Assembly: GCA_965200315.1 (NCBI GenBank) | Contig: OZ241362.1 | Coordinates: 2,240,001 to 2,304,000, forward strand | Length of the DNA stretch: 64,000 bases | DNA from: Candidatus Latescibacterota bacterium | GTDB taxonomy: Bacteria; Latescibacterota; UBA2968; UBA8231 | Direction of reading: 5' to 3' | Shown here: piece by piece, positions 1 through 64,000 of the stretch | Layout: each line of letters begins with the position of its first letter | Position numbering within the stretch: position 1 is the first letter of the stretch | The notes under the pieces: model-generated | Told to the model about the DNA's origin: nothing | The model's input: the letters and a program-made list of their open reading frames with translations, nothing else | Database searches by the model: none | Translations under genes and position numbers: made by a program

Positions 1-1
1 C

Positions 2-619
2 TTTGTTCATCACGCAGACCACGTCGCTGTACTGCTGGGCTTCCTGCATGTTGTGGGTAGTCATGACAATGGTGAGACCTTGGAGACGGTACTGGTTTAG
101 TACGTCCCAGAGTTGCCGACGCAAATGCGGATCTAAGTTGCTCGATGGCTCATCGAGGATCAGCAGCGCAGGTTTGCCTACTAAGGCAATGGCAATGAGC
201 AGCCTGCGCTTTTCTCCTCCCGACAGGTCTTTGTAGGCTATTTTCTGCTGACGCTGCAACTCAAAAACGTCTATTAACTCGTCAGGATCAATCGGGTTCC
301 GATACATTTTCGCATAAAGGCGTAATGCCTCTTTAACTCGAATATCATTATAGAGAGAATCTTCTTGAAATTGAATGCCGATTCTACTGCGTATGTCCTT
401 GCGCCGCTGCAGATCGGGGATTCTTTCACCAAACAAGTGGATGTCTCCAGAGTCAGGGTTTTTTAAGCCTACAATGCAATCTATAATAGACGTTTTACCC
501 GTTCCATTAGGTCCTACCAAACAAAAGACCTGTTGTGGATATACGGTAAAACTAACGTCTTCGACGGCGACGATCTTGCCGTAGCTTTTGTGCAAGTTAT
601 TTACCTGAATAATAGACAT
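2..619 (-). CDS. ABC transporter ATP-binding protein (3'-truncated by window edge), RiPP export
   Basis: Manual translation from ATG at 619: MSIIQVNNLHKSYGK...GPNGTGKTS (Walker A), LSGGEKRRL signature, LILDEP Walker B. Not in the ORF track because it runs off the window. Confidence 0.9.
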   Translation of the reverse strand, partial: MSIIQVNNLHKSYGKIVAVEDVSFTVYPQQVFCLVGPNGTGKTSIIDCIVGLKNPDSGDIHLFGERIPDLQRRKDIRSRIGIQFQEDSLYNDIRVKEALRLYAKMYRNPIDPDELIDVFELQRQQKIAYKDLSGGEKRRLLIAIALVGKPALLILDEPSSNLDPHLRRQLWDVLNQYRLQGLTIVMTTHNMQEAQQYSDVVCVMNK

Positions 620-666
620 TTGATCTCGGCTGGATTCAGTAGGAAATAAGCTATTCAAAGTTGCAG

Positions 667-1395
667 TCAGGATTTCCATTCAATCCGTATCTTAAAAACC
701 ATAATGTTGAAAACCTGATGGCACAATATGCACGGTAAAAGGCTGCCAGAGGTAAGATACATGATACTCAAAATTACACCAAGCAGGGTTTTAGAGATCG
801 CATTTGCCAAACCGTAAGCTATATGATTCATTCCAAATGCACAAGACGAGATGACAACAGCGTATTGTACAGGTATGTTTAGGACATCGGTTGCATAAGA
901 AATCAAGTGGCTTCTCCACAGAATCTCCTCTAGAAGAGCCTCGACAAGGATACAACCCAGTAACAGACTGATAGGTAATCTTTGTCCTTTCCTGACAATA
1001 CGTTTGGTCTCTCCAAACATCCATTGTTCTGCTATTGGCCTGCTTCCCATCCGCAGCTTTAACCACATCCGTGCTGCAACGATCTCTGAATAATAAAAGG
1101 CCACGCCGACACCGACACTTATTAAAATCGTAACGCCGAGCGATAAGGGCATTGGGAGGCCGAACCATACAGGCCATGCAAAGGCCGACTTCAGAATGTG
1201 GATAGCTGGGTCGCACAAGCTCAAAATTAAGAGTAGAGCACCCGTAAGAGATGCCAAAGGCATGACAAAGTCGCAGCGGTCCAAGGCTGCATCAATCGTT
1301 TTTTCGGATAGAATCCAACTACCTATCAGGTATAAACCTGAATGTATTGCATAAAAGAGGCCAGGATAGGCCAATAAAAAAACAAAACAAAACAT
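667..1395 (-). CDS. CPBP/CAAX (Abi-family, SagE-like) intramembrane metalloprotease
   Basis: Hydrophobic protein with EEILWR, FGMNH and HQVFN motifs; lies inside the RiPP operon. Confidence 0.85.
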   Translation of the reverse strand: MFCFVFLLAYPGLFYAIHSGLYLIGSWILSEKTIDAALDRCDFVMPLASLTGALLLILSLCDPAIHILKSAFAWPVWFGLPMPLSLGVTILISVGVGVAFYYSEIVAARMWLKLRMGSRPIAEQWMFGETKRIVRKGQRLPISLLLGCILVEALLEEILWRSHLISYATDVLNIPVQYAVVISSCAFGMNHIAYGLANAISKTLLGVILSIMYLTSGSLLPCILCHQVFNIMVFKIRIEWKS

Positions 1396-1410
1396 AGGTC
1401 AGACCTGAAG

Positions 1411-2874
1411 TTAGGGAAAAGGGACGGGCCCTGGCTTGAGCTCTTTGAATGTGAGTGGCTTATCCCTCAACCCCATTTTCATGGGTAATTCGTAAATCCG
1501 AGGGTGGCCCAAGTAGGGATGCGCACTGATATGGGGCTGTACTAATTCAGGAATGAATACTTTGACCACCTTTACCTGAGACATCTGTCCGTGGGTACAG
1601 TCAATGACGATGGGATCTATATTATATTGTTGAAGTATATCTTTGAGATATTCCAACTGTTCTTCTGAATGCTTGAGCTTTACCTTTGGTAATTCCGACA
1701 GAGCCACTGTATCATCACTGCGAAAAAAATCTTTCAGCCGTCCATTATGTTCAGTGTGTCCGTAGTATCCAATGGTTTCCAAAAACGTCCGCATTTCAGC
1801 TAGCGGTTTGTCCGGTGGAGCGTCGAATATTGTTTGGATACCTTTCATAAACTGCCGTTGAGGTGTCAACATAGCAGATTTTAATTGCAGTTCGGACTGC
1901 CCATATTCCAGCAAGGCTCGTACGAAAGCTTCTTCTCCATCCAATGCCGCTGCTGACCCAGCCTGATAGGCGAACTTTTTATAGTAGGGGACTAGCTGAG
2001 TCGCTGAGATACAGGGCAACTTAGGGAAACCTACGTCGTGTAACCAAAAATTCACATCACCAGATAGAGATCTGATATATTCCAAATCTCTGTTAGTTTT
2101 CTTGGAAGAGAGTGGTTTGTCAACTTCTACTCGACGCAGTGGAATATTTGCATACCAAGACAGCATCAAGGCATCGCGCTCGATAAGCTCTGTTACTCCA
2201 GCGATGATGGCCAAGGCTTCGTCTACATGAGAGGCCATACCAGAAGATGATGAATAGCCGATACGGGATTCCTCGATAGACGGGATGTATAAGAATAGCA
2301 CGAGCTGTATAGGAATCCAAATCTCTTCTTGGCTGATGAGCCTACGTCCCTTGATCCAATCGAGTTCAGAGTCATGAGTAAAAGGTTGAAAGAAGAAATC
2401 GGGAGTGGCGTATTGTTCATCTGCAAACAGAGGAAGTGCTTCCGGCATAATAGCATTCTGACCTGCTTGTTGCAGGGAGCTATAGGACCCGACATATCTC
2501 TCCAAATCCTCTTTCAAGAAAGCAAATGTCCCAGACATCCTTTCAACGCTTTCACCTAAGTCGGATAGAAATGAAGACGAGAGTTCAAAGCCTTTACCTC
2601 CCGCAATCATAGAAGAGTCCAATCTGAGATCTAGGGAAGGCAAACCGACGATCTGGCGCATGACTTGATCGGCATCCCAGTGCTTGCTATTGACAGCGAC
2701 GGTTTGGGAAATTCCAGCTCCACCATTGTAAACAGTCGAATATCGTATCGGGCCATTGGGGAAATACCACGAGAGCATTTCTCTGATTGCCCGACCTTCT
2801 TTCCCACTCATTACATTGGGTAAGGTCTCTTGATGAGGGTTGATGTAAGTGGAATGCAATTTCATAGAAGTCAT
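1411..2874 (-). CDS. YcaO cyclodehydratase (azoline-forming, D protein)
   Basis: SSSGMASH, ELIERDA, GESVER motifs and Pro-rich C-terminus (HPYLGHPR...PGPVPFP). Start moved to ATG 2874, which has a GGAGGT SD. Confidence 0.92.
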   Translation of the reverse strand: MTSMKLHSTYINPHQETLPNVMSGKEGRAIREMLSWYFPNGPIRYSTVYNGGAGISQTVAVNSKHWDADQVMRQIVGLPSLDLRLDSSMIAGGKGFELSSSFLSDLGESVERMSGTFAFLKEDLERYVGSYSSLQQAGQNAIMPEALPLFADEQYATPDFFFQPFTHDSELDWIKGRRLISQEEIWIPIQLVLFLYIPSIEESRIGYSSSSGMASHVDEALAIIAGVTELIERDALMLSWYANIPLRRVEVDKPLSSKKTNRDLEYIRSLSGDVNFWLHDVGFPKLPCISATQLVPYYKKFAYQAGSAAALDGEEAFVRALLEYGQSELQLKSAMLTPQRQFMKGIQTIFDAPPDKPLAEMRTFLETIGYYGHTEHNGRLKDFFRSDDTVALSELPKVKLKHSEEQLEYLKDILQQYNIDPIVIDCTHGQMSQVKVVKVFIPELVQPHISAHPYLGHPRIYELPMKMGLRDKPLTFKELKPGPVPFP

Positions 2875-2882
2875 GGTAAATA

Positions 2883-3656
2883 TTATACCTCCCATTTGAA
2901 TGTTCGAGTGGAGATCAAGTATGATAGTACGGTTATGACTATGAGAAACAGCAATGAATTTACATACTGAGATATAGGATCCCCGAGCCATACACCAGAA
3001 AAGGTCATAACCACATGAGTTAAAGGAGAACCCCAGCTTAAAGTCTGTAGCCAATCTGGAAACATTTGCCGCGGGAAGGTGGCTCCCGATATAAAAAACA
3101 TGATGAGAAATAAAAATTGGCTTAGAGCTTGGGTGCTTCTTGGAGATTTGGAAAGACTATTTACCAAGAAACCCAAAGCAAAAAAACAAGTCATACAGCT
3201 CAATCCCACAAACATGACAACCGCCCAGTGCCCACGGAAATGGAGGTCAAAAATGATCTCTGCGACCGCAATTAGGATCAAGGAAGAAACAATAAAAATA
3301 ATCGTTTGCATTGCGACATGGACGCAAAGGTAAAATCCAAGTGAGAGTGGACTGATGACATAGCGTTTGAGGATACCGAGCAGACGGTACTCAACCAAAA
3401 AATTGGTGAGGTTAGTCAGACCTGCTTGGCCGATATATGCAGCCATGAGTGCTGGAGCATAGAAATCAATGTAACGCACGTCGGGACGGTCCCACATCGG
3501 GGCTTCTCCAAACATAGAGCCGAACAGGAGAAAGAAAAAGATGGGCAATACAAATGTAAAGAAGGCAGCAGTAGGCTGACGCAGGAACAATTTGCACTCG
3601 ACGCTCCAGAGCGCGACGAAGCTCTGGAGCCAGATAGTTCTATTTGAAAAGGCCAT
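2883..3656 (-). CDS. ABC-2 type transporter permease
   Basis: Multiple TM segments, EYRLLGILKR and FISGATFP...PDWLQ...SPLTH pattern. Start at ATG 3656. Confidence 0.88.
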   Translation of the reverse strand: MAFSNRTIWLQSFVALWSVECKLFLRQPTAAFFTFVLPIFFFLLFGSMFGEAPMWDRPDVRYIDFYAPALMAAYIGQAGLTNLTNFLVEYRLLGILKRYVISPLSLGFYLCVHVAMQTIIFIVSSLILIAVAEIIFDLHFRGHWAVVMFVGLSCMTCFFALGFLVNSLSKSPRSTQALSQFLFLIMFFISGATFPRQMFPDWLQTLSWGSPLTHVVMTFSGVWLGDPISQYVNSLLFLIVITVLSYLISTRTFKWEV

Positions 3657-3669
3657 CTTATGCGAACCT

Positions 3670-4650
3670 TCAACTGTCTCTATCGGTGACTTTTCGGAGA
3701 CGTGACTCTTTATCCACTTTATCTCCAAAGGCAACTACTAGGGTTGTAAATTCTCTTCGTCCATCCAACCCCAAAAAGGAGTCTGTGAGCTCATCGTCGA
3801 AGCCAAATACCATACATGATCCTAACTCAAGTGCCGTAGCGACAAGGTGCAAATTCTGGCTTACGACGCCAGTTTCAAGATGGGCCAATCGGTACGATTT
3901 ATAGGCACCGTACTTCCATGTAAGCCGCGATATATCAGGGGCGATAAAAATGACTACACTTGCCTCAGCTAACCATTTGTGAGAGTAACAACAGTTGACC
4001 ACACGCCAGCGAAAATTCCCCCTCTCAAGCAGCTCTAGGCAGCTTTGCTTAGAATTGTAATGATATAACCCTTGCGGAGTGTCTTCGACCTCGTTGATCA
4101 CGAGATAAAATTCGGTGCATTGCAGCCCGCCAGCAGTCGGAAAATTGCGTAGCGTAACATCGCGACGATTATATGCTAATATAGTATCCCGTACACCGCA
4201 GGCCTGCCCTAATAGCGTACTCAGTCTTTCGATCGATAGAGCTGATCGCTTAAAGTCCCGGGCCGAGGTTCTATTATTGATTACATCCGAAACAGATTCA
4301 GTGATAAGTGGAAACTCTGCCTCTAATTGGATGTTTTTTGCACCAATGAATTCTTTGTGTAAGTCCGGTGCTATTTTTTCGTTTACTCTTAGAAAGGATA
4401 GCCATTCGTCTTCCGTTGGATAGTCTTTTAATCCGTTTACCACGATAGCCAACTCGTCCATAGGTCCATTAACTGACCTGTCTCGTTTGGTACGCTTTAG
4501 AAGATCATATAAAACTTGCTGCTCCTGAGACTCCAATTCTTCCAACTCTTGAAGCAGCTTTGGCTCTAGGGTAGTCGTCGGCTCTGAATGAGGCAACGAA
4601 TCTGGTATCTCTACCGCAGTGGACTTTCTCTCTCTAATTGCCATTGTCAT
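3670..4650 (-). CDS. SagB/ThcOx-family FMN-dependent azoline dehydrogenase
   Basis: RTSARDF, RNFPTAGGL, GLYHY, WKYGAYKSYRLAHLETG, QNLHL motifs. ATGA overlap with the upstream gene. Confidence 0.9.
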   Translation of the reverse strand: MTMAIRERKSTAVEIPDSLPHSEPTTTLEPKLLQELEELESQEQQVLYDLLKRTKRDRSVNGPMDELAIVVNGLKDYPTEDEWLSFLRVNEKIAPDLHKEFIGAKNIQLEAEFPLITESVSDVINNRTSARDFKRSALSIERLSTLLGQACGVRDTILAYNRRDVTLRNFPTAGGLQCTEFYLVINEVEDTPQGLYHYNSKQSCLELLERGNFRWRVVNCCYSHKWLAEASVVIFIAPDISRLTWKYGAYKSYRLAHLETGVVSQNLHLVATALELGSCMVFGFDDELTDSFLGLDGRREFTTLVVAFGDKVDKESRLRKVTDRDS

Positions 4651-5450
4651 CTATCCGCGTTGATGGGTGAGAAGGTAAGGAGAGCGTAAACGGACCGCTC
4701 TACACCGTCGGCTTGCACGAATTCGTCTACTTTCGTGTCGAGAAAATCTTGGTGGACGGTCGCAGAGTATCTATAGAATTCGTACTGATATTGAAAGTAC
4801 CCCAGCAATCGTCCTATATCAAGCAAGGTATGGCGGTAGCCCCTGGGGCCGTAGATGAGCATGTATCGCCAAGGACAGGCGACGACGATCAACATAGTCG
4901 AACACTCTTCAATGCTTATAGGCGGTGATTTCCAGAACAGGTCGGGCAAAAATGTGGCTTCATTTTTCACTTCACGCTCAATCCAGAGATAGTCTAATTC
5001 TGGAACGATGCGGAAGAGCATTTCGTTGTGTAGCAAGAGCAGATCGATAGCATAGAGTAGATTGGCTAGGTATCCCGGTTTGGCAAAGAGATTCAGTGGG
5101 TCTTGAAGCCAACTAGGGAGTTGGTCACAGGGGATTCTTAATCCAGGGGCATTATCAACTATGGCCTCTTCTTCAACGCGATAGGCGGTTTCAAAAAACC
5201 ATCGGCGCACCTGTTCAAGGATTGAGGTATCAAGGGGAATCTGAAGGGTCGAGTGAGGATTCAGCTTCGAGTTTTCATGGTACAATTCGGCCACATGTGG
5301 CTTCGGTCTGACTTGGCGGTAAAGGTAATCCGAAGCAGCCGAGTGGCTCAGGTCAATGCTGTGAGGAGAAGGTATAGGCGGCGATTCCAAAGACATTTGA
5401 ATGCGCTTTAAGAAGGAGTCCGGATCAGTAAGAGGAGATTCGACAGTCAT
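4647..5450 (-). CDS. Second, divergent nitroreductase/SagB-like protein
   Basis: AELYHENSKL at the N-terminus and WRYMLIYGPRGYRHTLLDIG near the C-terminus resemble SagB-type folds; lacks the RxSxR and PSAGG motifs. Confidence 0.6.
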   Translation of the reverse strand: MTVESPLTDPDSFLKRIQMSLESPPIPSPHSIDLSHSAASDYLYRQVRPKPHVAELYHENSKLNPHSTLQIPLDTSILEQVRRWFFETAYRVEEEAIVDNAPGLRIPCDQLPSWLQDPLNLFAKPGYLANLLYAIDLLLLHNEMLFRIVPELDYLWIEREVKNEATFLPDLFWKSPPISIEECSTMLIVVACPWRYMLIYGPRGYRHTLLDIGRLLGYFQYQYEFYRYSATVHQDFLDTKVDEFVQADGVERSVYALLTFSPINADR

Positions 5451-5529
5451 TTTGCACTCCGTTCGGTAATATTATACCAGATTGACGAGCTGTACTTTTC
5501 ATAGTCAGTCTTCACGTTTGCTAAGAGAC

Positions 5530-6639
5530 CTAGAGAAACATGTTTCTGTACCCGTTCCGCATACCAACAGATACAGGGGATCTAGGTAATTTCAGGATTT
5601 CTTCGTAATCGACATAGGGCTTTTCAAAATTGATGCGAAAGCATCGACCTATCAAAGAAGATTTTCCAGACAAAAGGAAAGACGAGGCGGCACCTGCCAC
5701 AAAGCCGGCAGCTATGCTAGCGTAGGGCGGAAACGCAAATTGATGGCTGTAAAGGCCATTCTTACTCATTTCCTCCTTATAGGTATAGTACTCGCTGTGC
5801 TTGACGGACAAAGTAGCTTCCGATTGGATTTCAAACTCGTTGTAGCAGCACGTTTCTCCAGGCACATAAATAGGGCCGATGCAGGCTTCACTGCCGTCCA
5901 TAAATGCGGATATCCACGGCTTTTCGGCGGAAAGTGCTGAGAGATCTACGGTGTGAAAGAGATGGGAAGAGAATACTTCGGAGGTTGCGACGACAAAGTT
6001 TGAAGCGCCAAATAGGCTTTCTAAGGCATCTTGATTATGATAGGATTCTTTGATCGCCTTGAGACGATCATAACCGAGATCTAACAGATGCAATTCCAAG
6101 GACTCGACGTAAGATCGCCCCTTCTCGATATAAGTCGAGGAACGATTAAACTGAGCCTGATCAACCGTAGCATTTTCGATGTGTCGGTCGTCCAAGATTT
6201 GCATCTGGCCGACCCCGATTTTTGCGAATTCTTCCGCCACGCGGCTACCGAGATAACCGGCACCTACGATGCCAATGCAGATGTTATCGAGGTCTTGGTT
6301 GCCACCTACGATAGCATTCAAATAGCTTACGATAGGACTTTCATTGGCTGGAGAGATAAACCCTTGGGAGGTCAGAGTTGAGATTAGTTCTTCCGCATCT
6401 TCGAGCTCTCCTTCCCCAATCACTTTTTGCTCTTGGAGATCTTGCAGAGAAGCTGGTGACGCCAAACGACGGAGTACTCGTCCTAGAAGATGAGTTCTGC
6501 CTTCATCTCTGATCGTCTGGTTGAATTTGGACCTCACGCCGTGTAATACTAAAATTTCATCTTCGCCGCAAAAGATGAACTTGAGTGAGGGATTGAGCAC
6601 GAAGCGGCAATTGGTAATGAATTCGGTTTTGATTTCCAT
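5530..6639 (-). CDS. TOMM leader-peptide-binding / ThiF(E1)-like cyclodehydratase partner (C protein)
   Basis: N-terminal RRE-like winged region, IGIVGAGYLGSRVA Rossmann motif, IGPIYVPGETCCYNEF, C-terminal LKLPRSPV. Confidence 0.82.
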   Translation of the reverse strand: MEIKTEFITNCRFVLNPSLKFIFCGEDEILVLHGVRSKFNQTIRDEGRTHLLGRVLRRLASPASLQDLQEQKVIGEGELEDAEELISTLTSQGFISPANESPIVSYLNAIVGGNQDLDNICIGIVGAGYLGSRVAEEFAKIGVGQMQILDDRHIENATVDQAQFNRSSTYIEKGRSYVESLELHLLDLGYDRLKAIKESYHNQDALESLFGASNFVVATSEVFSSHLFHTVDLSALSAEKPWISAFMDGSEACIGPIYVPGETCCYNEFEIQSEATLSVKHSEYYTYKEEMSKNGLYSHQFAFPPYASIAAGFVAGAASSFLLSGKSSLIGRCFRINFEKPYVDYEEILKLPRSPVSVGMRNGYRNMFL

Positions 6640-6746
6640 AGATATCTACTCTTCTAATTGTTATAAGTTAGCCAAAAACAGTTAATCGCGATTCCCGATC
6701 AGCAGACCTAATAGAAACTAGGGCATTTATATCAAGAGGTTAAGTG

Positions 6747-6784
6747 CCTGCCTGTAGTAATCAACATAGATAACTACAGGCAGG
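6747..6784. terminator. Hairpin between precursor genes and modification genes
   Basis: CCTGCCTGTAGT (6747-6758) is the exact reverse complement of ACTACAGGCAGG (6773-6784); only a weak U-tract follows. Confidence 0.6.
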
Positions 6785-6844
6785 ACAATACTAAATACCG
6801 TTTGAGATCAAAGTAGCCTCAGCCATAAAAACAATAAACGGCAC

Positions 6845-6958
6845 TTACAGGCAAATAGGGCTAGGGCAATGACAGTGGCAGCAGGTGCAGCAGGAGGCCC
6901 TGATAAACGCTGGCGACATATAGCCATCAAAGGACTTCGATACGACTTTGAGCTTCAT
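6845..6958 (-). CDS. RiPP precursor peptide A2 (37 aa): MKLKVVSKSFDGYMSPAFIRASCCTCCHCHCPSPICL
   Basis: Manual translation; AAGGAGG SD; leader identical to A1 at 16 of the first 17 residues. Below the ORF-track size cutoff. Confidence 0.9.
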   Translation of the reverse strand: MKLKVVSKSFDGYMSPAFIRASCCTCCHCHCPSPICL

Positions 6959-7001
6959 CTTGATTTCCTCCTTTGAGCGGGCTCAATTACAAAATAGACT
7001 A

Positions 7002-7112
7002 CTAAAATGAGATTGTGATGGTACAGTGACAGTGGCAGCAGCAGCAGGGTGCGGCGAGCTTCGCTGGCGACATATAGCCATCAAACGAGTTCGATACGAC
7101 TTTGAGTTTCAT
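7002..7112 (-). CDS. RiPP precursor peptide A1 (36 aa): MKLKVVSNSFDGYMSPAKLAAPCCCCHCHCTITISF
   Basis: C-terminal part of ORF 7002..7277; AAGGAGG SD before ATG 7112; Cys/Thr/Ser-rich core upstream of YcaO machinery. Confidence 0.9.
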   Translation of the reverse strand: MKLKVVSNSFDGYMSPAKLAAPCCCCHCHCTITISF

Positions 7113-7213
7113 CTTGCTTTCCTCCTTGGCTTGATTAGCCATTTGTTTGTAGCCGGTTGAGATGCGACACAGCAGCAATGGGAGCAACAGCCGGCCGTCC
7201 TGTGTGCTTCCAT
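7109..7213 (-). CDS. Putative Cys-rich upstream small ORF (34 aa): MEAHRTAGCCSHCCCVASQPATNKWLIKPRRKAR
   Basis: Manual translation; its TGA overlaps the A1 ATG (ATGA); no clear SD. Confidence 0.35.
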   Translation of the reverse strand: MEAHRTAGCCSHCCCVASQPATNKWLIKPRRKAR

Positions 7214-7265
7214 GTCTTAAAATACTGCTGATTTTGAAACACGGCTGAGGCTCAGCGCGAATAAA

Positions 7266-7281
7266 TGCGAAAAACATGCCA
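7266..7281 (-). promoter_or_regulatory. sigma54 (-24/-12) promoter for the RiPP operon
   Basis: Minus strand reads TGGCATG-TTTT-TCGCA versus consensus TGGCACG-N4-TTGCW, with correct GG-N10-GC spacing and orientation. Confidence 0.55.
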
Positions 7282-7485
7282 AAGAGTACACCAAATAAAA
7301 TGAACTGTCGTTGGCCTTCGCTAACCCCTTGTAATTAGACAAGTTAGCCAAGCCAAATTATTTGCGGCTACACCTCCGCCCCGACTGGGCAATGCACTTA
7401 GGTGTATCGCCTACGCAACAATACTGTTTCCCAAGCAAGACAAAAAAGTAGCTTCGCCACCGCTTCTGCCTGCACCCGCATCTGA

Positions 7486-7514
7486 TTGACAACTGCATAT
7501 ATGTTCACTATATT
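7486..7514 (+). promoter_or_regulatory. sigma70-type promoter for parE-parC
   Basis: TTGACA-N17-TATATT. Confidence 0.55.
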
Positions 7515-7676
7515 AAGCCTGTGGAGAATTTCTTAAATTAGTAGCTGCACCAAGGAAAGCGTCTCCCCTTCCTGCTCTCCTTTGATGCTTCTACTCTCCT
7601 GCATTTTACTCCCATTGTCCGCCAGTCGCGCATCCCTCCCCTAGGAATCGCGGCTCGTTCTACTATAAACCTCATT

Positions 7677-9509
7677 ATGGAAGCAATGGCCAAGACTCTG
7701 ACCAACGGCCGCGCCAACGGCAAGGCCACGTACGACGAAAGCAAGATCAAAACTCTCTCTTCGCTCGAACACATCCGCCTGCGGACCGGCATGTACATCG
7801 GCCGCCTCGGCTCGGGTGCCGATCCCGACGACGGAATCTACATATTGCTCAAAGAGGTCGTTGACAATGCAGTCGATGAGTTCATCATGGGCTGTGGCAA
7901 GCAGATCGACGTCACAATCGACGACGGTCGCGTCTCGGTGCGCGACTACGGCCGCGGCATTCCCCTCGGCAAGGTTGTCGATTGCGTCTCGGTCATCAAT
8001 ACCGGGGCCAAATACAACGACGACGTCTTCCAGTTCAGCGTGGGGCTTAACGGCGTCGGCACCAAGGCCGTCAACGCGCTTTCGGCCCACTTCGTTGTCC
8101 GCTCCTACCGCGATGGGCGATGCGCCGAAGTGCTCTTTGAGCGTGGCGAGCTAAAAAAGCAAAAGAAGAGCCGAGCGTACAATACGCCCGACGGCACGTA
8201 CGTCGAGTTTCTGCCCGATCCGAACATCTTTGGCGAATGCGCCTTCAACCACGAGTTCGTCGAGCGCCGGATGTGGAACTACGCCTGCCTCAACCGGGGC
8301 CTGCGCCTGTACTTCAACCGCCAAAAATTCGAGTCCAAACAGGGCCTGCTCGGCCTCCTCAAAAGCGAAGCCGGCGATTCGGTTCTTTACCTGCCCGCTT
8401 ACTACAAGGGCCAGTACCTCGAATTTGCCTTCACCCACGTCGATAGCTACGGCGAGTCCTACCGCTCCTTTGTCAATGGCCAGTACACAGCCGACGGCGG
8501 CACCCACCAGAGTGCGTTCCGCGAGGGTGTGCTCAAGGGCGTCAACGAATTTTACAAGAAAACCTTCAACGGCGTCGATGTGCGCGACGGGGCCTTTGGC
8601 GTCGTCGCCGTCAAGGTCAAGGAGCCGGTTTTTGAGTCGCAGACCAAAAACAAGCTGGGCAATACCGACGTCCGCGGCTGGATCGTCAACGAGACCCGCG
8701 AAGCCATCGTCGATTTCTTGCACAAGAATCGGGAGACCGCACAAAAGCTCGAAGCGCGCATCGTCCACAACGAAAAGCTGCGCAAGGAGCTGAACGCGGT
8801 TAAAAAGGAAGCCAAGGAGGCGGCACGCCGCATTGAGATCAAAATCCCCCAGCTCAAGGACTGCAAGTACCACAAAGGCGACAAGAAGCGCGGCGAGGAG
8901 TCCATGATTTTCATCGCCGAGGGGCAGTCGGCCGCTGGCTCGATCGTCTCCTCGCGCGATCCCGAGACCCAAGCCATCTTCACCCTCAGAGGCATGCCGC
9001 AAAACCTCTATGGCAAAACCCGCGCCTCCATCTACAAAAATGAAGAACTCTACAATATGATGATGGCCCTCGGGATCGAAGAAGACATCGGCAACCTGCG
9101 CTACAACCAAGTCGTCATGGCTACCGACGCGGATATTGACGGCTTCCACATCCGCAATATCCTGATGACCTTCTTCCTCACCTATTTCGAAGAGCTAGTC
9201 ACCTCGGGGCACATCTATATCCTCGAAACCCCGCTCTTCCGGGTGCGCAACAAACAACAGACCTACTACTGCTATGATGAGCGCGATCGCCAACGCGCCG
9301 AAAAAAAGCTCAAAGGTACCGCGGAAGTCACCCGCTTCAAGGGCCTTGGCGAGATTTCCCCCAAGGAGTTTGGACAGTTTATCAACGGCGACATGCGACT
9401 GGTCAAAGTCGGCGTCCGCTCGCTGGCCACTGTCCCCGAGACCCTCTCCTTCTATATGGGCAAGAACACCCCCAACCGCCGCGACTACATTATGGAGCAT
9501 CTTGTCTAA
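7677..9509 (+). CDS. parE: Type IIA topoisomerase subunit B (topo IV ParE-like)
   Basis: HIRLRTGMYIG, EVVDNAVDE, GLNGVG (GHKL ATPase), AEGQSA and TDADIDG (Toprim), RFKGLGE. Confidence 0.9.
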   Translation: MEAMAKTLTNGRANGKATYDESKIKTLSSLEHIRLRTGMYIGRLGSGADPDDGIYILLKEVVDNAVDEFIMGCGKQIDVTIDDGRVSVRDYGRGIPLGKVVDCVSVINTGAKYNDDVFQFSVGLNGVGTKAVNALSAHFVVRSYRDGRCAEVLFERGELKKQKKSRAYNTPDGTYVEFLPDPNIFGECAFNHEFVERRMWNYACLNRGLRLYFNRQKFESKQGLLGLLKSEAGDSVLYLPAYYKGQYLEFAFTHVDSYGESYRSFVNGQYTADGGTHQSAFREGVLKGVNEFYKKTFNGVDVRDGAFGVVAVKVKEPVFESQTKNKLGNTDVRGWIVNETREAIVDFLHKNRETAQKLEARIVHNEKLRKELNAVKKEAKEAARRIEIKIPQLKDCKYHKGDKKRGEESMIFIAEGQSAAGSIVSSRDPETQAIFTLRGMPQNLYGKTRASIYKNEELYNMMMALGIEEDIGNLRYNQVVMATDADIDGFHIRNILMTFFLTYFEELVTSGHIYILETPLFRVRNKQQTYYCYDERDRQRAEKKLKGTAEVTRFKGLGEISPKEFGQFINGDMRLVKVGVRSLATVPETLSFYMGKNTPNRRDYIMEHLV

Positions 9510-11398
9510 TGGCCTATATCGACAGTCTGTACAACAACTACTTCCTCGAATACGCCTCCTACTCCATCAGGGACCGTGCAATTCCGCACATTGACGACGG
9601 GCTCAAACCCGTCCAACGCCGCATCCTCCACGCGCTACACAAGATCGACGACGGCAAGTTCCACAAGGTCGCCAACGTAGTAGGACAGACCATGCAGTAC
9701 CACCCGCACGGCGACCAGTCTATCTACGGCGCGCTCGTGGTGTTAGCCAACAAGGACCTCTTCATCGAAAAACAGGGCAACTTCGGCAACATCTACACTG
9801 GGGACGAAGCTGCCGCCGCCCGCTATATCGAGTGCCGGCTCACGCCACTGGCCAAACAGGTGCTTTTCAACAAGGCACTGACCGACTACATCGACTCCTA
9901 CGACGGTCGCAATCAGGAGCCGGTGGTTTTCCCCGCCAAGGTCCCGGTGCTGCTGGCCCAAGGTGCCGAAGGCATTGCCGTCGGCATGGCGACCAAGATA
10001 TTGCCGCACAATCTCATCGAACTGTTAGAAGCCCAAATCGCCTATTTGCAAGACCGCCCCTTCCAGCTCTATCCTGATTTTCCCACCGGCGGCCTAGCTG
10101 ATTTTTCCGCTTACAACGACGGCAACGGCAAAGTCTTAGTCCGCGCCCGGCTCGACACCGCCGACCCCAAGCGCATCGTCATCCGCGATCTCCCCTTCGG
10201 CACCACCACCGAACAACTTATCACCTCCATTGAAGACGCCGCGCGCAAAAACAAAATCAAGATCGGCACCATCTCCGACTACACGGCCGAAAACGTCGAG
10301 ATCGAAATCAAACTGCCGCGCGGCACGTACACCGAGGCGGTGGTGGATGCGCTTTACGCCTTCACCGATTGCGAGCTGTCGATTTCAGCCAACCTGATGC
10401 TGATCAACGAGCACAATCGCCCGCAAGTCATGAGTGCCACTGAAGTCTTGCAACACAACGTCGATCGCCTCGTCGATATCCTCAAGGCCGAGCTCCAGCT
10501 CGAAGCCGATCAACTCAACGACAAGCTCCACGCCAAGACCTTGGAACATATCTTTATCGAAAACCGCATCTATAAAACCATTGAGGAGCAGACCACCACG
10601 GCCGAAGTAGCCTTGGCCGTGCGCACCGGGCTTTGGCCTTTTGCCCCGCAGCTCAAACGCGATATTACCAACGACGATATCGAGACCCTGCTCAAGATCC
10701 CGATCCGCCGCATCTCGCGCTATGACATCAATCGCGCTGAAAAAGAGATGAAGGAAATCCGCACTCGACTGCGCCAGATCAAGAAGCATTTGGCTGGCAT
10801 TATCCCCTACACCATCACCTTTATCCAAGATCTCATTGACTGCTACCGCAGCCAGTTTCCGCGCCGCACTGAAATCGTGGAAATCGAAAGAGTCGATGCG
10901 CGCTCGGCTGCCAACCGCAACCTCAAGCTACGCTATGACAAAAAGACCGGCTATCTCGGCCACCAAATCAGCGGCGCCACCCTCTGCGACGTATCGCTCT
11001 ACGACTCTGTGCTCGCCATCCGCAAGGACGGCACCTACTCGGTCGAGCATGCGCCGGATAAGCTCTTCGTCGGCAAGGGCTTGCTCCACTGCGGTTTGAT
11101 GGACAAGGACCTAACTTTCAGCATCGTCTATAAGGACAAAGCCGGTGCCTCCTACATCAAACGCTGTACCATCGACAAGTTCATCTTAGGCCGCAGCTAC
11201 GATCTCGTGCCCGCCGAGTGCAAGGTGCTCAAGTTGACCACCGACTCCGACAAAAAGATCGCCCTCGCCTACAAGCCCAAGCCGCGCCTACGCAAGCTCA
11301 ACGAGGTATTCCTCATCAGCGAATATCCCGTGCGCGGGCTACGCGCCGGTGGCATTCGCCTGAGCACCAAGGAACTGGCCGGGTGTAAGCTGCTGTAA
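9509..11398 (+). CDS. parC: Type IIA topoisomerase subunit A (topo IV ParC-like)
   Basis: [22 protein letters not shown] catalytic Tyr, GIAVGMAT; short CTD without a GyrA-box. Confidence 0.88.
11345..11398 (+). repeat. parC 3' end, left copy of diverged 54-nt direct repeat
   Basis: Encodes [17 protein letters not shown]; matches 14149-14202 at 41/54 nt. Confidence 0.85.
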
Positions 11399-11514
11399 GT
11401 TGCGCTTAGCCCGTTGCACTGACTCAGATTTTCGCGCTGGTCGATATTTTCTATCTTATCACTGGTACGTTCGTTGCCGATCTTAACTTTTGCCTGAAAA
11501 TAGAGGATAGGGTG

Positions 11515-12301
11515 ATGTCTAATCCTAAAACAGTGGAACAACTACAGGAACATGCTGCTATCTATTGGCCATCTGAAATAGCGCATCAAGAGAAGAGTTC
11601 TAGTATTATTCCGCTGCTCCTTAAAACGCAAGATTGTTTTATAAGCGTACTTCATCTTGCATAGCTTAGGGCTTGACGGAAAAGGACTCCAGAGACGCTT
11701 TGACCTTACAGATGCCATTAGAGATGTGAGTACCCTGCTCTTATTTGGCGGTTTGTCAACCAATGACTTTTTGCCAGAAGAAATCACAGAAAAATGTATT
11801 ATTGGCTCAATGCTTGGCGACAAACCGAGGCTGGAAAAGTACATTAAAGAAAGATATATCTGGGTCAGTCGAATTACTGGAGGAGCAACATCCAACAGGA
11901 TGGGTCACCTCGCTCAAAGTTATGTAAAAGAGCGGTTGGCCAAATATCTCCCAGATTGGGACTTCTCACAAACCACAATCCCAGGTGTTAGCCAGAACGA
12001 GGGCAGAACAAATACAAAGTTTGACATCGTTGGCAAAGGTCCTAATGGTAACTATTGGGGCATTGAAGTGAGCTTCCAGTTTACGACCAACAGCGTAGTA
12101 GAACGAAAAGCTAAACTCGCCCTCGATAGACAAAGGATTCTTCAGGAAAAGGGACATAAAATTGCGTATGTAGTTGATGGTGCTGGTAACTTTGAGCGTC
12201 GATCTGCTGTGCAGGACTTGATCTACTACAGCGATTGTATTATCAATTTTAGCGATGGTGATATTATGCGTCTTGCATGCACTATGAAAGGAGACAACTA
12301 A
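11515..12301 (+). pseudogene. BanI/HgiCI-like type II restriction endonuclease, disrupted by internal deletion and frameshift
   Basis: 5' fragment 11515-11664 (MSNPKTVEQLQEHAAIYWP...IIPLLLKTQDCFISVLHLA*) and 3' fragment in another frame (ERYIWVSRITGG, IEVSFQFTTNSVVERKA, YVVDGAGNF) resemble the N- and C-terminal parts of R.BanI as I recall it; the middle is missing. Confidence 0.7.
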
Positions 12302-12302
12302 A

Positions 12303-14057
12303 ATGGCTCACCGGAGTGAAAACTGCAAACCTTTAGATATATCCACAAAGACATTTGAAGGCTTTCAAGAATTAAAGTCAACGCCACTACGCCCGAATGT
12401 ATGGCTCTTTCACTTGATAACAGAAGTTGATTTTGACGATGAATGCTCGATGGAAATTCCCACGCAAAAATTGTCCGGTTTCCTCGAAGAACTACCTGAC
12501 GAAAGCACCGTTTGTTTTTTGGCAAATTCTCGTATCGCATGCCATGTAATAGAAGCATTTCAGAACCTCGTTCACTTCAAACTTTGGATAGCTGTCAAGC
12601 GAAAAAAAGAGATCCTGAGATCAGGTGCTATACCAGATGATCATATTGCCCTTTTGGTTTTTACCTGTTACAAAGGCTCCCTAAAGCACAATAGGACTCA
12701 AATTGCATACACCTATTGTCCGGCTTGCGAAAAAACGACCAAAGACTACGGTGGCAAGAAGCATATTTATAGCCCCTACGGCACCCTTATGTCCGATATT
12801 TGGCGCGACATCTCTTACGACAACGAAACAGAGCCTATCGCCATTCTAGAAAGACTAAGTGATCTCTTTGGTCTCGCACCACATCGCCAACTCATCTACT
12901 GCGACGTCAGGAAATTTTTTAAGCTCTCTAAAAAGACAGCACTTCGCCCGGAAAACGGAAGGCTCAACGATCCCGGCGAGAGCCGCCTTCTCAACGGAGA
13001 TTGTTTAGATATTCTCAGAACCATTCCCGAAAATTCCGTAGATTTTATCTTTGCCGATCCGCCGTATAATATAAAAAAGAAATACGATAACTGGAATGAC
13101 TCCCAAGACATCAGCGACTATTTTTTATGGTGCGATCAATGGATCGCCGAATCCGCTAGGATTTTGAAGCCTGGTCGGACTTTTGCAATCATAAATATTC
13201 CCCTTTGGGTCGTCAGGCATTTTTCGTTCGCGAAAAGTATTTTAGACTACCAAGATTGGATCGCTTGGGAGGGATTGAGCTTGCCCGTCAGGCAAATTAT
13301 GCCCGCCCATTACGGAATAATTTGCCTCAGTAAAGGTCGGCCCATTGAAATTGCTAATCACGAGCAAGACGCATGTTGGGAAACGCGCCAAGACTTTATG
13401 AGCCTCAAACAATGGTATTGCGTTAGGACCTCTTGCATTAAAAAGAGAAATGCGACTCAAATTACTGATCGACAGCCTCTTGGGAACTTATGGTGGGACA
13501 TACATAGGCTAAAGCACAATTCAAAAAGAGTGGATCACCCCTGCCAACTACCTCCATCACTGATGAAGCGACTCATCCACACCTTTACCAAAGAAGGGGA
13601 CCTTGTTTTAGACCCTTTTAACGGCGCGGGTACAACGACCTTAACCGCAGAGATACTTTGCAGAAAATTCATCGGCATTGAACTATCGGCCCAATATCAC
13701 GCCATGGCCGAGCAAAGACATCTGGACCTAAAACAAGGAGAGGACCCATTTGCTAAAAACAAGGCTACTCCAAGTGTCAAAAACAGCAGGGTCTCACGAC
13801 TGCAAAAAAGGAAATACGAAGTACCCAAGAAAACACTACAAATCGAAGTTAAAGAGCTTGCGATCAAACTGGGGCGCAGGCCCGACAGAGAAGATGTCAT
13901 CCAGTTTAGCAAATATCCAATTCGCTATTTCGACGAATACTTCATCGACTGGGGTGAGGTGTGTAGTGCGGTCGGCGACAAGGGAATGACTGAAGATTCT
14001 TCTCGCTCGTTCCGCCCTGTGCCCGAGGATCGGCAAATGGAACTTTTTTTTAGCTAG
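12303..14057 (+). CDS. Beta-class N4-C/N6-A DNA methyltransferase with N- and C-terminal extensions
   Basis: FADPPY (motif IV) precedes LDPFNGAGTT (motif I); HPCQLP; N-terminal region with CPAC; C-terminal helical module. Confidence 0.88.
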   Translation: MAHRSENCKPLDISTKTFEGFQELKSTPLRPNVWLFHLITEVDFDDECSMEIPTQKLSGFLEELPDESTVCFLANSRIACHVIEAFQNLVHFKLWIAVKRKKEILRSGAIPDDHIALLVFTCYKGSLKHNRTQIAYTYCPACEKTTKDYGGKKHIYSPYGTLMSDIWRDISYDNETEPIAILERLSDLFGLAPHRQLIYCDVRKFFKLSKKTALRPENGRLNDPGESRLLNGDCLDILRTIPENSVDFIFADPPYNIKKKYDNWNDSQDISDYFLWCDQWIAESARILKPGRTFAIINIPLWVVRHFSFAKSILDYQDWIAWEGLSLPVRQIMPAHYGIICLSKGRPIEIANHEQDACWETRQDFMSLKQWYCVRTSCIKKRNATQITDRQPLGNLWWDIHRLKHNSKRVDHPCQLPPSLMKRLIHTFTKEGDLVLDPFNGAGTTTLTAEILCRKFIGIELSAQYHAMAEQRHLDLKQGEDPFAKNKATPSVKNSRVSRLQKRKYEVPKKTLQIEVKELAIKLGRRPDREDVIQFSKYPIRYFDEYFIDWGEVCSAVGDKGMTEDSSRSFRPVPEDRQMELFFS

Positions 14058-14148
14058 AGTACTAAGTCATCAGAAAGGACTGTTGTACATAGGGACTCAG
14101 CACTTCGGTAACTCGAAAACCGAGATGGAATTCCTCGTCCATCACCAC

Positions 14149-14202
14149 GCCGGCGGCATCCGCTTGAGTACCAAAGAGTTAGAAGGCTGCAAGCTGCTGT
14201 GA
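14149..14202 (+). repeat. Orphan copy of parC 3' end (right boundary of RM cassette)
   Basis: GCC GGC GGC ATC CGC TTG AGT ACC AAA GAG TTA GAA GGC TGC AAG CTG CTG TGA = [17 protein letters not shown]. Confidence 0.85.
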
Positions 14203-14205
14203 TGG

Positions 14206-14850
14206 CTATCCGAGCTTGGCCAACCACGCACGCATAGCGCCTGGATCCTCTTTGAACATCAGCGAGCCGGGGACTATATAGTCGGCACCGGCTCGCGCAA
14301 TCTGCGGCACAGTGTGGCGGCGAATCCCGCCGTCAGCCTCCACCACGGTCGCCAAGCCGCGCCGGTCAATTTCGTTCCTAGCCCGGCGAATCCTAGCGGG
14401 GGCCTGCGGGTCCATATCGGCTCCCTTGATCCCGGCAGCCGTGTTCAGCAGCGTCAGCACATCTAGCAGCGGCCAATAGGAATCGAGCAGGTCGAGATCC
14501 TCTTCCAGCAACAGCGAGACTCCGGCCTGAAGTCCCCTCGCCTTGATCGCTTCCAGCACGGTTCCCGGATCAGCGGTCGAGTCAAAGCAGATGATAAGGG
14601 CGTCGGCACCCGCCTCGGCAAACGGGTCAATCCACGCGGCCGGATCGGTGGTCATCAGGTGCATTTCAAAGGGGCGATCCGTATGCGGCCGCAGTGCCGC
14701 CACTAGATCTGGGAAAAACAGCAGGGTCGGCGCGTAATGGCCATCGGCCACGTCGAGGTGGAAGCGCTCCGAATAGGGTGCGACGCGCTGGATGTCAGCC
14801 GCGAGATTGGCCAGATCGGCCGACCACAGGGAAGTTGCACACTTGAGCAT
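14206..14850 (-). CDS. rpe: Ribulose-phosphate 3-epimerase family protein
   Basis: SLWSAD, FHLDVADGHY, HLM, EADGGI, PGS motifs. Confidence 0.85.
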   Translation of the reverse strand: MLKCATSLWSADLANLAADIQRVAPYSERFHLDVADGHYAPTLLFFPDLVAALRPHTDRPFEMHLMTTDPAAWIDPFAEAGADALIICFDSTADPGTVLEAIKARGLQAGVSLLLEEDLDLLDSYWPLLDVLTLLNTAAGIKGADMDPQAPARIRRARNEIDRRGLATVVEADGGIRRHTVPQIARAGADYIVPGSLMFKEDPGAMRAWLAKLG

Positions 14851-15063
14851 CGCGGACCTCTGCCAATAAGCGGACGGAATGGAGGCACCCAATATAGGAC
14901 AACGCTAGGGACTAGCCTATTTGCTTTTGTATCAGAGGGCACTGTTATTTTTATCCAGCATCTACAACATATCTAGCTTCCTGCAATGACGACTGTTCTG
15001 CGTCCATCTGCGGATAATTTTACAAACGATTTAGGGTTGCTATATCACCACAAGGAAAACACC

Positions 15064-16887
15064 ATGACTGCTACTCCGATCATCATGGACTGGGACCTGA
15101 CGAGCTATTTCGCTGAATTTGATGGCCCGGCCATGCGGCAATTCAAAGACAAACTGCAACGGGATATTGCAGCGGCACGTCAGCAAGCCGCCGCCTTAGC
15201 ACCGCTTGCCGAGGCCAATGCCGCCGCTTGGGAGGGCGTGTTCCTCCGGACTGAGGGGCTGACTGACCGCCTCTCCCATTTGGGCTCCTACCTCGGCTGC
15301 CTCACCGCGGCGGACGCCGACAATGAGGACTACGCCCGCGAGGAAGCCGCCTTTGCCCTGCTAGCGGCCGAGAGCGAAAAGCTCGATGTCGAACTCCTGT
15401 GCGCACTCAAGGACACCTCGGACGAAATGTTTGCCAAGTTTGTTCAACGGCCCGCCTTGGCCGACTGCGGCCACTTCCTCGGCCGCCAGCGCGAAGACGC
15501 CCAGCGCACCATGAGCCCGGAGAAGGAGATCCTCTCTGCCGACCTCGGGGTCGACGGTCTCCACGCCTGGGACCGCCTCTACGACTCAATTTCCGGCAAG
15601 CTCGAATTCGACATGGCGTTTCCCGATGGCCGCACCGAGCACCGCCCCATGTCGCAGCGCCGCGCCCTGATGGAAGATCCCGACCGCCGAGTCCGCCAAG
15701 CCGCCTTCGATGGCGGCAATCGGGCCTGGGAAACCATGGAAGACGTCGCCGCCGCCGCGCTCAACGCCATCTCGGGGACGCGGCTGACCCTTAACCAGCA
15801 TCGCGGCGTGGATCACTTTCTCGATGTCGCTCGCTTTCAAGCGTCTGTTTCGCCCAAGACCCTCGACGCGATGTTCGCGGCTATCGCCGAGCAAATCGAA
15901 CTGCCGCGCCGCATCCTCGCCCTCAAGTCGCAACTCATGGGCATTGAGGGCGTCGCCTGGTACGATCTGGGTGCGCCGCTACCGCTGCCCGACCAAGGGC
16001 AACTCTCTTGGGAAGAGGGCACGGATCTCGTCGTCCGCTCCTTTGCGGCGGCCTACCCACGCCTAGGCGAGTTCCTCGGCCAAGTCTGCGAACGCCAATG
16101 GATCGAGCACGCGCCCCGCCCCGGCAAGCGGCCCGGCGCTTTTTGCACTGGCTCGCTGTTGACCCGCGAGTCCCGCGTCTATATGACTTACAACGACACC
16201 CTCGGCGATGTGCTCACGCTCGCCCACGAGGTCGGCCACGCCTTCCACAGCTACATCATGCGCGACGTGCGCACCTACGCCCACTTCTACCCGATGACGC
16301 TGGCCGAATCGGCCTCTACCTTCGGCGAAATGATCCTCACCGAGGGCATCCTCGCCGACCCTTCCTTCAGCCCGGCCCAAAAGGCCAGTGCCCTCGACCA
16401 AGAAATTGGCCACGGCGCGATCTTCCTGCTCGACATCCCGGTGCGCTACCAGTTCGAGAAAAAGCTCTACGAGGAGCGCACCGACGGCGAACTCACGGTC
16501 AGTCGCCTCAAAGAGCTGATGGTCGAAACCCAGCGCGACGTCTTCGGCGACGCACTCGCGCAGGGGGGCGAAGACCCCTACTTCTGGGCCTCGAAACTCC
16601 ACTTTTACATCACTGGCGTGACCTTCTACAACTTCCCTTACACCTTTGGCTTCCTGCTCAGTCGCGGCCTGTATTCAATGTTCAAACAAGAGGGCCGCGA
16701 CTTTCTTCCCCGCTACGAGGAATTCCTGCGCCTCACCGGCAGCGACACGGCCGAGGGCGTGGCGCGCCGTGCCCTCGGTCGCGACCTCGAAGACACTCAG
16801 TTCTGGACCGAGGCCATCCAGACCTTGGAGGCCCCGTTGGCCGAGTTAGAGAAATTGCTACCCGAGGTTCTACCTGATCATTCGTAA
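15064..16887 (+). CDS. pepF: M3B oligoendopeptidase F
   Basis: WDL N-terminus, GKRPGAFC, HEVGH zincin motif, AESASTFGE, FYNFPYTFG. Confidence 0.9.
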   Translation: MTATPIIMDWDLTSYFAEFDGPAMRQFKDKLQRDIAAARQQAAALAPLAEANAAAWEGVFLRTEGLTDRLSHLGSYLGCLTAADADNEDYAREEAAFALLAAESEKLDVELLCALKDTSDEMFAKFVQRPALADCGHFLGRQREDAQRTMSPEKEILSADLGVDGLHAWDRLYDSISGKLEFDMAFPDGRTEHRPMSQRRALMEDPDRRVRQAAFDGGNRAWETMEDVAAAALNAISGTRLTLNQHRGVDHFLDVARFQASVSPKTLDAMFAAIAEQIELPRRILALKSQLMGIEGVAWYDLGAPLPLPDQGQLSWEEGTDLVVRSFAAAYPRLGEFLGQVCERQWIEHAPRPGKRPGAFCTGSLLTRESRVYMTYNDTLGDVLTLAHEVGHAFHSYIMRDVRTYAHFYPMTLAESASTFGEMILTEGILADPSFSPAQKASALDQEIGHGAIFLLDIPVRYQFEKKLYEERTDGELTVSRLKELMVETQRDVFGDALAQGGEDPYFWASKLHFYITGVTFYNFPYTFGFLLSRGLYSMFKQEGRDFLPRYEEFLRLTGSDTAEGVARRALGRDLEDTQFWTEAIQTLEAPLAELEKLLPEVLPDHS

Positions 16888-16938
16888 GAAGTCGGCAGAC
16901 TCTTCGCGCTCCAGCCACCCGCAACCCCAAGGATTCCC

Positions 16939-17694
16939 ATGTTGCGCTTACTTCTAGTTTTCCTCTTTTGCATCGGTTCAGCCCACGCCGCCGACAATCC
17001 CCCGGCCCCCGGCTTCAACGCCGCTGGTTCCGATCCCAAGGCTATCGCCTTAGCAGACGAAGTCATGGCCGCGATGGGTGGCCGCGCCAACTGGGACGCT
17101 ACCCGCTACATCACTTGGCGTTTTTTTGGTTTTCGCTTACACGTGTGGGACAAGTGGACCGGGGACATTCGCTTCGAGCAGGGCGATCTGACGGTGCTGA
17201 TGAATATCCACAGCAAAGAGGGCCGCGCCTTCTCCGCTAGGGAGGAAATCAGCGATCCCGACACGCTCGCGGCCAAGCTCGACCACGGCTACCGCTCTTG
17301 GATCAACGACTCGTACTGGCTGGTCATGCCTTACAAGCTCAAGGACACCGGCGTCACCTTGCGCTATCGGGGCCTAGAATCCACCGAGGACGGCCGCCCT
17401 GCCGAAGTGCTGGAACTCACGTTCAAAGATGTCGGCGTCACCCCGCACAACAAGTACGCGGTCTGGATCGACCAAGAATCGCGGTTAGTGACCCAATGGG
17501 CGTTCTACCGCGAGGCCGCCGACGCCGAACCGGGCTTTATCGGCCCCTGGACCAACTGGCAGCGCCACGGATCCATTTTGCTCTCCGACGGTCGCGGCGA
17601 GCGTCAGCACACCGATGTGGCGGTCTTAGACAAATTGGCGCGCTCGGTTTTCACGAGTCCGGCCCCGCTGGATTGCTCTTGCCTTCTCGAGTAA
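16939..17694 (+). CDS. Conserved secreted hypothetical protein
   Basis: Signal peptide; AMGG..NW and WINDSYWLVMPYKL motif. Confidence 0.7.
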   Translation: MLRLLLVFLFCIGSAHAADNPPAPGFNAAGSDPKAIALADEVMAAMGGRANWDATRYITWRFFGFRLHVWDKWTGDIRFEQGDLTVLMNIHSKEGRAFSAREEISDPDTLAAKLDHGYRSWINDSYWLVMPYKLKDTGVTLRYRGLESTEDGRPAEVLELTFKDVGVTPHNKYAVWIDQESRLVTQWAFYREAADAEPGFIGPWTNWQRHGSILLSDGRGERQHTDVAVLDKLARSVFTSPAPLDCSCLLE

Positions 17695-17731
17695 ATAGGC
17701 CACTGCACTGCTAGGCCGATATAGTCAACGC

Positions 17732-17764
17732 AAAAAAGCCGACCCAGCTATTGGGTCGGCTTTT
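17732..17764. terminator. Bidirectional rho-independent terminator
   Basis: AAAAGCCGACCCA-gctat-TGGGTCGGCTTTT. Confidence 0.85.
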
Positions 17765-17788
17765 ACTTTTGCATGAGGCGCGTTCAGC

Positions 17789-17809
17789 TCAGGCTGCCCG
17801 CAGTTCATT
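17789..17809 (-). repeat. Orphan copy of phyH 3' end (left boundary of helicase cassette)
   Basis: Minus strand AAT GAA CTG CGG GCA GCC TGA = NELRAA*; 18/21 nt identical to 23534-23554, all differences synonymous. Confidence 0.7.
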
Positions 17810-20800
17810 TACCTAGGTAGGATACGTGGTGCTAGTTCCTTCTTTAAGTTGGCGCGTGAAGAGAGCTGGACGAGGTCAAGGGTATCATTCTTATGTCCAA
17901 TTTGTACGAGCCGTGCAATCGGCCCCTCTGCCTCTGGCGAGAGACACTCTAAGTGTCCGAATACGATGACAGCATCCCGCGCTCTCGACAGAGCGACATT
18001 GAGCCGATGCCTATCGAGTAAAAACTGAACGCGACCACGATTCCTCGTCATTAGGAGGATCACAATGTCCGCTTCACCGCCCTGAACTGCATCTACAGTG
18101 GTAACCTTTATGTTGAAGTGGAAATTCGAGTTCTTGATCTCCTGATCAACAGCATTCCGCTGAGCTTTGTACGGACAAACCACTAAAACGCTCAACTCCA
18201 TATCTTTCGCCTGCCGCTGAAGGTGCCGTAGCACCGCGTGAAGTGCCTCCCTCTCTGTCCGGTTTTCTATCGACATTGAGGATTGACTCTTATATTGTCG
18301 GTAGGCCGAGACTTTCGTGAAATCGACAAATACCAATCGCTTGCTTGTTAACGTCCAGTCACCGTCTTTTCTGTGGGACTTGAGGTGCCCATCGTAAAAC
18401 AACTTGCTGACGATGTCACCGATATCCTTGTGCATACGGTACTGTGTTGTCAGCATACCTTTGTTGGAGTCGGGTAGCTGATCGAATATCTCGTGAAACA
18501 TGTTGCGCCGAAGGAGTTCCTCAACCTCCTTCAAAGATAACCTGTATCCAATACCCTCATCTAATACATCGGCTGTCACTGTTGGGGGCAACTGGTTGTG
18601 ATCGCCGACGAGAATGACCTTTCGGGCAACAGAGGCCGGAATAACTAGCTCTGCACCAAAGGCCTTTCCCGCTTCGTCAATAATCGCGATGTCGAACGTG
18701 CGATTCCATAACCCATAGTCGCGTCTAGCCATTCCGACACACGTCGCAGCATGGATCCGCCGCGGTCCCAAAAGCCACTTCGCCGCCGATTCTCGGCCCT
18801 CACGCGTGTCCAGCAACTCATTCCACCGTTTCCAAGATTCGTTCCCAAGCTCTTCTTCGTCTGGCTCCTTTTTTAAGCCCTCTAACAAGCGCGAATGCCA
18901 CACCGGCTCAAGCACGGTTCCCTCAACCCGCTCCACACTGCCGTAACGCACAACTTCCTCAGAGAGCCTGCCGGCCTTCATCAGGAGGTCGTTGACGAGC
19001 TTGTCGACCGCTACATGAGTTGGAGCTGCAATAAGAACGCTAGGCCACGTCTGTTCCTGCCCTTGCTTAAAAAGCGAAAGGAGCCAGTTCACGAGAAGCG
19101 TAGTCTTCCCAGTACCAGGTGGCCCCCAGACTGCCACAACAGCTTCATCAGAGTTCAACAACCTCTCGACAGGTGCCTTGCCGAGGTGACGGTTTTTAAC
19201 GGTATCACCTGATAGACCGAGGAGAGTCGAATGAACCCTTGCAGAAGCAAACTTTCCAAGAATGGCATGCTCAAGTGCCCTAGATAGGGTTTGCTGCTGC
19301 AAACCCTCGGCTTGTTCAATCCGGGAAAGTCCGAACGGCTTGATATCCCCAAAGTTTGCCTCAGCCGGGACGTCGAGTTCAAGACGGCAAATGCCAAGCT
19401 GTCGGTCTTTCCATTTGGCACGTTTCACCTTCCAACTGCGATCATGCCCAACTACCTGAAGTCTGGTGAACCCGTCAGCGGAAGTGGCTTCGTCAACCCA
19501 GACAGGAGGTTCGCTGTCTAAAATCGTGCCAACAACGACACGTCCACTACGTTCGCTCTTGCCAGGAAGAAAACCACAAGAACCCGTTATTTGATGGTAC
19601 TCTTGTTGATCTTGATAGATCAGTGACAGCTTCCTCAGGTGGCGGGCTGTTCTGCGTTGCAGCAGCATCTGCTTCTGACTACTGAGTTCCGCATGTATGG
19701 CTTCGACGAACAAATTGAAGAGCGAGCGATCTGCTTCTTTGTCATCTGGGGTCCCTGGAATAAAAGCGGTGATGCCAGCATGAACGCGAATGGAGATCGG
19801 CGAATCGATTTCATCGAAGAGTATATCTTCAAGGACAAATGCCTTGTGTTCTGCATCAACCGTCGTTACAAGTGTGACCTGACCCATCGTGAAGGCAATT
19901 CTGCCTGAGTCCATAAGATGTATTCGCCAAGGGGCATCAGTCTCATTGGAGATGCGTTCGTATGCCTGCACTAGGAGTGCCAACATCGCTTCGTTGACCG
20001 CCAGTAGGATAGGTGACCAGTACTTGCGGCTGCCTTCAATGCGAGGATGAAGACGAACACGAAGAGGCTGATCGCTACGTCGGTCAGCGATCTCTCGTAG
20101 CGTCCATATTTCGGGATAGACATCTGCGTTGCTCTCAGGCGTCAACCAACTATAATCTTGTGAACTCTTACACGGCAGAAGAAGTGGAGCCCCAAGATAT
20201 TCAAGTAGGATACCTTCTCTATCTCGATGAATGACCTTTGCGGGTAGTGCCCCACCACCGTCAAGCAGGTTGGCCTCAAGCAAAGCAGCACCTGTAGTCG
20301 TTACGCTTGCAACTCGCTTCTCGTGGTCAACATTGAAAAGCATTGCGCGTCCATTGAGGTCGCTGGACCAATCTTTCTCTTTGAGGCGGTAGCCATGAAG
20401 TTGCTTGGGGATCTTGCCATCAAAATGGACTAGCCCGGCCTCCCTTGGGAAGTCATTGGGTAACTCAAGGTCTCCTATACTCGGGATATTACTCTGGGCA
20501 CCACTTGCTACAGCAGAGAGGCTTCTCTTTAGCTGCCTCAAATAAGCCCGTTCCGCATTGATTTGGATCAGGGCAAGCTCGAGTTCCAAGACGATCTGAC
20601 GAAAGGAATCCCGCTCACGGCTACCGAAGGGCCTATCCAAGATTTTACGAGCTTTGGCTTGGCCAGCAACTAAGTCAGTAGCAACAGCATCTCTCATGTT
20701 GAGTTCCTGCTCAATGAAGGAATCCAAGTGATTCACGTAGTCGCTGATTAGAGGACGCCTAGCCCTTGCCTCAGCAGCATGAATTTGAGCAAGCTGTGCC

Positions 20801-20907
20801 TCTAGCGCATCAATTTCTTCCTGAACTTCGGCGGTACGACGACCGTTCCACCAGCTAACTGCACTGGCAGTGAGACTGATCCCGGCGATGGCGAGTAGAG
20901 GGACCAT
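17809..20907 (-). CDS. SF1B (UPF1/DNA2/NAM7-like) helicase with N-terminal hydrophobic anchor and coiled coil
   Basis: WGPPGTGKTT, APTHVAVD, IIDEAG, LVGDHNQLPP, QYRMH, CPYKAQ, TVDAVQGGE, RLNVALSRAR; N-terminus MVPLLAIAGISLTASAVSWW. Confidence 0.88.
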   Translation of the reverse strand: MVPLLAIAGISLTASAVSWWNGRRTAEVQEEIDALEAQLAQIHAAEARARRPLISDYVNHLDSFIEQELNMRDAVATDLVAGQAKARKILDRPFGSRERDSFRQIVLELELALIQINAERAYLRQLKRSLSAVASGAQSNIPSIGDLELPNDFPREAGLVHFDGKIPKQLHGYRLKEKDWSSDLNGRAMLFNVDHEKRVASVTTTGAALLEANLLDGGGALPAKVIHRDREGILLEYLGAPLLLPCKSSQDYSWLTPESNADVYPEIWTLREIADRRSDQPLRVRLHPRIEGSRKYWSPILLAVNEAMLALLVQAYERISNETDAPWRIHLMDSGRIAFTMGQVTLVTTVDAEHKAFVLEDILFDEIDSPISIRVHAGITAFIPGTPDDKEADRSLFNLFVEAIHAELSSQKQMLLQRRTARHLRKLSLIYQDQQEYHQITGSCGFLPGKSERSGRVVVGTILDSEPPVWVDEATSADGFTRLQVVGHDRSWKVKRAKWKDRQLGICRLELDVPAEANFGDIKPFGLSRIEQAEGLQQQTLSRALEHAILGKFASARVHSTLLGLSGDTVKNRHLGKAPVERLLNSDEAVVAVWGPPGTGKTTLLVNWLLSLFKQGQEQTWPSVLIAAPTHVAVDKLVNDLLMKAGRLSEEVVRYGSVERVEGTVLEPVWHSRLLEGLKKEPDEEELGNESWKRWNELLDTREGRESAAKWLLGPRRIHAATCVGMARRDYGLWNRTFDIAIIDEAGKAFGAELVIPASVARKVILVGDHNQLPPTVTADVLDEGIGYRLSLKEVEELLRRNMFHEIFDQLPDSNKGMLTTQYRMHKDIGDIVSKLFYDGHLKSHRKDGDWTLTSKRLVFVDFTKVSAYRQYKSQSSMSIENRTEREALHAVLRHLQRQAKDMELSVLVVCPYKAQRNAVDQEIKNSNFHFNIKVTTVDAVQGGEADIVILLMTRNRGRVQFLLDRHRLNVALSRARDAVIVFGHLECLSPEAEGPIARLVQIGHKNDTLDLVQLSSRANLKKELAPRILPR

Positions 20908-20919
20908 TTCGTTGCGCTA

Positions 20920-21342
20920 CTATTTCTTTAGTTGCACGATTTTGTCGGAGAGCTGCAACAGGTATTGATGTACCTCCTTCTTGTCATCGTCAGGAAGGTC
21001 TGGAGCCTTGGCTTTCTCCATAACATCGTCAAACAGCGACAACAGTCGCATCAGTGCTTCACGGGATTGTGCGAGCTCTTCCATTTTGGGCTTATTCTGT
21101 TCTCGGGTATCCTGCAAGTTAGCTTCCGCCTTTTGGACGTCAATCTCAGCTGCTCTGATACGTCCCTCCCACTCCACACAGGTTTTCTGAAGCTCTTTGT
21201 GGGACTTGAACACATCGCAAACAGATTGGATCGCGACAATTGCTTCCTTACATACCTGTAGCTTTGCAACCTCAACTTTCGTAGCAGCCATACCAGCGTT
21301 CTTGGCAATTTCAGCGGGGAGGTTCAATTTTTTGTCGAACAT
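20920..21342 (-). CDS. Hypothetical all-helical/coiled-coil protein (140 aa)
   Basis: Tightly packed in the operon, GAGGAG SD, heptad-like composition. Confidence 0.75.
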   Translation of the reverse strand: MFDKKLNLPAEIAKNAGMAATKVEVAKLQVCKEAIVAIQSVCDVFKSHKELQKTCVEWEGRIRAAEIDVQKAEANLQDTREQNKPKMEELAQSREALMRLLSLFDDVMEKAKAPDLPDDDKKEVHQYLLQLSDKIVQLKK

Positions 21343-21345
21343 CGT

Positions 21346-21861
21346 TCACTCCTCTGTTTGGACCGAAGTCTCGTTATAGTTTTTGAGTCCGTGGCGAAAA
21401 TCTGTCCACGCGCCTTCCAGCGACTGCAGTTGCCTGTCAAAGGCTTCCAAGTCCGGCAGTTCAGATGAACGAATAGCCTCAAGTTCATCCAAAGTCGTCC
21501 TGTATACACAGCTACAAGCCAAGACCAACTCACCAAGCCTTTTTTGTATATCCTTTCTCTGTTTTATTGCCTCCTTGGCTAAGTCCAATTGTTCGCCGAG
21601 TTGTTGACGCTCAAGTCGTAGCCGTTTCTCTTCGTACGGAATAAATTTTTGTAATCCATCTCGATGCTCTCTAGCGGCTCTGAGATTCAGATAGGAACTC
21701 ACAGCATCCGCGACTGAAACCGCCGCCTCGATAGCCAACAAAGCAGGATTGGCTTTCGCTGCTGCTCTCGTCAGACCCGTCTTAAGACCATGCTTGGCAG
21801 CGAGTCTTGCGCTACTTGCCATGAAAGTGAGAGCGTGTCTGGGGACATGAGTTGCCATCAA
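21346..21861 (-). CDS. Hypothetical protein with Ala-rich hydrophobic helix and coiled coil (171 aa)
   Basis: ATGA overlap with the upstream gene; NPALLAIEAAVSVADAV segment followed by a charged helical region. Confidence 0.75.
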   Translation of the reverse strand: MMATHVPRHALTFMASSARLAAKHGLKTGLTRAAAKANPALLAIEAAVSVADAVSSYLNLRAAREHRDGLQKFIPYEEKRLRLERQQLGEQLDLAKEAIKQRKDIQKRLGELVLACSCVYRTTLDELEAIRSSELPDLEAFDRQLQSLEGAWTDFRHGLKNYNETSVQTEE

Positions 21862-23429
21862 TCATTCACTCCTATAAGACACCAAGAGTCCGGAATTAAG
21901 TGCTTAGCAACCCTATCTGAAGCCACAGAGACACCATTCTTACCTATGGAGGGTAACGGAGGGAACGACGATCCCTTGAGCTTCCGCATAAAAACGCCTT
22001 CACTATCCTGCAACCGCCACAGCGTAGCTGTGTACGGTTCAAAAAACAGTGTCTCAAGAGACTCACCGTTCTTCCGTGCAACTGCATGGCATTGAACCAT
22101 AAGAAAGTTACGACATTTCGAGTTCCCATTCGCAGGGCGATATGGCTTCTCTCCAACCGGGGCGAAGACGCTCCACAGTCCGGCCAAGAGCCAGGGCTCT
22201 GGCGTGTCAATATAAACAGGCTTCCAAGGAAGTGATCCGTCGCGGCGCAGGAACACTCGCAATCGATCATCCTCTTGGAGACGTGCCAGTATCGATCGCT
22301 TATCTTCGGGGACGATACGTTCTATGAGCGTTTCAGGCAAAGCCTCATCGGTCGCTCGTAAAAACATATCCTCCGCTGGTCTGTTACGAGGCGGGCGGGG
22401 CCAATTACGAGGATGTTCGTCCTGTTCGCGCTGATCTTCGGCTAGAATAAATTGAGAGGATGGGTGTGCAGCACTCGCAAACAGGCCACGAATAGGGTCT
22501 GCATTAAGTTCTCTTGCGTGAACTACAGCCTCGGCAAGGTGCTTACCCTTCTTACTCGGACGCCACCCTTTAGCCAAGCCTTCCTCAACAAGGACTTTAT
22601 GTATCTGATCAAGTGTTAAGTATGGCAAGCCGGTAGTGGACTGAATGTCGTCCCGCGATCTTTCTGCGACGAGGTCCTCAAGGACATAAAGTACAACCGG
22701 GTCACAGCTTCGCGGTGTTTTTGCGATCGCCCATATTTTGAAGGGTAGGCTACTAAACGCGATAGAAATTTGTGGGGACTCGGGTTGTGGCAGGCACGCC
22801 CGAAGACTTCCAATAGCTCTCGCTCGCCGTTCTTTTTTATCGGTCAACCAGCCTTCAGGAAGTTCCACACGGGTGATTTTGACCTCAACTTCGTCCCCAA
22901 GAGCAACAACTTCGGAAGGATGGTCAATCCATTCCCAGCCGAGTTCCGCGATAGGTAACCAGACTCGGAAAGCACCCGAGTCTAAGATTACGCCCCGGTC
23001 CTTAAAATCGACGATCCTGCCTTTGAGTCGATCACCTTCATTCAGGCTTGAGAGTGCTGTGCGAGCTTTGGCCTCGGTAACGGCGCTGATACTTGCCTTC
23101 CATCCTTTGGGATCATGCTTGATGAGGACAAAATCGACTTCTTGCCCATCTTGAAGCACTTCGGATGGAGAATCGATAAAGCGATCTGCCATCTCATCCA
23201 AGAAGACGACGGCCGTGAGATTACTTGAGGCAACCTTGGCGAATTTATCGCCGACGTACTCGACGCGACCGCTTACGAGGTCGCCAGGGTTTGGCCCACT
23301 CCGAGCTGTTGATCTATATGGCCTATTGGATCGTGGCCTGTCGGGTCGTGAACGCTCTTGCTTAGCTTGCTTAGTAGGTTGCTCCCCTTCTCCAAAGAGC
23401 AAAGACAATAGGTTATTCCAGAGGCTCAC
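21858..23429 (-). CDS. Tandem S1 RNA-binding domain protein with putative winged helix and unknown C-terminus
   Basis: Two S1 repeats (GDLVSGRVEYV...PSEVLQDGQEV; GDRLKGRIVDF...HPSEVVALGDEVEVKI), then a helix-turn-helix-like segment (DIQSTTGLPYLTLDQIHKVLVEEGL). Confidence 0.8.
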   Translation of the reverse strand: MSLWNNLLSLLFGEGEQPTKQAKQERSRPDRPRSNRPYRSTARSGPNPGDLVSGRVEYVGDKFAKVASSNLTAVVFLDEMADRFIDSPSEVLQDGQEVDFVLIKHDPKGWKASISAVTEAKARTALSSLNEGDRLKGRIVDFKDRGVILDSGAFRVWLPIAELGWEWIDHPSEVVALGDEVEVKITRVELPEGWLTDKKERRARAIGSLRACLPQPESPQISIAFSSLPFKIWAIAKTPRSCDPVVLYVLEDLVAERSRDDIQSTTGLPYLTLDQIHKVLVEEGLAKGWRPSKKGKHLAEAVVHARELNADPIRGLFASAAHPSSQFILAEDQREQDEHPRNWPRPPRNRPAEDMFLRATDEALPETLIERIVPEDKRSILARLQEDDRLRVFLRRDGSLPWKPVYIDTPEPWLLAGLWSVFAPVGEKPYRPANGNSKCRNFLMVQCHAVARKNGESLETLFFEPYTATLWRLQDSEGVFMRKLKGSSFPPLPSIGKNGVSVASDRVAKHLIPDSWCLIGVND

Positions 23430-23533
23430 TGATCCCCCTGTTGTTATGGGGTACTTTCATCGGTAGGGTAGTGTTCTAAGAGAGTTTCGGGAGAAAGCTA
23501 TACAGTAGGGCCAGATTCTGATATGAACTAACT

Positions 23534-24346
23534 TCACGCCGCCCGCAGCTCATTCTCGGGCGCATTCTCCAGCCGCGACAGCCAGTAGGACACATCGTAG
23601 CTGTCGTCGCCGGTCAAGAAGCGCCACAGCTTGATGCGGTTGACGACCTCTAAGCGCACCTCGTTGCCGTACCAGCGATGGTTGGCGTTGAGCAGCGCGG
23701 AGACCTCCGCATCGTCGATATCGTCGGTGTTCCACAGCTTTTTCTGCCGCACCGTGGGGTTGAGCCGCAGCTTGAACATGTAGCGCTTGCGGCCGGTTAG
23801 GTTGGGCTGGGCGCAGTGCCAGATGCCGTGGTGCGCCACGGCCACCGTGCCGGCCTTGCAGACCATCGGCATCTGCCCGAGGAAGTTTTGATAGCGGGCG
23901 ATGTCCGACTCGCTGATGCGTCGGTAGTGACTGCCGGGCAGGAACATGGTACCGCCCATCTCCCTCGGCGTGTCATGAGCAAAGTAAAAAAACTGGACGT
24001 CAAAGTGCAGCCGGGTGTCGATAATCGCGTCGGCGTGCCAGATCTGCCCGTGCTGGTGGTGAGCATCAACCGTATGCACGGCGTGGTGGTCGTAGAGCGG
24101 GTCGGGGCCGACTAAGCTGTGAACGATCCCCTGAATCTGGGGCAGGCGCACCACTTGACCGATTACCGCATCGGCCCACAATTCGGCGAGCGGCGCGCCA
24201 GCGCGGCCCCGTGGGACCCCGGCTTCCATTTCCGCACATGCGGCGCGATTGATCTCGTCGGGCACCAGCTCGTCAAAGCGCAAAAAGCCATCGGCGACAA
24301 ACTGCGCCATCTGCTTGGTATTCAGGAGATATTGCTTATCGACCAT
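23534..24346 (-). CDS. Phytanoyl-CoA dioxygenase (PhyH) family Fe(II)/2OG oxygenase
   Basis: QFVADGFL, WHAD (HxD), GGTMFLPGSH, IWHCAQPN. Confidence 0.85.
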   Translation of the reverse strand: MVDKQYLLNTKQMAQFVADGFLRFDELVPDEINRAACAEMEAGVPRGRAGAPLAELWADAVIGQVVRLPQIQGIVHSLVGPDPLYDHHAVHTVDAHHQHGQIWHADAIIDTRLHFDVQFFYFAHDTPREMGGTMFLPGSHYRRISESDIARYQNFLGQMPMVCKAGTVAVAHHGIWHCAQPNLTGRKRYMFKLRLNPTVRQKKLWNTDDIDDAEVSALLNANHRWYGNEVRLEVVNRIKLWRFLTGDDSYDVSYWLSRLENAPENELRAA

Positions 24347-24620
24347 CGATTGCCTCCAGCTTTTCGAGGATGTACTCGTATTTCAGGTAGGACGTGTTGT
24401 ATTCCATGCCTGGATAGGCCGGGTACTGCTGGGGGAACTGCACCACCCGCCACCCGTCTCGCATGGCCGCCACCACCGAAGGATAGGGCGGTTCCTCGCT
24501 ATCGCCGCTGCTAGATCGGTCCTCGCCCGTGCCGTCGTACAGCGACCAAGCCACGGTTTGGCTGTGCAAATCGGGAGAATGGGCGTAGAGCACCAATAAT
24601 TTCTGCCTAAGCTGGGCCAT
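24336..24620 (-). CDS. Small conserved hypothetical protein coupled to phyH
   Basis: Overlaps the phyH start; PPY.SV.AAMRDGWRVVQ motif; host-like codon usage. Confidence 0.7.
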   Translation of the reverse strand: MAQLRQKLLVLYAHSPDLHSQTVAWSLYDGTGEDRSSSGDSEEPPYPSVVAAMRDGWRVVQFPQQYPAYPGMEYNTSYLKYEYILEKLEAIDGR

Positions 24621-24690
24621 CGCGTCCTCTCGTTAAGGGTATTCAATAATAGGACGCGACACAGCCCACAGCAATGAGCCTGTCGCCCGC

Positions 24691-25536
24691 TCAGTTGCTC
24701 GAAAACTCGACCAACTGCCCGCCGCACTCGTCTTTCATTTTTTCCAGCGCCCTGTTCCGCAACTGCCGTACGCGCTCGCGGGTGACGCCCATAGACTCGC
24801 CGATCTCCTCCAAGGTCTTGGGCGCGCTGTCGTCGAGGCCAAAATAAGCGCGGACGATGTGGGATTCGCGGGCGTCGAGCACCTTCATACAATCGACCAC
24901 CGCCGCGCGCATTTCGCCCTCGACGAAGCGCTCGTGCGAGCTGGGCTCGGCCGAGACAAAGGTCTGTGCATACGTCATCTCGCTGTCGGCAAAAGCAGGA
25001 GCGTCCAAGGGCATATCCGGCTGCCCCAGCTCAAAGGCGTTGCGAATGCGTTCCGCCGAGAAATCGACGCAGGCGGCGATTTCCTCAATAGTGGGAGCGC
25101 GCCCCAGCTCTTGAGCGAGGACATCGGCCTCCTTTTCGACCTTCTGCCGGTCGCTGACCCGGCTCAGCGGCGGGCGGGCAATTTTGCCGTGCTCGGCTAA
25201 GGCGCGGAGGATGGCTTGGCGAATCCACCACACCGCATAGGTGATGAACTTAAAACCGCGCGTCTCATCGAAGCGCCGGACCGCCTCCAGCAGCCCGAGA
25301 TTGCCCTCGGAAATCAGCTCGATCAACGAGAGACCAGACTCGTGGTACTCGCGGGCGACGCGGACCACGAAGCGCAAATTGGCCCGCACCAACGCCTGAC
25401 GCGCCTCTTCGTCGCCTGCTTTGGCGCGTTTGAAGAGGGCAATTTCTTCCTCGCGACTGAGCGGCTCGGCGTCTTTTATGTCGCGCCAGTAGAGATCGGT
25501 CGCCGAGTACATTGTTTCTCTGTTTTGTGCCTTCAT
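24691..25536 (-). CDS. RNA polymerase sigma factor, RpoD/SigA family (group 2-like, no region 1.1)
   Basis: LSREEE, ANLRFVV, EGNLGL, GFKFITYAVWWIRQ, TLEEIG..MGVTRERVRQ. Confidence 0.9.
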   Translation of the reverse strand: MKAQNRETMYSATDLYWRDIKDAEPLSREEEIALFKRAKAGDEEARQALVRANLRFVVRVAREYHESGLSLIELISEGNLGLLEAVRRFDETRGFKFITYAVWWIRQAILRALAEHGKIARPPLSRVSDRQKVEKEADVLAQELGRAPTIEEIAACVDFSAERIRNAFELGQPDMPLDAPAFADSEMTYAQTFVSAEPSSHERFVEGEMRAAVVDCMKVLDARESHIVRAYFGLDDSAPKTLEEIGESMGVTRERVRQLRNRALEKMKDECGGQLVEFSSN

Positions 25537-25652
25537 TTTAGTCCTCAACACTTTCAGATGGAAAACTTTTACGTTCACGTTAAGGTTTAACATAGAACAC
25601 CAAGTGAACATGCGCAAATACTATCTTTCAACGCACCAATCAGGCCAAACGT

Positions 25653-26075
25653 TCAATCCAAAGGCATTTGGCGACTCTTCTTTTTCTCGGAATGACGCCG
25701 CTTGCCGTCGAGGCGACGCGCTTGGGCAGCGCGGCTGGGCTTGGTTTTTTTGCGTTTGGGCTGCGTCTTGAGCGCCTCGGCAAGCAGGGTGGCCAGCTTA
25801 TTGAGGCAGTCGACGCGATTGCGCCTCTGTGTGCGAAATCGCTCCGATTGGATCGACAGCGCACCCGTGCTGTTCAGGCGCGTGGCGAGCTTCTCGGCAA
25901 TCCGCTGGCGCTGCTCGTCGCTGAGCACTGCACTGTGGACAAAGTCAAACTGTAACTCGACGGAGGTATTGAGCTTGTTGACGTTTTGTCCCCCCGGCCC
26001 AGAACTGCGGTGGAACTTGAATCGCAGTTCGGAAAGCGGGATGGAGAGCGAGGGTGAGACGTACAGGGTTTCCAT
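25653..26075 (-). CDS. arfB: Alternative ribosome rescue peptidyl-tRNA hydrolase ArfB
   Basis: SSGPGGQNVNK and basic C-terminal tail. Confidence 0.92.
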   Translation of the reverse strand: METLYVSPSLSIPLSELRFKFHRSSGPGGQNVNKLNTSVELQFDFVHSAVLSDEQRQRIAEKLATRLNSTGALSIQSERFRTQRRNRVDCLNKLATLLAEALKTQPKRKKTKPSRAAQARRLDGKRRHSEKKKSRQMPLD

Positions 26076-26211
26076 AACTGATGGTCGCTTTTCAGCCTGC
26101 TGGCTTGGGTGGTACGGCCTGCCGACTTGAAGATAACCTAATACCTATTCTTTATTATGTCTCATAGTACACCTGCTATCCTATCACGTTTTCGCCAAGG
26201 AGATATCCTCT

Positions 26212-27378
26212 ATGAAACGCTATACCGCGGCAATCGTCGGCTGTGGTTCCATCGGCAACGCCCACATGGAAGGCTACAATCTCGTGGACGAGGTCGAAGT
26301 GGTCGCCGTGGCCGATCCGGTTCCCATGGCCCGCAAAACCTACGTGGACGCATACGGCATCCCGCAGGAGTTTGAGACGGTCGAAGAGATGATGGAAAAG
26401 GCCCGGCCCGACATCGTCAGCGTCTGTACTTGGCACCTTTTGCATCCGGCACCCACCATTGCCGCAGCCACAGGCGGCGCCCGCGCCGTCATCTGCGAAA
26501 AACCCATGGCCATCGGCATGGCCGCGGCCGACTCCATGGTCAATGCCTGCGAGGCACACAACACCCAGCTAGTCATTAGCCATCAGCGCCGCTTCACCCC
26601 GGGCTGGGAAAAAGCCAAAGCGCTAGTCGAAGAGGGCGCGATTGGCGAGCCGATCTTTGTCACCAACAAGGTCGCCGACGGGCTGACCAATTGGGGTACG
26701 CATTCCATTGACGGCTCGCGCTTCGTGCTCGGCGACCCCCGCGCTCAATGGGTCATGGGCGGAGTCGAGCGCCGCACTGACCGCTACGAGCGCGACACCA
26801 TGATCGAAGACGCCTGTATGGGCTTGGTCCACTTCGCCGGCGATCTCCAGCTTTTCATTCAGTCCGACCTCATGCGCGAGGGGGCTGGTGCCGGTTGCTT
26901 TGAAATCCGCGGTAGCGAAGGGCTCTTATCGGTCAGCGAGACCCGGCTCCAGCTTATGAATGCCTCTTCTGGCGGCTGGCGGAAAGTCGATCTCGCGCTC
27001 ACCGAAGACACCAAGGCCATTGGGGGCAACACCAATGCCGCCCAAGTCCGCGAGCTCATCGCTTGTCTCGAAGGGCACAAGGACGAGCACCGCAACGCGG
27101 GTACCACGGCTCGCGACACCGTGGAAATTATGATGGCCCTCTACGAATCGGCGCGCCGCAACCGCGTGATCCACTTGCCGCTACAGGAAAAGAGCTATCC
27201 CCTCCAGCTCATGGTCGAGGAAGGTGGCCTGCCCCTAGAAGTCGAGGGGCACTACGACATTCGCGGCTTTCTCAAGCGCGAGGGCATTGACGAGGTTAAG
27301 TACAAAAAGCTCTGGGACGAGGGCATGGGGCACCACCAAATCATGCGCCAGCTCCACGACGAAATGGATGCGCATTAA
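26212..27378 (+). CDS. Gfo/Idh/MocA family oxidoreductase
   Basis: AIVGCGSIG, CEKPMA, GTHSID. Confidence 0.88.
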   Translation: MKRYTAAIVGCGSIGNAHMEGYNLVDEVEVVAVADPVPMARKTYVDAYGIPQEFETVEEMMEKARPDIVSVCTWHLLHPAPTIAAATGGARAVICEKPMAIGMAAADSMVNACEAHNTQLVISHQRRFTPGWEKAKALVEEGAIGEPIFVTNKVADGLTNWGTHSIDGSRFVLGDPRAQWVMGGVERRTDRYERDTMIEDACMGLVHFAGDLQLFIQSDLMREGAGAGCFEIRGSEGLLSVSETRLQLMNASSGGWRKVDLALTEDTKAIGGNTNAAQVRELIACLEGHKDEHRNAGTTARDTVEIMMALYESARRNRVIHLPLQEKSYPLQLMVEEGGLPLEVEGHYDIRGFLKREGIDEVKYKKLWDEGMGHHQIMRQLHDEMDAH

Positions 27379-27404
27379 CGCGGAAGCCGGGCCGGAGCAA
27401 CATA

Positions 27405-27433
27405 TTGACATTCCCCGGTCCCTCCTGTACTTT
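27405..27433 (+). promoter_or_regulatory. sigma70-type promoter for rpsR
   Basis: TTGACA-N17-TACTTT. Confidence 0.55.
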
Positions 27434-27490
27434 TTGTCCTTTTAATTTGTGTGCCCGCCCAAGCGGCGGACCTTAAAAAGGAGCGTCGTC

Positions 27491-27718
27491 ATCGCCAAGT
27501 TTCGCAGCTCGCGCCGAGAGGCCGTAGCCAAACTCAAGTCCGAAGACATCGACTACAAGCGCCTCGATGTCCTAGTCAAGTTTATCACGCCGACCGGCAA
27601 GATCGAATCGGCCCGGCGCACCGGTGCCACGCGCAAGCAGCAGACGCGCGTCGTCCGCGCCATCAAGCGCGCCCGCTTTTTGGCCCTCGTCCCCCACACT
27701 ATCGACGACACTCGTTGA
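27491..27718 (+). CDS. rpsR: 30S ribosomal protein S18 (no Zn-binding Cys); probable ATC start
   Basis: IDYKRLDVLVKFITPTGKIESARRTG...QTRVVRAIKRARFLALVP; AAGGAG SD 7 nt upstream of in-frame ATC. Confidence 0.85.
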   Translation: MAKFRSSRREAVAKLKSEDIDYKRLDVLVKFITPTGKIESARRTGATRKQQTRVVRAIKRARFLALVPHTIDDTR

Positions 27719-27736
27719 CCAAGCCTAGCGCACCCA

Positions 27737-28186
27737 ATGGCTGCCCTAGGGCTGATTGAGACTCGGGGTCTCGTCGGCGTCATCGAAGCAGCCGACGCAG
27801 CCGTAAAATCCGCTCCGGTCGAGCTCCTCGGCATCAAGCCCATCGGCGGCGGGCTGGTTTCAACACACTTTAGAGGGGAGGTTGCCGCCGTCCAAGTGGC
27901 GGTGCAAGCCGGCGTCGAAGCCGCGCTCAAGGTCGGCCAAGTGATTAGCCATCGCGTCATTCCCGCCCCCCATTTAGACGTAGAAAACCTGCTCCTAAAC
28001 CAACCCCAAGCAGCTCCCCCGCCAGCGCAGCCACCTCCCGACGAGCTAGAGGGCTTGCCAGTCGCCCGCCTGCGCCAACTCGTGCGCCAGCTACCCGACG
28101 CTCAGCTCAAGGGCCGCCAAGTTTCGCGGGCCAACAAAGAAACGCTCCTCCGCGAACTGCGCCGCGCCTCGGCACCAGACACTTAA
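27737..28186 (+). CDS. BMC-H microcompartment shell protein with C-terminal extension
   Basis: ALGLIETRGLVGVIEAADAAVKSA...GEVAAVQVAV...VIPAPH, Pro-rich linker and small helical domain. Confidence 0.88.
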   Translation: MAALGLIETRGLVGVIEAADAAVKSAPVELLGIKPIGGGLVSTHFRGEVAAVQVAVQAGVEAALKVGQVISHRVIPAPHLDVENLLLNQPQAAPPPAQPPPDELEGLPVARLRQLVRQLPDAQLKGRQVSRANKETLLRELRRASAPDT

Positions 28187-28202
28187 ACCATGCGAGGCCT
28201 CA

Positions 28203-28526
28203 GTGGACAACTTATGGAACAATTTTGTGAAAGGGTTGCAAGAAGGCGCGGCCACCGCCGCTGACAAAGCCGGCGACCTGACTCGTCTAGCGCGTGCCCG
28301 GCTCGATATCGCCGCTGCCAAAAACCAACTTCACCGCACCCAAGCGGATCTGGGAGCGCGGGTCCACCAGCTTCTCGAAGCCGGTGCCGACCCCGTGCCC
28401 GACGATCAAGTACAAGCGCTGAACCAACAGATCAAAGAGCAGAGTGCTGCGCTCGCCGATTGCGAGGCGGCCTATGAAGCACTGCAGAGCGCAGTGCGTG
28501 CGGAAGAGCGCAACGCCGATCAGTAG
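28203..28526 (+). CDS. Hypothetical coiled-coil protein
   Basis: Host-like codon usage; helical; co-oriented with the BMC gene. Confidence 0.65.
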   Translation: MDNLWNNFVKGLQEGAATAADKAGDLTRLARARLDIAAAKNQLHRTQADLGARVHQLLEAGADPVPDDQVQALNQQIKEQSAALADCEAAYEALQSAVRAEERNADQ

Positions 28527-29641
28527 CCTAACGACAGCAGCGTCTGTGGGGATTCGGGCGGTGCGGTGGCCTTGCTTTCGCGCTGGTAGGCTTGTGGTTT
28601 TTCGCTGTACTGAGCCACCAGCGTCATGCCGTCGGCTTCGCCGACAATTTCCGTAACTTCGTTTAGCAACAAGTCTTGTTCCTGAGCCGTCATTACCGGA
28701 AATCCATAACGGCGGTTCGCGTATTTCAACGGGCCGTTCTCTGCCGTGCGCACAGCGGCCCACTCTTCGTGCCGAGCCAGCCGAGCGCGGTTGTACTCAT
28801 TGGCGGCAGGAGGCGTGGAGCGCAGCAGGTTTTGCGCGACCGGCACCAACGTCTCGTCAATCTCCAAGCCGACCGAGTTTCTCCCTGCTGTTAGGGCGGC
28901 TGCCAGTGTCGTTCCAGTCCCGGCAAACGGATCGAGCACCACGTCTTCTTTGACGGAAAACATGCAGACGAGCCGGTAGGCTAGCTCGAAAGGAAAGGCC
29001 GCGCTGCGCTCGCGAGTAGGCGCATCGCCAAGCCCTTGCGAAGTTCCCTTTACGTCGAACCACACGTCTGAGAACCAGACGTTGCGCTCCTCCCAGAAGA
29101 AGGCACTCTCTCGGCGCTTGGCTTTCTCTGCGGTCGTTGTGAATGTTCGCCGCCGCCCTTTTCTAAGCACGAGAATGTACTCGTGCTCGTAGGTTACATA
29201 CGCTCCTACGGGCAGCATCCCAGACCCCATAAATTTGTTGGGTGCGTTAGTCTGTTTGCGCCACAGTATATCGGGCAACGCCGCAAAACCTTGGCCGAGG
29301 AAGCTGCTGAGTATGCGGGAGTGATTGGAGTAGAGTTGGAAATCGCCATCCATAGTTCGGGTGGCATCGCCGATATTAACGCAAGCAATCGCCCCCGGCT
29401 TCATGACGCGGCTGCATTCCATCCACACGGCATCAAGCAGCTCGTGCATGAGCGCGAAAGCGGCTCGTCCATTGCCGCCCGACAGTTGCTCCCCAATGCG
29501 ACCATCTTGGCACACGAAAATCTCATCCCACATTTCCACCATCGGATAGGGCGGCGAGGTGACTATCAGATCAACCGACTCATCCTCGATCCCCGCCATG
29601 GACTGGGCCGGGCCGCATATCAGCTTGGCGGTGGTTTGCAT
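28520..29641 (-). CDS. Beta-class DNA methyltransferase (SPPY, likely N4-cytosine)
   Basis: VTSPPY motif IV, LDPFAGTGTT motif I. Confidence 0.88.
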   Translation of the reverse strand: MQTTAKLICGPAQSMAGIEDESVDLIVTSPPYPMVEMWDEIFVCQDGRIGEQLSGGNGRAAFALMHELLDAVWMECSRVMKPGAIACVNIGDATRTMDGDFQLYSNHSRILSSFLGQGFAALPDILWRKQTNAPNKFMGSGMLPVGAYVTYEHEYILVLRKGRRRTFTTTAEKAKRRESAFFWEERNVWFSDVWFDVKGTSQGLGDAPTRERSAAFPFELAYRLVCMFSVKEDVVLDPFAGTGTTLAAALTAGRNSVGLEIDETLVPVAQNLLRSTPPAANEYNRARLARHEEWAAVRTAENGPLKYANRRYGFPVMTAQEQDLLLNEVTEIVGEADGMTLVAQYSEKPQAYQRESKATAPPESPQTLLSLGY

Positions 29642-29680
29642 GGATGCTGCAATTTCTGTGAAAACTCGACTGCCGCGCCG

Positions 29681-30595
29681 TTACAAATCTTTGGCAAAGT
29701 AATTCTCGTCCAGTTTTTTCACATCATATATGATTTCGGAGACCACGCCAACGCCGTGATTTATCATCAGACGGGCAAGTTCCTCTCCGTCTATCAACCG
29801 GATAAACTTGTTGCCTGCCGAGATAAAACGCGCCGTTTCACGCGCCTTTGGGACAAAGGACGAAGACGTGATAAACACGCCCTTACTTGCCCCTCTCGCT
29901 TCAAGGCTGCCGGAGAAATTGCGGATTTCGGGTGCTCCAACTTGGCTTTCCCAGCGTTTCGCCTGGATGTACACCTTTTCGAGTCCCAAGGCATCCTGAT
30001 TGATGATCCCGTCTATGCCGCCATCGCCGCTGCCCCCAATGGCTTGACCTTGGCCATAGCCCATTTTCTCAAGCAAACTGACTACCAATCGTTCAAAATC
30101 GGCGGGCGATACACTTTTCACCCGCTCCAATAGATCGTCGGCAAGTCTGTCACTCAATTCCCGATAAAGTACCGCAATTTGCTCATCGGGCGTACTATCC
30201 TCAGAGTCAGTGCCGACGTCATCATTGGCAGCGGTGTCCGGTGCGTCAGCATCGCCTCCGCCCCGTCGCACTGCATCTAGGTCGTTCCATCGCAATGAAA
30301 GAAGATCATTCGCGCCCGTTGCGAGCAGTTCTTTTCCCTCCTGAGTGATTTGGACGTGCCCACGCGAAGGAGAACGCAAAAAGCCGCCTTTTTTTAGATA
30401 AGCCAACACCCACTCTATGCGATTATCGAGCTTCGTTCGTCCACCCGATATCTTTTCCCGTGCCTCGGCCTCAGTCAATGGGAAACGTTCTTTCGTTGAC
30501 TCCTTGATAGATTTGTTGGAAATGGCCTCTCCGTTTGCGTCATTCGCTATTTCAAGAACCGGCTTACGCAGGTATTTTTGACTTGGAATAGCCAT
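29681..30595 (-). CDS. mrr: Mrr-family type IV restriction endonuclease
   Basis: N-terminal wHTH (NRIEWVLAYLKKGG), FERLVVSLLEKMGYG, DGGIDG, IQAKRW, LIDGEEL. Confidence 0.9.
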   Translation of the reverse strand: MAIPSQKYLRKPVLEIANDANGEAISNKSIKESTKERFPLTEAEAREKISGGRTKLDNRIEWVLAYLKKGGFLRSPSRGHVQITQEGKELLATGANDLLSLRWNDLDAVRRGGGDADAPDTAANDDVGTDSEDSTPDEQIAVLYRELSDRLADDLLERVKSVSPADFERLVVSLLEKMGYGQGQAIGGSGDGGIDGIINQDALGLEKVYIQAKRWESQVGAPEIRNFSGSLEARGASKGVFITSSSFVPKARETARFISAGNKFIRLIDGEELARLMINHGVGVVSEIIYDVKKLDENYFAKDL

Positions 30596-30768
30596 AGTTT
30601 TGAATAATCTCCCTTTCAGCTTAGGCCGGTACATCGTGCTTTCTATGAAATCATAGAATCACTTCAGACCGCTGCGACCTAGTAGTTTGTCTCATACAAC
30701 TCGCCGCCGTTGATTGCGGCTGCTCAATGCCGTATCCTTTCGAGTAGCACCCCTCAAGGAGGACAACC

Positions 30769-31608
30769 ATGGCCACACCCCGCATCGACAACCGCGATTG
30801 GTCGGCCCTCACCACCGGCCAACGCATCCGCCAACTCGAAATCGAAGGCTACCTCGTCTTGCCCGACCTGCTCGACGCCGACCACATCGCCCGCCTCAAA
30901 GCCATCACCGCTACCTTTGAGACCACAGCCGTCGATTACAGCGAACGCCAGCGCGGCCGCAGCAACATCCAATTCGACGGCGGCGAAATAACCGCCCTGC
31001 TCGGCCACCCGCCGACACTCGCGTTCCTCCGCGCACTTTTGGGCGACGAAGTGATCTTCATGCACTACGGCTATGCGCGCTCCGAACCCGGCCATCCCGG
31101 CATCAGCCTGCACGCCGATGGCCAACCCTACGGCTCCAAAATTTTCGGCTTTGAAGGCTCGTGCCCGGTGTTGATACGCGTACTCTACTATCTCGACGAC
31201 CTCATACCCGAAGTTTCGCCTTTCCGCGTGGTGCCGCGCTCGCACCTATGCCTACACGCCCACGCCAACCCCTATACGCGCTACAAATCCCACCCCGAAG
31301 AAGTCATGGTGCCCTGCAAGGCCGGTTCGGCCGTGCTCATTCACCACCGCGTCTTCCACGGCAACTTTCCCAACGTCGGTGCCTACCCGCGCGAAATGCT
31401 GGCTATCGCCTACCGACCCGCTTGGGCCGGGCCAGTTGACGAAATCAGCCCGTGGGACAAGGAAGACCTCCAGACCTTGCCCGAGGAAATCCGCCCGCTG
31501 TTTGCCGACCGCAACACGCGCCACTGGGACTACCACGGCGGCAACAAGCCCCCGAACATGACCTCCGAGGCTCCCGGCATGGATCCCAGCCGTTGGGAGC
31601 GCGTCTGA
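30769..31608 (+). CDS. Phytanoyl-CoA dioxygenase family protein
   Basis: EGYLVLPDLL, LHADG, VVPRSH, FHGNFPN. Confidence 0.85.
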   Translation: MATPRIDNRDWSALTTGQRIRQLEIEGYLVLPDLLDADHIARLKAITATFETTAVDYSERQRGRSNIQFDGGEITALLGHPPTLAFLRALLGDEVIFMHYGYARSEPGHPGISLHADGQPYGSKIFGFEGSCPVLIRVLYYLDDLIPEVSPFRVVPRSHLCLHAHANPYTRYKSHPEEVMVPCKAGSAVLIHHRVFHGNFPNVGAYPREMLAIAYRPAWAGPVDEISPWDKEDLQTLPEEIRPLFADRNTRHWDYHGGNKPPNMTSEAPGMDPSRWERV

Positions 31609-31611
31609 CGC

Positions 31612-32352
31612 TTACCGAGTGAACACCGTTCCCCGCACGTAAGACCCTTCCTCGGAAGCCAAAAACGCCAGCACGCGCGCTATCCCCATCGGGTCTCCCA
31701 GCACGGCGTTCCGCTTTGCTTCCTCTGGATCGCGGCCTGCGGCTTCTGCCCCCTGCGCTATATTTTTCAGTTTCAGCGGCGTTGCAATCCCCCCGGGACA
31801 AATCACGTGCAAGCGCACCCCCTTAGGCCCTAATTCGCCTTCAAGCTTGTAGTGCAACCCGTGCTGCCCAGCCTTGCTCGCGGCATAAGCATAGGACGAG
31901 GACCCGCCCCGTACACCCGCTCCCGAGGCGATGATCAGCAGCACGGATTGGCCGGCTGCCGCCAAGAGCGGCGTCGCGTATTTGGCCGAGAGAAAGGTGC
32001 CCTTCAAGTTGGTGTCGAGCGTCGCATCCCAATCCTCCTCCGACAGCTCCTCAATGGTCTTGAACGCCCCCGTCAAGACCCCAGCCGCGAAAACCGCCAC
32101 ATCGAGGTGGGCGGTGCGCACACCGATCTGTGCAACCGACGCAGCCACGCTCTCTTCCAAACGCACGTCCGTGGCGTAGAAATGCGCTTGGCCCCCTGCG
32201 GCCTCAATCTGTTCCACTGCGGCTCGGCCCTCCGACTCGTTGTAGTCCATGATGTGGACGCGCGCCCCTTCTTGGGCGAAAAGCTCGGCAGCAGCCCGGC
32301 CAATGCCGGTGGACCCTCCGGTTACCAGCGCATCTTTGTTTGCTAGCTTCAC
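31612..32352 (-). CDS. SDR family oxidoreductase
   Basis: TGGSTGIG, YAASK. Confidence 0.9.
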   Translation of the reverse strand: MKLANKDALVTGGSTGIGRAAAELFAQEGARVHIMDYNESEGRAAVEQIEAAGGQAHFYATDVRLEESVAASVAQIGVRTAHLDVAVFAAGVLTGAFKTIEELSEEDWDATLDTNLKGTFLSAKYATPLLAAAGQSVLLIIASGAGVRGGSSSYAYAASKAGQHGLHYKLEGELGPKGVRLHVICPGGIATPLKLKNIAQGAEAAGRDPEEAKRNAVLGDPMGIARVLAFLASEEGSYVRGTVFTR

Positions 32353-32448
32353 ACGTACCTCCTTCTATTGTGTGCGGCGACACAGCAAAAGTTGCCAATA
32401 TATCGCCATAGAGTATTTTCTACGAGTGATCTGTTCAAACCCCACCAC

Positions 32449-33453
32449 ATGACCACCAATCGCCAACTCGCCGTCTGGCTCCTCGCTGTCTCGGCTCTCA
32501 TCGTCGTCCTCGTAGTGTACGGGGGCTGGGTGCGCCTGACCCGCTCGGGCCTATCCATCGTTGAGTGGAACGTGGTCACCGGCGTCGTTCCGCCGCTCAG
32601 TGCCGCGGCTTGGGAAAGCGAATTCGCCAAGTACCGGCAGACGCCCGAATACCAGCTCGTCAACTATGGCATGGAGTTGGACGAATTCAAGTTTATCTAC
32701 TACATGGAGTTCGGCCACCGCCTGCTCGGTCGGCTGGCCGGGTTGCTCTTTGTGGTGCCCCTGCTCTATTTCCTCTGCCGCCGCGCCATTCCCCGCGCCC
32801 ACATACCTGCCTATCTGGGCATTGGCCTGCTCTTCGCCCTCCAAGGCTTGGTGGGCTGGCTGATGGTCAAGAGCGGCCTAGACGACCGGCCCCAAGTAAG
32901 CCATCTGCGCTTGACCTTGCACCTTTGTTGCGCCTTGGCCCTTTTGGCCGCTTGCCTCTGGCAGGCCCTCGGCTATCTGTCGTCTGCGGTAGCGGCTCGG
33001 CCGGTGCCCCGCACTGCGCGTCGCCTTTGCATTTGGCTGTTTGCCGCCGTCTGCCTCCAAATCGCCGCTGGCGGCCTAGTCGCCGGGCTCAAGGCCGGGC
33101 ACCTATCGGATACCTTTCCCAAAATGTTCGGGGTTTGGCTCCCGGCTGGCTTGTGGTCCATACAGCCGCCGCTGGTAAACCTGCTCGATAACCCCATCAC
33201 CGTCCACTTCCAACACCGCTTCTTTGCCTTTGCAGTCCTCGGGCTATCACTAGCACTGTGGGCGGTCGCCCGCCACACAGCCCTGAAGACTGGGTCCGGC
33301 CTAATCCTCTGCTTGGTAACTGTGCAGATCGGCTTGGGAATCGGCACGGTCGTAGCGCATGTCCCCTTGGCCTTGGCCTCGCTCCATCAGGCAGTAGCCG
33401 TGGCTCTGTTCGCTGCCGTGCTTTTTCTTTGCCACCGCACGTGCAGAGGCTAG
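32449..33453 (+). CDS. ctaA: Heme A synthase COX15/CtaA
   Basis: GGWVRLTRSGLSIVEW, EFGHRLLGR, MVKSGL, HFQHR, LHQ. Confidence 0.88.
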   Translation: MTTNRQLAVWLLAVSALIVVLVVYGGWVRLTRSGLSIVEWNVVTGVVPPLSAAAWESEFAKYRQTPEYQLVNYGMELDEFKFIYYMEFGHRLLGRLAGLLFVVPLLYFLCRRAIPRAHIPAYLGIGLLFALQGLVGWLMVKSGLDDRPQVSHLRLTLHLCCALALLAACLWQALGYLSSAVAARPVPRTARRLCIWLFAAVCLQIAAGGLVAGLKAGHLSDTFPKMFGVWLPAGLWSIQPPLVNLLDNPITVHFQHRFFAFAVLGLSLALWAVARHTALKTGSGLILCLVTVQIGLGIGTVVAHVPLALASLHQAVAVALFAAVLFLCHRTCRG

Positions 33454-34169
33454 ACCGCCTCATAGCGGTTGATGATCTCGGTTTCGACCGCGCCATCGGC
33501 CGCAATTCGGCGCACTGCAAGCGCAATCCGATGCTCGGGGTCTAGGACTTCCCAGAGACGGGCAGGCGCACAGGCGAGGGGCAACAGGTAAGGAACTCCA
33601 GAAAACGCCGGCAACGGGTCGCCATCTGAGTCGTACGTAGTGATAGCGTAACCATAGCCCGGCTCAATGCAGTCGAAGCGGAAGAAGTGGCGTTCGCTGT
33701 GCTCGGGGTCAAAAGGGCTGGCCTTGAGTATGGCGAGCCAAGCCTCATCGGCCTCCAGATCAACATAGCCCGCTATGCGCGGCGTGTAGTTGGGCGAATC
33801 CGGCTCGTGCTGCCAGCCAGCCAAGCTCTCGATAAAACCGCGACCGGCGGTAAAACCTTCGTATATGACGTCGGTATGGGCCCCATTGGAGACAATGCTG
33901 CGCCGAGAACAAACGCGCATGGCGTTGTAGATGATGAGCGTGGGGTCGCTCAACTTCGCCGGATCGGCCGCTTCGGTTCGCAACACATCGCCCTCAGCGA
34001 CGAAGATGCGGTTGCGGCTGTTGGCACTGCGCCCTGAGATCCAGTAAACCTGCATCCAAGTCCCCGCCGCAGCCCGGCCAATGACAATGCCGCGGCCTAC
34101 GTAGGGGTTTTCGGCCAGCCGTTGCTGCAAGTTGACCGCAGCCTGTTCTCTTACCGTTTTTGGCATCAT
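33450..34169 (-). CDS. purO: IMP cyclohydrolase, PurO (archaeal-type) family
   Basis: YVGRGIVIG, GRSANSRNR, SNGAHTD, EPDSPNYTPRI. Confidence 0.75.
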   Translation of the reverse strand: MMPKTVREQAAVNLQQRLAENPYVGRGIVIGRAAAGTWMQVYWISGRSANSRNRIFVAEGDVLRTEAADPAKLSDPTLIIYNAMRVCSRRSIVSNGAHTDVIYEGFTAGRGFIESLAGWQHEPDSPNYTPRIAGYVDLEADEAWLAILKASPFDPEHSERHFFRFDCIEPGYGYAITTYDSDGDPLPAFSGVPYLLPLACAPARLWEVLDPEHRIALAVRRIAADGAVETEIINRYEAV

Positions 34170-34231
34170 GCCCCATAGTATAGGCCAACGATACGCTCGA
34201 CAAAAGCGCTACTTCAGCTGCTTTTTGGCAC

Positions 34232-34283
34232 AAAAAGACCGGTTCTTTTTTCTCTGGGGAATATCGAGAAAAAGAACCGGTCT
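34232..34283 (-). terminator. Long hairpin terminator after small gene
   Basis: AGACCGGTTCTTTTT...AAAAAGAACCGGTCT with a minus-strand U-tract. Confidence 0.7.
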
Positions 34284-34310
34284 GAACGAGGCTCAGCCGA
34301 GGCGGCCTAC

Positions 34311-34505
34311 TTAACTGCGCTTTAGCACGGGTAAGCCGTTTTTGCTCTCAGACACCTGATAGCCAGCCGGCACCGCGTCGAGAGCACCTTCTTTTTCGGT
34401 TTTAGCAAAGAAGTAAATCGTCTGCGAGTTCCCGTTTTTGAGGGTCGTGGTCCGGGAATGCAGAATATATGCGACCCCCTTAGAATTCGTATGCGAAAAA
34501 GCCAT
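34311..34505 (-). CDS. Small conserved hypothetical protein (64 aa)
   Basis: AAGGAG SD; HTNSKG..Y.LH...IYFFAK...GLPVLK pattern; own terminator. Confidence 0.75.
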   Translation of the reverse strand: MAFSHTNSKGVAYILHSRTTTLKNGNSQTIYFFAKTEKEGALDAVPAGYQVSESKNGLPVLKRS

Positions 34506-34670
34506 GGCATCTCCTTACGTGCGAGATAGGAGGAAGTATGGAAGTCGAACGACGAAGCACGACTTCTCTCTGAATAGGGGAGTCTTTTTAGAAAAAAAGG
34601 CTATCTGTCCAAAATCGCAACTACTTTTATAGCCCTCCGCCTTGGGCCAGCACAGCTAGCAAGACGGCTC

Positions 34671-34699
34671 TTGACTAAGCGCAACCCATAGCGTAGAAT
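34671..34699 (+). promoter_or_regulatory. sigma70-type promoter for rpsU
   Basis: TTGACT-N17-TAGAAT. Confidence 0.6.
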
Positions 34700-34746
34700 A
34701 TATTTTTCTTACCTAGGAACTTAAAGCCAAGGGTTAGGAGCAGTAG

Positions 34747-34995
34747 ATGAGCAATTTCAGCGTCGAGATCAGATCGGACGAACCCTTTGAAAAGGCGCTA
34801 CGGCGCTTTACGTCCAAAACCCGCAAAGCCGGCTTGTTGCGCGACTTGAAGAAGCGGCGTTTCTATACTAAACCCTCGGTCCAGAAGAAGATCAACCGCC
34901 AAAAGAGCATCCGCCGACAGCAGAAAGCTATTCGCATGGCCGAGGTTGGCTTTGTCCGCGGCCCACGCGGGGCTGGTGGGCGCAGCCCGCGCTAG
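34747..34995 (+). CDS. rpsU: 30S ribosomal protein S21
   Basis: EPFEKALRRF...GLLRDLKKRRFYTKPS. Confidence 0.9.
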   Translation: MSNFSVEIRSDEPFEKALRRFTSKTRKAGLLRDLKKRRFYTKPSVQKKINRQKSIRRQQKAIRMAEVGFVRGPRGAGGRSPR

Positions 34996-35073
34996 GGTCT
35001 TTTTGTACCTTAAGCCCAGCTTGGAACGCTCAGCTCAACGCAATTAGCACATCGAAGGGAGGCAACCTTCATT

Positions 35074-35313
35074 ATGTCCGAACGTCAAAGTGGATCCGTC
35101 AAATGGTTCGATAGTTCCAAGGGGTTTGGTTTTATCCAGCGCGAAGGACAAGACGACGTCTTCGTCCATTACAGCGCGATTCGCGGCGATGGTTTCCGCT
35201 CCTTAGAAGAAGGTCAGCAGGTGGAATTTGAAACGGTCACTAGCCCCAAGGGCCTGCAAGCCCGAGACGTGGTCGTCATCGGCGCGACCCCCGAAACCCA
35301 AACTCCGCAATAA
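35074..35313 (+). CDS. Cold-shock protein
   Basis: [13 protein letters not shown] (RNP1), DVFVHYSAI (RNP2). Confidence 0.95.
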
Positions 35314-35330
35314 TCCCTCCATACAAACGC

Positions 35331-35365
35331 AAAAAGCGCAGGCCCTTGGGGTCCTGCGCTTTTTT
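35331..35365. terminator. Bidirectional terminator
   Basis: AAAAAGCGCAGG...CCTGCGCTTTTT. Confidence 0.85.
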
Positions 35366-35378
35366 GTGCCAACCCAGC

Positions 35379-35801
35379 CTAGTGAGTCTGGAAGAACTCC
35401 ACGACTTCGCCGTTGGGGCCTTTGAAAAAGGCAATTGTCACGTTTAGCCTGTCCAGCGTCAGATCCTTGGGTTCGACCGTGATCTCGCATCCGGCCGCTC
35501 GCACCCGCTCAGTGGCGGCGCGTGCGTCTGTAACCGCCAAGGCAAAGTGCGTCACCGGATCGTTGGGGCTTTCGGCCCCAAGTGCGGGCGATTCGGCCGT
35601 GGGGGCGAAGAGTTCAAGGTGGCTGCCATCGCCTGCATCCAAGAGCGCGATCTTGCGCTCAGGAGAACCAAATTCGGCGACCACCTCCATGCCCAGCACA
35701 TCTCGGTAAAAGCCCAGCGACGTTTCCCAATCGCGCGTCTGCACGGCCACGTGGTGCATTCCACAACCGGCGATTATAGCGTTTTTGTCTCCTATGGGCA
35801 T
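35379..35801 (-). CDS. VOC/glyoxalase family protein
   Basis: HHVAV, FYRDVLG, LELF, HFAL, GPNGEVVEF. Confidence 0.88.
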   Translation of the reverse strand: MPIGDKNAIIAGCGMHHVAVQTRDWETSLGFYRDVLGMEVVAEFGSPERKIALLDAGDGSHLELFAPTAESPALGAESPNDPVTHFALAVTDARAATERVRAAGCEITVEPKDLTLDRLNVTIAFFKGPNGEVVEFFQTH

Positions 35802-35840
35802 CGACGTTCTTCCTTTCATGGCACCCATCGGGACCGACGG

Positions 35841-36203
35841 TTAAAGCAGATAAAAGAGGATGTAAGCCGCCAGCCCAGTGCTGACTATGGCACCGCCGTA
35901 GCAGAAGTAGTGAATGGGAAGGATCAACTTCCGCACCCCAAATTCGTGGAGCATGAAGCGGATGCGGTGCGCCGCGTGATAGAGCGGTAGAGCGGCCACG
36001 ACGAAAAAGACCACTTTGACCAGCGGGTGACTGAGCAACTTGTTCATGGCCTCGTATCCGCTCACTTTCGCGCCGATCAAGCCTAGTGGCTCGGCCAGCC
36101 CGACGAAGTAGATCAGCACGGGGATCAGCATGGCAGCTACCACGCCGCCAGCGGAAAACAGGCCCCACCAGAAAGGTTCGGTTTTGTCTTGTTTGTAGCT
36201 CAT
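35841..36203 (-). CDS. frdD: Fumarate reductase membrane anchor subunit D
   Basis: EPFWWGLFSAGG, YHAAHRI; start at ATG 36203 inside the longer ORF. Confidence 0.88.
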   Translation of the reverse strand: MSYKQDKTEPFWWGLFSAGGVVAAMLIPVLIYFVGLAEPLGLIGAKVSGYEAMNKLLSHPLVKVVFFVVAALPLYHAAHRIRFMLHEFGVRKLILPIHYFCYGGAIVSTGLAAYILFYLL

Positions 36204-36205
36204 GG

Positions 36206-36604
36206 CTATAGCGCGTACAGGAAAATGCAGCCAACGGCCGCCGACACGAGGAAAAACCCGACGAAGGCACCAGCCGTTACCAACTTGGGCGGCACGGTGA
36301 ACGCGCCCAGCTGCACAACTTGGACCCGACCCATTACTCCCAGCCAAGTAATCGTGTGGTAGAGCGCAAAGACAAACGCCACCGCGTAAAAGGCCACAAA
36401 CGCCGGTGCCGTCAGTTCGTCGCGACAAGCCGCATACGCCTCCGGCCCCTTGGCCAGCGCAAAGAGCTGGTAGAGGAAGAGGAGGACGAAGGCGGCGACG
36501 AAGACGCTGCTCAATTCGCGCATCATAAATAGGAAATAGTTGCGGCTCTTTAGCCACCAAGCCGGAGATAGCTTTGGCTTGTAGGTTTCGTACGACTGGC
36601 TCAT
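36206..36604 (-). CDS. frdC: Fumarate reductase membrane anchor subunit C
   Basis: [23 protein letters not shown]. Confidence 0.85.
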
Positions 36605-37347
36605 TTGTTCCCCCAAGGCATGAGAAAGGATTTGAACCAGTTGGTCGTGGTGTCGACCTTGGTGCGCTGGATGGCGGCGGCCGGGTCCACGTCCTTGGGA
36701 CAGACCACCGAGCACTCACCGATAAATGTGCATTCCCAGATGCCCTCACTGCTAGCGGCGACGACCGTGCGCTGGGCGTAGCCTTCGTCGCGCGAGTCGA
36801 GGTTGTAGCGGTAGGACAGCGCTAGGGCCGCTGGGCCGACGAAGACGTCTTCTAGCCCATAGACGGGACAAGCCGCGTAACACAGCAGGCAGTTGATGCA
36901 CTGGCTAAACTGCTTGAACTCCTTTAGCTCCGCGGGCGACTGCAAGTACTCGCCTTCGGTGACCGGCTTTTCTTCCTCGCGAATGATCCACGGCTGGACC
37001 GCCTTGAGCTTGTCCATGAAATCGTCTATATCGACGACCAAGTCGCGGATAATGGGGAAGTGGGCGAGGGGCTGGATCACCAACTCATTCGGGTAGTAGT
37101 CCTTGAGGAAGGCCGCGCAGGTCAACTTAGGCTCGCCGTTGACCATCATACCGCAAGAGCCGCACACGCCCATGCGGCACGACCAGCGGTATGAAAGGGT
37201 GCCGTCCATGTGGTCTTTGATGTAGTTGAGCGCGTCGAGGACGACCCAGTCCTCCTGATAGGGAACCTCGTAAACCTGCTCGGTGGGTGCATCCTCCTGC
37301 TCGGGTCGAAAGCGGGTCACCCGGATGCCAATGGTCTTGTCGCTCAT
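36601..37347 (-). CDS. frdB: Fumarate reductase/succinate dehydrogenase Fe-S subunit
   Basis: [34 protein letters not shown]. Confidence 0.92.
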
Positions 37348-37359
37348 AGCTCCTCTCAA

Positions 37360-39069
37360 TCAGTAGGTGCGCTCTTGGGGCTGCCAGCGGGTAATGACGA
37401 CGTCTTGGTATTCGATGCGTGGCTCGCCATCGGTGCGATAGGCCAAGGAGTGACAGAGGAAATTTTCATCGTCGCGCTCTTCGTAGTCCATGCGCGAATG
37501 CGATCCGCGCGACTCCCGGCGCAAAAGTGCCGAATGAGCCACGGTCTCGGCCACGTCGAGCAGCGAGCCCAGTTCCAAAGCGGCCGTTAGTTCGGTGTTG
37601 AAGACCGATGAGCTGTCGTCAACCTGAACGCGAGTGTAGCGCTCCTTGAGCTTGGGCAACTCGGCGCAGGTCGCCTCTAGGCTCTCCTGTTCGCGGTAGA
37701 TGCCCGCCCCTTGCTCCATCGTCTTCTGCAGATCCGTGCGAATGTCGGCGATGCGCTCGCTGCCTTCGTTTTTGAAAAACGCCTGTTCAATCCGCTGCCA
37801 CTCGTCAGCAGCCATCTTCTTCAGGCTATCGTACGACGGTGAATTGACCTCGGCGGCATACTCGGCGGCATAGCGGCCGGCCCGCGCACCGAAAACCAAA
37901 AGCTCGGACAGCGAGTTGGAGCCGAGGCGATTGGCTCCGTTGATGGTGACACAGGCCGTTTCCCCGGCCGCGTACAAGCCCGGAATCGGCGTCGCCGTAG
38001 TAATGTCGGTGTGAATGCCGCCCATCATGTAGTGGACCACCGGGCGCACGGGCACCGGCTCGTACACGGGATCAATGCCCACGTAGTTTTTGGTCAACTC
38101 GCGTACGAAGGGGATGCGCTCGTCGATTTTCTTTTCGCCCAAGTGCCGCAAATCGAGATGGACGTACGTGCCGTACGGGCCGGAAAAGACCCGCCCGGCG
38201 CGCTCCTCGTGGACGAATGCCCGCGAAACCATGTCGCGCGGGCCTAATTCCATCTTGTCGGGCAGGTATTCGCTGAGGTAGCGGTCGCCTTTGTTGTTGA
38301 TCAAGTAGCCGCCCTCGCCGCGCGATGCCTCGGTCATCAAGATGCCCGTGCCCGGCAGCCCGGTGGGATGGTACTGGACAAACTCCATGTCCTTGAGTGG
38401 GCAACCCGCTCGGTAGGCCATGGACATGCCGTCGCCGGTCTTGATGGCGGCGTTGGTCGTAAAGGGGAAAATGCGCCCGCCGCCGCCCGTGCAGATGATT
38501 ACGGCCTTGGCGGGAATCGCCTGCATGGCACCTGAGCGCACGTTGATCGCTGCCACGCCACAGGCCGCGCCGTTGTCGTCGAGCAGCAACCGAGTGCCAA
38601 ACCACTCGTCGTAGCGATGGATGCGGTCGTATTTGAGCGAGGTCTGGAAAAGGGCGTGTAGCATGTGGAAGCCGGTTTTGTCGGCCGCGTACAGGGTGCG
38701 CTTGACCGACATGCCCCCGAAGGCGCGCACACTGATCCGGCCGTCGTCGTCGCGGCTCCAAGGGCAGCCCCAATGCTCCAATTGAATCAGCTCGTCTCTG
38801 GCCTCCTCGACGAAGACCTCGACTACGTCTTGGTCGGCGAGAAAATCGCTGCCCTTGATGGTGTCGAAGGCATGGGAGTCGAAGCTGTCGTCGTCGCGTA
38901 GCACCGCCGCGGAGCCGCCTTCGGCTGACACCGTGTGACTGCGCATGGGGTACACTTTGGACACCAAGCCGACGCTGAGATTCGGATCGATCTCGACAGC
39001 AGCAATCGCCGCCCGCAGCCCCGCACCACCGCCGCCTACGATTAGTATGTCGTGGTTAGGTATATTCAC
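37360..39069 (-). CDS. frdA: Fumarate reductase/succinate dehydrogenase flavoprotein
   Basis: [42 protein letters not shown]; GTG start. Confidence 0.93.
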
Positions 39070-39148
39070 GTTTCAATCCACACCCCCGCACGGGGGCGAC
39101 CTTTTTGGTGGGGGAGGTTTCAATTCGCGCCCCCGCACAGGGGGCGAT
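39070..39148 (-). CRISPR. Orphan mini-array: two type I-C-like repeats with a 16-nt spacer
   Basis: Minus strand ATCGCCCCCTGTGCGGGGGCGCGAATTGAAAC (39148-39117) and GTCGCCCCCGTGCGGGGGTGTGGATTGAAAC (39100-39070); hairpin plus ATTGAAAC tail; no cas genes in the window. Confidence 0.65.
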
Positions 39149-39256
39149 TTTTGCCTTCTCAACCGGCATAAAAAGAGGGCCTCTACACCGAAGTGCAAGA
39201 GACTGAAAAATTAAACCATATCGCCGATAGGAGCAACATCACTCGGCGCGGCAAAA

Positions 39257-40204
39257 TTACGCCGGGGCATGCAGTGCCCGTAGCCGGGTCACTTCGCGCG
39301 GAGTGGCCCGCCAAGCCGGACCGGATTCGCAGCGCAGGGCATAGCCCAGCGGGGTGAGTTCTTCGACCTCGGAGAAAAAGTGGTCCTGCCCCTTATGAAC
39401 GCAGTCCATCACCTTGTCGTCAGCCGCCGGGTTGCGCTGAATGCGTGCTCTAACCGTCAAGTCCGCTCCTTTGGCCAGCAGGTACTTGAAGGTCTCCCAG
39501 CCCGTTCCTTGGTTGGCACCAATGGCGTGGAAGAGGGGCGTTTGGCCGCCCACGCCGTTGCGCCCGACCTCGGCGCGGGCATTCAAATCGGCACCGCGCC
39601 TCAGCAGCAGGTTCACGGCATCCAACTCGTGATATTCGACCGCCAAGTGCAGGAGGGTGACGCCCCGCAGCGTGAGATGGTCGCCGTAGTCGAGCCAGAA
39701 GCGCACCTCAACTAAATCGGGGCAGCGGTCGAGTCGCTGCTCTAGTTGGTCGAGCCGGCCTCGGTGGATGTCCATGGTCGGCCCGTCCCCAAAGGTAGCC
39801 CCTGCTTCGATGAGCACTTCGACGCAGGCGTGCAGGTGGGCGGGAGGCGAACGGCGGTACGTCTGCAAAAGCCCGTAGAGGACGCGGCAGTCCCAGCCTT
39901 CGTTGTACGCGTCATCGGGATGGACGCCCAGTTTTAGCAGGCGCTGTATATGGTCTAAATCGTGATTTTCGCAGCACCCAAAGAGCGCTTCGTTCAACTC
40001 GTCCAGCTCGGCACCGAATTCGACTAACAGGCGCATGGCGTCCAAGCTAGCGTCCATGCGGTCGGCGTACTGCAAGGGGGTGTAGCTCTGCCCGTTCGCG
40101 CATTCGACGCGGTGATGGACCAGATGCGAGTGCTGACGCAACAGGGTTGCCAAGGCGTCTAAATCGCGCTCGTCGAGGGCTTTTTGCAAGCCGGTGCTAT
40201 TCAT
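39257..40204 (-). CDS. Ankyrin-repeat protein
   Basis: TPLQYA, TLLHLAVE...LLLRRGADLNA, QTPLFHA...LLAKGADL, TPLGYA. Confidence 0.85.
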   Translation of the reverse strand: MNSTGLQKALDERDLDALATLLRQHSHLVHHRVECANGQSYTPLQYADRMDASLDAMRLLVEFGAELDELNEALFGCCENHDLDHIQRLLKLGVHPDDAYNEGWDCRVLYGLLQTYRRSPPAHLHACVEVLIEAGATFGDGPTMDIHRGRLDQLEQRLDRCPDLVEVRFWLDYGDHLTLRGVTLLHLAVEYHELDAVNLLLRRGADLNARAEVGRNGVGGQTPLFHAIGANQGTGWETFKYLLAKGADLTVRARIQRNPAADDKVMDCVHKGQDHFFSEVEELTPLGYALRCESGPAWRATPREVTRLRALHAPA

Positions 40205-40565
40205 AGCCGTACTTTCTAACGGCGTCTTCGTCAAAGCCCATAAAGTGCGCTAGTTCGTGTACTAAGGTGGTCTCCACCTCCCGCGCCAACTCGCCCTGAT
40301 CGGGGAAGTCCTCCTCCAAAGGCCCCTGATAGAGCGCAATTACCGGCGGCAGGTCGCCGCTGTCTTCGAGGCGGCGCTCGGGCAGGGGCGTACCCGTAAA
40401 AAGCCCGTAGAGCACTTCTTCTCGATCACCAGTAATCTCCTCAACCAGTTCGGGGTCGGGCCAGTCCTCGACGACGATGGCTAGGTTGTCCAGCACTTGG
40501 CGGAACTCCTCCGGCAGGCGCAGGAGGGCCTTTTCCACCAGTTTCTCAAACGCACGGCGGCGCAC
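40197..40565 (-). CDS. Minimal zincin-like metallopeptidase (DUF1025-like)
   Basis: LYGLFTGTPL, TLVHELAHFMG. Confidence 0.85.
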   Translation of the reverse strand: MRRRAFEKLVEKALLRLPEEFRQVLDNLAIVVEDWPDPELVEEITGDREEVLYGLFTGTPLPERRLEDSGDLPPVIALYQGPLEEDFPDQGELAREVETTLVHELAHFMGFDEDAVRKYGYE

Positions 40566-40572
40566 GGCAACG

Positions 40573-41712
40573 CTACCAGTCTGCGACGCTGCCGTCGTTT
40601 TCGTAGTAGAGTTCGCCGCCCAGTTCCTCTGTGTACTCGATCGTCTTTTCCACCTCGGACTCGATCAGGTCAAACCCCAACCCCGGCTTGGTCGGCAGTT
40701 CGACGTGGCCGTCGACCACCTGCCACGGATCAACGAGCAACCCCTCACCCAATCCCTCGTCAACCTGTTCCTGCACGAGGAAATTGGGCACCACCGCATC
40801 AACCTGCATACAGGCGGAAAAGGCTACCGGGCCGATAGCGCAGTGCGGCATGATGTGGATGTAATAAACCTCGGCCATATTGGCGATCTTTTTCAGCTCG
40901 GTGATCCCGCCCGCGTGCGAGCCATCGGGTTGGATGTAGGAGACGGCCTGCTTTTCAAAAATCTCCCGGAACTCCCAGCGCGAGAGCAAGCGCTCGCCCG
41001 TGGCGATAGGGAAGGGCACGTGGTCGGAGACCTCCTTTAGCGCATCGACATTCTCCTGCGGGATCGGCTCTTCGACGAACATCGGCCGCATCCCCGCAAG
41101 CTGGCCACACACCTCAATGGCCAACCCCGGCGTCATCTTGCCGTGTAAGTCGAAGCATAGCTCTACCTCGTCGCCGACCCATTCGCGCATGGTGTAGGCG
41201 TCTTTGACAAACGCGTCGATTCGCGCCGGTGGCTCGTGGGCGCGCCACGTGCCCCCCGGCCCCGTCTTAAAAGCCGTGTAGCCTTTGGCCAACAGCATGT
41301 CGAGCCGCGCCCGCGCCGCTGTCAGCGCCTCGTCGGTCTGGCCGTGGATGCCCCAGTGTGCGTACACGCGAATCCGGTCGCGCACCGCACCGCCCAAGAG
41401 CATATAGGCGGGGACATCGTAGTGCTTGCCAGCGATGTCCCACAGCGCCTGATCGATGCCCGACAGCGCACTCATCAGCACATTGCCGCCGCGAAAAAAG
41501 GCCGAGCGATAGACGTGCTGCCAGTGGTGCTCAATGCGGAGCGGGTCCTTGCCGACGAAGTACTCGGCCAACTCTTCCACCGCCGCCCAAGTACTCTTGG
41601 GCTTGCCCTCCAGCGTGGTCTCACCCCAGCCGACTAGACCATTGTCCGTGGTAACTTTGACCAAGCGCATGCGCTGGCGCGGGAAAAACTGTTCGATCTT
41701 GGCGATCTTCAC
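40573..41712 (-). CDS. dgoD: Galactonate dehydratase-like enolase superfamily enzyme
   Basis: GWGETTLEG, SGIDQALWDI, LLGGAVRDRI, DLHGK, EEP, ATGERL, GGITE. Confidence 0.8.
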   Translation of the reverse strand: MKIAKIEQFFPRQRMRLVKVTTDNGLVGWGETTLEGKPKSTWAAVEELAEYFVGKDPLRIEHHWQHVYRSAFFRGGNVLMSALSGIDQALWDIAGKHYDVPAYMLLGGAVRDRIRVYAHWGIHGQTDEALTAARARLDMLLAKGYTAFKTGPGGTWRAHEPPARIDAFVKDAYTMREWVGDEVELCFDLHGKMTPGLAIEVCGQLAGMRPMFVEEPIPQENVDALKEVSDHVPFPIATGERLLSRWEFREIFEKQAVSYIQPDGSHAGGITELKKIANMAEVYYIHIMPHCAIGPVAFSACMQVDAVVPNFLVQEQVDEGLGEGLLVDPWQVVDGHVELPTKPGLGFDLIESEVEKTIEYTEELGGELYYENDGSVADW

Positions 41713-41727
41713 CGTCTAGTCCTTTCG

Positions 41728-43449
41728 TTAATGAGCCTCGCGCGTTACAACAGCACTCGACTTGCCGACCAAGAAGTCGAAGTCAACTCCTTTGTCGGCC
41801 TGCATCACGTGGTCGATATAGAGGCTGACGTAGCCCCGGGTATCGTGGGGTGCAGGAGGCTGCCAAGCCGCCCGGCGGCGCGCCAGCTCCTCGTCCGACA
41901 CGTCTAGGTGCAATCGCCGGCCCGCCACGTCGAGCTCGATCATGTCGCCAGCGCGCACTAGCGCCAGCGATCCGCCAATGGCCGCTTCAGGGGCCACGTG
42001 CAGGATCACAGTGCCGTAGGCCGTGCCGCTCATGCGGCCATCGGAAATGCGCACCATGTCCCGGACGCCCCTTTCCAGCAGCTTTTTCGGCAAGCCCATG
42101 TTGCCGACCTCGGCCATGCCTGGATAGCCGACCGGCCCGACGTTTTGCAACACCAGTACGCTCGATTCATCTACATCCAAATCGGGGCTGTCGATCCGTT
42201 CGTGATAGTCCTCAATCGTCTCAAAAACCACTGCTCGTCCGCGGTGCTGCATCAGCTCGGGCGAGGCGGCCGACGGCTTGATGATCGCCCCGTCCTCGCA
42301 AACATTGCCCAGCAGCACGGCCAAGCCCGCGGCCTCAATAAGCGGCGCGTCCAGCGGAGCGATCACGTCTCGATTGTAGCAGGCTGCCCCGGCGATATTC
42401 TCGCCGAGCGACTTACCCGTCGCCGTCAAAGCGTCTAGATGGAGGGAATCCTTCAACTCCTCAATTACCACCGGCAAGCCACCGGCGTAATAGAAATCCT
42501 CCATCAGATACTTGCCCGCGGGCATCAAATTGACCAATAGCGGCAGCGCGCTGCCGAGGCGGTCGAAGTCGTCCAAGGATAACTCGACGCCGACGCGCCC
42601 GGCCAGGGCCAGCAAGTGGACGACGCAATTGGTCGAACCGCCGATGGCCGCGTTGACCTTGATGGCATTCTCAAAGGCCGCACGCCCGAGAATGGCGGAC
42701 ATCTTGAGGTCTTCGCGCACCATCTCGACGATGCGCGACCCCGCCAGATGCGCCAGCACCTTGCGCCGCGAGTCCGGGGCCGGGATCGCCGCGCCGCCGG
42801 GCAGGGTCATGCCGAGGGCCTCGACCATACAGGCCATCGTCGATGCCGTGCCCATCGTCATGCAGTGCCCATCCGAGCGCGTCATGCCGGCCTCGGCCAG
42901 CCCGAATTCTTCGCGCGTCATCTTCCCGGCGCGAAAATCCTCGCTGAACTTCCACACGTCCGTCCCCGAACCAATATCGCTGCCGCGGTACTTGCCGTTG
43001 AGCATGGGGCCGCCGGGCACGGCAATCGTCGGCAGATCAACGCTGGCCGCCCCCATCAAGCACGCTGGCGTAGTCTTGTCGCACCCGGTCAGGAGCACCA
43101 CGCCGTCAACCGGGTTGGCGCGAATGCACTCCTCCACGTCCATGCTCGCCAAGTTGCGGAAGAGCATGGTCGTCGGGCGCATGATGGGCTCGCCTAGCGA
43201 GGTGACCGGGAATTCCACGGGCAACCCCCCGGCTTCGTACACGCCGCGCTTGACGACTTCGGCCAAGTCGCGGAAGTGGATGTTGCACGGCGTCAGCTCG
43301 GACCACGTGTTGCAGATGCCGATGACCGGGCGGCCGTCGAATTCGTGCTCGGGTAGGCCGCGCTTCATCCAACTGCGGTGAATGAAGCCGCCTTTGTCCT
43401 CGCGTCCAAACCAGTCGGCACTCCTCAGTTTCCCACGATCTGCTGCCAT
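41728..43449 (-). CDS. IlvD/Edd family sugar-acid dehydratase
   Basis: NTWSELTPCN, GCDKTTP, GHCMTMGTAST, SDGRMSGT, HVAPEAA. Confidence 0.9.
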   Translation of the reverse strand: MAADRGKLRSADWFGREDKGGFIHRSWMKRGLPEHEFDGRPVIGICNTWSELTPCNIHFRDLAEVVKRGVYEAGGLPVEFPVTSLGEPIMRPTTMLFRNLASMDVEECIRANPVDGVVLLTGCDKTTPACLMGAASVDLPTIAVPGGPMLNGKYRGSDIGSGTDVWKFSEDFRAGKMTREEFGLAEAGMTRSDGHCMTMGTASTMACMVEALGMTLPGGAAIPAPDSRRKVLAHLAGSRIVEMVREDLKMSAILGRAAFENAIKVNAAIGGSTNCVVHLLALAGRVGVELSLDDFDRLGSALPLLVNLMPAGKYLMEDFYYAGGLPVVIEELKDSLHLDALTATGKSLGENIAGAACYNRDVIAPLDAPLIEAAGLAVLLGNVCEDGAIIKPSAASPELMQHRGRAVVFETIEDYHERIDSPDLDVDESSVLVLQNVGPVGYPGMAEVGNMGLPKKLLERGVRDMVRISDGRMSGTAYGTVILHVAPEAAIGGSLALVRAGDMIELDVAGRRLHLDVSDEELARRRAAWQPPAPHDTRGYVSLYIDHVMQADKGVDFDFLVGKSSAVVTREAH

Positions 43450-43615
43450 TAATTTTCCTCTGCTTTTATTTGTGCGCCCAGCGGCAAGGCAATCAATCTA
43501 GGCGATCTCCTCGCTCTCGCAATACTATATTTTGTTATAAGCCACTAGTTAATAACTTCTTGCGATTATTGGGTAACATGGTAAGTTCGAGTAAAACCCG
43601 CTTCTGAAAGACGAT

Positions 43616-44467
43616 ATGGAGCTCAAACGCATTGCCGTCATTGGGGCCGGCACTATGGGGCGCGGTATTGCCCAAGTTTTGGCCCAAGCGAGCAGGGAAG
43701 TCCTGCTCTACGACGCAGACTCCTGCGCCCGCGAACAGGGCCTCGCCACCATAGCCGCACGTCTGCGCCAACAAGCCGCTAAAGGTCGATTAGAGCCGGC
43801 CGCCAGCGAGGCGGCCATCGCCGCACTGCGGGGTATTGACCAGCTCGCCGACATCGGCACCGCCGACATGGTCATCGAAGCGGTCCCCGAGCGCCTAGAC
43901 CTCAAGCTCGCTGTCTTTGCCCAACTCGGACAATTGGCCGGGTCAGAAGCCATCCTCGCCAGCAACAGCTCCGGCTTGGATATCGACGCTCTGGCCGCCG
44001 CGTCCGAGCGGCCAGACAAGGTAATTGGCATGCACTTCTTCAACCCGCCCCCGACCATGCCCCTAGTTGAAGTAGTGCGTACAACCGCGACCTCGGACGC
44101 GACTTTTACCGCAGTCATGACTTTGGCCCAAGGCCTAGGCAAGACTCCCGTCGCAGTCGCCAATAGCCCTGGTTTTGCGGTCAACCGCATCCTCTTTCCC
44201 ATGATCAACGAGGCTATCTACGCCCTCGCCGAAGGCGTGGCCAGCGCCGAAGACATCGACCGGGTGATGGTGCTAGGAGCGAGCCATCCCATAGGGCCGC
44301 TGGCCTTGGCCGACTATGTGGGACTCGACGTGACCTTGGATATCCTCAAATCGTTTGCCCAGCGTCTAGACAACGCCAAATACCGCCCTTGCCCCCTGCT
44401 GCGCGAGATGGTCGCGCAGGGCGCGTTGGGCCGCAAGACGGGTCGGGGGTTTTTCTCCTACTCGTGA
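43616..44467 (+). CDS. 3-hydroxyacyl(butyryl)-CoA dehydrogenase
   Basis: VIGAGTMGRGIA, GMHFFNP, PGFAVNRI, GRKTGRGF. Confidence 0.9.
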   Translation: MELKRIAVIGAGTMGRGIAQVLAQASREVLLYDADSCAREQGLATIAARLRQQAAKGRLEPAASEAAIAALRGIDQLADIGTADMVIEAVPERLDLKLAVFAQLGQLAGSEAILASNSSGLDIDALAAASERPDKVIGMHFFNPPPTMPLVEVVRTTATSDATFTAVMTLAQGLGKTPVAVANSPGFAVNRILFPMINEAIYALAEGVASAEDIDRVMVLGASHPIGPLALADYVGLDVTLDILKSFAQRLDNAKYRPCPLLREMVAQGALGRKTGRGFFSYS

Positions 44468-44480
44468 TAACGGGGCGCCG

Positions 44481-44990
44481 ATGTTGCACCTCCTTATCCT
44501 CTTGGGCCTGCTGGTCACCTGTAGCTGCTCAATCCGCTCGGCACCGCGCTATACCGCCGATTCCACGGATTCGGACAGCGTGGCGCGCGAACTCAAAGAT
44601 CGCCGCCGTGCCAGCCCCAACCGCCTCGCTCGCGTCGTCGAAGGCTATCTCGGTGTCCCCTACAAGTGGGGCGGCACCACTCGCGCTGGCATGGACTGCT
44701 CGGCCTTTGCCCGCGCCATTTTCCGCCAGACTTATGGCATCGAACTCCCTCGCACCACTAGGCAGCTATACAGCATCGGCCGCACCGTCAGCCGCCGGCA
44801 GGATCTCAAACCAGGGGATCTGGTTTTCTTTAGGAATACCTTCTCAGGCCCGGGCGTTTCCCACGTTGGGATTTATCTCGGCAAGAGGCGTTTCGCCCAT
44901 GCGGGCGTGAGCACCGGCGCGACCATTACCTCGCTCGACCACCCTTATTTCCGCCTCCGCTATGCCGGTGCTCGGCGCGTCGAGCACTGA
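44481..44990 (+). CDS. NlpC/P60 (C40) peptidoglycan peptidase lipoprotein
   Basis: YLGVPYKWGG, DCS, PGDLVFF, SHVGIY. Confidence 0.92.
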   Translation: MLHLLILLGLLVTCSCSIRSAPRYTADSTDSDSVARELKDRRRASPNRLARVVEGYLGVPYKWGGTTRAGMDCSAFARAIFRQTYGIELPRTTRQLYSIGRTVSRRQDLKPGDLVFFRNTFSGPGVSHVGIYLGKRRFAHAGVSTGATITSLDHPYFRLRYAGARRVEH

Positions 44991-44991
44991 C

Positions 44992-46296
44992 GTGTCCATC
45001 CGCCTACTGCTGCTCGCTGGTGCCATTGAAGCCTGCTGTTGCTATCTGGTCTCCCTCGGCGACCTCCAGCGCCAAATACCACAGATGTGGGCTGGCGTCT
45101 TTCCTGCTTTTCTCTGCTACGCGCTCGCCGCGCATTTCATCCTACGGCGCGATGCGCCTACGGGACAGCTACACCTGATTCTCGGGGCCGCGCTCGTCTT
45201 CCGCCTGACGCTGTGGTGGAGCCCGGCCACGCTCTCGGACGACATTTTCCGCTACGTCTGGGACGGTCGCGTCCAGCTAGCCGGCATCAACCCGTACCTC
45301 TACGCGCCCTCAGCACCCCAAGTAGAGCACCTGCGCGACGCGCTCTACCACAGCGTCAACCACACCGCCATTTCCACGATCTACCCACCGCTGGCGCAGC
45401 TTTTCTTTCGCACTATTTGCACGCTAAGCGCGACGCCGGCCGCATTCAAATTGGCCCTGCTGCTCTGCGATTGGGGCCTCTGCCTGCTTTTGGCACACAG
45501 CCTCGTCCGGCGCGGCCAAGACCCGCGCCGCGTCGTGCTCTACGCTTGGAATCCCCTGCCCTTAATAGAAGTCGCCGGCAGCGGCCACATCGACGCGCTC
45601 GGCGTCCTGCTCCTCTTCGCGGCTCTGTACGCACTCCACAGCCAGCGCTGGGCCGCTGCCGTCTGCGCCCTCGCCGGGGCCTTTCTCGTCAAACTGGTGC
45701 CCCTCGTGCTGGTGCCCACTTTTTGGCGTCGTCCTCGCGCCGACTGGTTCAACCTCCGCAAGCGGAGTGCGCTGCTTCTGTTTCCAACGCTGGGGGTATT
45801 GGCCTTTTGGCTCTTTGCCGACGCCGGGGAAAAACTCGCGACGGGCCTGCTGACCTATGTGCAACACTGGCACTTCAACGCGGCGGCCTACTCGCTCTTT
45901 CGCCTTGCCTTACAGCCGTGGGATGGGCACGCCTACGCGCACGCTCGCTGGCTCTGCACGGCCCTTTTCGCCTTGATAGCCCTCGGCGTCCAAATCCGCT
46001 ACTGCGATCCCTACCGCGCCGCCTTCGCAACCCTCGGTGCTTACGTCTTGCTCTCGCCGACCGTGCATCCCTGGTACTTGCTTTGGGTCCTCCCGTTCCT
46101 CGCCTTTTTTCCCTACCCCGCTTGGATGCTCCTCAGCGGCTTGATCTTTCTCGCTTACGAGGTGCAGATCGGCTATGGCAGCGAAGGCGTGTGGCGCGAA
46201 AAGCCGTGGGTTCTATGGGCGCAATACGCGCCTTTTTATCTGCTCCTCGGCGTTGCGGCCTGCCATAGACGCCTCATGGGGCACCGCGACGATTAG
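44992..46296 (+). CDS. GT-C fold membrane glycosyltransferase (GT87-like)
   Basis: LSDDIFRYVWDG, TIYPP, YAWNPL, GHID, TVHPWY; many TM segments. Confidence 0.8.
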   Translation: MSIRLLLLAGAIEACCCYLVSLGDLQRQIPQMWAGVFPAFLCYALAAHFILRRDAPTGQLHLILGAALVFRLTLWWSPATLSDDIFRYVWDGRVQLAGINPYLYAPSAPQVEHLRDALYHSVNHTAISTIYPPLAQLFFRTICTLSATPAAFKLALLLCDWGLCLLLAHSLVRRGQDPRRVVLYAWNPLPLIEVAGSGHIDALGVLLLFAALYALHSQRWAAAVCALAGAFLVKLVPLVLVPTFWRRPRADWFNLRKRSALLLFPTLGVLAFWLFADAGEKLATGLLTYVQHWHFNAAAYSLFRLALQPWDGHAYAHARWLCTALFALIALGVQIRYCDPYRAAFATLGAYVLLSPTVHPWYLLWVLPFLAFFPYPAWMLLSGLIFLAYEVQIGYGSEGVWREKPWVLWAQYAPFYLLLGVAACHRRLMGHRDD

Positions 46297-46680
46297 CCAG
46301 CAGACGCGCGATCCCGGGGCCCGCCGTGGCCACGCAAAGGGCAGGTGCATTAGAGCGAAAACAGTGAGAAAGATGGCGGAGACGACCGCTAGGAAGAGCC
46401 CGTGCGGGTAGGCGTGGATAAAGGCGAGCTGTTTCGGTGCCGAGAGCGTAAAAAAATAATTGGTCCCGAGATAGAGGTTGAGCGGGGTACTGGCCAAGGC
46501 GTAGAGATCGACGGCGACATAGCTGCGCAGGATCGCCCGCGCCGACGGGCGGTAGCAGCACCCAAAGGTGAAATAGAACCCCGCGCCGACCAAGGCGACA
46601 TGGGTCAGGAAATAGCGGATCTCGGCGATGAGGTGATGTAGAGCGCCCTGCGGCCGCCCGAAAGAACTCGATTCAGCATA
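46293..46680 (-). pseudogene. Probable remnant of a membrane protein (YwaF-like C-terminal part)
   Basis: Hydrophobic reading frame (YRPSARAILRSY...PLNLYLGTNYFF) with no credible start or N-terminus. Confidence 0.3.
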
Positions 46681-47001
46681 GATCGCCCGTTTTATGCGCT
46701 ATATAGCCGCCCGCATTGCCTGCATTAAATATGGTTAATTCACAGATGGGGTGCTACCAACCCGCATAGCTTGCGGAGGACCGCCAGCGGGCCCAAGCGC
46801 CCCCTTGCGGCGTCTAGTCTAAATACATAACGCGCCTTTTTACCTGCTCTTATTTATGCGGCACCGAACTAGCTCATTGCCGGATGAGAACAGATGGCTC
46901 GTGGAGTCACAAGTGCGGAAAATAGTTCAAAGTGTTTCTGTTTGTTATATTCTCTTGATGGATGATGGCGCAAGGCGATAACGACCTCGCGCCTAAGAAA
47001 G

Positions 47002-47589
47002 TTGCACGTGAATTGCTCTGTAAAAAATACCTTGCGCCTCGTGGCCTTTGGCTTAGGTGCGCTGTGTCTGCACGGCTGTCTGGAGCTGGTGCGCAGGCCG
47101 CCAGCGGGCGAACCCATCGGCTACGATCAAGTCCCAGTCGCCGACACCACAGCCACGAGCGCGGCACCCCTCCAACCCATGCCAACGCTAGTCGTCATAG
47201 AGCGCCCCAAGCGCTCGCGCCAGCAGCTACAAGACATCGAGCAGGTCAATAAATACGCGCTCTGGTGCATTGAGAACGCCATGTGGAACGAGGCCCAATC
47301 GCACATGGAACGCGCCCTAGAGCAAGACAGCTTGTCGGCCAGCCTGCACAACAACCTCGGGGTCATCTATGAGCGGCTCGGCATGACCGACAAAGCCGCT
47401 GAATTCTACGGCCGGGCGCGGGCCCTCAACCCGGCCCAAGAAGCTTATACAGCCAACTTGCGCTACTTGCAACAATACCAGCAGGCCAGCCTCGACTCTA
47501 CAGACTCACTTGATATATTCAAATTAGACCGTGGCCAACCACCGCGGACCAGACGCCCGGACCATTCGCCTACATCTACGGGAGAGTAA
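47002..47589 (+). CDS. TPR-containing lipoprotein
   Basis: Lipobox LHGC; TPR ASLHNNLGVIYERLG..DKAAEFY.RARALNP. Confidence 0.75.
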   Translation: MHVNCSVKNTLRLVAFGLGALCLHGCLELVRRPPAGEPIGYDQVPVADTTATSAAPLQPMPTLVVIERPKRSRQQLQDIEQVNKYALWCIENAMWNEAQSHMERALEQDSLSASLHNNLGVIYERLGMTDKAAEFYGRARALNPAQEAYTANLRYLQQYQQASLDSTDSLDIFKLDRGQPPRTRRPDHSPTSTGE

Positions 47590-47591
47590 AC

Positions 47592-50500
47592 GTGCAGGCT
47601 ATAACGAAATTCCGCAGCCTCGCCTGCGCCGCCCTGCTCGTTTGGGGCACCGCAGACCTCGGTGCCCAAGACATCCTCACCTTGCAGTTACAGCAGGGGT
47701 TCGGGAAAAACAAGGTCCGCTACCGAGACTTCCAATGGGAGATTCTCGAAAGCGAGCACATAGAGCTTCACTTTGAGTCCGAATTCCAGAATCTGGCCGT
47801 GCAGGCGATCGAGTACCTCGAAGAGGGCTACGAGCACATCAGCCAAATTTTGCACCACGACCTTTCGCACCGGCCGCCGGTTGTCATCTATCAGTCTCAC
47901 TACCAGTTCCAGCAGACCAATATCTTTCCCGACTTTCTGCCGCCTGGCGTCGCCGGCTTTGCCGAGCCTTTGCGCTTTCGCATGGTCGTCCCCTTTGCGG
48001 GCGACCTCGACGAGTTCCGCAATGTCCTCGTCCACGAGCTAACCCACATTTTCCAGTACGACATCGTTCACAAAGGCCCCATCCGCCGCATCACCAGTCC
48101 AATCGCTCAGCCGCCCACTTGGCTCATGGAGGGCATGGCCGAATACACCACCCCGGGCCGCAACACGGTCGATGAAATGGTCCTCCGCGACGCCGTGCTC
48201 ACCGACGGCCTCATCCCCCTCGAAACCATGAATCAGGTTTGGGGCCAAGGCAACGTATTCCTCGCATACAAGCAGAGCCACGCGCTCATGGAATACATTG
48301 CCCAGCAGTACGGCCCCGAAAAAATCAGCCGCATCCTCCGTCTGTGGGATAGCCAGCACGACTCCGACAAGCTCATGGATCGCCTGATCGGCATGGACTT
48401 GAAAACCCTCGACGAGCGCTGGTCGGCCCAGATGCGCAAAACCTACTGGCCCCTCTTGCAGACGCGCGACTACACCTCTGAATTCGCCGAAAAAGTAGGC
48501 GACGACGAGAATACTCACAGCTTCTCCAGCGCCTGCTGGTCGCTCAGCGGCGACATGCTTGCCGTCCACTCCTCAGACGGGATCGAACAGCACGTGGACA
48601 TCATCCGCCTGCACGACGCCTCGCTCGTCGAGCGCGTCACCGAGAGCATGCGCGCCGCCGACTACGATCACCTCAGCATCGGCAGCGGCACCGTGGCTTG
48701 GGCACAAGACGGCCAGACCATCGCCTTTGTCGCCAAAGAAGGCCCCCGCGACCGCATCATGCTGTGGGATCTCTACGACAAGAAACTCGTGCAGACCCTG
48801 ACCATGCCCGATATGGATCTCATCGAGAGCCTAACCTGGTCCCCCGATAGCCGCCAACTCGCCTTTATCGGCATCGGACAGGGACAGAGCGATCTCTACA
48901 TCATTGACGTGCAGACCGGCGAGCGGCGCCAGATCACAGGCACGCCCGAGCGCGAAGACTATCCGAACTGGTCGCCCGATGGCCAGCGCATCGCCTTTAG
49001 CACCAAGTACCGCAACCAGTTCGACATTAAAATTTACGATCTAACCGAGAAGGTGGCGCACCCGGCCATTTCTAGCCCCACCGACGACCTGTGGCCTCAG
49101 TGGCTGCCCGAAGGCAACAAGTTGCTCTTCGTCTCCACCCGCGACAAGATCAACGATCTCTTCGTCTATCACCTCGACGAGGGCCGCGAATTTCGCCTGA
49201 CCCGCAGCCTCAGCGGCATCATGAACCCTACCCTCTCGCCCGACGGGCGGCAGATCGTGTTCAACACCTACTTCAAGGGCCGCAGCTATCTCTACCGGAT
49301 GGCCATGCCCGAATGGCCCGAGGTCAAGCGCAAAGACGCACAGCTACTGGCGCACGTGGCCGAAACAGCACCATCAGTCGAAGCAGCACCACCAGCCGAA
49401 GCAGCACCACCAGCCGAAGCAGCGCCGTTAACTGAAGCAGCACCATCAGCCGAAGCAGCGCCGCAAGCCACCGAGGCCCTAGCTATAATGCAACCCGTTG
49501 TAGAGGGCGACGCTGTGCTCTCCGACCAAGACGGGACCCCAGGCCTAGGGCAGGTCTCGGCCCCCGAGGACCCGGAACTTCCGGACGACGCCGTGCTCCT
49601 AGCCGGGGCCAGCGGCCCGTTGCCGCCCACCGACGCCCAAGAGCCGCAAGCCGCTGTCCAGCTCGCTGCCGACGACAGCGACGACGGCGAATTGGAACTG
49701 AGCCGTCGCCGCTACACTCCCAAGCTCGAATTCGACGGCATCTCCGTGCAGATGGGCTATTTCGATGGATTCTTATCGTCAATTGCCCAACTGAGCATGA
49801 GCGACCTTTTGGGCAATCACTCGCTGGTATTGGCCACGGATTACGTAGCTGCACAGGATATTAGCAATGACTTCAACTTTGCCGCTAGCTACAAATACTA
49901 CGGTAAGCGGCCCACATACTACGTATCCATTTTTAATTGGAACCAGTACTTCATCAACAACCGCCAGTTCATCGTCCCAGGTCGCTCGGCGACGCGGGGC
50001 ATTAGCCGTCTCCAGCAGCGCGGTGCGCTGGCCAACGCCAGCTATCCGCTCGACCTGTACCGCCGCCTCGACCTGAGCTATACCTATGTCGGTGAGCAAA
50101 AAGAACAGATCAGTCCCTTCTACGAGCCAGATTCTACTGCTACTAGTACTCATCTGTTCAAGACCGCATACGTCCACGACTCCATTACCTACGGTCTTTT
50201 GGGTGCCACCGCTGGCAAGCGCTACTTTCTCTCGGTGGGGCGCACGCTCAGCCTTGGCTCAACCACGCGCTCTTTCTCGCACCTCGAATTCGACTATCGC
50301 CACTACTTGCGGCTGGGGCGTTGGTCGGTGCTGGGCCTGCGAGCCTATAGCGTGGGGTCTTTGGGCCGCGACGCCCTCGAATACAACCTAGGAGGGCCGA
50401 CTTGGTATCTGCCCTTCTACACGGGCTTCAACCTCAATACTGGCCCGCTGCGTGGCTACCAGTTCTCGGCCTTCACCGGCAGCCGGGTCTTGCTGACCAA

Positions 50501-50816
50501 TGTCGAGTTGCGCGTTCCCTTTGTGCGCGGCATCCTCTTTGGCTGGCCCGGCACCTTCCTGATTCCGGCAGTTGATGGCAGCCTGTTCATGGATATGGGC
50601 ATGGCTTGGAACGAGGGAGACGAAATCGATCTGTGGCCCTTCCACAATCCACACGCCGCACCTACATCCGACCCGCGGCAGGTACGCGCCAGCATCGGCT
50701 TTGGCCTCTTAGTGTACTTTTTGCTGCCGATGAACTTTGAATTTGCCAGGCAGATGGACCTACAAGGCAACTTCTCGGACTTCAAGTTTCACTTCAGTTT
50801 TGGACAGAGCTTTTGA
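47592..50816 (+). CDS. Outer-membrane protein: peptidase MA-like domain + TolB/PD40 propeller + Omp85/BamA-like barrel
   Basis: Signal peptide; FGKNKVRY; HELTH...WLMEGMAEY; repeated WSPDG; LRGY and C-terminal FSFGQSF. Confidence 0.85.
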   Translation: MQAITKFRSLACAALLVWGTADLGAQDILTLQLQQGFGKNKVRYRDFQWEILESEHIELHFESEFQNLAVQAIEYLEEGYEHISQILHHDLSHRPPVVIYQSHYQFQQTNIFPDFLPPGVAGFAEPLRFRMVVPFAGDLDEFRNVLVHELTHIFQYDIVHKGPIRRITSPIAQPPTWLMEGMAEYTTPGRNTVDEMVLRDAVLTDGLIPLETMNQVWGQGNVFLAYKQSHALMEYIAQQYGPEKISRILRLWDSQHDSDKLMDRLIGMDLKTLDERWSAQMRKTYWPLLQTRDYTSEFAEKVGDDENTHSFSSACWSLSGDMLAVHSSDGIEQHVDIIRLHDASLVERVTESMRAADYDHLSIGSGTVAWAQDGQTIAFVAKEGPRDRIMLWDLYDKKLVQTLTMPDMDLIESLTWSPDSRQLAFIGIGQGQSDLYIIDVQTGERRQITGTPEREDYPNWSPDGQRIAFSTKYRNQFDIKIYDLTEKVAHPAISSPTDDLWPQWLPEGNKLLFVSTRDKINDLFVYHLDEGREFRLTRSLSGIMNPTLSPDGRQIVFNTYFKGRSYLYRMAMPEWPEVKRKDAQLLAHVAETAPSVEAAPPAEAAPPAEAAPLTEAAPSAEAAPQATEALAIMQPVVEGDAVLSDQDGTPGLGQVSAPEDPELPDDAVLLAGASGPLPPTDAQEPQAAVQLAADDSDDGELELSRRRYTPKLEFDGISVQMGYFDGFLSSIAQLSMSDLLGNHSLVLATDYVAAQDISNDFNFAASYKYYGKRPTYYVSIFNWNQYFINNRQFIVPGRSATRGISRLQQRGALANASYPLDLYRRLDLSYTYVGEQKEQISPFYEPDSTATSTHLFKTAYVHDSITYGLLGATAGKRYFLSVGRTLSLGSTTRSFSHLEFDYRHYLRLGRWSVLGLRAYSVGSLGRDALEYNLGGPTWYLPFYTGFNLNTGPLRGYQFSAFTGSRVLLTNVELRVPFVRGILFGWPGTFLIPAVDGSLFMDMGMAWNEGDEIDLWPFHNPHAAPTSDPRQVRASIGFGLLVYFLLPMNFEFARQMDLQGNFSDFKFHFSFGQSF
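49359..49466 (+). repeat. In-frame 18-nt tandem repeat x6 (AEAAPP-like linker)
   Basis: GCCGAAGCAGCACCACCA-like units. Confidence 0.85.
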
Positions 50817-51502
50817 TCCGCCTCACTACTCTCGTATTGCTCATTGGCTTAGCGGGCTGCGGTGGCCACAGCGCTTTTACGCGCGTCGAGTTTCGCGCCC
50901 CGTCGCAACCCGATCCGGTCTTGCGCCCCTACCTCGCGGAAGTCGATCACATTGGCGTCGTTTGCGCGACCAACATCGAACCATTTCGGGAGCTGGACAT
51001 CGAGAAGGTCATGGTGCGTCTGTCCAATGCCGTGGTCCGTAGCCTCGGCAACATTCCCAAGACCGAAGTGATGAACCAAGACGAAATCACCTACAAGCTC
51101 AAGGATATTCGACTCGACTCGACGAGCGTCCACCAAGACTCGGTACAGGCCGTTCTCAAGGAGGAGCTAGAGCTCGACGCCTTAGTCCTCGTCGAGCTGA
51201 GGCACTTACAGGCGCGGATGATGCCCATGTCGCCCACGCCCTACGGCATGTCGCCCAGCCCCGGCATAGACCTGACGATAGATCTCAAGGTCAGCCTGAT
51301 CAATCTCAACACCAATCAGGTCTGGCAACAGGGGGGCACACAGCGCAATTACCAACCGGTGCAACTACAACTCTTCGGCGGTAACAAACAAGGCGAGCGC
51401 CAACTGCTCATGGCTCTCGCCCGTCCACTACAACGCTTCCTCTTCCGCATCGCCCCGCCGCCCATGCCGCAGACCCGCCACTTCGATCTAAGCGGCGACT
51501 AA
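50813..51502 (+). CDS. Hypothetical lipoprotein
   Basis: Lipobox LAGC; overlaps the upstream stop codon. Confidence 0.7.
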   Translation: MIRLTTLVLLIGLAGCGGHSAFTRVEFRAPSQPDPVLRPYLAEVDHIGVVCATNIEPFRELDIEKVMVRLSNAVVRSLGNIPKTEVMNQDEITYKLKDIRLDSTSVHQDSVQAVLKEELELDALVLVELRHLQARMMPMSPTPYGMSPSPGIDLTIDLKVSLINLNTNQVWQQGGTQRNYQPVQLQLFGGNKQGERQLLMALARPLQRFLFRIAPPPMPQTRHFDLSGD

Positions 51503-51503
51503 T

Positions 51504-51535
51504 AAAAAGCGGAGGGTATTTTGTGGCCCTCCGCT
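51504..51535 (-). terminator. Terminator left of TA module
   Basis: AAAAAGCGGAGGG...CCCTCCGCT. Confidence 0.7.
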
Positions 51536-51583
51536 GGTACTATCTATAGTCAGGAAGTAGGCGGTATTCTCTGATGAGAGCGC

Positions 51584-52015
51584 TCATGGGCATTCATCAA
51601 GCCGATCTGCCCATATTTTTAGAAACTCCTCAGGCGTCGCAATGCTCACTCCTAGCGGTGGGAAGTCGTTCGGATTCCGCGCGATCAGAACATGAGCTCC
51701 AACTCGAATGGCAGAGTGAAACTGGATGGCATCCTCGAAATCGTCGCAGGCTGAGTCGATAGCCTGATTGATAATTTTGCTATCAGGAGCCACGGAATCG
51801 AATGTATCCCGCAACAGTTTCAATACCTTTTCGGCCTTTATTTTGCTTTCAACTTTTCGCACAATGTAGTAAACGTTGTTGAAGCTAATGGCTGAAATAA
51901 ACGCCGTAAGGTCCCCGCGCTCGGCCAGTGTCCAAACGTATGCAGAAGCTCGATAGTGGGGTTCGCGGCGTATGAGTACATCCAGCAGAACATTGGTATC
52001 CACCAGCGCGATCAT
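51584..52015 (-). CDS. PIN-domain (VapC-like) toxin
   Basis: LVDTNVLLD, DFEDAIQ, RNPNDF. Confidence 0.88.
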   Translation of the reverse strand: MIALVDTNVLLDVLIRREPHYRASAYVWTLAERGDLTAFISAISFNNVYYIVRKVESKIKAEKVLKLLRDTFDSVAPDSKIINQAIDSACDDFEDAIQFHSAIRVGAHVLIARNPNDFPPLGVSIATPEEFLKIWADRLDECP

Positions 52016-52269
52016 TACCGTACTCCGTATTTTTCACCAAGCGCATTTTCGAGCAACTCGCTCTCCGTTTGATCCGCTGGCAACTTCACGATTCCAGATG
52101 CACTGAGCGCAATCGGGCCTAAGGTGTCTTTAGGATCGCATTCTTGGTCAATAGTGCGAAAAAGCCGGACGAAAAGTGCCGAAACGCTAGTTTTCTTTTT
52201 AGCTGCGATCCGCTTGGTCTCCGCAATAACTTCCTCTGGCGCACTCAGGGTCAGCTTTTTAACGGCCAT
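52015..52269 (-). CDS. Ribbon-helix-helix antitoxin (DUF6364-like)
   Basis: KKLTLS...AKKKTSVSALF; coupled to the PIN gene; AGGAGG SD. Confidence 0.82.
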   Translation of the reverse strand: MAVKKLTLSAPEEVIAETKRIAAKKKTSVSALFVRLFRTIDQECDPKDTLGPIALSASGIVKLPADQTESELLENALGEKYGVR

Positions 52270-52294
52270 CTTAGCCTCCTATTAGACAGCATTT

Positions 52295-52344
52295 ATACGT
52301 ATTATTTTTTTGAAAGATTACGTAATTTTAGACTTAAGTGTCAA
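52295..52344 (-). promoter_or_regulatory. TA promoter with two palindromic operators
   Basis: TTGACA (52344-52339) N18 TAATCT; palindromes ATTACGTAAT (52317-52326) and ATACGTAT (52295-52302). Confidence 0.55.
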
Positions 52345-52406
52345 GCATATCAAAATTCAAAGGAGATCGAAAGGACGGAATCACGCCGACGCTGCCGCTT
52401 AGGCAT

Positions 52407-52440
52407 AAAAAAAGCGGAAGTCCCGAAAGGACCTCCGCTT
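52407..52440 (-). terminator. Terminator right of TA module
   Basis: AAAAAAAGCGGAAGTCC-cgaaa-GGACCTCCGCTT. Confidence 0.75.
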
Positions 52441-52462
52441 CTTCTGAGTCTCTAGCGAAAAA

Positions 52463-53158
52463 TCAGCGCCGTCGCTTCTTGGGCTTCGCCGATTTCTTCG
52501 TCGCAGACGATTTGGAGGCTGGTGTAGACGACGCGGAGGACGCCTTCGGAGTCGATCTTTGCGTCGCACTAGGCGCACTAGTAGAGGTCGCACGCGGCGT
52601 AGGCGTAGGCGCACTGCGCACCCGAGGCTCTACCCGCCTCTGCCACACATTTTCTTCGCGGCGCTGTATTTCGGCAGCGGCTGCCGGATCGGCAATCGCC
52701 GGCGTCGCACTCCGCCGACTCGCCGCACGCAAATCGTCGAGCTGGCGCGTGCTGACCATTTCATAACCTGGCGGCACGTAGTAACCACTCGAACTCCGAT
52801 AGTACGGATCATAGCCGTAACTATAGGGCCCATAGCCGCCATAGTAGGAGGGATAGCCGCCGTAGTAGGAAGGATAGTAGCCAGAGGTAGGATAATAGCC
52901 ACCATAGCCACCGTAGTAGCCACCATAGCCACCATAGCCGCCGCGCACACCCGGATAGCGGTAGAGATCGTCCATGTAGTCGCGGTCGTCGAACTGGCCA
53001 ATCGTCGGTGCCTCGACATCGCGGCTCTTGACGCGGGCCAGATCCTCGTCGTGCAGACTGGCCGTCTCATAAGGGCTACTGAGCACCGTGTAGCAGCCGC
53101 TGGTCATCAGTGCAGTTAGCGGCAGGGCCGAGCACAAAATCAAAGCCTTCGTTTTCAT
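52463..53158 (-). CDS. Lipoprotein with Gly/Tyr-rich low-complexity region
   Basis: Lipobox TSGCYT; GGYGGYY repeats; Ser/Lys-rich tail. Confidence 0.75.
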   Translation of the reverse strand: MKTKALILCSALPLTALMTSGCYTVLSSPYETASLHDEDLARVKSRDVEAPTIGQFDDRDYMDDLYRYPGVRGGYGGYGGYYGGYGGYYPTSGYYPSYYGGYPSYYGGYGPYSYGYDPYYRSSSGYYVPPGYEMVSTRQLDDLRAASRRSATPAIADPAAAAEIQRREENVWQRRVEPRVRSAPTPTPRATSTSAPSATQRSTPKASSASSTPASKSSATKKSAKPKKRRR

Positions 53159-53242
53159 AGGTTAGCTACCTCCTTAAGGAGCGTTAAACTCATCTCTCGC
53201 CTTGAATATACACAAACCGGCAACAGGAACAAAAAATAAAAA

Positions 53243-54610
53243 CTAAAAGTTGTAGCCCACGCCGACGACAAGGCGATTGATCGCATAGTCTTCGCTAAGG
53301 ACGTTGTCTGAGGATTCGACTGAGTATTCTTCTACTTGCTTAAACGCACCCCGCACCCAAGCTATATCTATTTGCATGGCCTCGTCGAGCAGTATCCCGG
53401 CTCCGAGGGTAATAAAGCGCCGGTCCTCTTCAATGCGGATGGGCGGGTCGTCGGAGTCGAGGTCGTGCGGGCCGACAAAGGGAACCGGATCCACGAAGTA
53501 GCCTGCCCGCAGATCCAGCGCAACGACCGGCACTTGGTACTCGACGCCGAAGTGGTAGCGCAAGACGTCTCTGTACTGCGTCTCAAACGAGTTATTAGCG
53601 TCATCGGCTCCCTTGTACTCGCTCTGCGACCACTCGGCCAAATGCAGGCTGCCGGCTAGCGTCAGGCCCGGCAGAGCCTCGGCCGACGCGCCCACGCCGA
53701 ACTCAAAAGGCAGCGCGAGCTCGTATGTGTTGCTGCTCTCTGTGTCCGCGAATTCCCCTACGGTCCCGTCGTCGCACTCAATGGAGCTATAATCATCTGC
53801 AAGAGGTGCGTCTGGAGTACCTTCTGGGAATAAGTGTTGGCAAGGGTTTGGTTTGCCCTCGGATGAGGGACCGCGGAAGACATAGCGAATTTCGTGCGTC
53901 CCCCCGGTGGCAAACGTCGCGCCCAACCTGTAGCGAGGCTTGTCGCGCGGCGTGCGTAGCATCGTGCCTAAGACAGCATACGGAGTCCACTTATATTCGT
54001 CCGTAAAGGTGTCGCGCGCGAGCAAGCGCTGTTCGTAGAATTCGTCCTGCGGATCGGCCCAGTCAAATTCATTGACGGCCTCGTCTTCGCCGCTGACTAA
54101 ACCCAAGGTCGCACCTAGCGAAATGGCCGGCGACACGTCGATGGCAGCAGACACTCCCGCCAAAGCCAACTCGCCCTCATGCTGGAAGGTGTGGTTCGCA
54201 GCAAGGCCCTCGGCGTCACCCTTTTGATTGAGGTTCCAGTCGAAGTCCTTGATGCGGGTCAGGCCAGCCGCCAAGACCAAACTGCCGCGATAGACCGGAT
54301 AGGGATAGACAAAACCGAGTGAGCCAAAGCGCGTATTGGTCAGCTCGCTTCTCCCTGGAGTGCCGTTGAAAATCGAGTCGTTGGCGCGGTTATTCCGCAG
54401 CAAAGAGATCTGCACCTCGCGCTGCTGCATCTGGGCCAAGCCCGCCGGATTCCAGTACATGGCCGTGAAATCGTCGGCCACCCCCACAAAGGCACCACCC
54501 ATGCCCATGGCCCGCACCCCAACTCCAGCAAAATTGTCGATGGCCCGCTCCTCTTGGGCCACCGCGCCGCCCACCCACACGCAAAGCAAAGCAATAGTCA
54601 GTATCTTCAT
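53243..54610 (-). CDS. FadL/OmpP1-like outer-membrane beta-barrel
   Basis: Signal peptide; RAMGMGGAFVGVADD..AMYWNPAGL; C-terminal GYNF. Confidence 0.82.
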   Translation of the reverse strand: MKILTIALLCVWVGGAVAQEERAIDNFAGVGVRAMGMGGAFVGVADDFTAMYWNPAGLAQMQQREVQISLLRNNRANDSIFNGTPGRSELTNTRFGSLGFVYPYPVYRGSLVLAAGLTRIKDFDWNLNQKGDAEGLAANHTFQHEGELALAGVSAAIDVSPAISLGATLGLVSGEDEAVNEFDWADPQDEFYEQRLLARDTFTDEYKWTPYAVLGTMLRTPRDKPRYRLGATFATGGTHEIRYVFRGPSSEGKPNPCQHLFPEGTPDAPLADDYSSIECDDGTVGEFADTESSNTYELALPFEFGVGASAEALPGLTLAGSLHLAEWSQSEYKGADDANNSFETQYRDVLRYHFGVEYQVPVVALDLRAGYFVDPVPFVGPHDLDSDDPPIRIEEDRRFITLGAGILLDEAMQIDIAWVRGAFKQVEEYSVESSDNVLSEDYAINRLVVGVGYNF

Positions 54611-54734
54611 ACAAAACCTCTCTTGAAGACTGTCGCCTAAAGACGACAGAGGAAAAGAGTATAACTCCCTCGCCGCCCGACGTAGCTCAGGCGGCCTTGC
54701 TTGAAGGGACGATGCGCCGTTTCAACGAGGCGGC

Positions 54735-55463
54735 TTACCGGAATTTCTTCCTGTACGTGACTGACAACTCCCGAATGGATTGGGAGCCAAAGTGATCGCT
54801 TTCCAGCGCGTTTTTAAGATAATACGCGACCATTAGCTGCGGCGCTACGGTCCAAGCCCCCCCGACGTTCAAATAGCCTCCTGCCACGCCCTGATTTTGT
54901 AGGCCGTTGTTGCGGCCCAAGTCGTATTCGGCAAATAGGGCCATAAATCGCAAGCTCTTGTCGATACCCAACCACGCCGACCAGTCGCCGTCGTCGGCAT
55001 CTTCGCGGGACACATTGACGCCTGCATGGACGCCGAGCTCCCCTAGCATCGAGGTGTAATTCTTGCTCAGTACCAGATAGATTCCCTTGGATTTGACTTG
55101 GTAGCGCTGGCTTCTATACGGTCCGATGCCTTGAGAATCGAAGCCCAAGACCAGCGCCGGCCACGTGTAGCCCTCCTCGAGAATCCGGCACTGAGCAGCC
55201 ACTGCCACGCGCGGGTACCAATCAACTGCACCCGTGCCAATGAGCTGCTCGCCGCCAAAAGACGCGCCCACGCTCAGCCGCTTGAGCACTCCAACGCGCA
55301 AACGACCGACAGCTCCCCCGTCGACAAACAAGCGAACATTCACCGCATAGTGCCCCTTGTTGACCAACCCGGCCGTCGGGCTATCGATCAAGCTCGTCAA
55401 CTCAGCCCTGTCGGCCACTGCCGGACCAACGGCAATGCAAAGGCTCAGTATTAGCCGCTGCAA
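54735..55463 (-). CDS. Putative outer-membrane beta-barrel (YjbH-like)
   Basis: Signal peptide; LIDSPTAG; amphipathic strands. Confidence 0.6.
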   Translation of the reverse strand: MQRLILSLCIAVGPAVADRAELTSLIDSPTAGLVNKGHYAVNVRLFVDGGAVGRLRVGVLKRLSVGASFGGEQLIGTGAVDWYPRVAVAAQCRILEEGYTWPALVLGFDSQGIGPYRSQRYQVKSKGIYLVLSKNYTSMLGELGVHAGVNVSREDADDGDWSAWLGIDKSLRFMALFAEYDLGRNNGLQNQGVAGGYLNVGGAWTVAPQLMVAYYLKNALESDHFGSQSIRELSVTYRKKFR

Positions 55464-55487
55464 AAACCCCTCCCTGTGGCCAATTTC

Positions 55488-55943
55488 TCAGAAATCTATT
55501 TCTTCTAACCCATCCCCTTCCAAGGTAATTCGCCGCTCGCAATCCTCACCGTGCTCTAGCCACACATGGCAGCACCTATCGGGCAGCGAGCCATCGGCGC
55601 GCTCGGCCCACTCGACCAAGCAGACGCCGTGGCCATAAAAGTACTCTTCTGCCCCTAAATCCTCAAGCTCTTCAACTCCCCCCAGCCTATAGAGATCAAA
55701 GTGATAGACGGGTAGATCGCGACCCCTACATTGCCCTGCATATTCGTTGATCAGGATAAAGGTCGGACTAGTGACGTAATCGGCCACTTGCAAAGCCTCG
55801 CACACGCCTTGGATCATACAGGTTTTGCCACTGCCCAAGTCGCCGCGAAAGGCGATCACATCGCCCGGTGCCAAACGCCGGCCCAGCGCAACACCCAACG
55901 CGTGGGTCTGGGCCGCTGAGTGCGTGGTGAGAACTCTTTTCAT
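55488..55943 (-). CDS. tsaE: tRNA t6A biosynthesis ATPase TsaE
   Basis: GDLGSGKT, SPTF, YHFDLYRL, VEWAE. Confidence 0.95.
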   Translation of the reverse strand: MKRVLTTHSAAQTHALGVALGRRLAPGDVIAFRGDLGSGKTCMIQGVCEALQVADYVTSPTFILINEYAGQCRGRDLPVYHFDLYRLGGVEELEDLGAEEYFYGHGVCLVEWAERADGSLPDRCCHVWLEHGEDCERRITLEGDGLEEIDF

Positions 55944-55949
55944 TTTGCC

Positions 55950-57509
55950 TTACTTGGGTTCCATAATCGCCACGGGCAAAATCATTTCTTCCAAGGATAT
56001 ACCGCCGTGCTGGAAGCTGCCCTTGTAGCGGCGCTGGTACTTGTTGAACTGGGTCGGATAAACGAAGTAGAAGTCCTCGCGGGCGACGATGAAGCTATGC
56101 CCGAGTCCCGTCGAAGGCAGTCCGTAGGCCTGTGGATCGGCGATCAGCAGTGCGTCCTTTTCCTCGCAGCGGAGATTCTGGCCATACTTGTAGCGCAGAC
56201 TCGAAGACGTGCTGCGGTCTCCGTACACCACCGAAGCACGCGTACCGCGCATGGAGCCGTGGTCAGTCGTCAGTACTACCACCGCATCGGTGCGGGCAAT
56301 GCCCTTGAGGGTTTCAAAGAGCGACGCATTGCCAAACCACGTCTGCACCAAGGCGCGAAAGGCCGCCTCGTTGGGTGCCATTTCCTTGAGCAAGTCTGAC
56401 TGCGCTTGGCTGTGTACCAGCATGTCGAGAAAATTGTACACCACCGACACAAGCGGCCACTTGCCCAGCGACGGTATCTTGCGGGTCAATTTCCGGGCCT
56501 CGCTGGTGTCTAGCACTTTGACGTAGTGCGAACCCGGTTTGAGTGCGATGCCCATGTCGCAGACCAAGTCGTCGATGAGTTGGTGCTCGTACCGATTGAG
56601 GCTGTATTCGTTGTCTTGGGACTCGTGCCATAAGGTGCGGTACTTGTCGGCGATCTCTTTGGGAAAAAGCCCGCTGAAGATCGCGTTGCGCGCAAAAGGC
56701 GTGGCTGTCGGCAAAATCGAGTAGTGGTAGGAGCGCTTGATGTTGAAGTACTCGGCCAATTGCGGCTCCATCACCATCCAGTGATCCAAGCGCAGGCAAT
56801 CAACCACGATGAAGAATACCTGTCGGCCCTGTTCGAGATAGGGCACCGCGAACTCGGGCACCACATCCACCGACAATGGCGGCGAATCTTCCTCATCTGC
56901 TACCCAGCGCGTGTAATGCTGCTCGACAAAGCGTCCGAACGCGCGGTTGCACTCGCGCCGTTGATCCCCAATCATCTGGCTGAGACCCGCGTCATCCAAA
57001 CGCGCCACTTCAATGTCCCACTCACAGAGTTGCCGATGTATATCGATCCACGTCTGCCAAGTCGCGCCCGCAATCTGCTCGCGGATCTGGCCCGCCCGCC
57101 AGACGTAGTGCTGCCCGGCTTGGCTTTGGCGAATCTGCCGCGCGTCGAGCAACTGTTTGCAAGCCATGAAAATCTGGCTGGGATTGACCGGCTTCGTCAG
57201 GTAGTTGTCGATGCGGCGGCCAATGGCCTCGTCCATCAGGTGTTCTTCTTCGCTCTTGGTGATCATAATCACCGGCACGTTGGGATCGGCTATCTTGATC
57301 TGCTCCAAGGTCGAAAGTCCGTCCAGCCCCGGCATCATCTCGTCGAGTAGTACAATGTCAAAGGGCACTTGGGCAATCAGAGCAATGGCGTCCTTACCGT
57401 TGCTCACCGGCGTGACCGCGTAGCCCCTTTCGTCTAGAAAGCGCCGGTGAGCGCGCAATAGGTCGATCTCGTCGTCGGCCCAGAGTATCTTTCGCTTGTC
57501 CCCTTCCAT
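55950..57509 (-). CDS. PorX-like response regulator with PglZ/alkaline-phosphatase domain
   Basis: ILWADDEIDLL, LLDEMMPG, ITKSEEE; DCLRLD, LPTATP, TTDHG, FQHGGISLEEM. Confidence 0.88.
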   Translation of the reverse strand: MEGDKRKILWADDEIDLLRAHRRFLDERGYAVTPVSNGKDAIALIAQVPFDIVLLDEMMPGLDGLSTLEQIKIADPNVPVIMITKSEEEHLMDEAIGRRIDNYLTKPVNPSQIFMACKQLLDARQIRQSQAGQHYVWRAGQIREQIAGATWQTWIDIHRQLCEWDIEVARLDDAGLSQMIGDQRRECNRAFGRFVEQHYTRWVADEEDSPPLSVDVVPEFAVPYLEQGRQVFFIVVDCLRLDHWMVMEPQLAEYFNIKRSYHYSILPTATPFARNAIFSGLFPKEIADKYRTLWHESQDNEYSLNRYEHQLIDDLVCDMGIALKPGSHYVKVLDTSEARKLTRKIPSLGKWPLVSVVYNFLDMLVHSQAQSDLLKEMAPNEAAFRALVQTWFGNASLFETLKGIARTDAVVVLTTDHGSMRGTRASVVYGDRSTSSSLRYKYGQNLRCEEKDALLIADPQAYGLPSTGLGHSFIVAREDFYFVYPTQFNKYQRRYKGSFQHGGISLEEMILPVAIMEPK

Positions 57510-57570
57510 CTGTCGCCTTTATCTGTATAATTTCATCTTTGAAATAACGCTCTGAACCCCCACTCGTTCC

Positions 57571-59343
57571 TCAACTCAAGGGCACAACCACCTCAAAGGT
57601 CGTGCCCTCGCCCGGCGCACTATGCACCAAGCTGATCTTGCCCTTGTGGTATTCTTCGACGATGCGCTTGACAAACACCAGCCCCAACCCCCAACCGCGC
57701 TTCTTGGTGCTGAACCCCGGCTCAAAGATGCGCTTGACGTGCTCGGGTTCAATGCCGCGCCCGTCGTCCTGAAACGCGATCTGCACGGCGCGGCTTGCGG
57801 GCAAAAGCTCCATGCGGATGCGCAAGCTGCCCGCCTGACCGTCCATGGCGTCCATGGCGTTCTTGCACAGATTCTCAAACGCCCAACTCATCAATTCGGC
57901 GTTGATCGGCACCGGGGGCAACTCGCCCAAGCATTCCAGTTTGATTTCCTGTCGCCCGAATTGCGGGACGCGACGCCGGAAGTACTCTGCCGTCTCCTCT
58001 AGCACGACTGCTAGGTCCTTTTCTTTTAATTCGGGTACCGAGCCGATCTGGCTGAAGCGCGAGGCGATTTGGTCGAGGCGGCGCATGTCCTGCTCTATCT
58101 CCCCGATCATCTGATCAACGCGCTGCCAACGCTCGTCTCGCTCCGACCCCGGAGCGGCGGCCTCACCGCGCAGCAGTTCTAGCCACCCGGATAGCGAGGA
58201 GAGCGGGGTGCCGAGTTGGTGGGCTGTCTCCTTGGCCATACCCACCCAGAGCGAGCGCTGTTGGCTGCGCTTAATGTTGCGGTAGCCGATATAGCCGACG
58301 AGCAGAAAGAGAACCAACACGCCAATCTGCACAAAAGGGGCGAGGGAAATGCGACCGACCAAACTCGTGTCGCCGTAGTGAATATAGTGCTCAGCCGGGA
58401 TCCTGAACTCTAGCGGTAGGCGCTGGCTGGCCAAGCTATCGACAAAGGCCCGGAGCTGGTCTTGCACCGCTTGAGTGGGATCGTCGCTGGCCAGCGGCAG
58501 CCCAGCCCCCACCCAAGCCCTAAATTGGCCCTCGGCGTCGGTGATGATTGCGTTGGTCTCGTCCCAATGCAGATAACTGAAGCTAGCGGCCGGTACGCTG
58601 AAGAGCAGCGGTTCTCCGGCTTCCATCTCCTGCAACGCCCGTTGCACCTCGGCGAGGGCCGCGGCCGAGGTGTCGCTGCTCGCTGGCAGATCCGTCCCCT
58701 GCCACACCGCGATGGCTCCTTGCGTATCCGCGATGATGACGCGGCCCCCCTCGCAGTAGAGTCGCCCCAAGGTCGCTGGCGACCAATAAAAGGGAATAGG
58801 TGGATTTTGGACGTCCATTTCCTCGATCAGCTCGTGTAGCCGAGCCGTCGAAGCGACCGGCGCGTCCACTGCTTCGCTGCGCCAAAAGGCCCAGTTGTCC
58901 AACAAGCTCGACGTATCGATGTCCTCGGCCTGGATGATCTCGCCGCGGTGATTGGTGATGATGCGCGGGAAATCGACCTTGGTGATCACCTCGGTAAAGA
59001 GGGTGGAAATTTGGCCTTCTGATGCCTGCGGCGTGAACGAGATCAGGTGCGCATAGAGATCGACCCGATTCTTTTCGTGTTCGCGCAATTCGGCGATGAT
59101 CGACTCGTTGTAGAGCAGGAAGGCCAAAATAGCGGCAATGCTGCCGAGGAAGATGTACGCGCGAAGAACCGGCGACGCGCCCAAGCTGGCTAGGGCATCG
59201 CGCCGCCAGCGCCGCCAGCCGCGCACGGGCGACGCACCTTTTGCCGATCGCGGCTGAGCATCCGCAGGCACCGCGATCTCCTCTATTGGAATCGAGTGGC
59301 GGTGACGGCGGCGTTTGGATGCAGTATGGTCGCGTTGACTCAT
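57571..59343 (-). CDS. Membrane sensor histidine kinase
   Basis: KETAHQLGTPLSSL (H-box), ENLCKNAMDA, DDGRGI, GWGLGL; start uncertain. Confidence 0.88.
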   Translation of the reverse strand: MSQRDHTASKRRRHRHSIPIEEIAVPADAQPRSAKGASPVRGWRRWRRDALASLGASPVLRAYIFLGSIAAILAFLLYNESIIAELREHEKNRVDLYAHLISFTPQASEGQISTLFTEVITKVDFPRIITNHRGEIIQAEDIDTSSLLDNWAFWRSEAVDAPVASTARLHELIEEMDVQNPPIPFYWSPATLGRLYCEGGRVIIADTQGAIAVWQGTDLPASSDTSAAALAEVQRALQEMEAGEPLLFSVPAASFSYLHWDETNAIITDAEGQFRAWVGAGLPLASDDPTQAVQDQLRAFVDSLASQRLPLEFRIPAEHYIHYGDTSLVGRISLAPFVQIGVLVLFLLVGYIGYRNIKRSQQRSLWVGMAKETAHQLGTPLSSLSGWLELLRGEAAAPGSERDERWQRVDQMIGEIEQDMRRLDQIASRFSQIGSVPELKEKDLAVVLEETAEYFRRRVPQFGRQEIKLECLGELPPVPINAELMSWAFENLCKNAMDAMDGQAGSLRIRMELLPASRAVQIAFQDDGRGIEPEHVKRIFEPGFSTKKRGWGLGLVFVKRIVEEYHKGKISLVHSAPGEGTTFEVVVPLS

Positions 59344-59415
59344 CGACAAGAAGAAAAAATCCATCGGCAGCGCGGTGCAGATGGATTTTTCACGCAAAAA
59401 CGAGGTGGGAAAGGG

Positions 59416-59874
59416 CTATTTCTTTTGAACTTGGGGTTCAGGCCCGGGCGTGAGAGGCTTTGTTGCTGCGCCATCCGGGCCACCTATTGCCGGCGACTGA
59501 CTCTTCTTCTCGTGGTTTTCCATCGAACAAGAGCCGTGGAAGATCGCGCCCTCGGCGACCGTGAACGAGTTGGTGTACACTTCACCGGTAAAGCGCGATT
59601 GCGTATCCAGCCGCACCTTATCGGCACGCACAGTGCCATTCACAAGGCCGTCGATGTACGCGTCTTTGCACTGCATCAAAGTAGCATCGGCCTCGCCCGA
59701 TTGGCTGATCGTCAGCTCTCCTGAGCAGGTCAGTTCGCCCTTGAATACGCCGTCTATTCTGACGCTGTTATCTACCGTCAGCTTGCCTTCAAAGCGGCTA
59801 CCGCGACCGATAATCGTATTGAGCGCTTGTCCGCTACTAGAAGTGGAGGCACCTCTCTTTTTGTTACTCAACAT
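59416..59874 (-). CDS. Bactofilin (polymer-forming cytoskeletal protein)
   Basis: TIIGRGSRFEGKL...VRIDG...GAIFHGSCSM. Confidence 0.88.
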   Translation of the reverse strand: MLSNKKRGASTSSSGQALNTIIGRGSRFEGKLTVDNSVRIDGVFKGELTCSGELTISQSGEADATLMQCKDAYIDGLVNGTVRADKVRLDTQSRFTGEVYTNSFTVAEGAIFHGSCSMENHEKKSQSPAIGGPDGAATKPLTPGPEPQVQKK

Positions 59875-59982
59875 TTCTTTTTGTCCTAATTAGGTTGCGC
59901 TTTGGCACGGCTCTTTAGCCGCTATGTGTGTAAATATACAACACGATTTAGCGGTGGGCGAACCACCAAGCGGCGCACTTTG

Positions 59983-61155
59983 TCAATGGGCCGAACGCTT
60001 TTTGCGGAAGGCCAGGGCCTTGCGAATCTCCCGCTGCTCCTGTAGCTGCTCACTAACCACCACGGCGGCCTCGCTGGTCAGGCTCTCGACCGAGGTCGTG
60101 GTAATCACCGGAATGCCGTGGACGGCACTCGCTTCGATGAGATAGTCCTGAATTTTGAGGATGTCCTCCAAGTGCTCCATATAGCGATGAGCCGAGCGCG
60201 ATGGCGCCTCGCTGGCGCGCTGGGCAAAGCGATCCTCAAAGGCATCGCGACCCGGCAGTTCCAAACAGATGGGCGTGATAAAGGCGTCGCCAGCGTACCG
60301 GTCTAAGTCCAACATGTCGCTGATCAGGTGTACGCCGTCGATGATGACGCTGGTGTTTTCCTCAATGCAGCGGCTGATAACGGCCTTGACCCCAACGCAG
60401 ACACTGCGCGCCTGCTCGCGAAAACCCGCGACGACCGCTTCGAGATGACCGACCGCAGGGACGACCTGCCAAGCGGAGTACGAGGAGGTGTGTAGGGCCG
60501 GCACCAGATCCTGTGCAAGCGTCAGACGCATAACTTGGCGCAAATCATCGGTAGCTACAACCCGAGGGATATCGAGCAAATTGGCCAGCGAAATCGCCAA
60601 GGTGGTCTTTCCAACCCCGCTGGCACCGCCAATGAGGATGATCAGGGGTTTATCTACATCGCCCCAAGCTCGCCACAGGTAGTAGCGCTCGGCAAAAGAC
60701 TTGTCAAAGGACTTTTCGATCAACTTGGCTGCCAGCTCTTCCAACTCCGAGTGCGAGATGCGCTGGTGGCGCTGGTCTATCAAGCGAGCTTCAATCGTCT
60801 GCGCAATCTCGTAGCTCTGGTCCGGGGGCAGCCCAGACGCCCGAATGGAATCCGCCAACAACTCCTTGGAGAAAGGACGCGACCCGCTTTTGCGCTCAAC
60901 GGTGATGGTGGTGGGCTGGCGCTCCCAGAAAATTAGGTCGCCGGCTTCGTATCGGCCGAATTTCTTGCGAATGGCTCTATGGACCAGCTGCACCATGTCC
61001 TTTTTGCGCACAAGCTCTACTTTCCCCAAAGACACGCGCACCGCATTGGCCACGGCGCGGGCGTCCTCGTAGCTGAAGCCGCGCTCAATTAGGTAATGCA
61101 CTAGCATCCCGCGCATGAAGGGGATGCGCTTTTTGCCATCGACTATGGTTGCCAC
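59983..61155 (-). CDS. 2-phosphoglycerate kinase family protein with two ATP-cone-like domains
   Basis: PFMRGML, PFSKELL, IGGASGVGKTT, TDDLRQVMR, LHTSSY, IIDGVHL. Confidence 0.8.
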   Translation of the reverse strand: MATIVDGKKRIPFMRGMLVHYLIERGFSYEDARAVANAVRVSLGKVELVRKKDMVQLVHRAIRKKFGRYEAGDLIFWERQPTTITVERKSGSRPFSKELLADSIRASGLPPDQSYEIAQTIEARLIDQRHQRISHSELEELAAKLIEKSFDKSFAERYYLWRAWGDVDKPLIILIGGASGVGKTTLAISLANLLDIPRVVATDDLRQVMRLTLAQDLVPALHTSSYSAWQVVPAVGHLEAVVAGFREQARSVCVGVKAVISRCIEENTSVIIDGVHLISDMLDLDRYAGDAFITPICLELPGRDAFEDRFAQRASEAPSRSAHRYMEHLEDILKIQDYLIEASAVHGIPVITTTSVESLTSEAAVVVSEQLQEQREIRKALAFRKKRSAH

Positions 61156-61170
61156 GATGCGTGGTCCCTT

Positions 61171-62118
61171 TTATGGCCTCGCGGCGCTGGAGTCTTCACA
61201 CGCCGCAATCGTCCGTTCCAATCCCTCGGCGAACCCAACCCTTGGCTCGTAACCCAACTCGGTCCGAGCGCGCGATATATCGGCTGACGAAAAGCGGACA
61301 TCACCCGCCCGAGGCGGGGCGAACATCGGCACCAACTCGGTCCCCAAAATCTGGTTGAGCGCGGCGATCAATTCCAGCAGCGACGCACTGCGACCACAGC
61401 CGATATTGTAGCGACGCCCGGCGACTCCCTGAGTAGTACTAGCCCTCATATTGGCCTCTACCACATCGCCGACATAGACAAAATCGCGCGACTGGTGGCC
61501 GTCGCCGAAAATGGTTGGCGACTCGCCGGCCCGCAGCCGCGCGACAAAAATCGAGATGACGCCCGAGTACGGAGACGACGGCACCTGCCGAGGGCCAAAG
61601 ACATTGAAGTAGCGCAAGCCAACCACCTCCAAGCCGTAGACCTGGCTATACACTCGGGCGTAGTACTCGCCCACGGCTTTGGAAACCGCGTAGGGCGACT
61701 CGGGTTCGGGCGTCATGTCCTCGCGCTTGGGCATTTGCGGGTTGTTGCCATACACCGAGGCCGAACTGGCAAAAACCACGCGACGGACCCCGGCTTGCCG
61801 CGCTGCTTCCAACAGCCGCAGCGTTCCCACGGCGTTGACTTCCTGCTCGACGAGGGGCTGCTCAACCGAAGCAGGCACCGACACGATGGCTGCGTGGTGC
61901 AGGACGCAATCGACCTGCTGCACCACCTCGGCGAGCAAGGCCGTGTCGCGGATATCGCCTTCGACGAACTCTATTTCGCTTAGGATGTCGGCCAAGTTTT
62001 CGCGCCGCCCCGTGCTCAAATCGTCTAGCACCCGCACTGCGTGCCCCTCTGCACACAAGCGCTGACAAAGGTGAGAACCAATAAATCCTGCTCCGCCCGT
62101 GACCAAATACCGACTCAT
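61171..62118 (-). CDS. NAD-dependent nucleotide-sugar epimerase/dehydratase
   Basis: TGGAGFIGSH, YAVSK, LRYFNVFGPRQ, RDFVYV. Confidence 0.9.
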   Translation of the reverse strand: MSRYLVTGGAGFIGSHLCQRLCAEGHAVRVLDDLSTGRRENLADILSEIEFVEGDIRDTALLAEVVQQVDCVLHHAAIVSVPASVEQPLVEQEVNAVGTLRLLEAARQAGVRRVVFASSASVYGNNPQMPKREDMTPEPESPYAVSKAVGEYYARVYSQVYGLEVVGLRYFNVFGPRQVPSSPYSGVISIFVARLRAGESPTIFGDGHQSRDFVYVGDVVEANMRASTTQGVAGRRYNIGCGRSASLLELIAALNQILGTELVPMFAPPRAGDVRFSSADISRARTELGYEPRVGFAEGLERTIAACEDSSAARP

Positions 62119-62305
62119 ATTTCCTCGCATCAAAGTTGGCCGCGCTAATATAGCAACGCCAAAGCGACCGCGCACAACGCCTTTAACAGCGCAATCGACT
62201 TGTTGATTTTCGCCTGTGCTTGTATATTTGCAAAGCTCACACGAGGCGGTGTGGGAGGCCATGGCGAATGCTGTGGCCTTTTTTGTTTATTAGCTCTATC
62301 ACCCT

Positions 62306-63786
<1,481 letters not shown>

Positions 63787-63790
<4 letters not shown>

Positions 63791-64000
63791 TCATCGCCGG
63801 TGATGTCGGCGGCACCAAAACGTACCTCGCCGCTTTCGACTCAGCCGCTCAAGGCTTTGCCCCCCTCGTCGAGCGGCGTTACCAAACTGCGTCCTACCCC
63901 ACTGCCGGTACGCTACTCAGGGCCTTTGCCGACGAAACGCAGATCAACCCCAGTCGCACGGTCTTAGGCGTCCCCGGCCCTGTCCACCAGCTTCCCGTCC
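63787..64000 (+). CDS. glk: Glucokinase (5' part, truncated by window edge)
   Basis: GTG overlapping the zwf stop; MIIAGDVGGTKT...LGVPGPV. Confidence 0.85.

Follow-up and report, generated by a model that had tools for sequence, protein, structure and literature searches.

A probable linear azole-containing peptide operon with an unfamiliar Cys-rich precursor family in Candidatus Latescibacterota

The minus strand of a 64,000-nucleotide stretch of DNA (the window) from a Candidatus Latescibacterota MAG genus carries, at positions 1-7290, an azole-peptide cluster that, judged by its genes, is very probably an operon for linear azole-containing peptides (LAP/TOMM). The four core LAP components, namely the YcaO protein, SagB, an E1-like protein and the precursors, pass or come near curated models. 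Together with a protease and an ABC transporter they make up a gene content of the streptolysin S type, in agreement with the azole-RiPP reading of the original prediction, and every gene listed there was recovered on the minus strand by ORFs and family profile matches. The explanation that best covers the whole locus, and which is favored by a modest measure from the sequence data, is that the operon yields exported polythiazole peptides with an antagonistic function. The role itself, a secreted bacteriocin- or cytolysin-like, membrane-active peptide, is assigned tentatively.

Genomic setting and non-coding elements

The host is uncultured and probably associated with sponges. The cluster is present in 20 of the 30 other genomes of the host genus, and the gene order is identical in all 18 long related loci, a recurrence that places the gene grouping far beyond chance. 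Neighboring genes overlap or are separated by at most 20 nt, the exception being the 79 nt between the C protein and SagB-like protein 2. The cluster had been predicted to be complete. This does not hold within the window, since the ATPase gene is truncated at the window start and the genes of a TonB-dependent receptor and a TPR protein come next outside; the operon runs ~5.3 kb beyond that point.

With 45% GC versus ~59%, the cluster forms a low-GC cassette in a single fixed slot, and its genes have a GC3 of 0.44-0.53, compared with 0.77-0.79 in core genes. In species G007 the same slot is occupied by a different island, and the cluster appears to be exchanged among species of the genus. Divergence is 2-5 times higher in the cluster proteins than in the flanking genes, and the distance matrices of the cluster proteins agree mutually (rho 0.58-0.86) and not with those of ParE, ParC and DEAD (rho -0.32 to 0.0); the correlations, computed over related genomes, have descriptive value only. 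The fast divergence, the discordant distances and the slot swap would fit an antagonism locus. On the other hand, the atypical composition, the replaceable slot and a YcaO match that is split in two of 18 related loci (L043 and L046) might indicate a mostly silent or decaying cluster, carried as cargo by a variable low-GC island and without a functional product here. This reading is highly improbable, given that none of the ten genes of the window is broken and that most relatives also have them intact, that constraint is visible on the leader, the ribosome sites, the 5' region and the hairpin described below, and that the cluster is detected in RNA libraries. The latter are two metatranscriptome libraries, each with a separate contig over the precursors; both come from one study, possibly also the source of the DNA, and their contigs are no proof of transcription, as carried-over DNA could account for them and the flanks have coverage too.

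Ahead of precursor A lies a conserved 5' region (7113..7290, minus strand) with a sigma-54-like -24/-12 motif at 7266-7281, a 13-nt palindrome at ~7244-7256 and a ribosome site. The mean column identity in an alignment of 19 sequences is 86%, with GG/GC invariant, and the DNA further upstream is poorly conserved. The sigma-54-like motif occurs once in the window versus 0.07 occurrences expected, and rpoN was found in the genome. Searches of the region gave no Rfam match and no covariation, and the RNA-library contigs extend 160-230 nt upstream beyond it. The gap between the precursors and the enzyme genes contains a strong hairpin (6745..6787, minus strand) with no U-run after it. The 116-nt stretch that includes the hairpin has an MFE of -42.5 kcal/mol (z = -6.1), and the stem CCUGCC(C/U)GUAG...CUAC(G/A)GGCAGG is found in 15 of 15 loci, with compensatory changes at two of 13 pairs. 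The hairpin is proposed to be a transcript-end, processing or attenuation element. Contigs of the two RNA libraries stop at 6779 and 6800, which is a weak hint only.

Precursor peptides and modifying enzymes

Precursor A (7002..7112, minus strand; 36 aa) is composed of a 17-residue conserved leader, the core CCCCHCHC and a hydrophobic tail, whereas precursor B (6845..6958, minus strand; 37 aa) joins the same leader to the core CCTCCHCHC; the leader/core boundary is presumed in both. An AAGGAGG-type ribosome site is placed 7-8 nt ahead of each ATG. A 91-aa ORF at 7002-7277 was rejected as an over-extension of precursor A. In the proposed pathway, one to three such small precursors would be translated in excess, set apart from the enzyme genes by the conserved hairpin.

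The nearly invariant leader (consensus MKL[KR][IV]VS..F.GYMSPA) is common to 32 peptides from 19 loci, all of them adjacent short precursors with a Cys/Ser/Thr-rich core. The invariant F10, with M or I four residues downstream, resembles in sequence the FXXXB motif of SagA/McbA described in the available text of PMC2676033. The cores are hypervariable, and the number and spacing of their Cys vary freely. At least five consecutive Cys are present in 19 of the 32, mostly followed by short hydrophobic tails, and only 11 contain His (7 of the 19 loci), the Cys run being the feature in common. Cores made purely of Cys, with a hydrophobic or poly-Gly tail, are found in sister species. The contiguous heterocyclisable residues before His number four in precursor A and six in precursor B, and a few relatives reach 10-11, as in L030 and L033 with SS/TSS plus eight Cys. 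Cys alternates with His or Asn in the window, in another family (G085) and in L055 and L063, and the pattern with His recurs in clusters whose enzymes are just 35-64% identical. In more distant clusters the candidate precursors end in ...VVAPGGW-CC..., which we take to resemble the SagA cleavage motif.

Profile searches with the precursors gave no Pfam or NCBIfam family match. Among 5.8 billion proteins there were just 10 matches, all unnamed or 'hypothetical' and thus no named protein, and the leader strings GYMSPA and IVSKPF were absent from paper text in a literature text search. The precursor family, called unfamiliar in the original prediction, is without a match in curated families, named proteins or paper text.

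The C protein (5530..6639, minus strand; 369 aa) contains an N-terminal RRE-type leader-binding domain and an E1/ThiF-like domain (PF00899, E 5e-12). Its score with TIGR03603 (48 bits) is under the cut-off of 187.65; despite this, the predicted structure points to an E1-like C protein with a leader-binding RRE domain, as the AF2 model (pLDDT 78.6) aligns in Foldseek over ~350 columns, including the N-terminal domain, to MccB (E 1.2e-17), PaaA and TruD/LynD. The RRE domain would bind the 17-residue leader. Then, the YcaO cyclodehydratase or D protein (1411..2883, minus strand; 490 aa) would use ATP to convert the Cys run to thiazolines. It is of the TOMM (SagD) kind, with matches to PF02624 (E 6e-52) and TIGR03604 (221.7 bits, cut-off 219.25) and a C-terminal PxPxPxP (...KPGPVPFP). 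A 547-aa ORF for this protein was discarded as having an overlong start, because relatives align only from residue 57/58. The nearest solved relatives are LynD, TruD and MusD. This YcaO is the sole copy found in the genome, and the best one among 72,556 plasmid records is 27% identical (E 1e-29).

The third activity involves two proteins. The SagB-type FMN dehydrogenase (3670..4650, minus strand; 326 aa), predicted from its sequence to oxidize azolines to azoles, matches PF00881 (E 5e-21) and TIGR03605 (141 bits, over the cut-off of 78.4). R127/R131 and the W-K-Y-G at 245-248 are invariant in 17 sequences, the latter containing the Lys-Tyr motif that presumably serves the FMN-dependent dehydrogenase. 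SagB-like protein 2 or B' (4647..5450, minus strand; 267 aa) is a degenerate nitroreductase-fold partner of SagB, which reaches 24 bits with TIGR03605 over residues 180-260, under the same cut-off, and has no Pfam match in the profile search. Its stop and the SagB start overlap by 4 nt. SagB-like protein 2 matches the N-terminal half and SagB the C-terminal half of the tandem protein 3eo7, with CyaGox, BmdC and McbC as further matches of SagB. The B'-then-B gene order corresponds to the domain order of the two-domain SagB-type oxidases (PDB 3eo7 from Anabaena; ThcOx/CyaGox), but the halves are here separate genes. From sequence and models, the two proteins look like a split two-domain dehydrogenase. 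A model of their complex gave a median ipSAE of 0.75 versus 0.00 for the best control, with a partner pLDDT of at least 67 and a run-to-run contact agreement of at least 42%; in the tool calibration, the ipSAE mark was reached by 58 of 80 solved complexes and by two of 110 mismatched pairs. This predicted heterodimer may merely mirror a likeness to nitroreductase dimers, because such dimers are solved structures. The split E1-YcaO-B'-B cassette recurs in environmental contigs (72 related loci with the SagB-like protein 2 profile), and SagB-like protein 2 adjoins SagB in ~30 of 39 related loci of at least 4 kb; a literature search of the available texts found no description of the cassette. The heterodimer would turn the thiazolines into thiazoles, giving contiguous polythiazoles that would be His-interrupted in the peptides of the window.

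Protease, pump and the TonB-dependent barrel

The CPBP/CAAX-type intramembrane protease (667..1395, minus strand; 242 aa; PF02517, E 2e-16) shows EExxxR, FxxxH and HxxxN in its translation, which we take to be the motifs of this protease family. It is a candidate leader peptidase and/or immunity protein, that would cut off the leader and/or shield the producer; no dedicated immunity gene was identified in the cluster besides this protease and the pump. The DrrB-like ABC-2 type permease (2883..3734, minus strand; ORF of 283 aa; PF01061, E 4e-21) likely starts at the ATG at 3656, and relatives align from residue 14-23 on. The window holds the N-terminal 226 aa of the ABC ATPase (1..679, minus strand; PF00005, E 2e-29). 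The gene continues outside, and the whole protein of 562 aa (G000:C1:2238991-2240679) has a TPR-like domain at residues 335-561. This pump would export the product across the inner membrane.

Two further genes follow in the same direction outside the window. A TonB-dependent barrel of 745 aa (G000:C1:2236748-2238985) is located 5 nt downstream of the ATPase, and a secreted TPR protein of 260 aa (G000:C1:2235945-2236727) lies 20 nt past the barrel. At its N-terminus the barrel carries a CarboxypepD_reg domain; its match to Plug is weak (E 0.0063, 17.4 bits, cut-off 23.9). The TPR-like tail of the ATPase is a paralogue of the secreted TPR protein (43% identity). Both co-operonic proteins may handle the product in the periplasm or the outer membrane.

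All 18 loci of the genus retain the barrel together with the cluster. In family G085 the barrel and TPR protein remain with it in the same order (56-64% identity), with the ParE/ParC and DEAD flanks absent. A barrel retained across families and the Cys-His/Asn alternations are unexpected for a simple bacteriocin and would fit a metal carrier. By analogy, Cu, Zn or Ni could be chelated by the nitrogens of the thiazoles together with side chains of His/Asn (or thiols that remain), and the peptide, exported by the ABC pump, could be recaptured metal-loaded by the barrel and handed over to the secreted TPR protein. The model for such a route is methanobactin, a RiPP chalkophore with Cys-derived heterocycles, the TonB-dependent receptor MbnT and MbnBC oxazolone/thioamide chemistry. 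The resemblance, heterocycle-peptide genes adjoining a TonB-dependent outer-membrane protein, is functional only, as the cluster has YcaO/SagB instead of MbnBC and no MbnE-type binding protein or importer. A metal-binding peptide had been suggested in the original prediction from the alternating thiazole/His residues. A metallophore is unlikely overall, although it draws on the close downstream genes, on their persistence in G085, on the recurring alternations, on a secreted homologue of the TPR protein carried by the distant cluster L055 and on the genus members lacking YcaO, in which the barrel is also absent in four of five tested (E <= 1e-50). Against it, conserved chelating residues were not found in the cores, and the scarcity of His and the pure poly-Cys cores of sister species would be an odd freedom for a chelator. 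The operon has no visible inner-membrane importer, reductase or metal-responsive regulator, and its pump is of the DrrAB/ABC-2 exporter type. In addition, G007 retains the barrel and TPR protein without LAP genes, the distant clusters L055 and L112 show no barrel within the sequence available around them, and barrel distances track those of the biosynthetic genes weakly (rho 0.15-0.41). A literature search found no link of linear azole peptides, TonB-dependent receptors and metallophores.

Import is the rule for TonB-dependent barrels and export is rare, which weighs against a further reading: the barrel as outer-membrane exporter and the TPR protein as periplasmic chaperone of a product that would still be antagonistic. 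A precedent, likened by description, is the export of the protease PopC of Myxococcus through the TonB-dependent-transporter-like channel Oar, in the available text of PMC6434023. A producer of the Gram-negative type needs an outer-membrane route and the operon contains no TolC-like gene; moreover, as the ATPase tail in the cytoplasm is a paralogue of the secreted TPR protein, one and the same ligand may be handled on either face of the inner membrane. The CarboxypepD_reg domain and the low Plug score point in the same direction, but the score may be plain divergence. Altogether, export through the barrel is improbable, clearly more so than a metallophore, and the preferred reading stays with an exported antagonistic peptide.

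Relation to known azole-peptide systems

The closest relatives are the streptolysin S-type clusters (sagA-I; clostridiolysin S, listeriolysin S and Borrelia homologues). In the available text of Cox et al. (2015, PMC4603692), this cytolysin family has discrete C and D proteins, B, a CaaX-like protease and an ABC transporter, and is delimited by Gly followed by at least 10 contiguous heterocyclisable residues and by a D protein that groups with SagD (BLAST E < 1e-54). The gene set of the family is found here in full. Short precursors with a Cys run right after the leader, sometimes from two precursor genes (PMC4603692 and PMC2676033, in their available texts), and an F-x-x-x-hydrophobic leader motif (PMC2676033, likewise) are shared as well. 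On the other hand, the leader sequence is unrelated, and the short His-interrupted cores of the window (4-6 Cys/Ser/Thr) have neither Gly with 10 contiguous residues nor a long Ser/Thr/Gly-rich C-terminal half. The cluster has an extra SagB-like partner, lacks SagF and carries a single permease in place of SagH/SagI. Further additions are the ATPase-TPR fusion, the barrel and the secreted TPR protein, and the producer is a Gram-negative-type Latescibacterota. The permease reaches 21.9 bits with the SagH equivalog (cut-off 450) and, like the C protein, is far under the Sag-family cut-offs.

Plantazolicin (pzn) is a small linear peptide with contiguous azoles, and C, D, B, a CAAX-type protease and an ABC transporter are common to both clusters. 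The pzn cluster has a methyltransferase and mixed Cys/Ser/Thr cores, whereas the barrel, the TPR proteins and the second SagB-like protein are present only here. Several relatives, such as GGGGGGGG-CCCCC, are alike, by description, to the faecalisins, an uncharacterised TOMM group of Enterococcus faecalis in the available text of Cox et al. (2015). Separate C and D proteins occur in both, as do ABC transporters, but the faecalisin D protein is said there to be nearest MccB17, and the host phylum and accessory genes differ. LAP regions are also listed by antiSMASH in sponge-associated Latescibacterota MAGs, which in the available text of PMC12993501 share phylum and habitat label with this cluster and are compared by cluster type alone.

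In this operon, enzymes of a known kind are combined with peptides and several accessory genes that are undescribed.

A low-GC cassette in a fixed slot

The genes named in the original prediction were confirmed on the minus strand by open reading frame listing and profile searches. Precursors A (7002-7112, 36 aa) and B (6845-6958, 37 aa), both with an AAGGAGG-type ribosome site, are followed by the E1/ThiF-like C protein (5530-6639), a second SagB-like protein without Pfam match (SagB-like 2, 4647-5450), the SagB dehydrogenase (3670-4650; TIGR03605, 141 bits against a cut-off of 78.4), an ABC-2 permease (2883-3734), the YcaO protein (1411-2883; TIGR03604, 221.7 bits against a cut-off of 219.25), a CPBP/CAAX protease (667-1395) and an ABC ATPase that is cut by the window start (2-679). 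The C protein, permease and protease were assigned by profile search. Alignment with relatives sets the YcaO gene, which ends in KPGPVPFP, at 490 aa, the 547-aa open reading frame being too long. Neighbouring genes overlap or lie a few bases apart, except where 79 nt precede SagB-like 2.

The cluster had been described as complete, which was not borne out, as the operon continues past the window start. In the DNA beyond it, the whole ATPase spans 562 aa and contains a C-terminal TPR-like domain. A 745-aa TonB-dependent barrel starts 5 nt after the ATPase and is composed of a CarboxypepD_reg domain and the barrel, with a weak Plug match (E 0.0063). The last component, placed 20 nt after the barrel, is a 260-aa TPR protein with a signal-peptide-like N-terminus, 43% identical to the ATPase tail over 230 residues; an Atlas look-up of this protein returned generic "TPR protein" clusters only.

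The same order, ParC-ParE, then precursors, C, SagB-like 2, SagB, permease, YcaO, CPBP, ATPase, barrel and TPR protein, then DEAD helicase-GluRS, is present in all 18 long related loci, where the flanks are 91-96% and the cluster proteins 67-88% identical to those of the window. In two of these loci a single-frame YcaO match covers 79% (L043 9001-10158) and 67% (L046 9001-9978), which could be a frameshift or an assembly error. The GC content is 42-48% for the cluster in every species and 55-63% for the flanks. The GC3 of the cassette is 0.44-0.53 versus 0.77-0.79 in genus core genes, with 0.63 for the barrel and 0.56 for the TPR protein, and the low cassette value persists although the slot is the same in every species examined. 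C, YcaO, SagB, SagB-like 2 and CPBP have mutually consistent pairwise distances (Spearman 0.58-0.86) that do not follow those of ParE, ParC or DEAD (-0.32 to 0.0), whereas the ATPase, barrel and TPR protein give intermediate correlations; since the genomes are related, these figures are descriptive only. This pattern suggests an exchange of the cassette between species through recombination at the slot.

The barrel and the secreted TPR protein count as cluster members because they are kept with it in the genus loci and in G085, a genome from another family, and because four YcaO-less genus members also lack the barrel (at E <= 1e-50). They are, though, not inseparable from it. In G007, a genome of the same genus, the slot is occupied by a different 8.4-kb low-GC island (L049 7100-15700, G007:C2) encoding an 893-aa glycosyltransferase/transglutaminase-like protein, an 856-aa GT2-TPR protein, a C39 peptidase fragment, CPBP and Yip1. 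This island ends inside the 3' end of the ATPase gene, and the last 57 ATPase codons, the barrel and the TPR protein are retained. In G085, all genes between C and the secreted TPR protein, both included, are preserved at 45-64% identity, and neither the ParE/ParC nor the DEAD flank lies in the 18 kb examined at its locus. An extra, putatively CPBP-like membrane protein of 216 aa (L125 4975-5625), recognised by EEMLYR and H-containing motifs in its translation, is found there just upstream of the precursor.

On the ParC side, the window contains a low-GC (43-44%) restriction-modification pair (11657-14057, plus strand), formed by a BanI-type endonuclease of 214 aa, which is N-terminally short and matches only profile positions 126-331 of 338, and a 584-aa N6/N4 DNA methylase. 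G007 has both genes too (84% and 80% identity), and three related loci have part of the pair (L030, L031 and L043). The topoisomerase genes (7677-11398, plus strand) were considered as a duplicate conferring self-resistance to a gyrase poison of the microcin B17 kind. This was rejected, because the genome has no type IIA A subunits besides a GyrA-sized one elsewhere and that of the window, and because the genes have host-like GC and are 91-96% identical across species. With a ParE-like protein of 610 aa and a ParC-like one of 629 aa, the pair provides the genome's sole additional type IIA topoisomerase, and its A subunit is short compared with the 850-aa open reading frame of the GyrA-type copy.

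Related loci are labelled as Candidatus Latescibacterota/Latescibacteria MAGs in 18 of 20 cases, the others being one Gemmatimonadetes and one Poribacteria (a 2.2-kb contig). The stretch is present in runs labelled sponge metagenome, the best of which may be the source of the window DNA. Of 24 genomes sampled from the same genus, 17 have YcaO. A survey across the phylum (168 genomes) detected SagB-like 2 in 20 of the 30 further members of the genus and in 1 of 15 from one genus in another family. The other 47 genera gave no match; several of the genomes that lack SagB-like 2 are fragmented or incomplete. A weak YcaO match in another genus, g2 (G029, E 6e-8), was discarded: it covers only residues 1-60 of the over-long 547-aa open reading frame, and the matched stretch is not YcaO because it overlaps the permease gene. 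The cassette of C, YcaO and the two SagB-like proteins also occurs outside the lineage, on environmental contigs retrieved with the SagB-like 2 profile (72 related loci), and SagB-like 2 adjoins SagB in about 30 of the 39 environmental loci of at least 4 kb.

Precursor peptides and the SagB pair

The 19 loci contain 32 precursor genes, one to three per locus. Their leader, the first 17 residues, is nearly invariant, with M1, K2, L3, S7, F10, P16 and A17 identical in all 27 aligned sequences. Next comes a variable linker, 0-25 residues long and in many cases poly-Gly or acidic and Ser-rich, ahead of a Cys run and either a short hydrophobic or a Gly-rich tail. At least five consecutive Cys are found in 19 of the 32 cores, with a maximum of nine. 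His occurs in 11 of the 32 cores and 7 of the 19 loci, including CCCCHCHC and CCTCCHCHC of the window, and the G085 precursor carries the same leader before a CCSHCSHCSNC core.

The absence of a recognised precursor match, noted earlier from the sequence alone, held up: no Pfam or NCBIfam family covers these peptides and the searches yield almost nothing outside the group. Among 5.8 billion proteins there were 10 matches, all unnamed or "hypothetical". A profile search of 1.84 billion representatives gave 13 at E <= 0.001, seven of them at E <= 1e-10 and an eighth at 3.3e-10, whereas the five weakest involve 9-14 profile positions in long or repeat-like proteins. The leader strings appear in no paper text in a full-text search, with supplements outside its scope.

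Candidate precursors with Cys/His/Trp-rich cores also lie beside the distant cassettes (L055 2357-2554, L058 736-960, L063 1698-1907 and L112 4506-4658), with the ends VVAPGGW-CCHCHCTI, WCCCCGCNCWCN, CCCCCWCHCH and CCCCSCCCC; they were picked by eye from small open reading frames, and their cassette enzymes are 25-42% identical. In two of them the core is preceded by VVAPGGW, which is suggestive of the SagA cleavage site. A secreted TPR homologue is encoded in L055 as well, and in L112 a TPR domain is fused N-terminally to the ABC ATPase.

The AF2 model of the C protein (pLDDT 78.6, 14-row alignment) presents an N-terminal domain of three strands and helices followed by an E1 fold. In Foldseek, about 350 columns align to MccB (E 1.2e-17), PaaA, TruD and LynD, all of which are RRE-plus-E1 proteins. 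SagB shows no variation in its Arg pair or W-K-Y-G motif. SagB-like 2 strongly conserves the motifs AELYHENSK, CPWRYMLLYGPRGYRHTLLD and ADGVERS and lacks the RxSxR and GGLQ signatures of SagB. Compared with solved structures, SagB matches residues 331-497 and SagB-like 2 residues 156-237 of the same 511-aa tandem protein (3eo7). When SagB, FMN and SagB-like 2 were modelled as a complex, ipSAE reached 0.74, 0.79 and 0.75, compared with 0.00 in each of three controls, with partner pLDDT of at least 67 and run agreement on at least 42% of contacts; in calibration, the mark was reached by 58 of 80 solved complexes and 2 of 110 mismatched pairs. The predicted interface lies on the central helices. 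Because nitroreductase dimers are well represented among solved structures, the prediction shows likeness to such a dimer and is not proof of binding.

The region ahead of the precursors and the RNA libraries

About 170 nt ahead of the first precursor (7113-7290, minus strand) show 86% mean column identity over 19 sequences, above the surrounding coding DNA. This region holds a ribosome site and the motif TGGCA(C/T)G-N4-T(C/A)GC, which occurs once in the window versus 0.07 expected and which fits the sigma-54 -24/-12 pattern. A palindrome is placed just downstream of the motif, at the start that it predicts, and rpoN is present in the genome. A riboswitch or known RNA found no support, since Rfam returned only a chance miRNA match on the hairpin and RNAalifold detected compensatory changes in none of 39 pairs. 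All 15 loci compared retain a strong hairpin downstream of the last precursor, in which both partners have changed at 2 of 13 pairs.

Two metatranscriptome libraries, from one study that possibly includes the source sample, contain the cluster as contigs. The precursor unit is on a separate contig in each library (6800-7488 and 6779-7439) and a 6.3-kb contig runs from YcaO to past the window start; contigs of this kind are no proof of transcription and do not establish strand or transcript ends, and the flanks likewise have cover. A sigma-54 promoter may not be the sole start: the motif is conserved, but the contigs reach 7439 and 7488, and a sigma-70-like site is found at 7536-7507. In run X7, bins at 4801-5600 have little or no cover, and cover over 3500-6800 is low and fragmented; this cannot be read as low expression, because the data are contigs and not reads. 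Run X20 contributes two short pieces of the topoisomerase genes (95-99% likeness) and no information on the cluster.

Putative chemistry and role of the product

The cluster is real and well conserved. Its biosynthetic logic is very probably that of a linear azole peptide. The leader would be captured by the RRE, YcaO would cyclodehydrate the Cys residues and the SagB pair would oxidise the resulting rings. Subsequently, the leader would be removed and the product exported. The cluster works like a streptolysin-S-type LAP system, yet it is not assigned to that class, because the window cores lack at least 10 contiguous heterocyclisable residues, the scores of the C protein and of the permease are well under the Sag-family cut-offs, and the plasmid collection contains neither a close YcaO (best 27% identity, E 1e-29) nor a SagD comparator. 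Gly-linker/Cys-repeat cores were already noted, uncharacterised, in the "faecalisins" (PMC4603692), and LAP regions of sponge Latescibacterota MAGs were flagged by antiSMASH, with no detail in the available part of that source (PMC12993501). What is new is the precursor family, the occurrence of a split SagB pair in this context, an ATPase fused to a TPR domain together with the secreted paralogue of that domain, and the TonB-dependent barrel.

The product is tentatively regarded as a secreted, membrane-active peptide with an antagonistic role, a reading that falls a little short of an even chance. It is favoured because the gene kit is that of the cytolysins (Cox et al. 2015), the poly-Cys cores carry hydrophobic tails and are hypervariable behind a fixed leader, and the cassette is shuffled among species and replaceable. 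A metallophore is unlikely, though it would fit the barrel's conservation, the secreted paralogue of the TPR-like tail and the recurrent Cys-His/Asn alternations: the cores vary freely, the pump is of the exporter type with no importer, and G007 retains the barrel without the LAP genes. It is likewise unlikely that the cluster makes the first thiazole/His metallophore built on LAP (YcaO/SagB) chemistry, with its own TonB-dependent partner and paired TPR-like ligand-handling domains (ATPase-fused and secreted), in an uncultured sponge-symbiont lineage that swaps the low-GC cassette among species. By analogy with Oar/PopC, for which outer-membrane exit through such a barrel is reported (PMC6434023), a third reading is that the barrel may serve as the exit for the peptide.

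Latescibacterota are uncultured, and no characterised natural product of theirs was found in the available parts of the literature searched. In its one fixed slot, the cluster offers a naturally varied collection of poly-Cys cores that share one leader. It could be used for obtaining contiguous polythiazole peptides in a heterologous host, for probing what the split SagB pair does and for learning what keeps a TonB-dependent barrel and a pair of TPR domains associated with a RiPP. If the product is cytolysin- or bacteriocin-like, as tentatively preferred here, it would bear on sponge-symbiont competition or host defence. On the other hand, a metal carrier would be a new chemical class of metallophore.

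Follow-up and report, generated by a model that had tools for sequence, protein, structure and literature searches.

A mobile four-gene cassette with a UPF1-like helicase and a tandem-S1 protein as a candidate for an unnamed bacterial immune system

Our analysis revealed a four-gene cassette on the minus strand (17809-23429) of the window, the whole 64 000 nt stretch of Candidatus Latescibacterota DNA examined here. We read it as a self-contained mobile operon whose products most likely form an unnamed immune complex directed against phages or mobile elements, a candidate assignment to which we give a probability of roughly 55 %. All four co-oriented ORFs are present in the window: g1 (523 aa, 21858-23429), with tandem S1 domains and a winged helix; g2 (170 aa, 21346-21858, from the ATG at 21858, or 171 aa if the start is at 21861) and g3 (140 aa, 20920-21342), both helical and without a known family; and g4 (1032 aa, 17809-20907), a UPF1-like SF1B helicase. 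The unit measures 5.7 kb, lies between two housekeeping genes and has a GC content of ~0.49-0.53 against ~0.60 in its flanks, as the earlier note had observed. The tight packing described there was seen in the 3 nt gap between g2 and g3 and the 12 nt gap between g3 and g4, but not in an ATGA overlap, as the g1/g2 junction reads TGATG and overlaps the ATG start of g2 by 1 nt. A 4 nt overlap, TTGA, arises only with an upstream TTG as the start of g2, and the ATG is favoured by the homologues, which are mostly 166 aa, and by the window protein's own record of 170 aa. The first gene starts with GTG behind the ribosome-binding site AGGGGGA. The stretch ahead of g1 (23430-23533, minus strand), taken to be the operon's promoter and 5′ untranslated region, gave no sigma-70-type match in a promoter scan and is not shared with the copy in genome G023.

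The cassette is rare, horizontally mobile and found at differing chromosomal sites. Comparison with 28 congeneric genomes (29 loci) found the flanking gene pair 87-128 bp apart at 20 loci, with the cassette between the two genes at two (G000 and G011), gaps of 740 and 1385 bp at two and no PhyH gene within the locus at five. These empty sites, together with a 21 nt direct repeat, bear out the discrete insertion that had been proposed. The left copy of the repeat (17789-17809) duplicates the 3′ end of the PhyH-like gene, as judged from the junctions against empty sites, and the right copy (23534-23554) lies inside that 3′ end; the copies bracket the cassette with 86 % identity at a spacing of 5745 nt, as recovered by a repeat search. 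A bidirectional hairpin terminator with a 14-pair stem (17734-17764, terminator scan) now stands 3′ of the helicase gene; it also occurs in the empty sites of congeners and is native to the empty site. In G023 this home site is empty and the cassette sits elsewhere, with DNA homology to the window copy confined to 17815-23304. The unit shared between the two sites consists of the four ORFs only and brings along neither an integrase nor a transfer gene. The cassette occurred in 4 of 168 genomes of its own phylum and in 2 of 401 sampled Pseudomonas-genus genomes, and a further count found it in 1 of 401 genomes.

The order g1-g2-g3-g4 was kept in all seven loci inspected directly (the window, G011, G023, G036, Pseudomonas sp. 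KNUC1026, G691 and one metagenome contig), and the gene-order conservation that the earlier note had left to a neighbourhood search thus extends to distant bacteria. Helicase identity fell to 44 %, with values of 44-48 % in two Pseudomonas genomes and the metagenome contig, while g2 ranged from 42 to 86 % and g3, also present in seven of seven, from 25 to 81 % by BLASTP. Large-collection scans, among the matches listed, gave indirect support for the unit, as the helicase cluster lists had 16 longest-contig values in common with those of g1 and 21 with those of g2. Purifying selection acts on all four genes, though 2-3 times less tightly than on the genes flanking them, with dN/dS of 0.24-0.39 for the cassette (g2, 0.37-0.39; g3, 0.26-0.37) against 0.11-0.14 for the flanks at similar dS.

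The product of g4 is UPF1-like, with ATPase and helicase motifs intact. Its core of two RecA-like domains (aa 580-1032, 17812-19170, minus strand) matched Pfam AAA_12 (1.6e-39) and AAA_11 (3.4e-30), and the complete SF1B set that had been reported from the sequence is present (GPPGTGKT, DEAG, GDHNQLPP, QYRMH, TVDAVQGGE and NVALSRAR), invariant or nearly so in 21 homologues. The AF2 model (pLDDT 83) was closest by Foldseek to Upf1 (8rd3_A, 1.6e-30), SETX and IGHMBP2. These eukaryotic helicases are the best structural matches to the core (E 1e-30 to 1e-27) and have the full motif set in common with it; however, g4 is only ~20 % identical to them, lacks the CH zinc-knuckle domain and carries a bacterial-specific N-terminal helix, coiled-coil hairpin and beta-rich domain. 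The N-terminal region of 580 aa is family-specific. Within it, the AF2 model places a long helix and beta domain (aa 397-532, 19312-19719, minus strand), which, given Foldseek alignments of ~640-720 columns to Upf1/SETX helicase domains, probably represents the stalk and the 1B-like barrel that UPF1-like helicases typically have. This is preceded by a beta-rich domain (aa 150-385, 19753-20460, minus strand; AF2) of no known family, with neither a Pfam match nor a usable Atlas match, whose only conserved polar residues are Y173, H195, R285 and R289. The expected coiled coil was recovered as a hairpin of helices 26-90 and 96-134 (aa 26-134, 20506-20832, minus strand; AF2), which is also the predicted g2 interface. 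At the N-terminus stands a hydrophobic helix (aa 1-20, 20848-20907, minus strand), followed by WWNG and basic residues; its 17-residue Kyte-Doolittle mean is 1.6-2.4 in 21 of 21 homologues, G9, W19 and N21 are invariant, and its pLDDT is below 50 in the monomer model.

The g1 protein (AF2 pLDDT 87) opens with a short helix at its N-terminus and a disordered basic linker; two S1 domains follow, then a winged helix and, at the C-terminus, a domain specific to the family. The two S1-like RNA-binding repeats that had been recognized were confirmed by Pfam (two stretches, E 4.9e-15, the best at residues 129-189), by AF2 strands and by Foldseek, and correspond to S1 domain 1 (aa 50-113, 23091-23282, minus strand) and S1 domain 2 (aa 134-189, 22863-23030, minus strand). 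The pair superposes best on D3-D4 of ribosomal protein S1 (7a05, E 1.1e-13) and matches rpsA models around positions 170-250; in contrast to that protein, g1 has two S1 domains only, scores 56 bits against rpsA cut-offs of 368-918 and joins the pair to a winged helix and to a unique domain at the C-terminus. Elsewhere, the genome keeps a distinct S1-like ORF of 624 aa. The winged helix-turn-helix (aa 244-292, 22554-22700, minus strand) was modelled by AF2 as three helices and a hairpin, with weak profile matches to the winged-helix regions of TtgV, LrpA and TFE; among 28 family members, wHTH-PRTase_assc was matched in five, HTH_IclR in three and MarR_2 in two. The C-terminal alpha/beta domain (aa 293-523, 21861-22553, minus strand) appears from sequence searches to occur solely in the g1 family: a profile run against 1.84 billion representatives recovered 44 proteins, all full-length matches having the domain in the same place, and no PDB sequence relative was found. 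Near-invariant residues in the C-terminal half of g1 are D243, E464, T469 and W471.

Hydropathy suggests that g2 and g3 are soluble helical proteins, as neither has a transmembrane-grade segment (19-residue Kyte-Doolittle means peak at 1.5 and 1.0, respectively) and the most hydrophobic stretch of g2 includes acidic residues. No Pfam domain occurred in any of 91 homologue clusters of g2, and Pfam and PADLOC gave chance-level coiled-coil matches only for g3, which lacks 26 residues found in its G011 orthologue. Modelling of the complex scored 0.74 in three of three runs, against 0.01 for the best of three controls, with at least 83 % of contacts agreeing between runs and a partner pLDDT of at least 73. 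Of 80 solved complexes, 58 reach the score mark applied, as do 2 of 110 mismatched pairs; this calibration holds only roughly here because our own alignments and three chains were used. Coiled coils are easily laid side by side by structure models. In the predicted complex, g2 pairs with the N-terminal helix and the arm of the helicase in a long parallel coiled coil, with helicase residues 4-25 buried against g2 residues 39-60 and g3 outside the confident interface. The N-terminal helix may thus be either a membrane anchor or a buried g2 contact.

Both possibilities bear on the proposal of the earlier note, which envisages a helicase tethered to the membrane, with g2 and g3 as membrane-active effectors that are set free when RNA is sensed, possibly in abortive infection. 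The hydrophobic N-terminus of every homologue and the aromatic and basic residues that follow it, as at a cytoplasmic membrane boundary, are consistent with the anchor, which is nevertheless a prediction: the complex model buries this helix and the helix is unusually conserved for a plain anchor. The helical effectors fared worse, given the low hydropathy of g2 and g3, the acidic residues of g2 and its modelled place on the helicase arm, and we regard this arrangement as improbable. A divergent Mokosh system that kept the MkoA-type helicase, while g1-g3 took the place of the PLD nuclease partner or conceal it, appears about as improbable. MkoA was the best PADLOC match of g4 (3.3e-92, then 7e-81), but the alignment covers residues 580-991 only, that is, model positions 624-1081 of 1112, the helicase core; this shows helicase kinship rather than defence, because 13 of 14 control genomes likewise contain a match to the MkoA model. 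Mokosh (type I MkoA+MkoB; type II MkoC) resembles the cassette in being centred on a UPF1-like (COG1112) SF1 helicase, in occurring in defence islands and in a presumed action on RNA or RNA/DNA intermediates. However, the cassette is not Mokosh, because it has neither PLD nuclease nor Ser/Thr kinase: as had been noted, no PLD or kinase domain was found in the four proteins (Pfam, E≤0.1), and the genome's six PLDc_2 matches are all >1 Mb away from the window. Furthermore, the helicase N-terminal region differs, and neither this region nor the S1-winged-helix protein and two small helical proteins have a counterpart in Mokosh models.

The expectation of no match to a named system also held: in PADLOC only the helicase core of g4 was matched, g1 and g2 being without a match at E≤0.1, and NCBIfam gave no match above the curated cut-off. 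CoCoNuT type II/III systems (CnuH helicase, CnuE, CnuB/C), for which RNA is the predicted target, likewise bring together a UPF1-like helicase, abundant coiled coils, RNA-binding OB folds (CSD or SmpB-like, where the cassette has S1) and a winged-helix partner protein, and some types have a separate coiled-coil-only protein. The CoCoNuT coiled coil is inserted after Walker A, whereas that of the cassette is N-terminal, and the cassette winged helix differs in being fused to S1 domains and encoded upstream; an McrB-like GTPase, McrC homologue and nuclease-bearing CnuE were undetected in the four proteins (Pfam). Tiamat-like 'Type VI-A' neighbourhoods, predicted to be defence loci, likewise combine S1 domains and a UPF1-like helicase, as an S1-fused GHL ATPase beside an Upf1-like helicase-PIN protein, but g1 lacks a GHL ATPase or DUF3684 and g4 lacks a PIN domain (Pfam).

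Known defence genes adjoin the cassette in three of six independent contexts. A complete Gabija pair (GajA 8e-215, GajB 1.6e-227) stands directly upstream at L079; Tiamat TmtA (E 0) is directly downstream at L009, with a P4-type integrase; and L113 has PD-T7-5 (2.9e-110), an integrase and NACHT-associated protease models. TmtA is a neighbour rather than a component, because it is absent from the six other loci. In the window, the cassette lies between a BanI-like RM pair and a methylase+Mrr pair, both within 4-6 kb and both real, as first described. The expected defence neighbourhood therefore holds in half of the contexts but not at G023 or G036, where no known defence gene was found among the flanking ORFs tested; the G023 flanks are DnaK, a TonB-dependent receptor and UvrB. 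The largest low-GC island of the window (1-7000) is a YcaO/ThiF-type peptide-modification cluster and not a defence locus.

The two contexts without defence neighbours, and the lack of an effector domain, would fit a horizontally spread accessory module for RNA metabolism or quality control, degradosome-like or stress-related, that serves the host rather than immunity; both S1 domains and UPF1-like helicases are typical components of RNA processing. The cassette is also covered by contigs from two metatranscriptome libraries of a single study, which hints only weakly at constitutive expression, as DNA carry-over is possible. We nevertheless consider such a role unlikely, as a host RNA function is rarely so patchy, as Gabija, Tiamat or PD-T7-5 neighbours in integrase-bounded islands would be unexpected, and as dN/dS exceeds that of the flanks 2-3-fold. 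Cargo that serves a mobile element itself, for example by maintaining it, keeping out competing elements or controlling replication intermediates, would be suggested by the P4-type integrase islands that hold both Pseudomonas copies, one also with DUF932 and a Gp3-like recombination directionality factor, and by the direct repeat in the window. This seems a quite doubtful explanation, since the shared unit lacks an integrase or transfer gene, bona fide defence genes occur in the same islands, and an N-terminal query did not find the family in 72,556 plasmid records, 50,697 phage records or IMG/VR contigs.

As an immune complex, the cassette might act through g1 binding the single-stranded nucleic acid of an invader, more likely RNA, with ssDNA or R-loop and replication intermediates also possible. 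The g1 protein would then hand the strand to, or license, the 5′-3′ helicase motor, which would sit together with g2 and probably g3 in a coiled-coil scaffold. ATP-driven translocation could disrupt phage gene expression or replication, either directly, via the g1 C-terminal domain or by recruited host RNases. This effector step is the weakest part of the reading, because the four proteins have no recognisable nuclease, toxin or pore domain. RNA sensing and abortive infection, as originally suggested, may be involved. Taken together, a gene order kept across distant bacteria and a frequent position beside anti-phage genes make the cassette a good candidate for an unnamed immune system.

Our study puts at roughly 55 % the probability that the minus-strand genes at 17809–23429 form a helicase-centred candidate defence system that has no name yet. 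The first gene of this cassette, g1 (21858–23429), encodes an S1 protein of 523 aa, starts with GTG and has AGGGGGA ahead of its start codon. It is followed by two genes for small proteins, g2 (170 aa, ATG at 21858) and g3 (140 aa, 20920–21342), and by g4 (1032 aa, 17809–20907), which encodes a UPF1-like helicase. An earlier note, made from the sequence alone, had described the genes as tightly packed; gaps of 3 nt (g2/g3) and 12 nt (g3/g4) were indeed found, although the g1/g2 junction reads TGATG and is not the ATGA overlap that had been reported. A hairpin at 17734–17764, immediately beyond the 3′ end of g4, is the sole strong terminator; promoter and terminator motifs within the cassette did not exceed their frequency in shuffled sequence, and an Rfam search of window positions 16500–25000 returned no family.

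The GC content of the cassette is about 0.50–0.53, compared to about 0.60 for its flanks, which agrees with the lower GC noted previously. Its home site lies between the gene for a 251-aa protein without assigned function (left) and that for a PhyH-like dioxygenase (right). Across 29 loci from 28 congeneric genomes, these flanking genes were 87–128 bp apart in 20, enclosed the cassette in two (the genome of the window and genome G011), and were separated by gaps of 740 and 1385 bp in a further two, while the PhyH gene was absent from the locus in five. Genomes G145 and G146 have a different gene arrangement at the site and no PhyH homologue within 20 kb. The cassette is bracketed by direct repeats of 21 nt (86 % identity), a duplication of the PhyH 3′ end. 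In genome G023 the home site is empty (117-bp gap) and the cassette lies 3.7 Mb from it, with a DnaK/TonB-receptor pair on one side and UvrB on the other; the DNA similarity of this copy to that of the window (83 %) is restricted to 17815–23304, the four ORFs only. The empty sites, the repeat and the confined similarity all support the discrete insertion that had been proposed. Synonymous divergence between the window's genome and G011 was alike for cassette (0.07–0.33) and flanks (0.26–0.34), and dN/dS was 0.24–0.37 for the cassette against 0.11–0.14 for the flanks, with cassette values of up to 0.39 in the comparison with G023. A 26-residue segment of the G011 orthologue of g3 (12439–12939 of the G011 locus, L076) is missing from the g3 of the window (20920–21342); elsewhere the two align with 96 % identity. 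Within g1, two contig variants differing at six positions between 22843 and 22971 were seen at unequal depth in each of two DNA runs, which suggests co-existing strains or alleles.

AAA_11 and AAA_12 domains are present in the g4 helicase, and its SF1 motif set is complete. Intact copies of Walker A, Walker B and motifs III, IV, V and VI were seen, either invariant or conserved to 90 % or more across 21 homologues, as expected from the full set of SF1B motifs read from the sequence. Its top Foldseek matches were Upf1 (1.6e-30), SETX, IGHMBP2, Dna2 and ZNFX1, and the alignments to UPF1-like helicases extend beyond the core alone. The AF2 model (pLDDT 83) comprises a hydrophobic helix at residues 4–20, predicted with low confidence (pLDDT <50), a coiled-coil hairpin (26–134), a beta-rich domain (158–385) and, just before the core, a long helix (397–441) and a beta domain (443–532). 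The last two may correspond to the helical stalk and the beta-barrel (1B) domain that UPF1-like SF1B helicases carry on RecA1. An ESM Atlas search with residues 140–395 gave no usable lead.

In the AF2 model of g1 (pLDDT 87), a short helix at the N-terminus and a basic, disordered linker lead into the two S1 domains, which are followed by a winged helix of three helices and a C-terminal domain of alpha/beta type. The S1 family (PF00575) matched two stretches at 56.1 bits, against a Pfam cut-off of 22, and was matched by 27 of 28 aligned representatives of the g1 family, and the best Foldseek match of the S1 pair was D3–D4 of ribosomal S1 (7a05, E 1.1e-13). Pfam, AF2 and Foldseek therefore agree on the two ribosomal-S1-like repeats first recognized by eye. 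The winged helix, also foreseen, was matched by wHTH-PRTase_assc, HTH_IclR and MarR_2 in five, three and two of the 28 representatives, respectively. Assignment of g1 as 30S ribosomal protein S1 (rpsA) was rejected on a score of 56 bits against NCBIfam cut-offs of 368–918 and on two repeats, rather than four to six. The C-terminal domain is known only from this family: a profile of the last 320 positions of g1 retrieved no more than 44 proteins from 1.84 billion representatives, with the position of the domain identical in every full-length match. In the C-terminal half of the protein D243, E464, T469 and W471 are near-invariant and form no recognizable nuclease motif. Foldseek searches of the model against the PDB and BFVD returned S1-type matches alone and nothing for the C-terminal domain, a PDB profile search with the C-terminal half gave weak winged-helix matches only, and residues 200–523 produced no usable lead in the ESM Atlas (best score 0.85, unnamed clusters).

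The g2 and g3 proteins are helical and fall outside any family. A membrane-linked abortive-infection system is a rival reading of the cassette, and the two proteins had been put forward as membrane-active effectors; the latter proposal was not upheld, as hydropathy revealed no transmembrane-grade segment in either. The hydrophobic N-terminal helix and coiled coil claimed for the helicase did hold, with a helix hydropathy of 1.6–2.4 in all 21 homologues and the hairpin modelled by AF2. When g2, g3 and helicase residues 1–395 (the partner that was scored) were folded jointly, the complex scored 0.74 in three of three runs, compared to 0.01 for the best of three controls. Among 80 solved complexes, 58 attained this mark, as did 2 among 110 mismatched pairs, a calibration that is only rough here because our own alignments and three chains were used. 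The runs shared at least 83 % of contacts, with a partner pLDDT of at least 73, and the confident interface paired g2 residues 39–131 in parallel with helicase residues 4–148, while g3 lay outside it. The model supports, but does not show, a role for g2 as a coiled-coil subunit of the helicase, and the modelled burial of the N-terminal hydrophobic helix against g2 offers an alternative to a membrane anchor. A resemblance of g2 residues about 39–62 to the helicase N-terminus, seen by eye, was rejected as homology (hhalign probability 0.2 %), no homology was found between g3 and the helicase arm, and g2 and g3 were weakly similar to each other (probability 20 %, E 0.0011).

Mokosh systems share with the cassette the UPF1-like (COG1112) SF1 helicase domain, and a Mokosh variant is a second rival. 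The PADLOC search returned no full system, as had been anticipated, yet the best match of g4 residues 580–991 was still Mokosh MkoA (PDLC03920, 3.3e-92). This match is limited to model positions 624–1081, with positions 1–623 unmatched, and hits of this model occurred in 13 of 14 control genomes as well. Mokosh encodes a PLD nuclease, either as a separate MkoB or fused in MkoC, whereas no PLD match was found in g1–g4 at E≤0.1; six PF13091 matches occur in the genome, all >1 Mb from the window. The Ser/Thr kinase of type I MkoA likewise has no counterpart among the Pfam matches of g4, so the earlier statement that PLD and kinase motifs are missing stands. According to a preprint (Millman 2022), mutation of the helicase ATP site and of the PLD active site abolishes phage defence by Mokosh. 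Judged against their published descriptions, two further kinds of system also differ. The McrB-like GTPase (CnuB) and McrC-like protein (CnuC) of type II/III CoCoNuT have no equivalent Pfam family in g1–g4, and the downstream wHTH-effector nuclease CnuE has no counterpart, since a terminator follows g4 and no cassette gene lies 3′ of it; the winged helix here is in the upstream g1, without a recognizable nuclease. Tiamat-like type VI-A loci combine a GHL ATPase and DUF3684 fused to S1 with a helicase-PIN protein, whereas g1 and g4 lack HATPase, DUF3684 and PIN domains. All three kinds of system and the cassette have in common a UPF1-like helicase, OB-fold or winged-helix nucleic-acid binders and coiled coils. 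No description of a system with this gene composition was found in the accessible literature, in keeping with the initial claim that none is named, nor did term look-ups in the DefensePredictor paper return anything on this gene set, although supplementary candidate lists (Millman 2022, PADLOC, DefensePredictor, CoCoNuT helicase survey) may list the family. As the cassette lacks the defining genes of Mokosh (PLD and kinase), CoCoNuT and Tiamat-like systems, we read it as an unnamed candidate system.

The gene order g1-g2-g3-g4 was kept in all seven loci inspected, confirming the conservation that had been suggested as a check. These were the window, G011, G023, G036 (same class, different family), L009 (Pseudomonas sp. 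KNUC1026), L113 (genome G691) and the metagenome contig L079. BLASTP identities to the window proteins were 44–85 % for the helicase, 35–85 % for g1, 42–86 % for g2 and 25–81 % for g3. No fifth gene is conserved beside the cassette among the loci; upstream ORFs of 208–214 aa in three loci were considered and rejected as unrelated. Known defence genes (Gabija, Tiamat or PD-T7-5) adjoin the cassette in three of six independent contexts, a raw count from a small sample. The expected proximity to defence genes was seen in half of the contexts, with no known defence neighbour among the flanking ORFs tested for the G023 and G036 copies. In L079 a complete Gabija pair precedes the cassette (GajA 8e-215, GajB 1.6e-227), in L009 Tiamat TmtA (E 0) lies directly 3′ of it, and the L113 island holds PD-T7-5 (2.9e-110) and matches to NACHT-associated trypsin-like models. 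Just upstream of the Gabija pair, L079 39–2354 encodes a 771-aa protein with a ResIII helicase N-terminus and a TnsA-like endonuclease C-terminus, which has no PADLOC match. The G036 cassette is followed immediately by two small genes that overlap (161 and 257 aa, low GC of 0.45; L078 5357–6612), match nothing in Pfam or PADLOC and could be a toxin–antitoxin-like pair.

The restriction–modification and Mrr insertions reported for the window were recovered: a BanI-like endonuclease with an N6/N4 methylase (11657–14057) on one side of the cassette, and an N6/N4 DNA methylase with an Mrr-type endonuclease (Mrr_N and Mrr_cat) in a second low-GC patch (28520–30634). They lie 4–6 kb either side of the cassette, with housekeeping genes in between. 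The BanI-like ORF (214 aa) covers only profile positions 126–331 of 338 and may be N-terminally truncated or mis-started, and its neighbouring methylase bears an HNH-associated repeat. Window positions 1–7000, a low-GC island (about 0.45), encode a YcaO cyclodehydratase, ThiF-like and nitroreductase-family proteins, an ABC-2 transporter and a CAAX-type protease, and look like a ribosomal-peptide (azole-forming) biosynthesis cluster rather than a defence locus. At 7677–11398 a short gene of GyrB type (610 aa) adjoins one that is GyrA/ParC-like and also short (629 aa); the latter has a DNA_topoisoIV core match only and is far shorter than typical GyrA or ParC.

The cassette family is rare, being found in 4/168 genomes of the window's phylum and 3/31 within the genus, and, for KNUC1026, in 1/401 genomes sampled from its order and 2/401 from its genus. 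At the protein level, helicase relatives formed 66 clusters with the N-terminal 580 aa in common, g2 relatives formed 91 clusters, none with a Pfam domain, and 54 clusters of 148 matches were g1 relatives, the remainder being ordinary ribosomal S1 proteins. Identical lengths of the longest source contig were common to the helicase and g1 lists (16) and to the helicase and g2 lists (21), which is indirect evidence of co-location. Two shortened versions, P0007 (helicase, 676 aa) and P0088 (g1, 400 aa), whose longest contigs agree in length (5,725,310) and which seemingly come from one genome, may be a decaying copy. A genome-contig scan by full-length helicase alignment gave L009 as the only family member among the 67 loci listed, figures that are matches listed and not a census, as the scan picked generic helicase motifs; a metagenome scan with the helicase N-terminal alignment gave at least one locus. 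Two rivals bear on this distribution. Carriage as mobile-element cargo may be weighed with the integrase-bounded L113 island and the P4-type integrase, DUF932 and Gp3-like directionality factor of the L009 island on one side and, on the other, tblastn of plasmid and phage records, which did not find the helicase N-terminal 580 aa, and an IMG/VR scan with no relative among 581 candidate stretches. A role in host RNA metabolism has the S1 and Upf1 likenesses to set against this rarity and the defence neighbours.

The cassette stretch was found in runs labelled sponge metagenome and two libraries of a single metatranscriptome study yielded contigs that cover it, some of which (e.g. 17771–20898 and 17673–20865) are almost exactly g4. 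Depth varied from contig to contig in the RNA libraries and was flat in the DNA runs. This is a weak hint of transcription, as contigs are blind to transcription, strand and level, and DNA carry-over is possible.

Under the reading as a defence system, g1 would bind single-stranded RNA, possibly ssDNA, and would couple to a helicase for which g2 and g3 provide the scaffold. A more specific and, in our judgement, improbable version is a nuclease-free, UPF1-type RNA-surveillance immune complex with an S1-like bait or guard and a helicase motor. Ribosomal S1 is exploited by phages, as in Qbeta replicase and T4 RegB. In such a complex, the bait or guard for phage RNAs or S1-exploiting phage factors would be g1, in which a stand-alone S1 mRNA-binding core (D3–D4-like) is fused to a winged helix and to a putative sensor domain unique to it; g1 would then switch on the coiled-coil-scaffolded UPF1-like motor, which would strip or stall invader RNA–protein complexes. 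If this is true, helicase-driven RNA quality control would have a counterpart in prokaryotes, one that lacks a dedicated nuclease.

In summary, source names of the relatives include Sandaracinus and the culturable genera Pseudomonas, Halomonas, Marinobacter, Caballeronia, Variovorax, Duganella and Cupriavidus; as the cassette is compact (5.7 kb) and present in the latter, the candidate defence system is directly testable. If phage-protective, it would be a new system in which three of four proteins lie outside described families and a UPF1-like helicase is the sole enzymatic domain, raising the question of what carries out immunity in the absence of a recognizable nuclease or toxin. It would also widen the pairing of OB-fold RNA binder and UPF1-like helicase seen in Mokosh, CoCoNuT and Tiamat-like loci, a pairing that ties bacterial defence to eukaryotic RNA surveillance.
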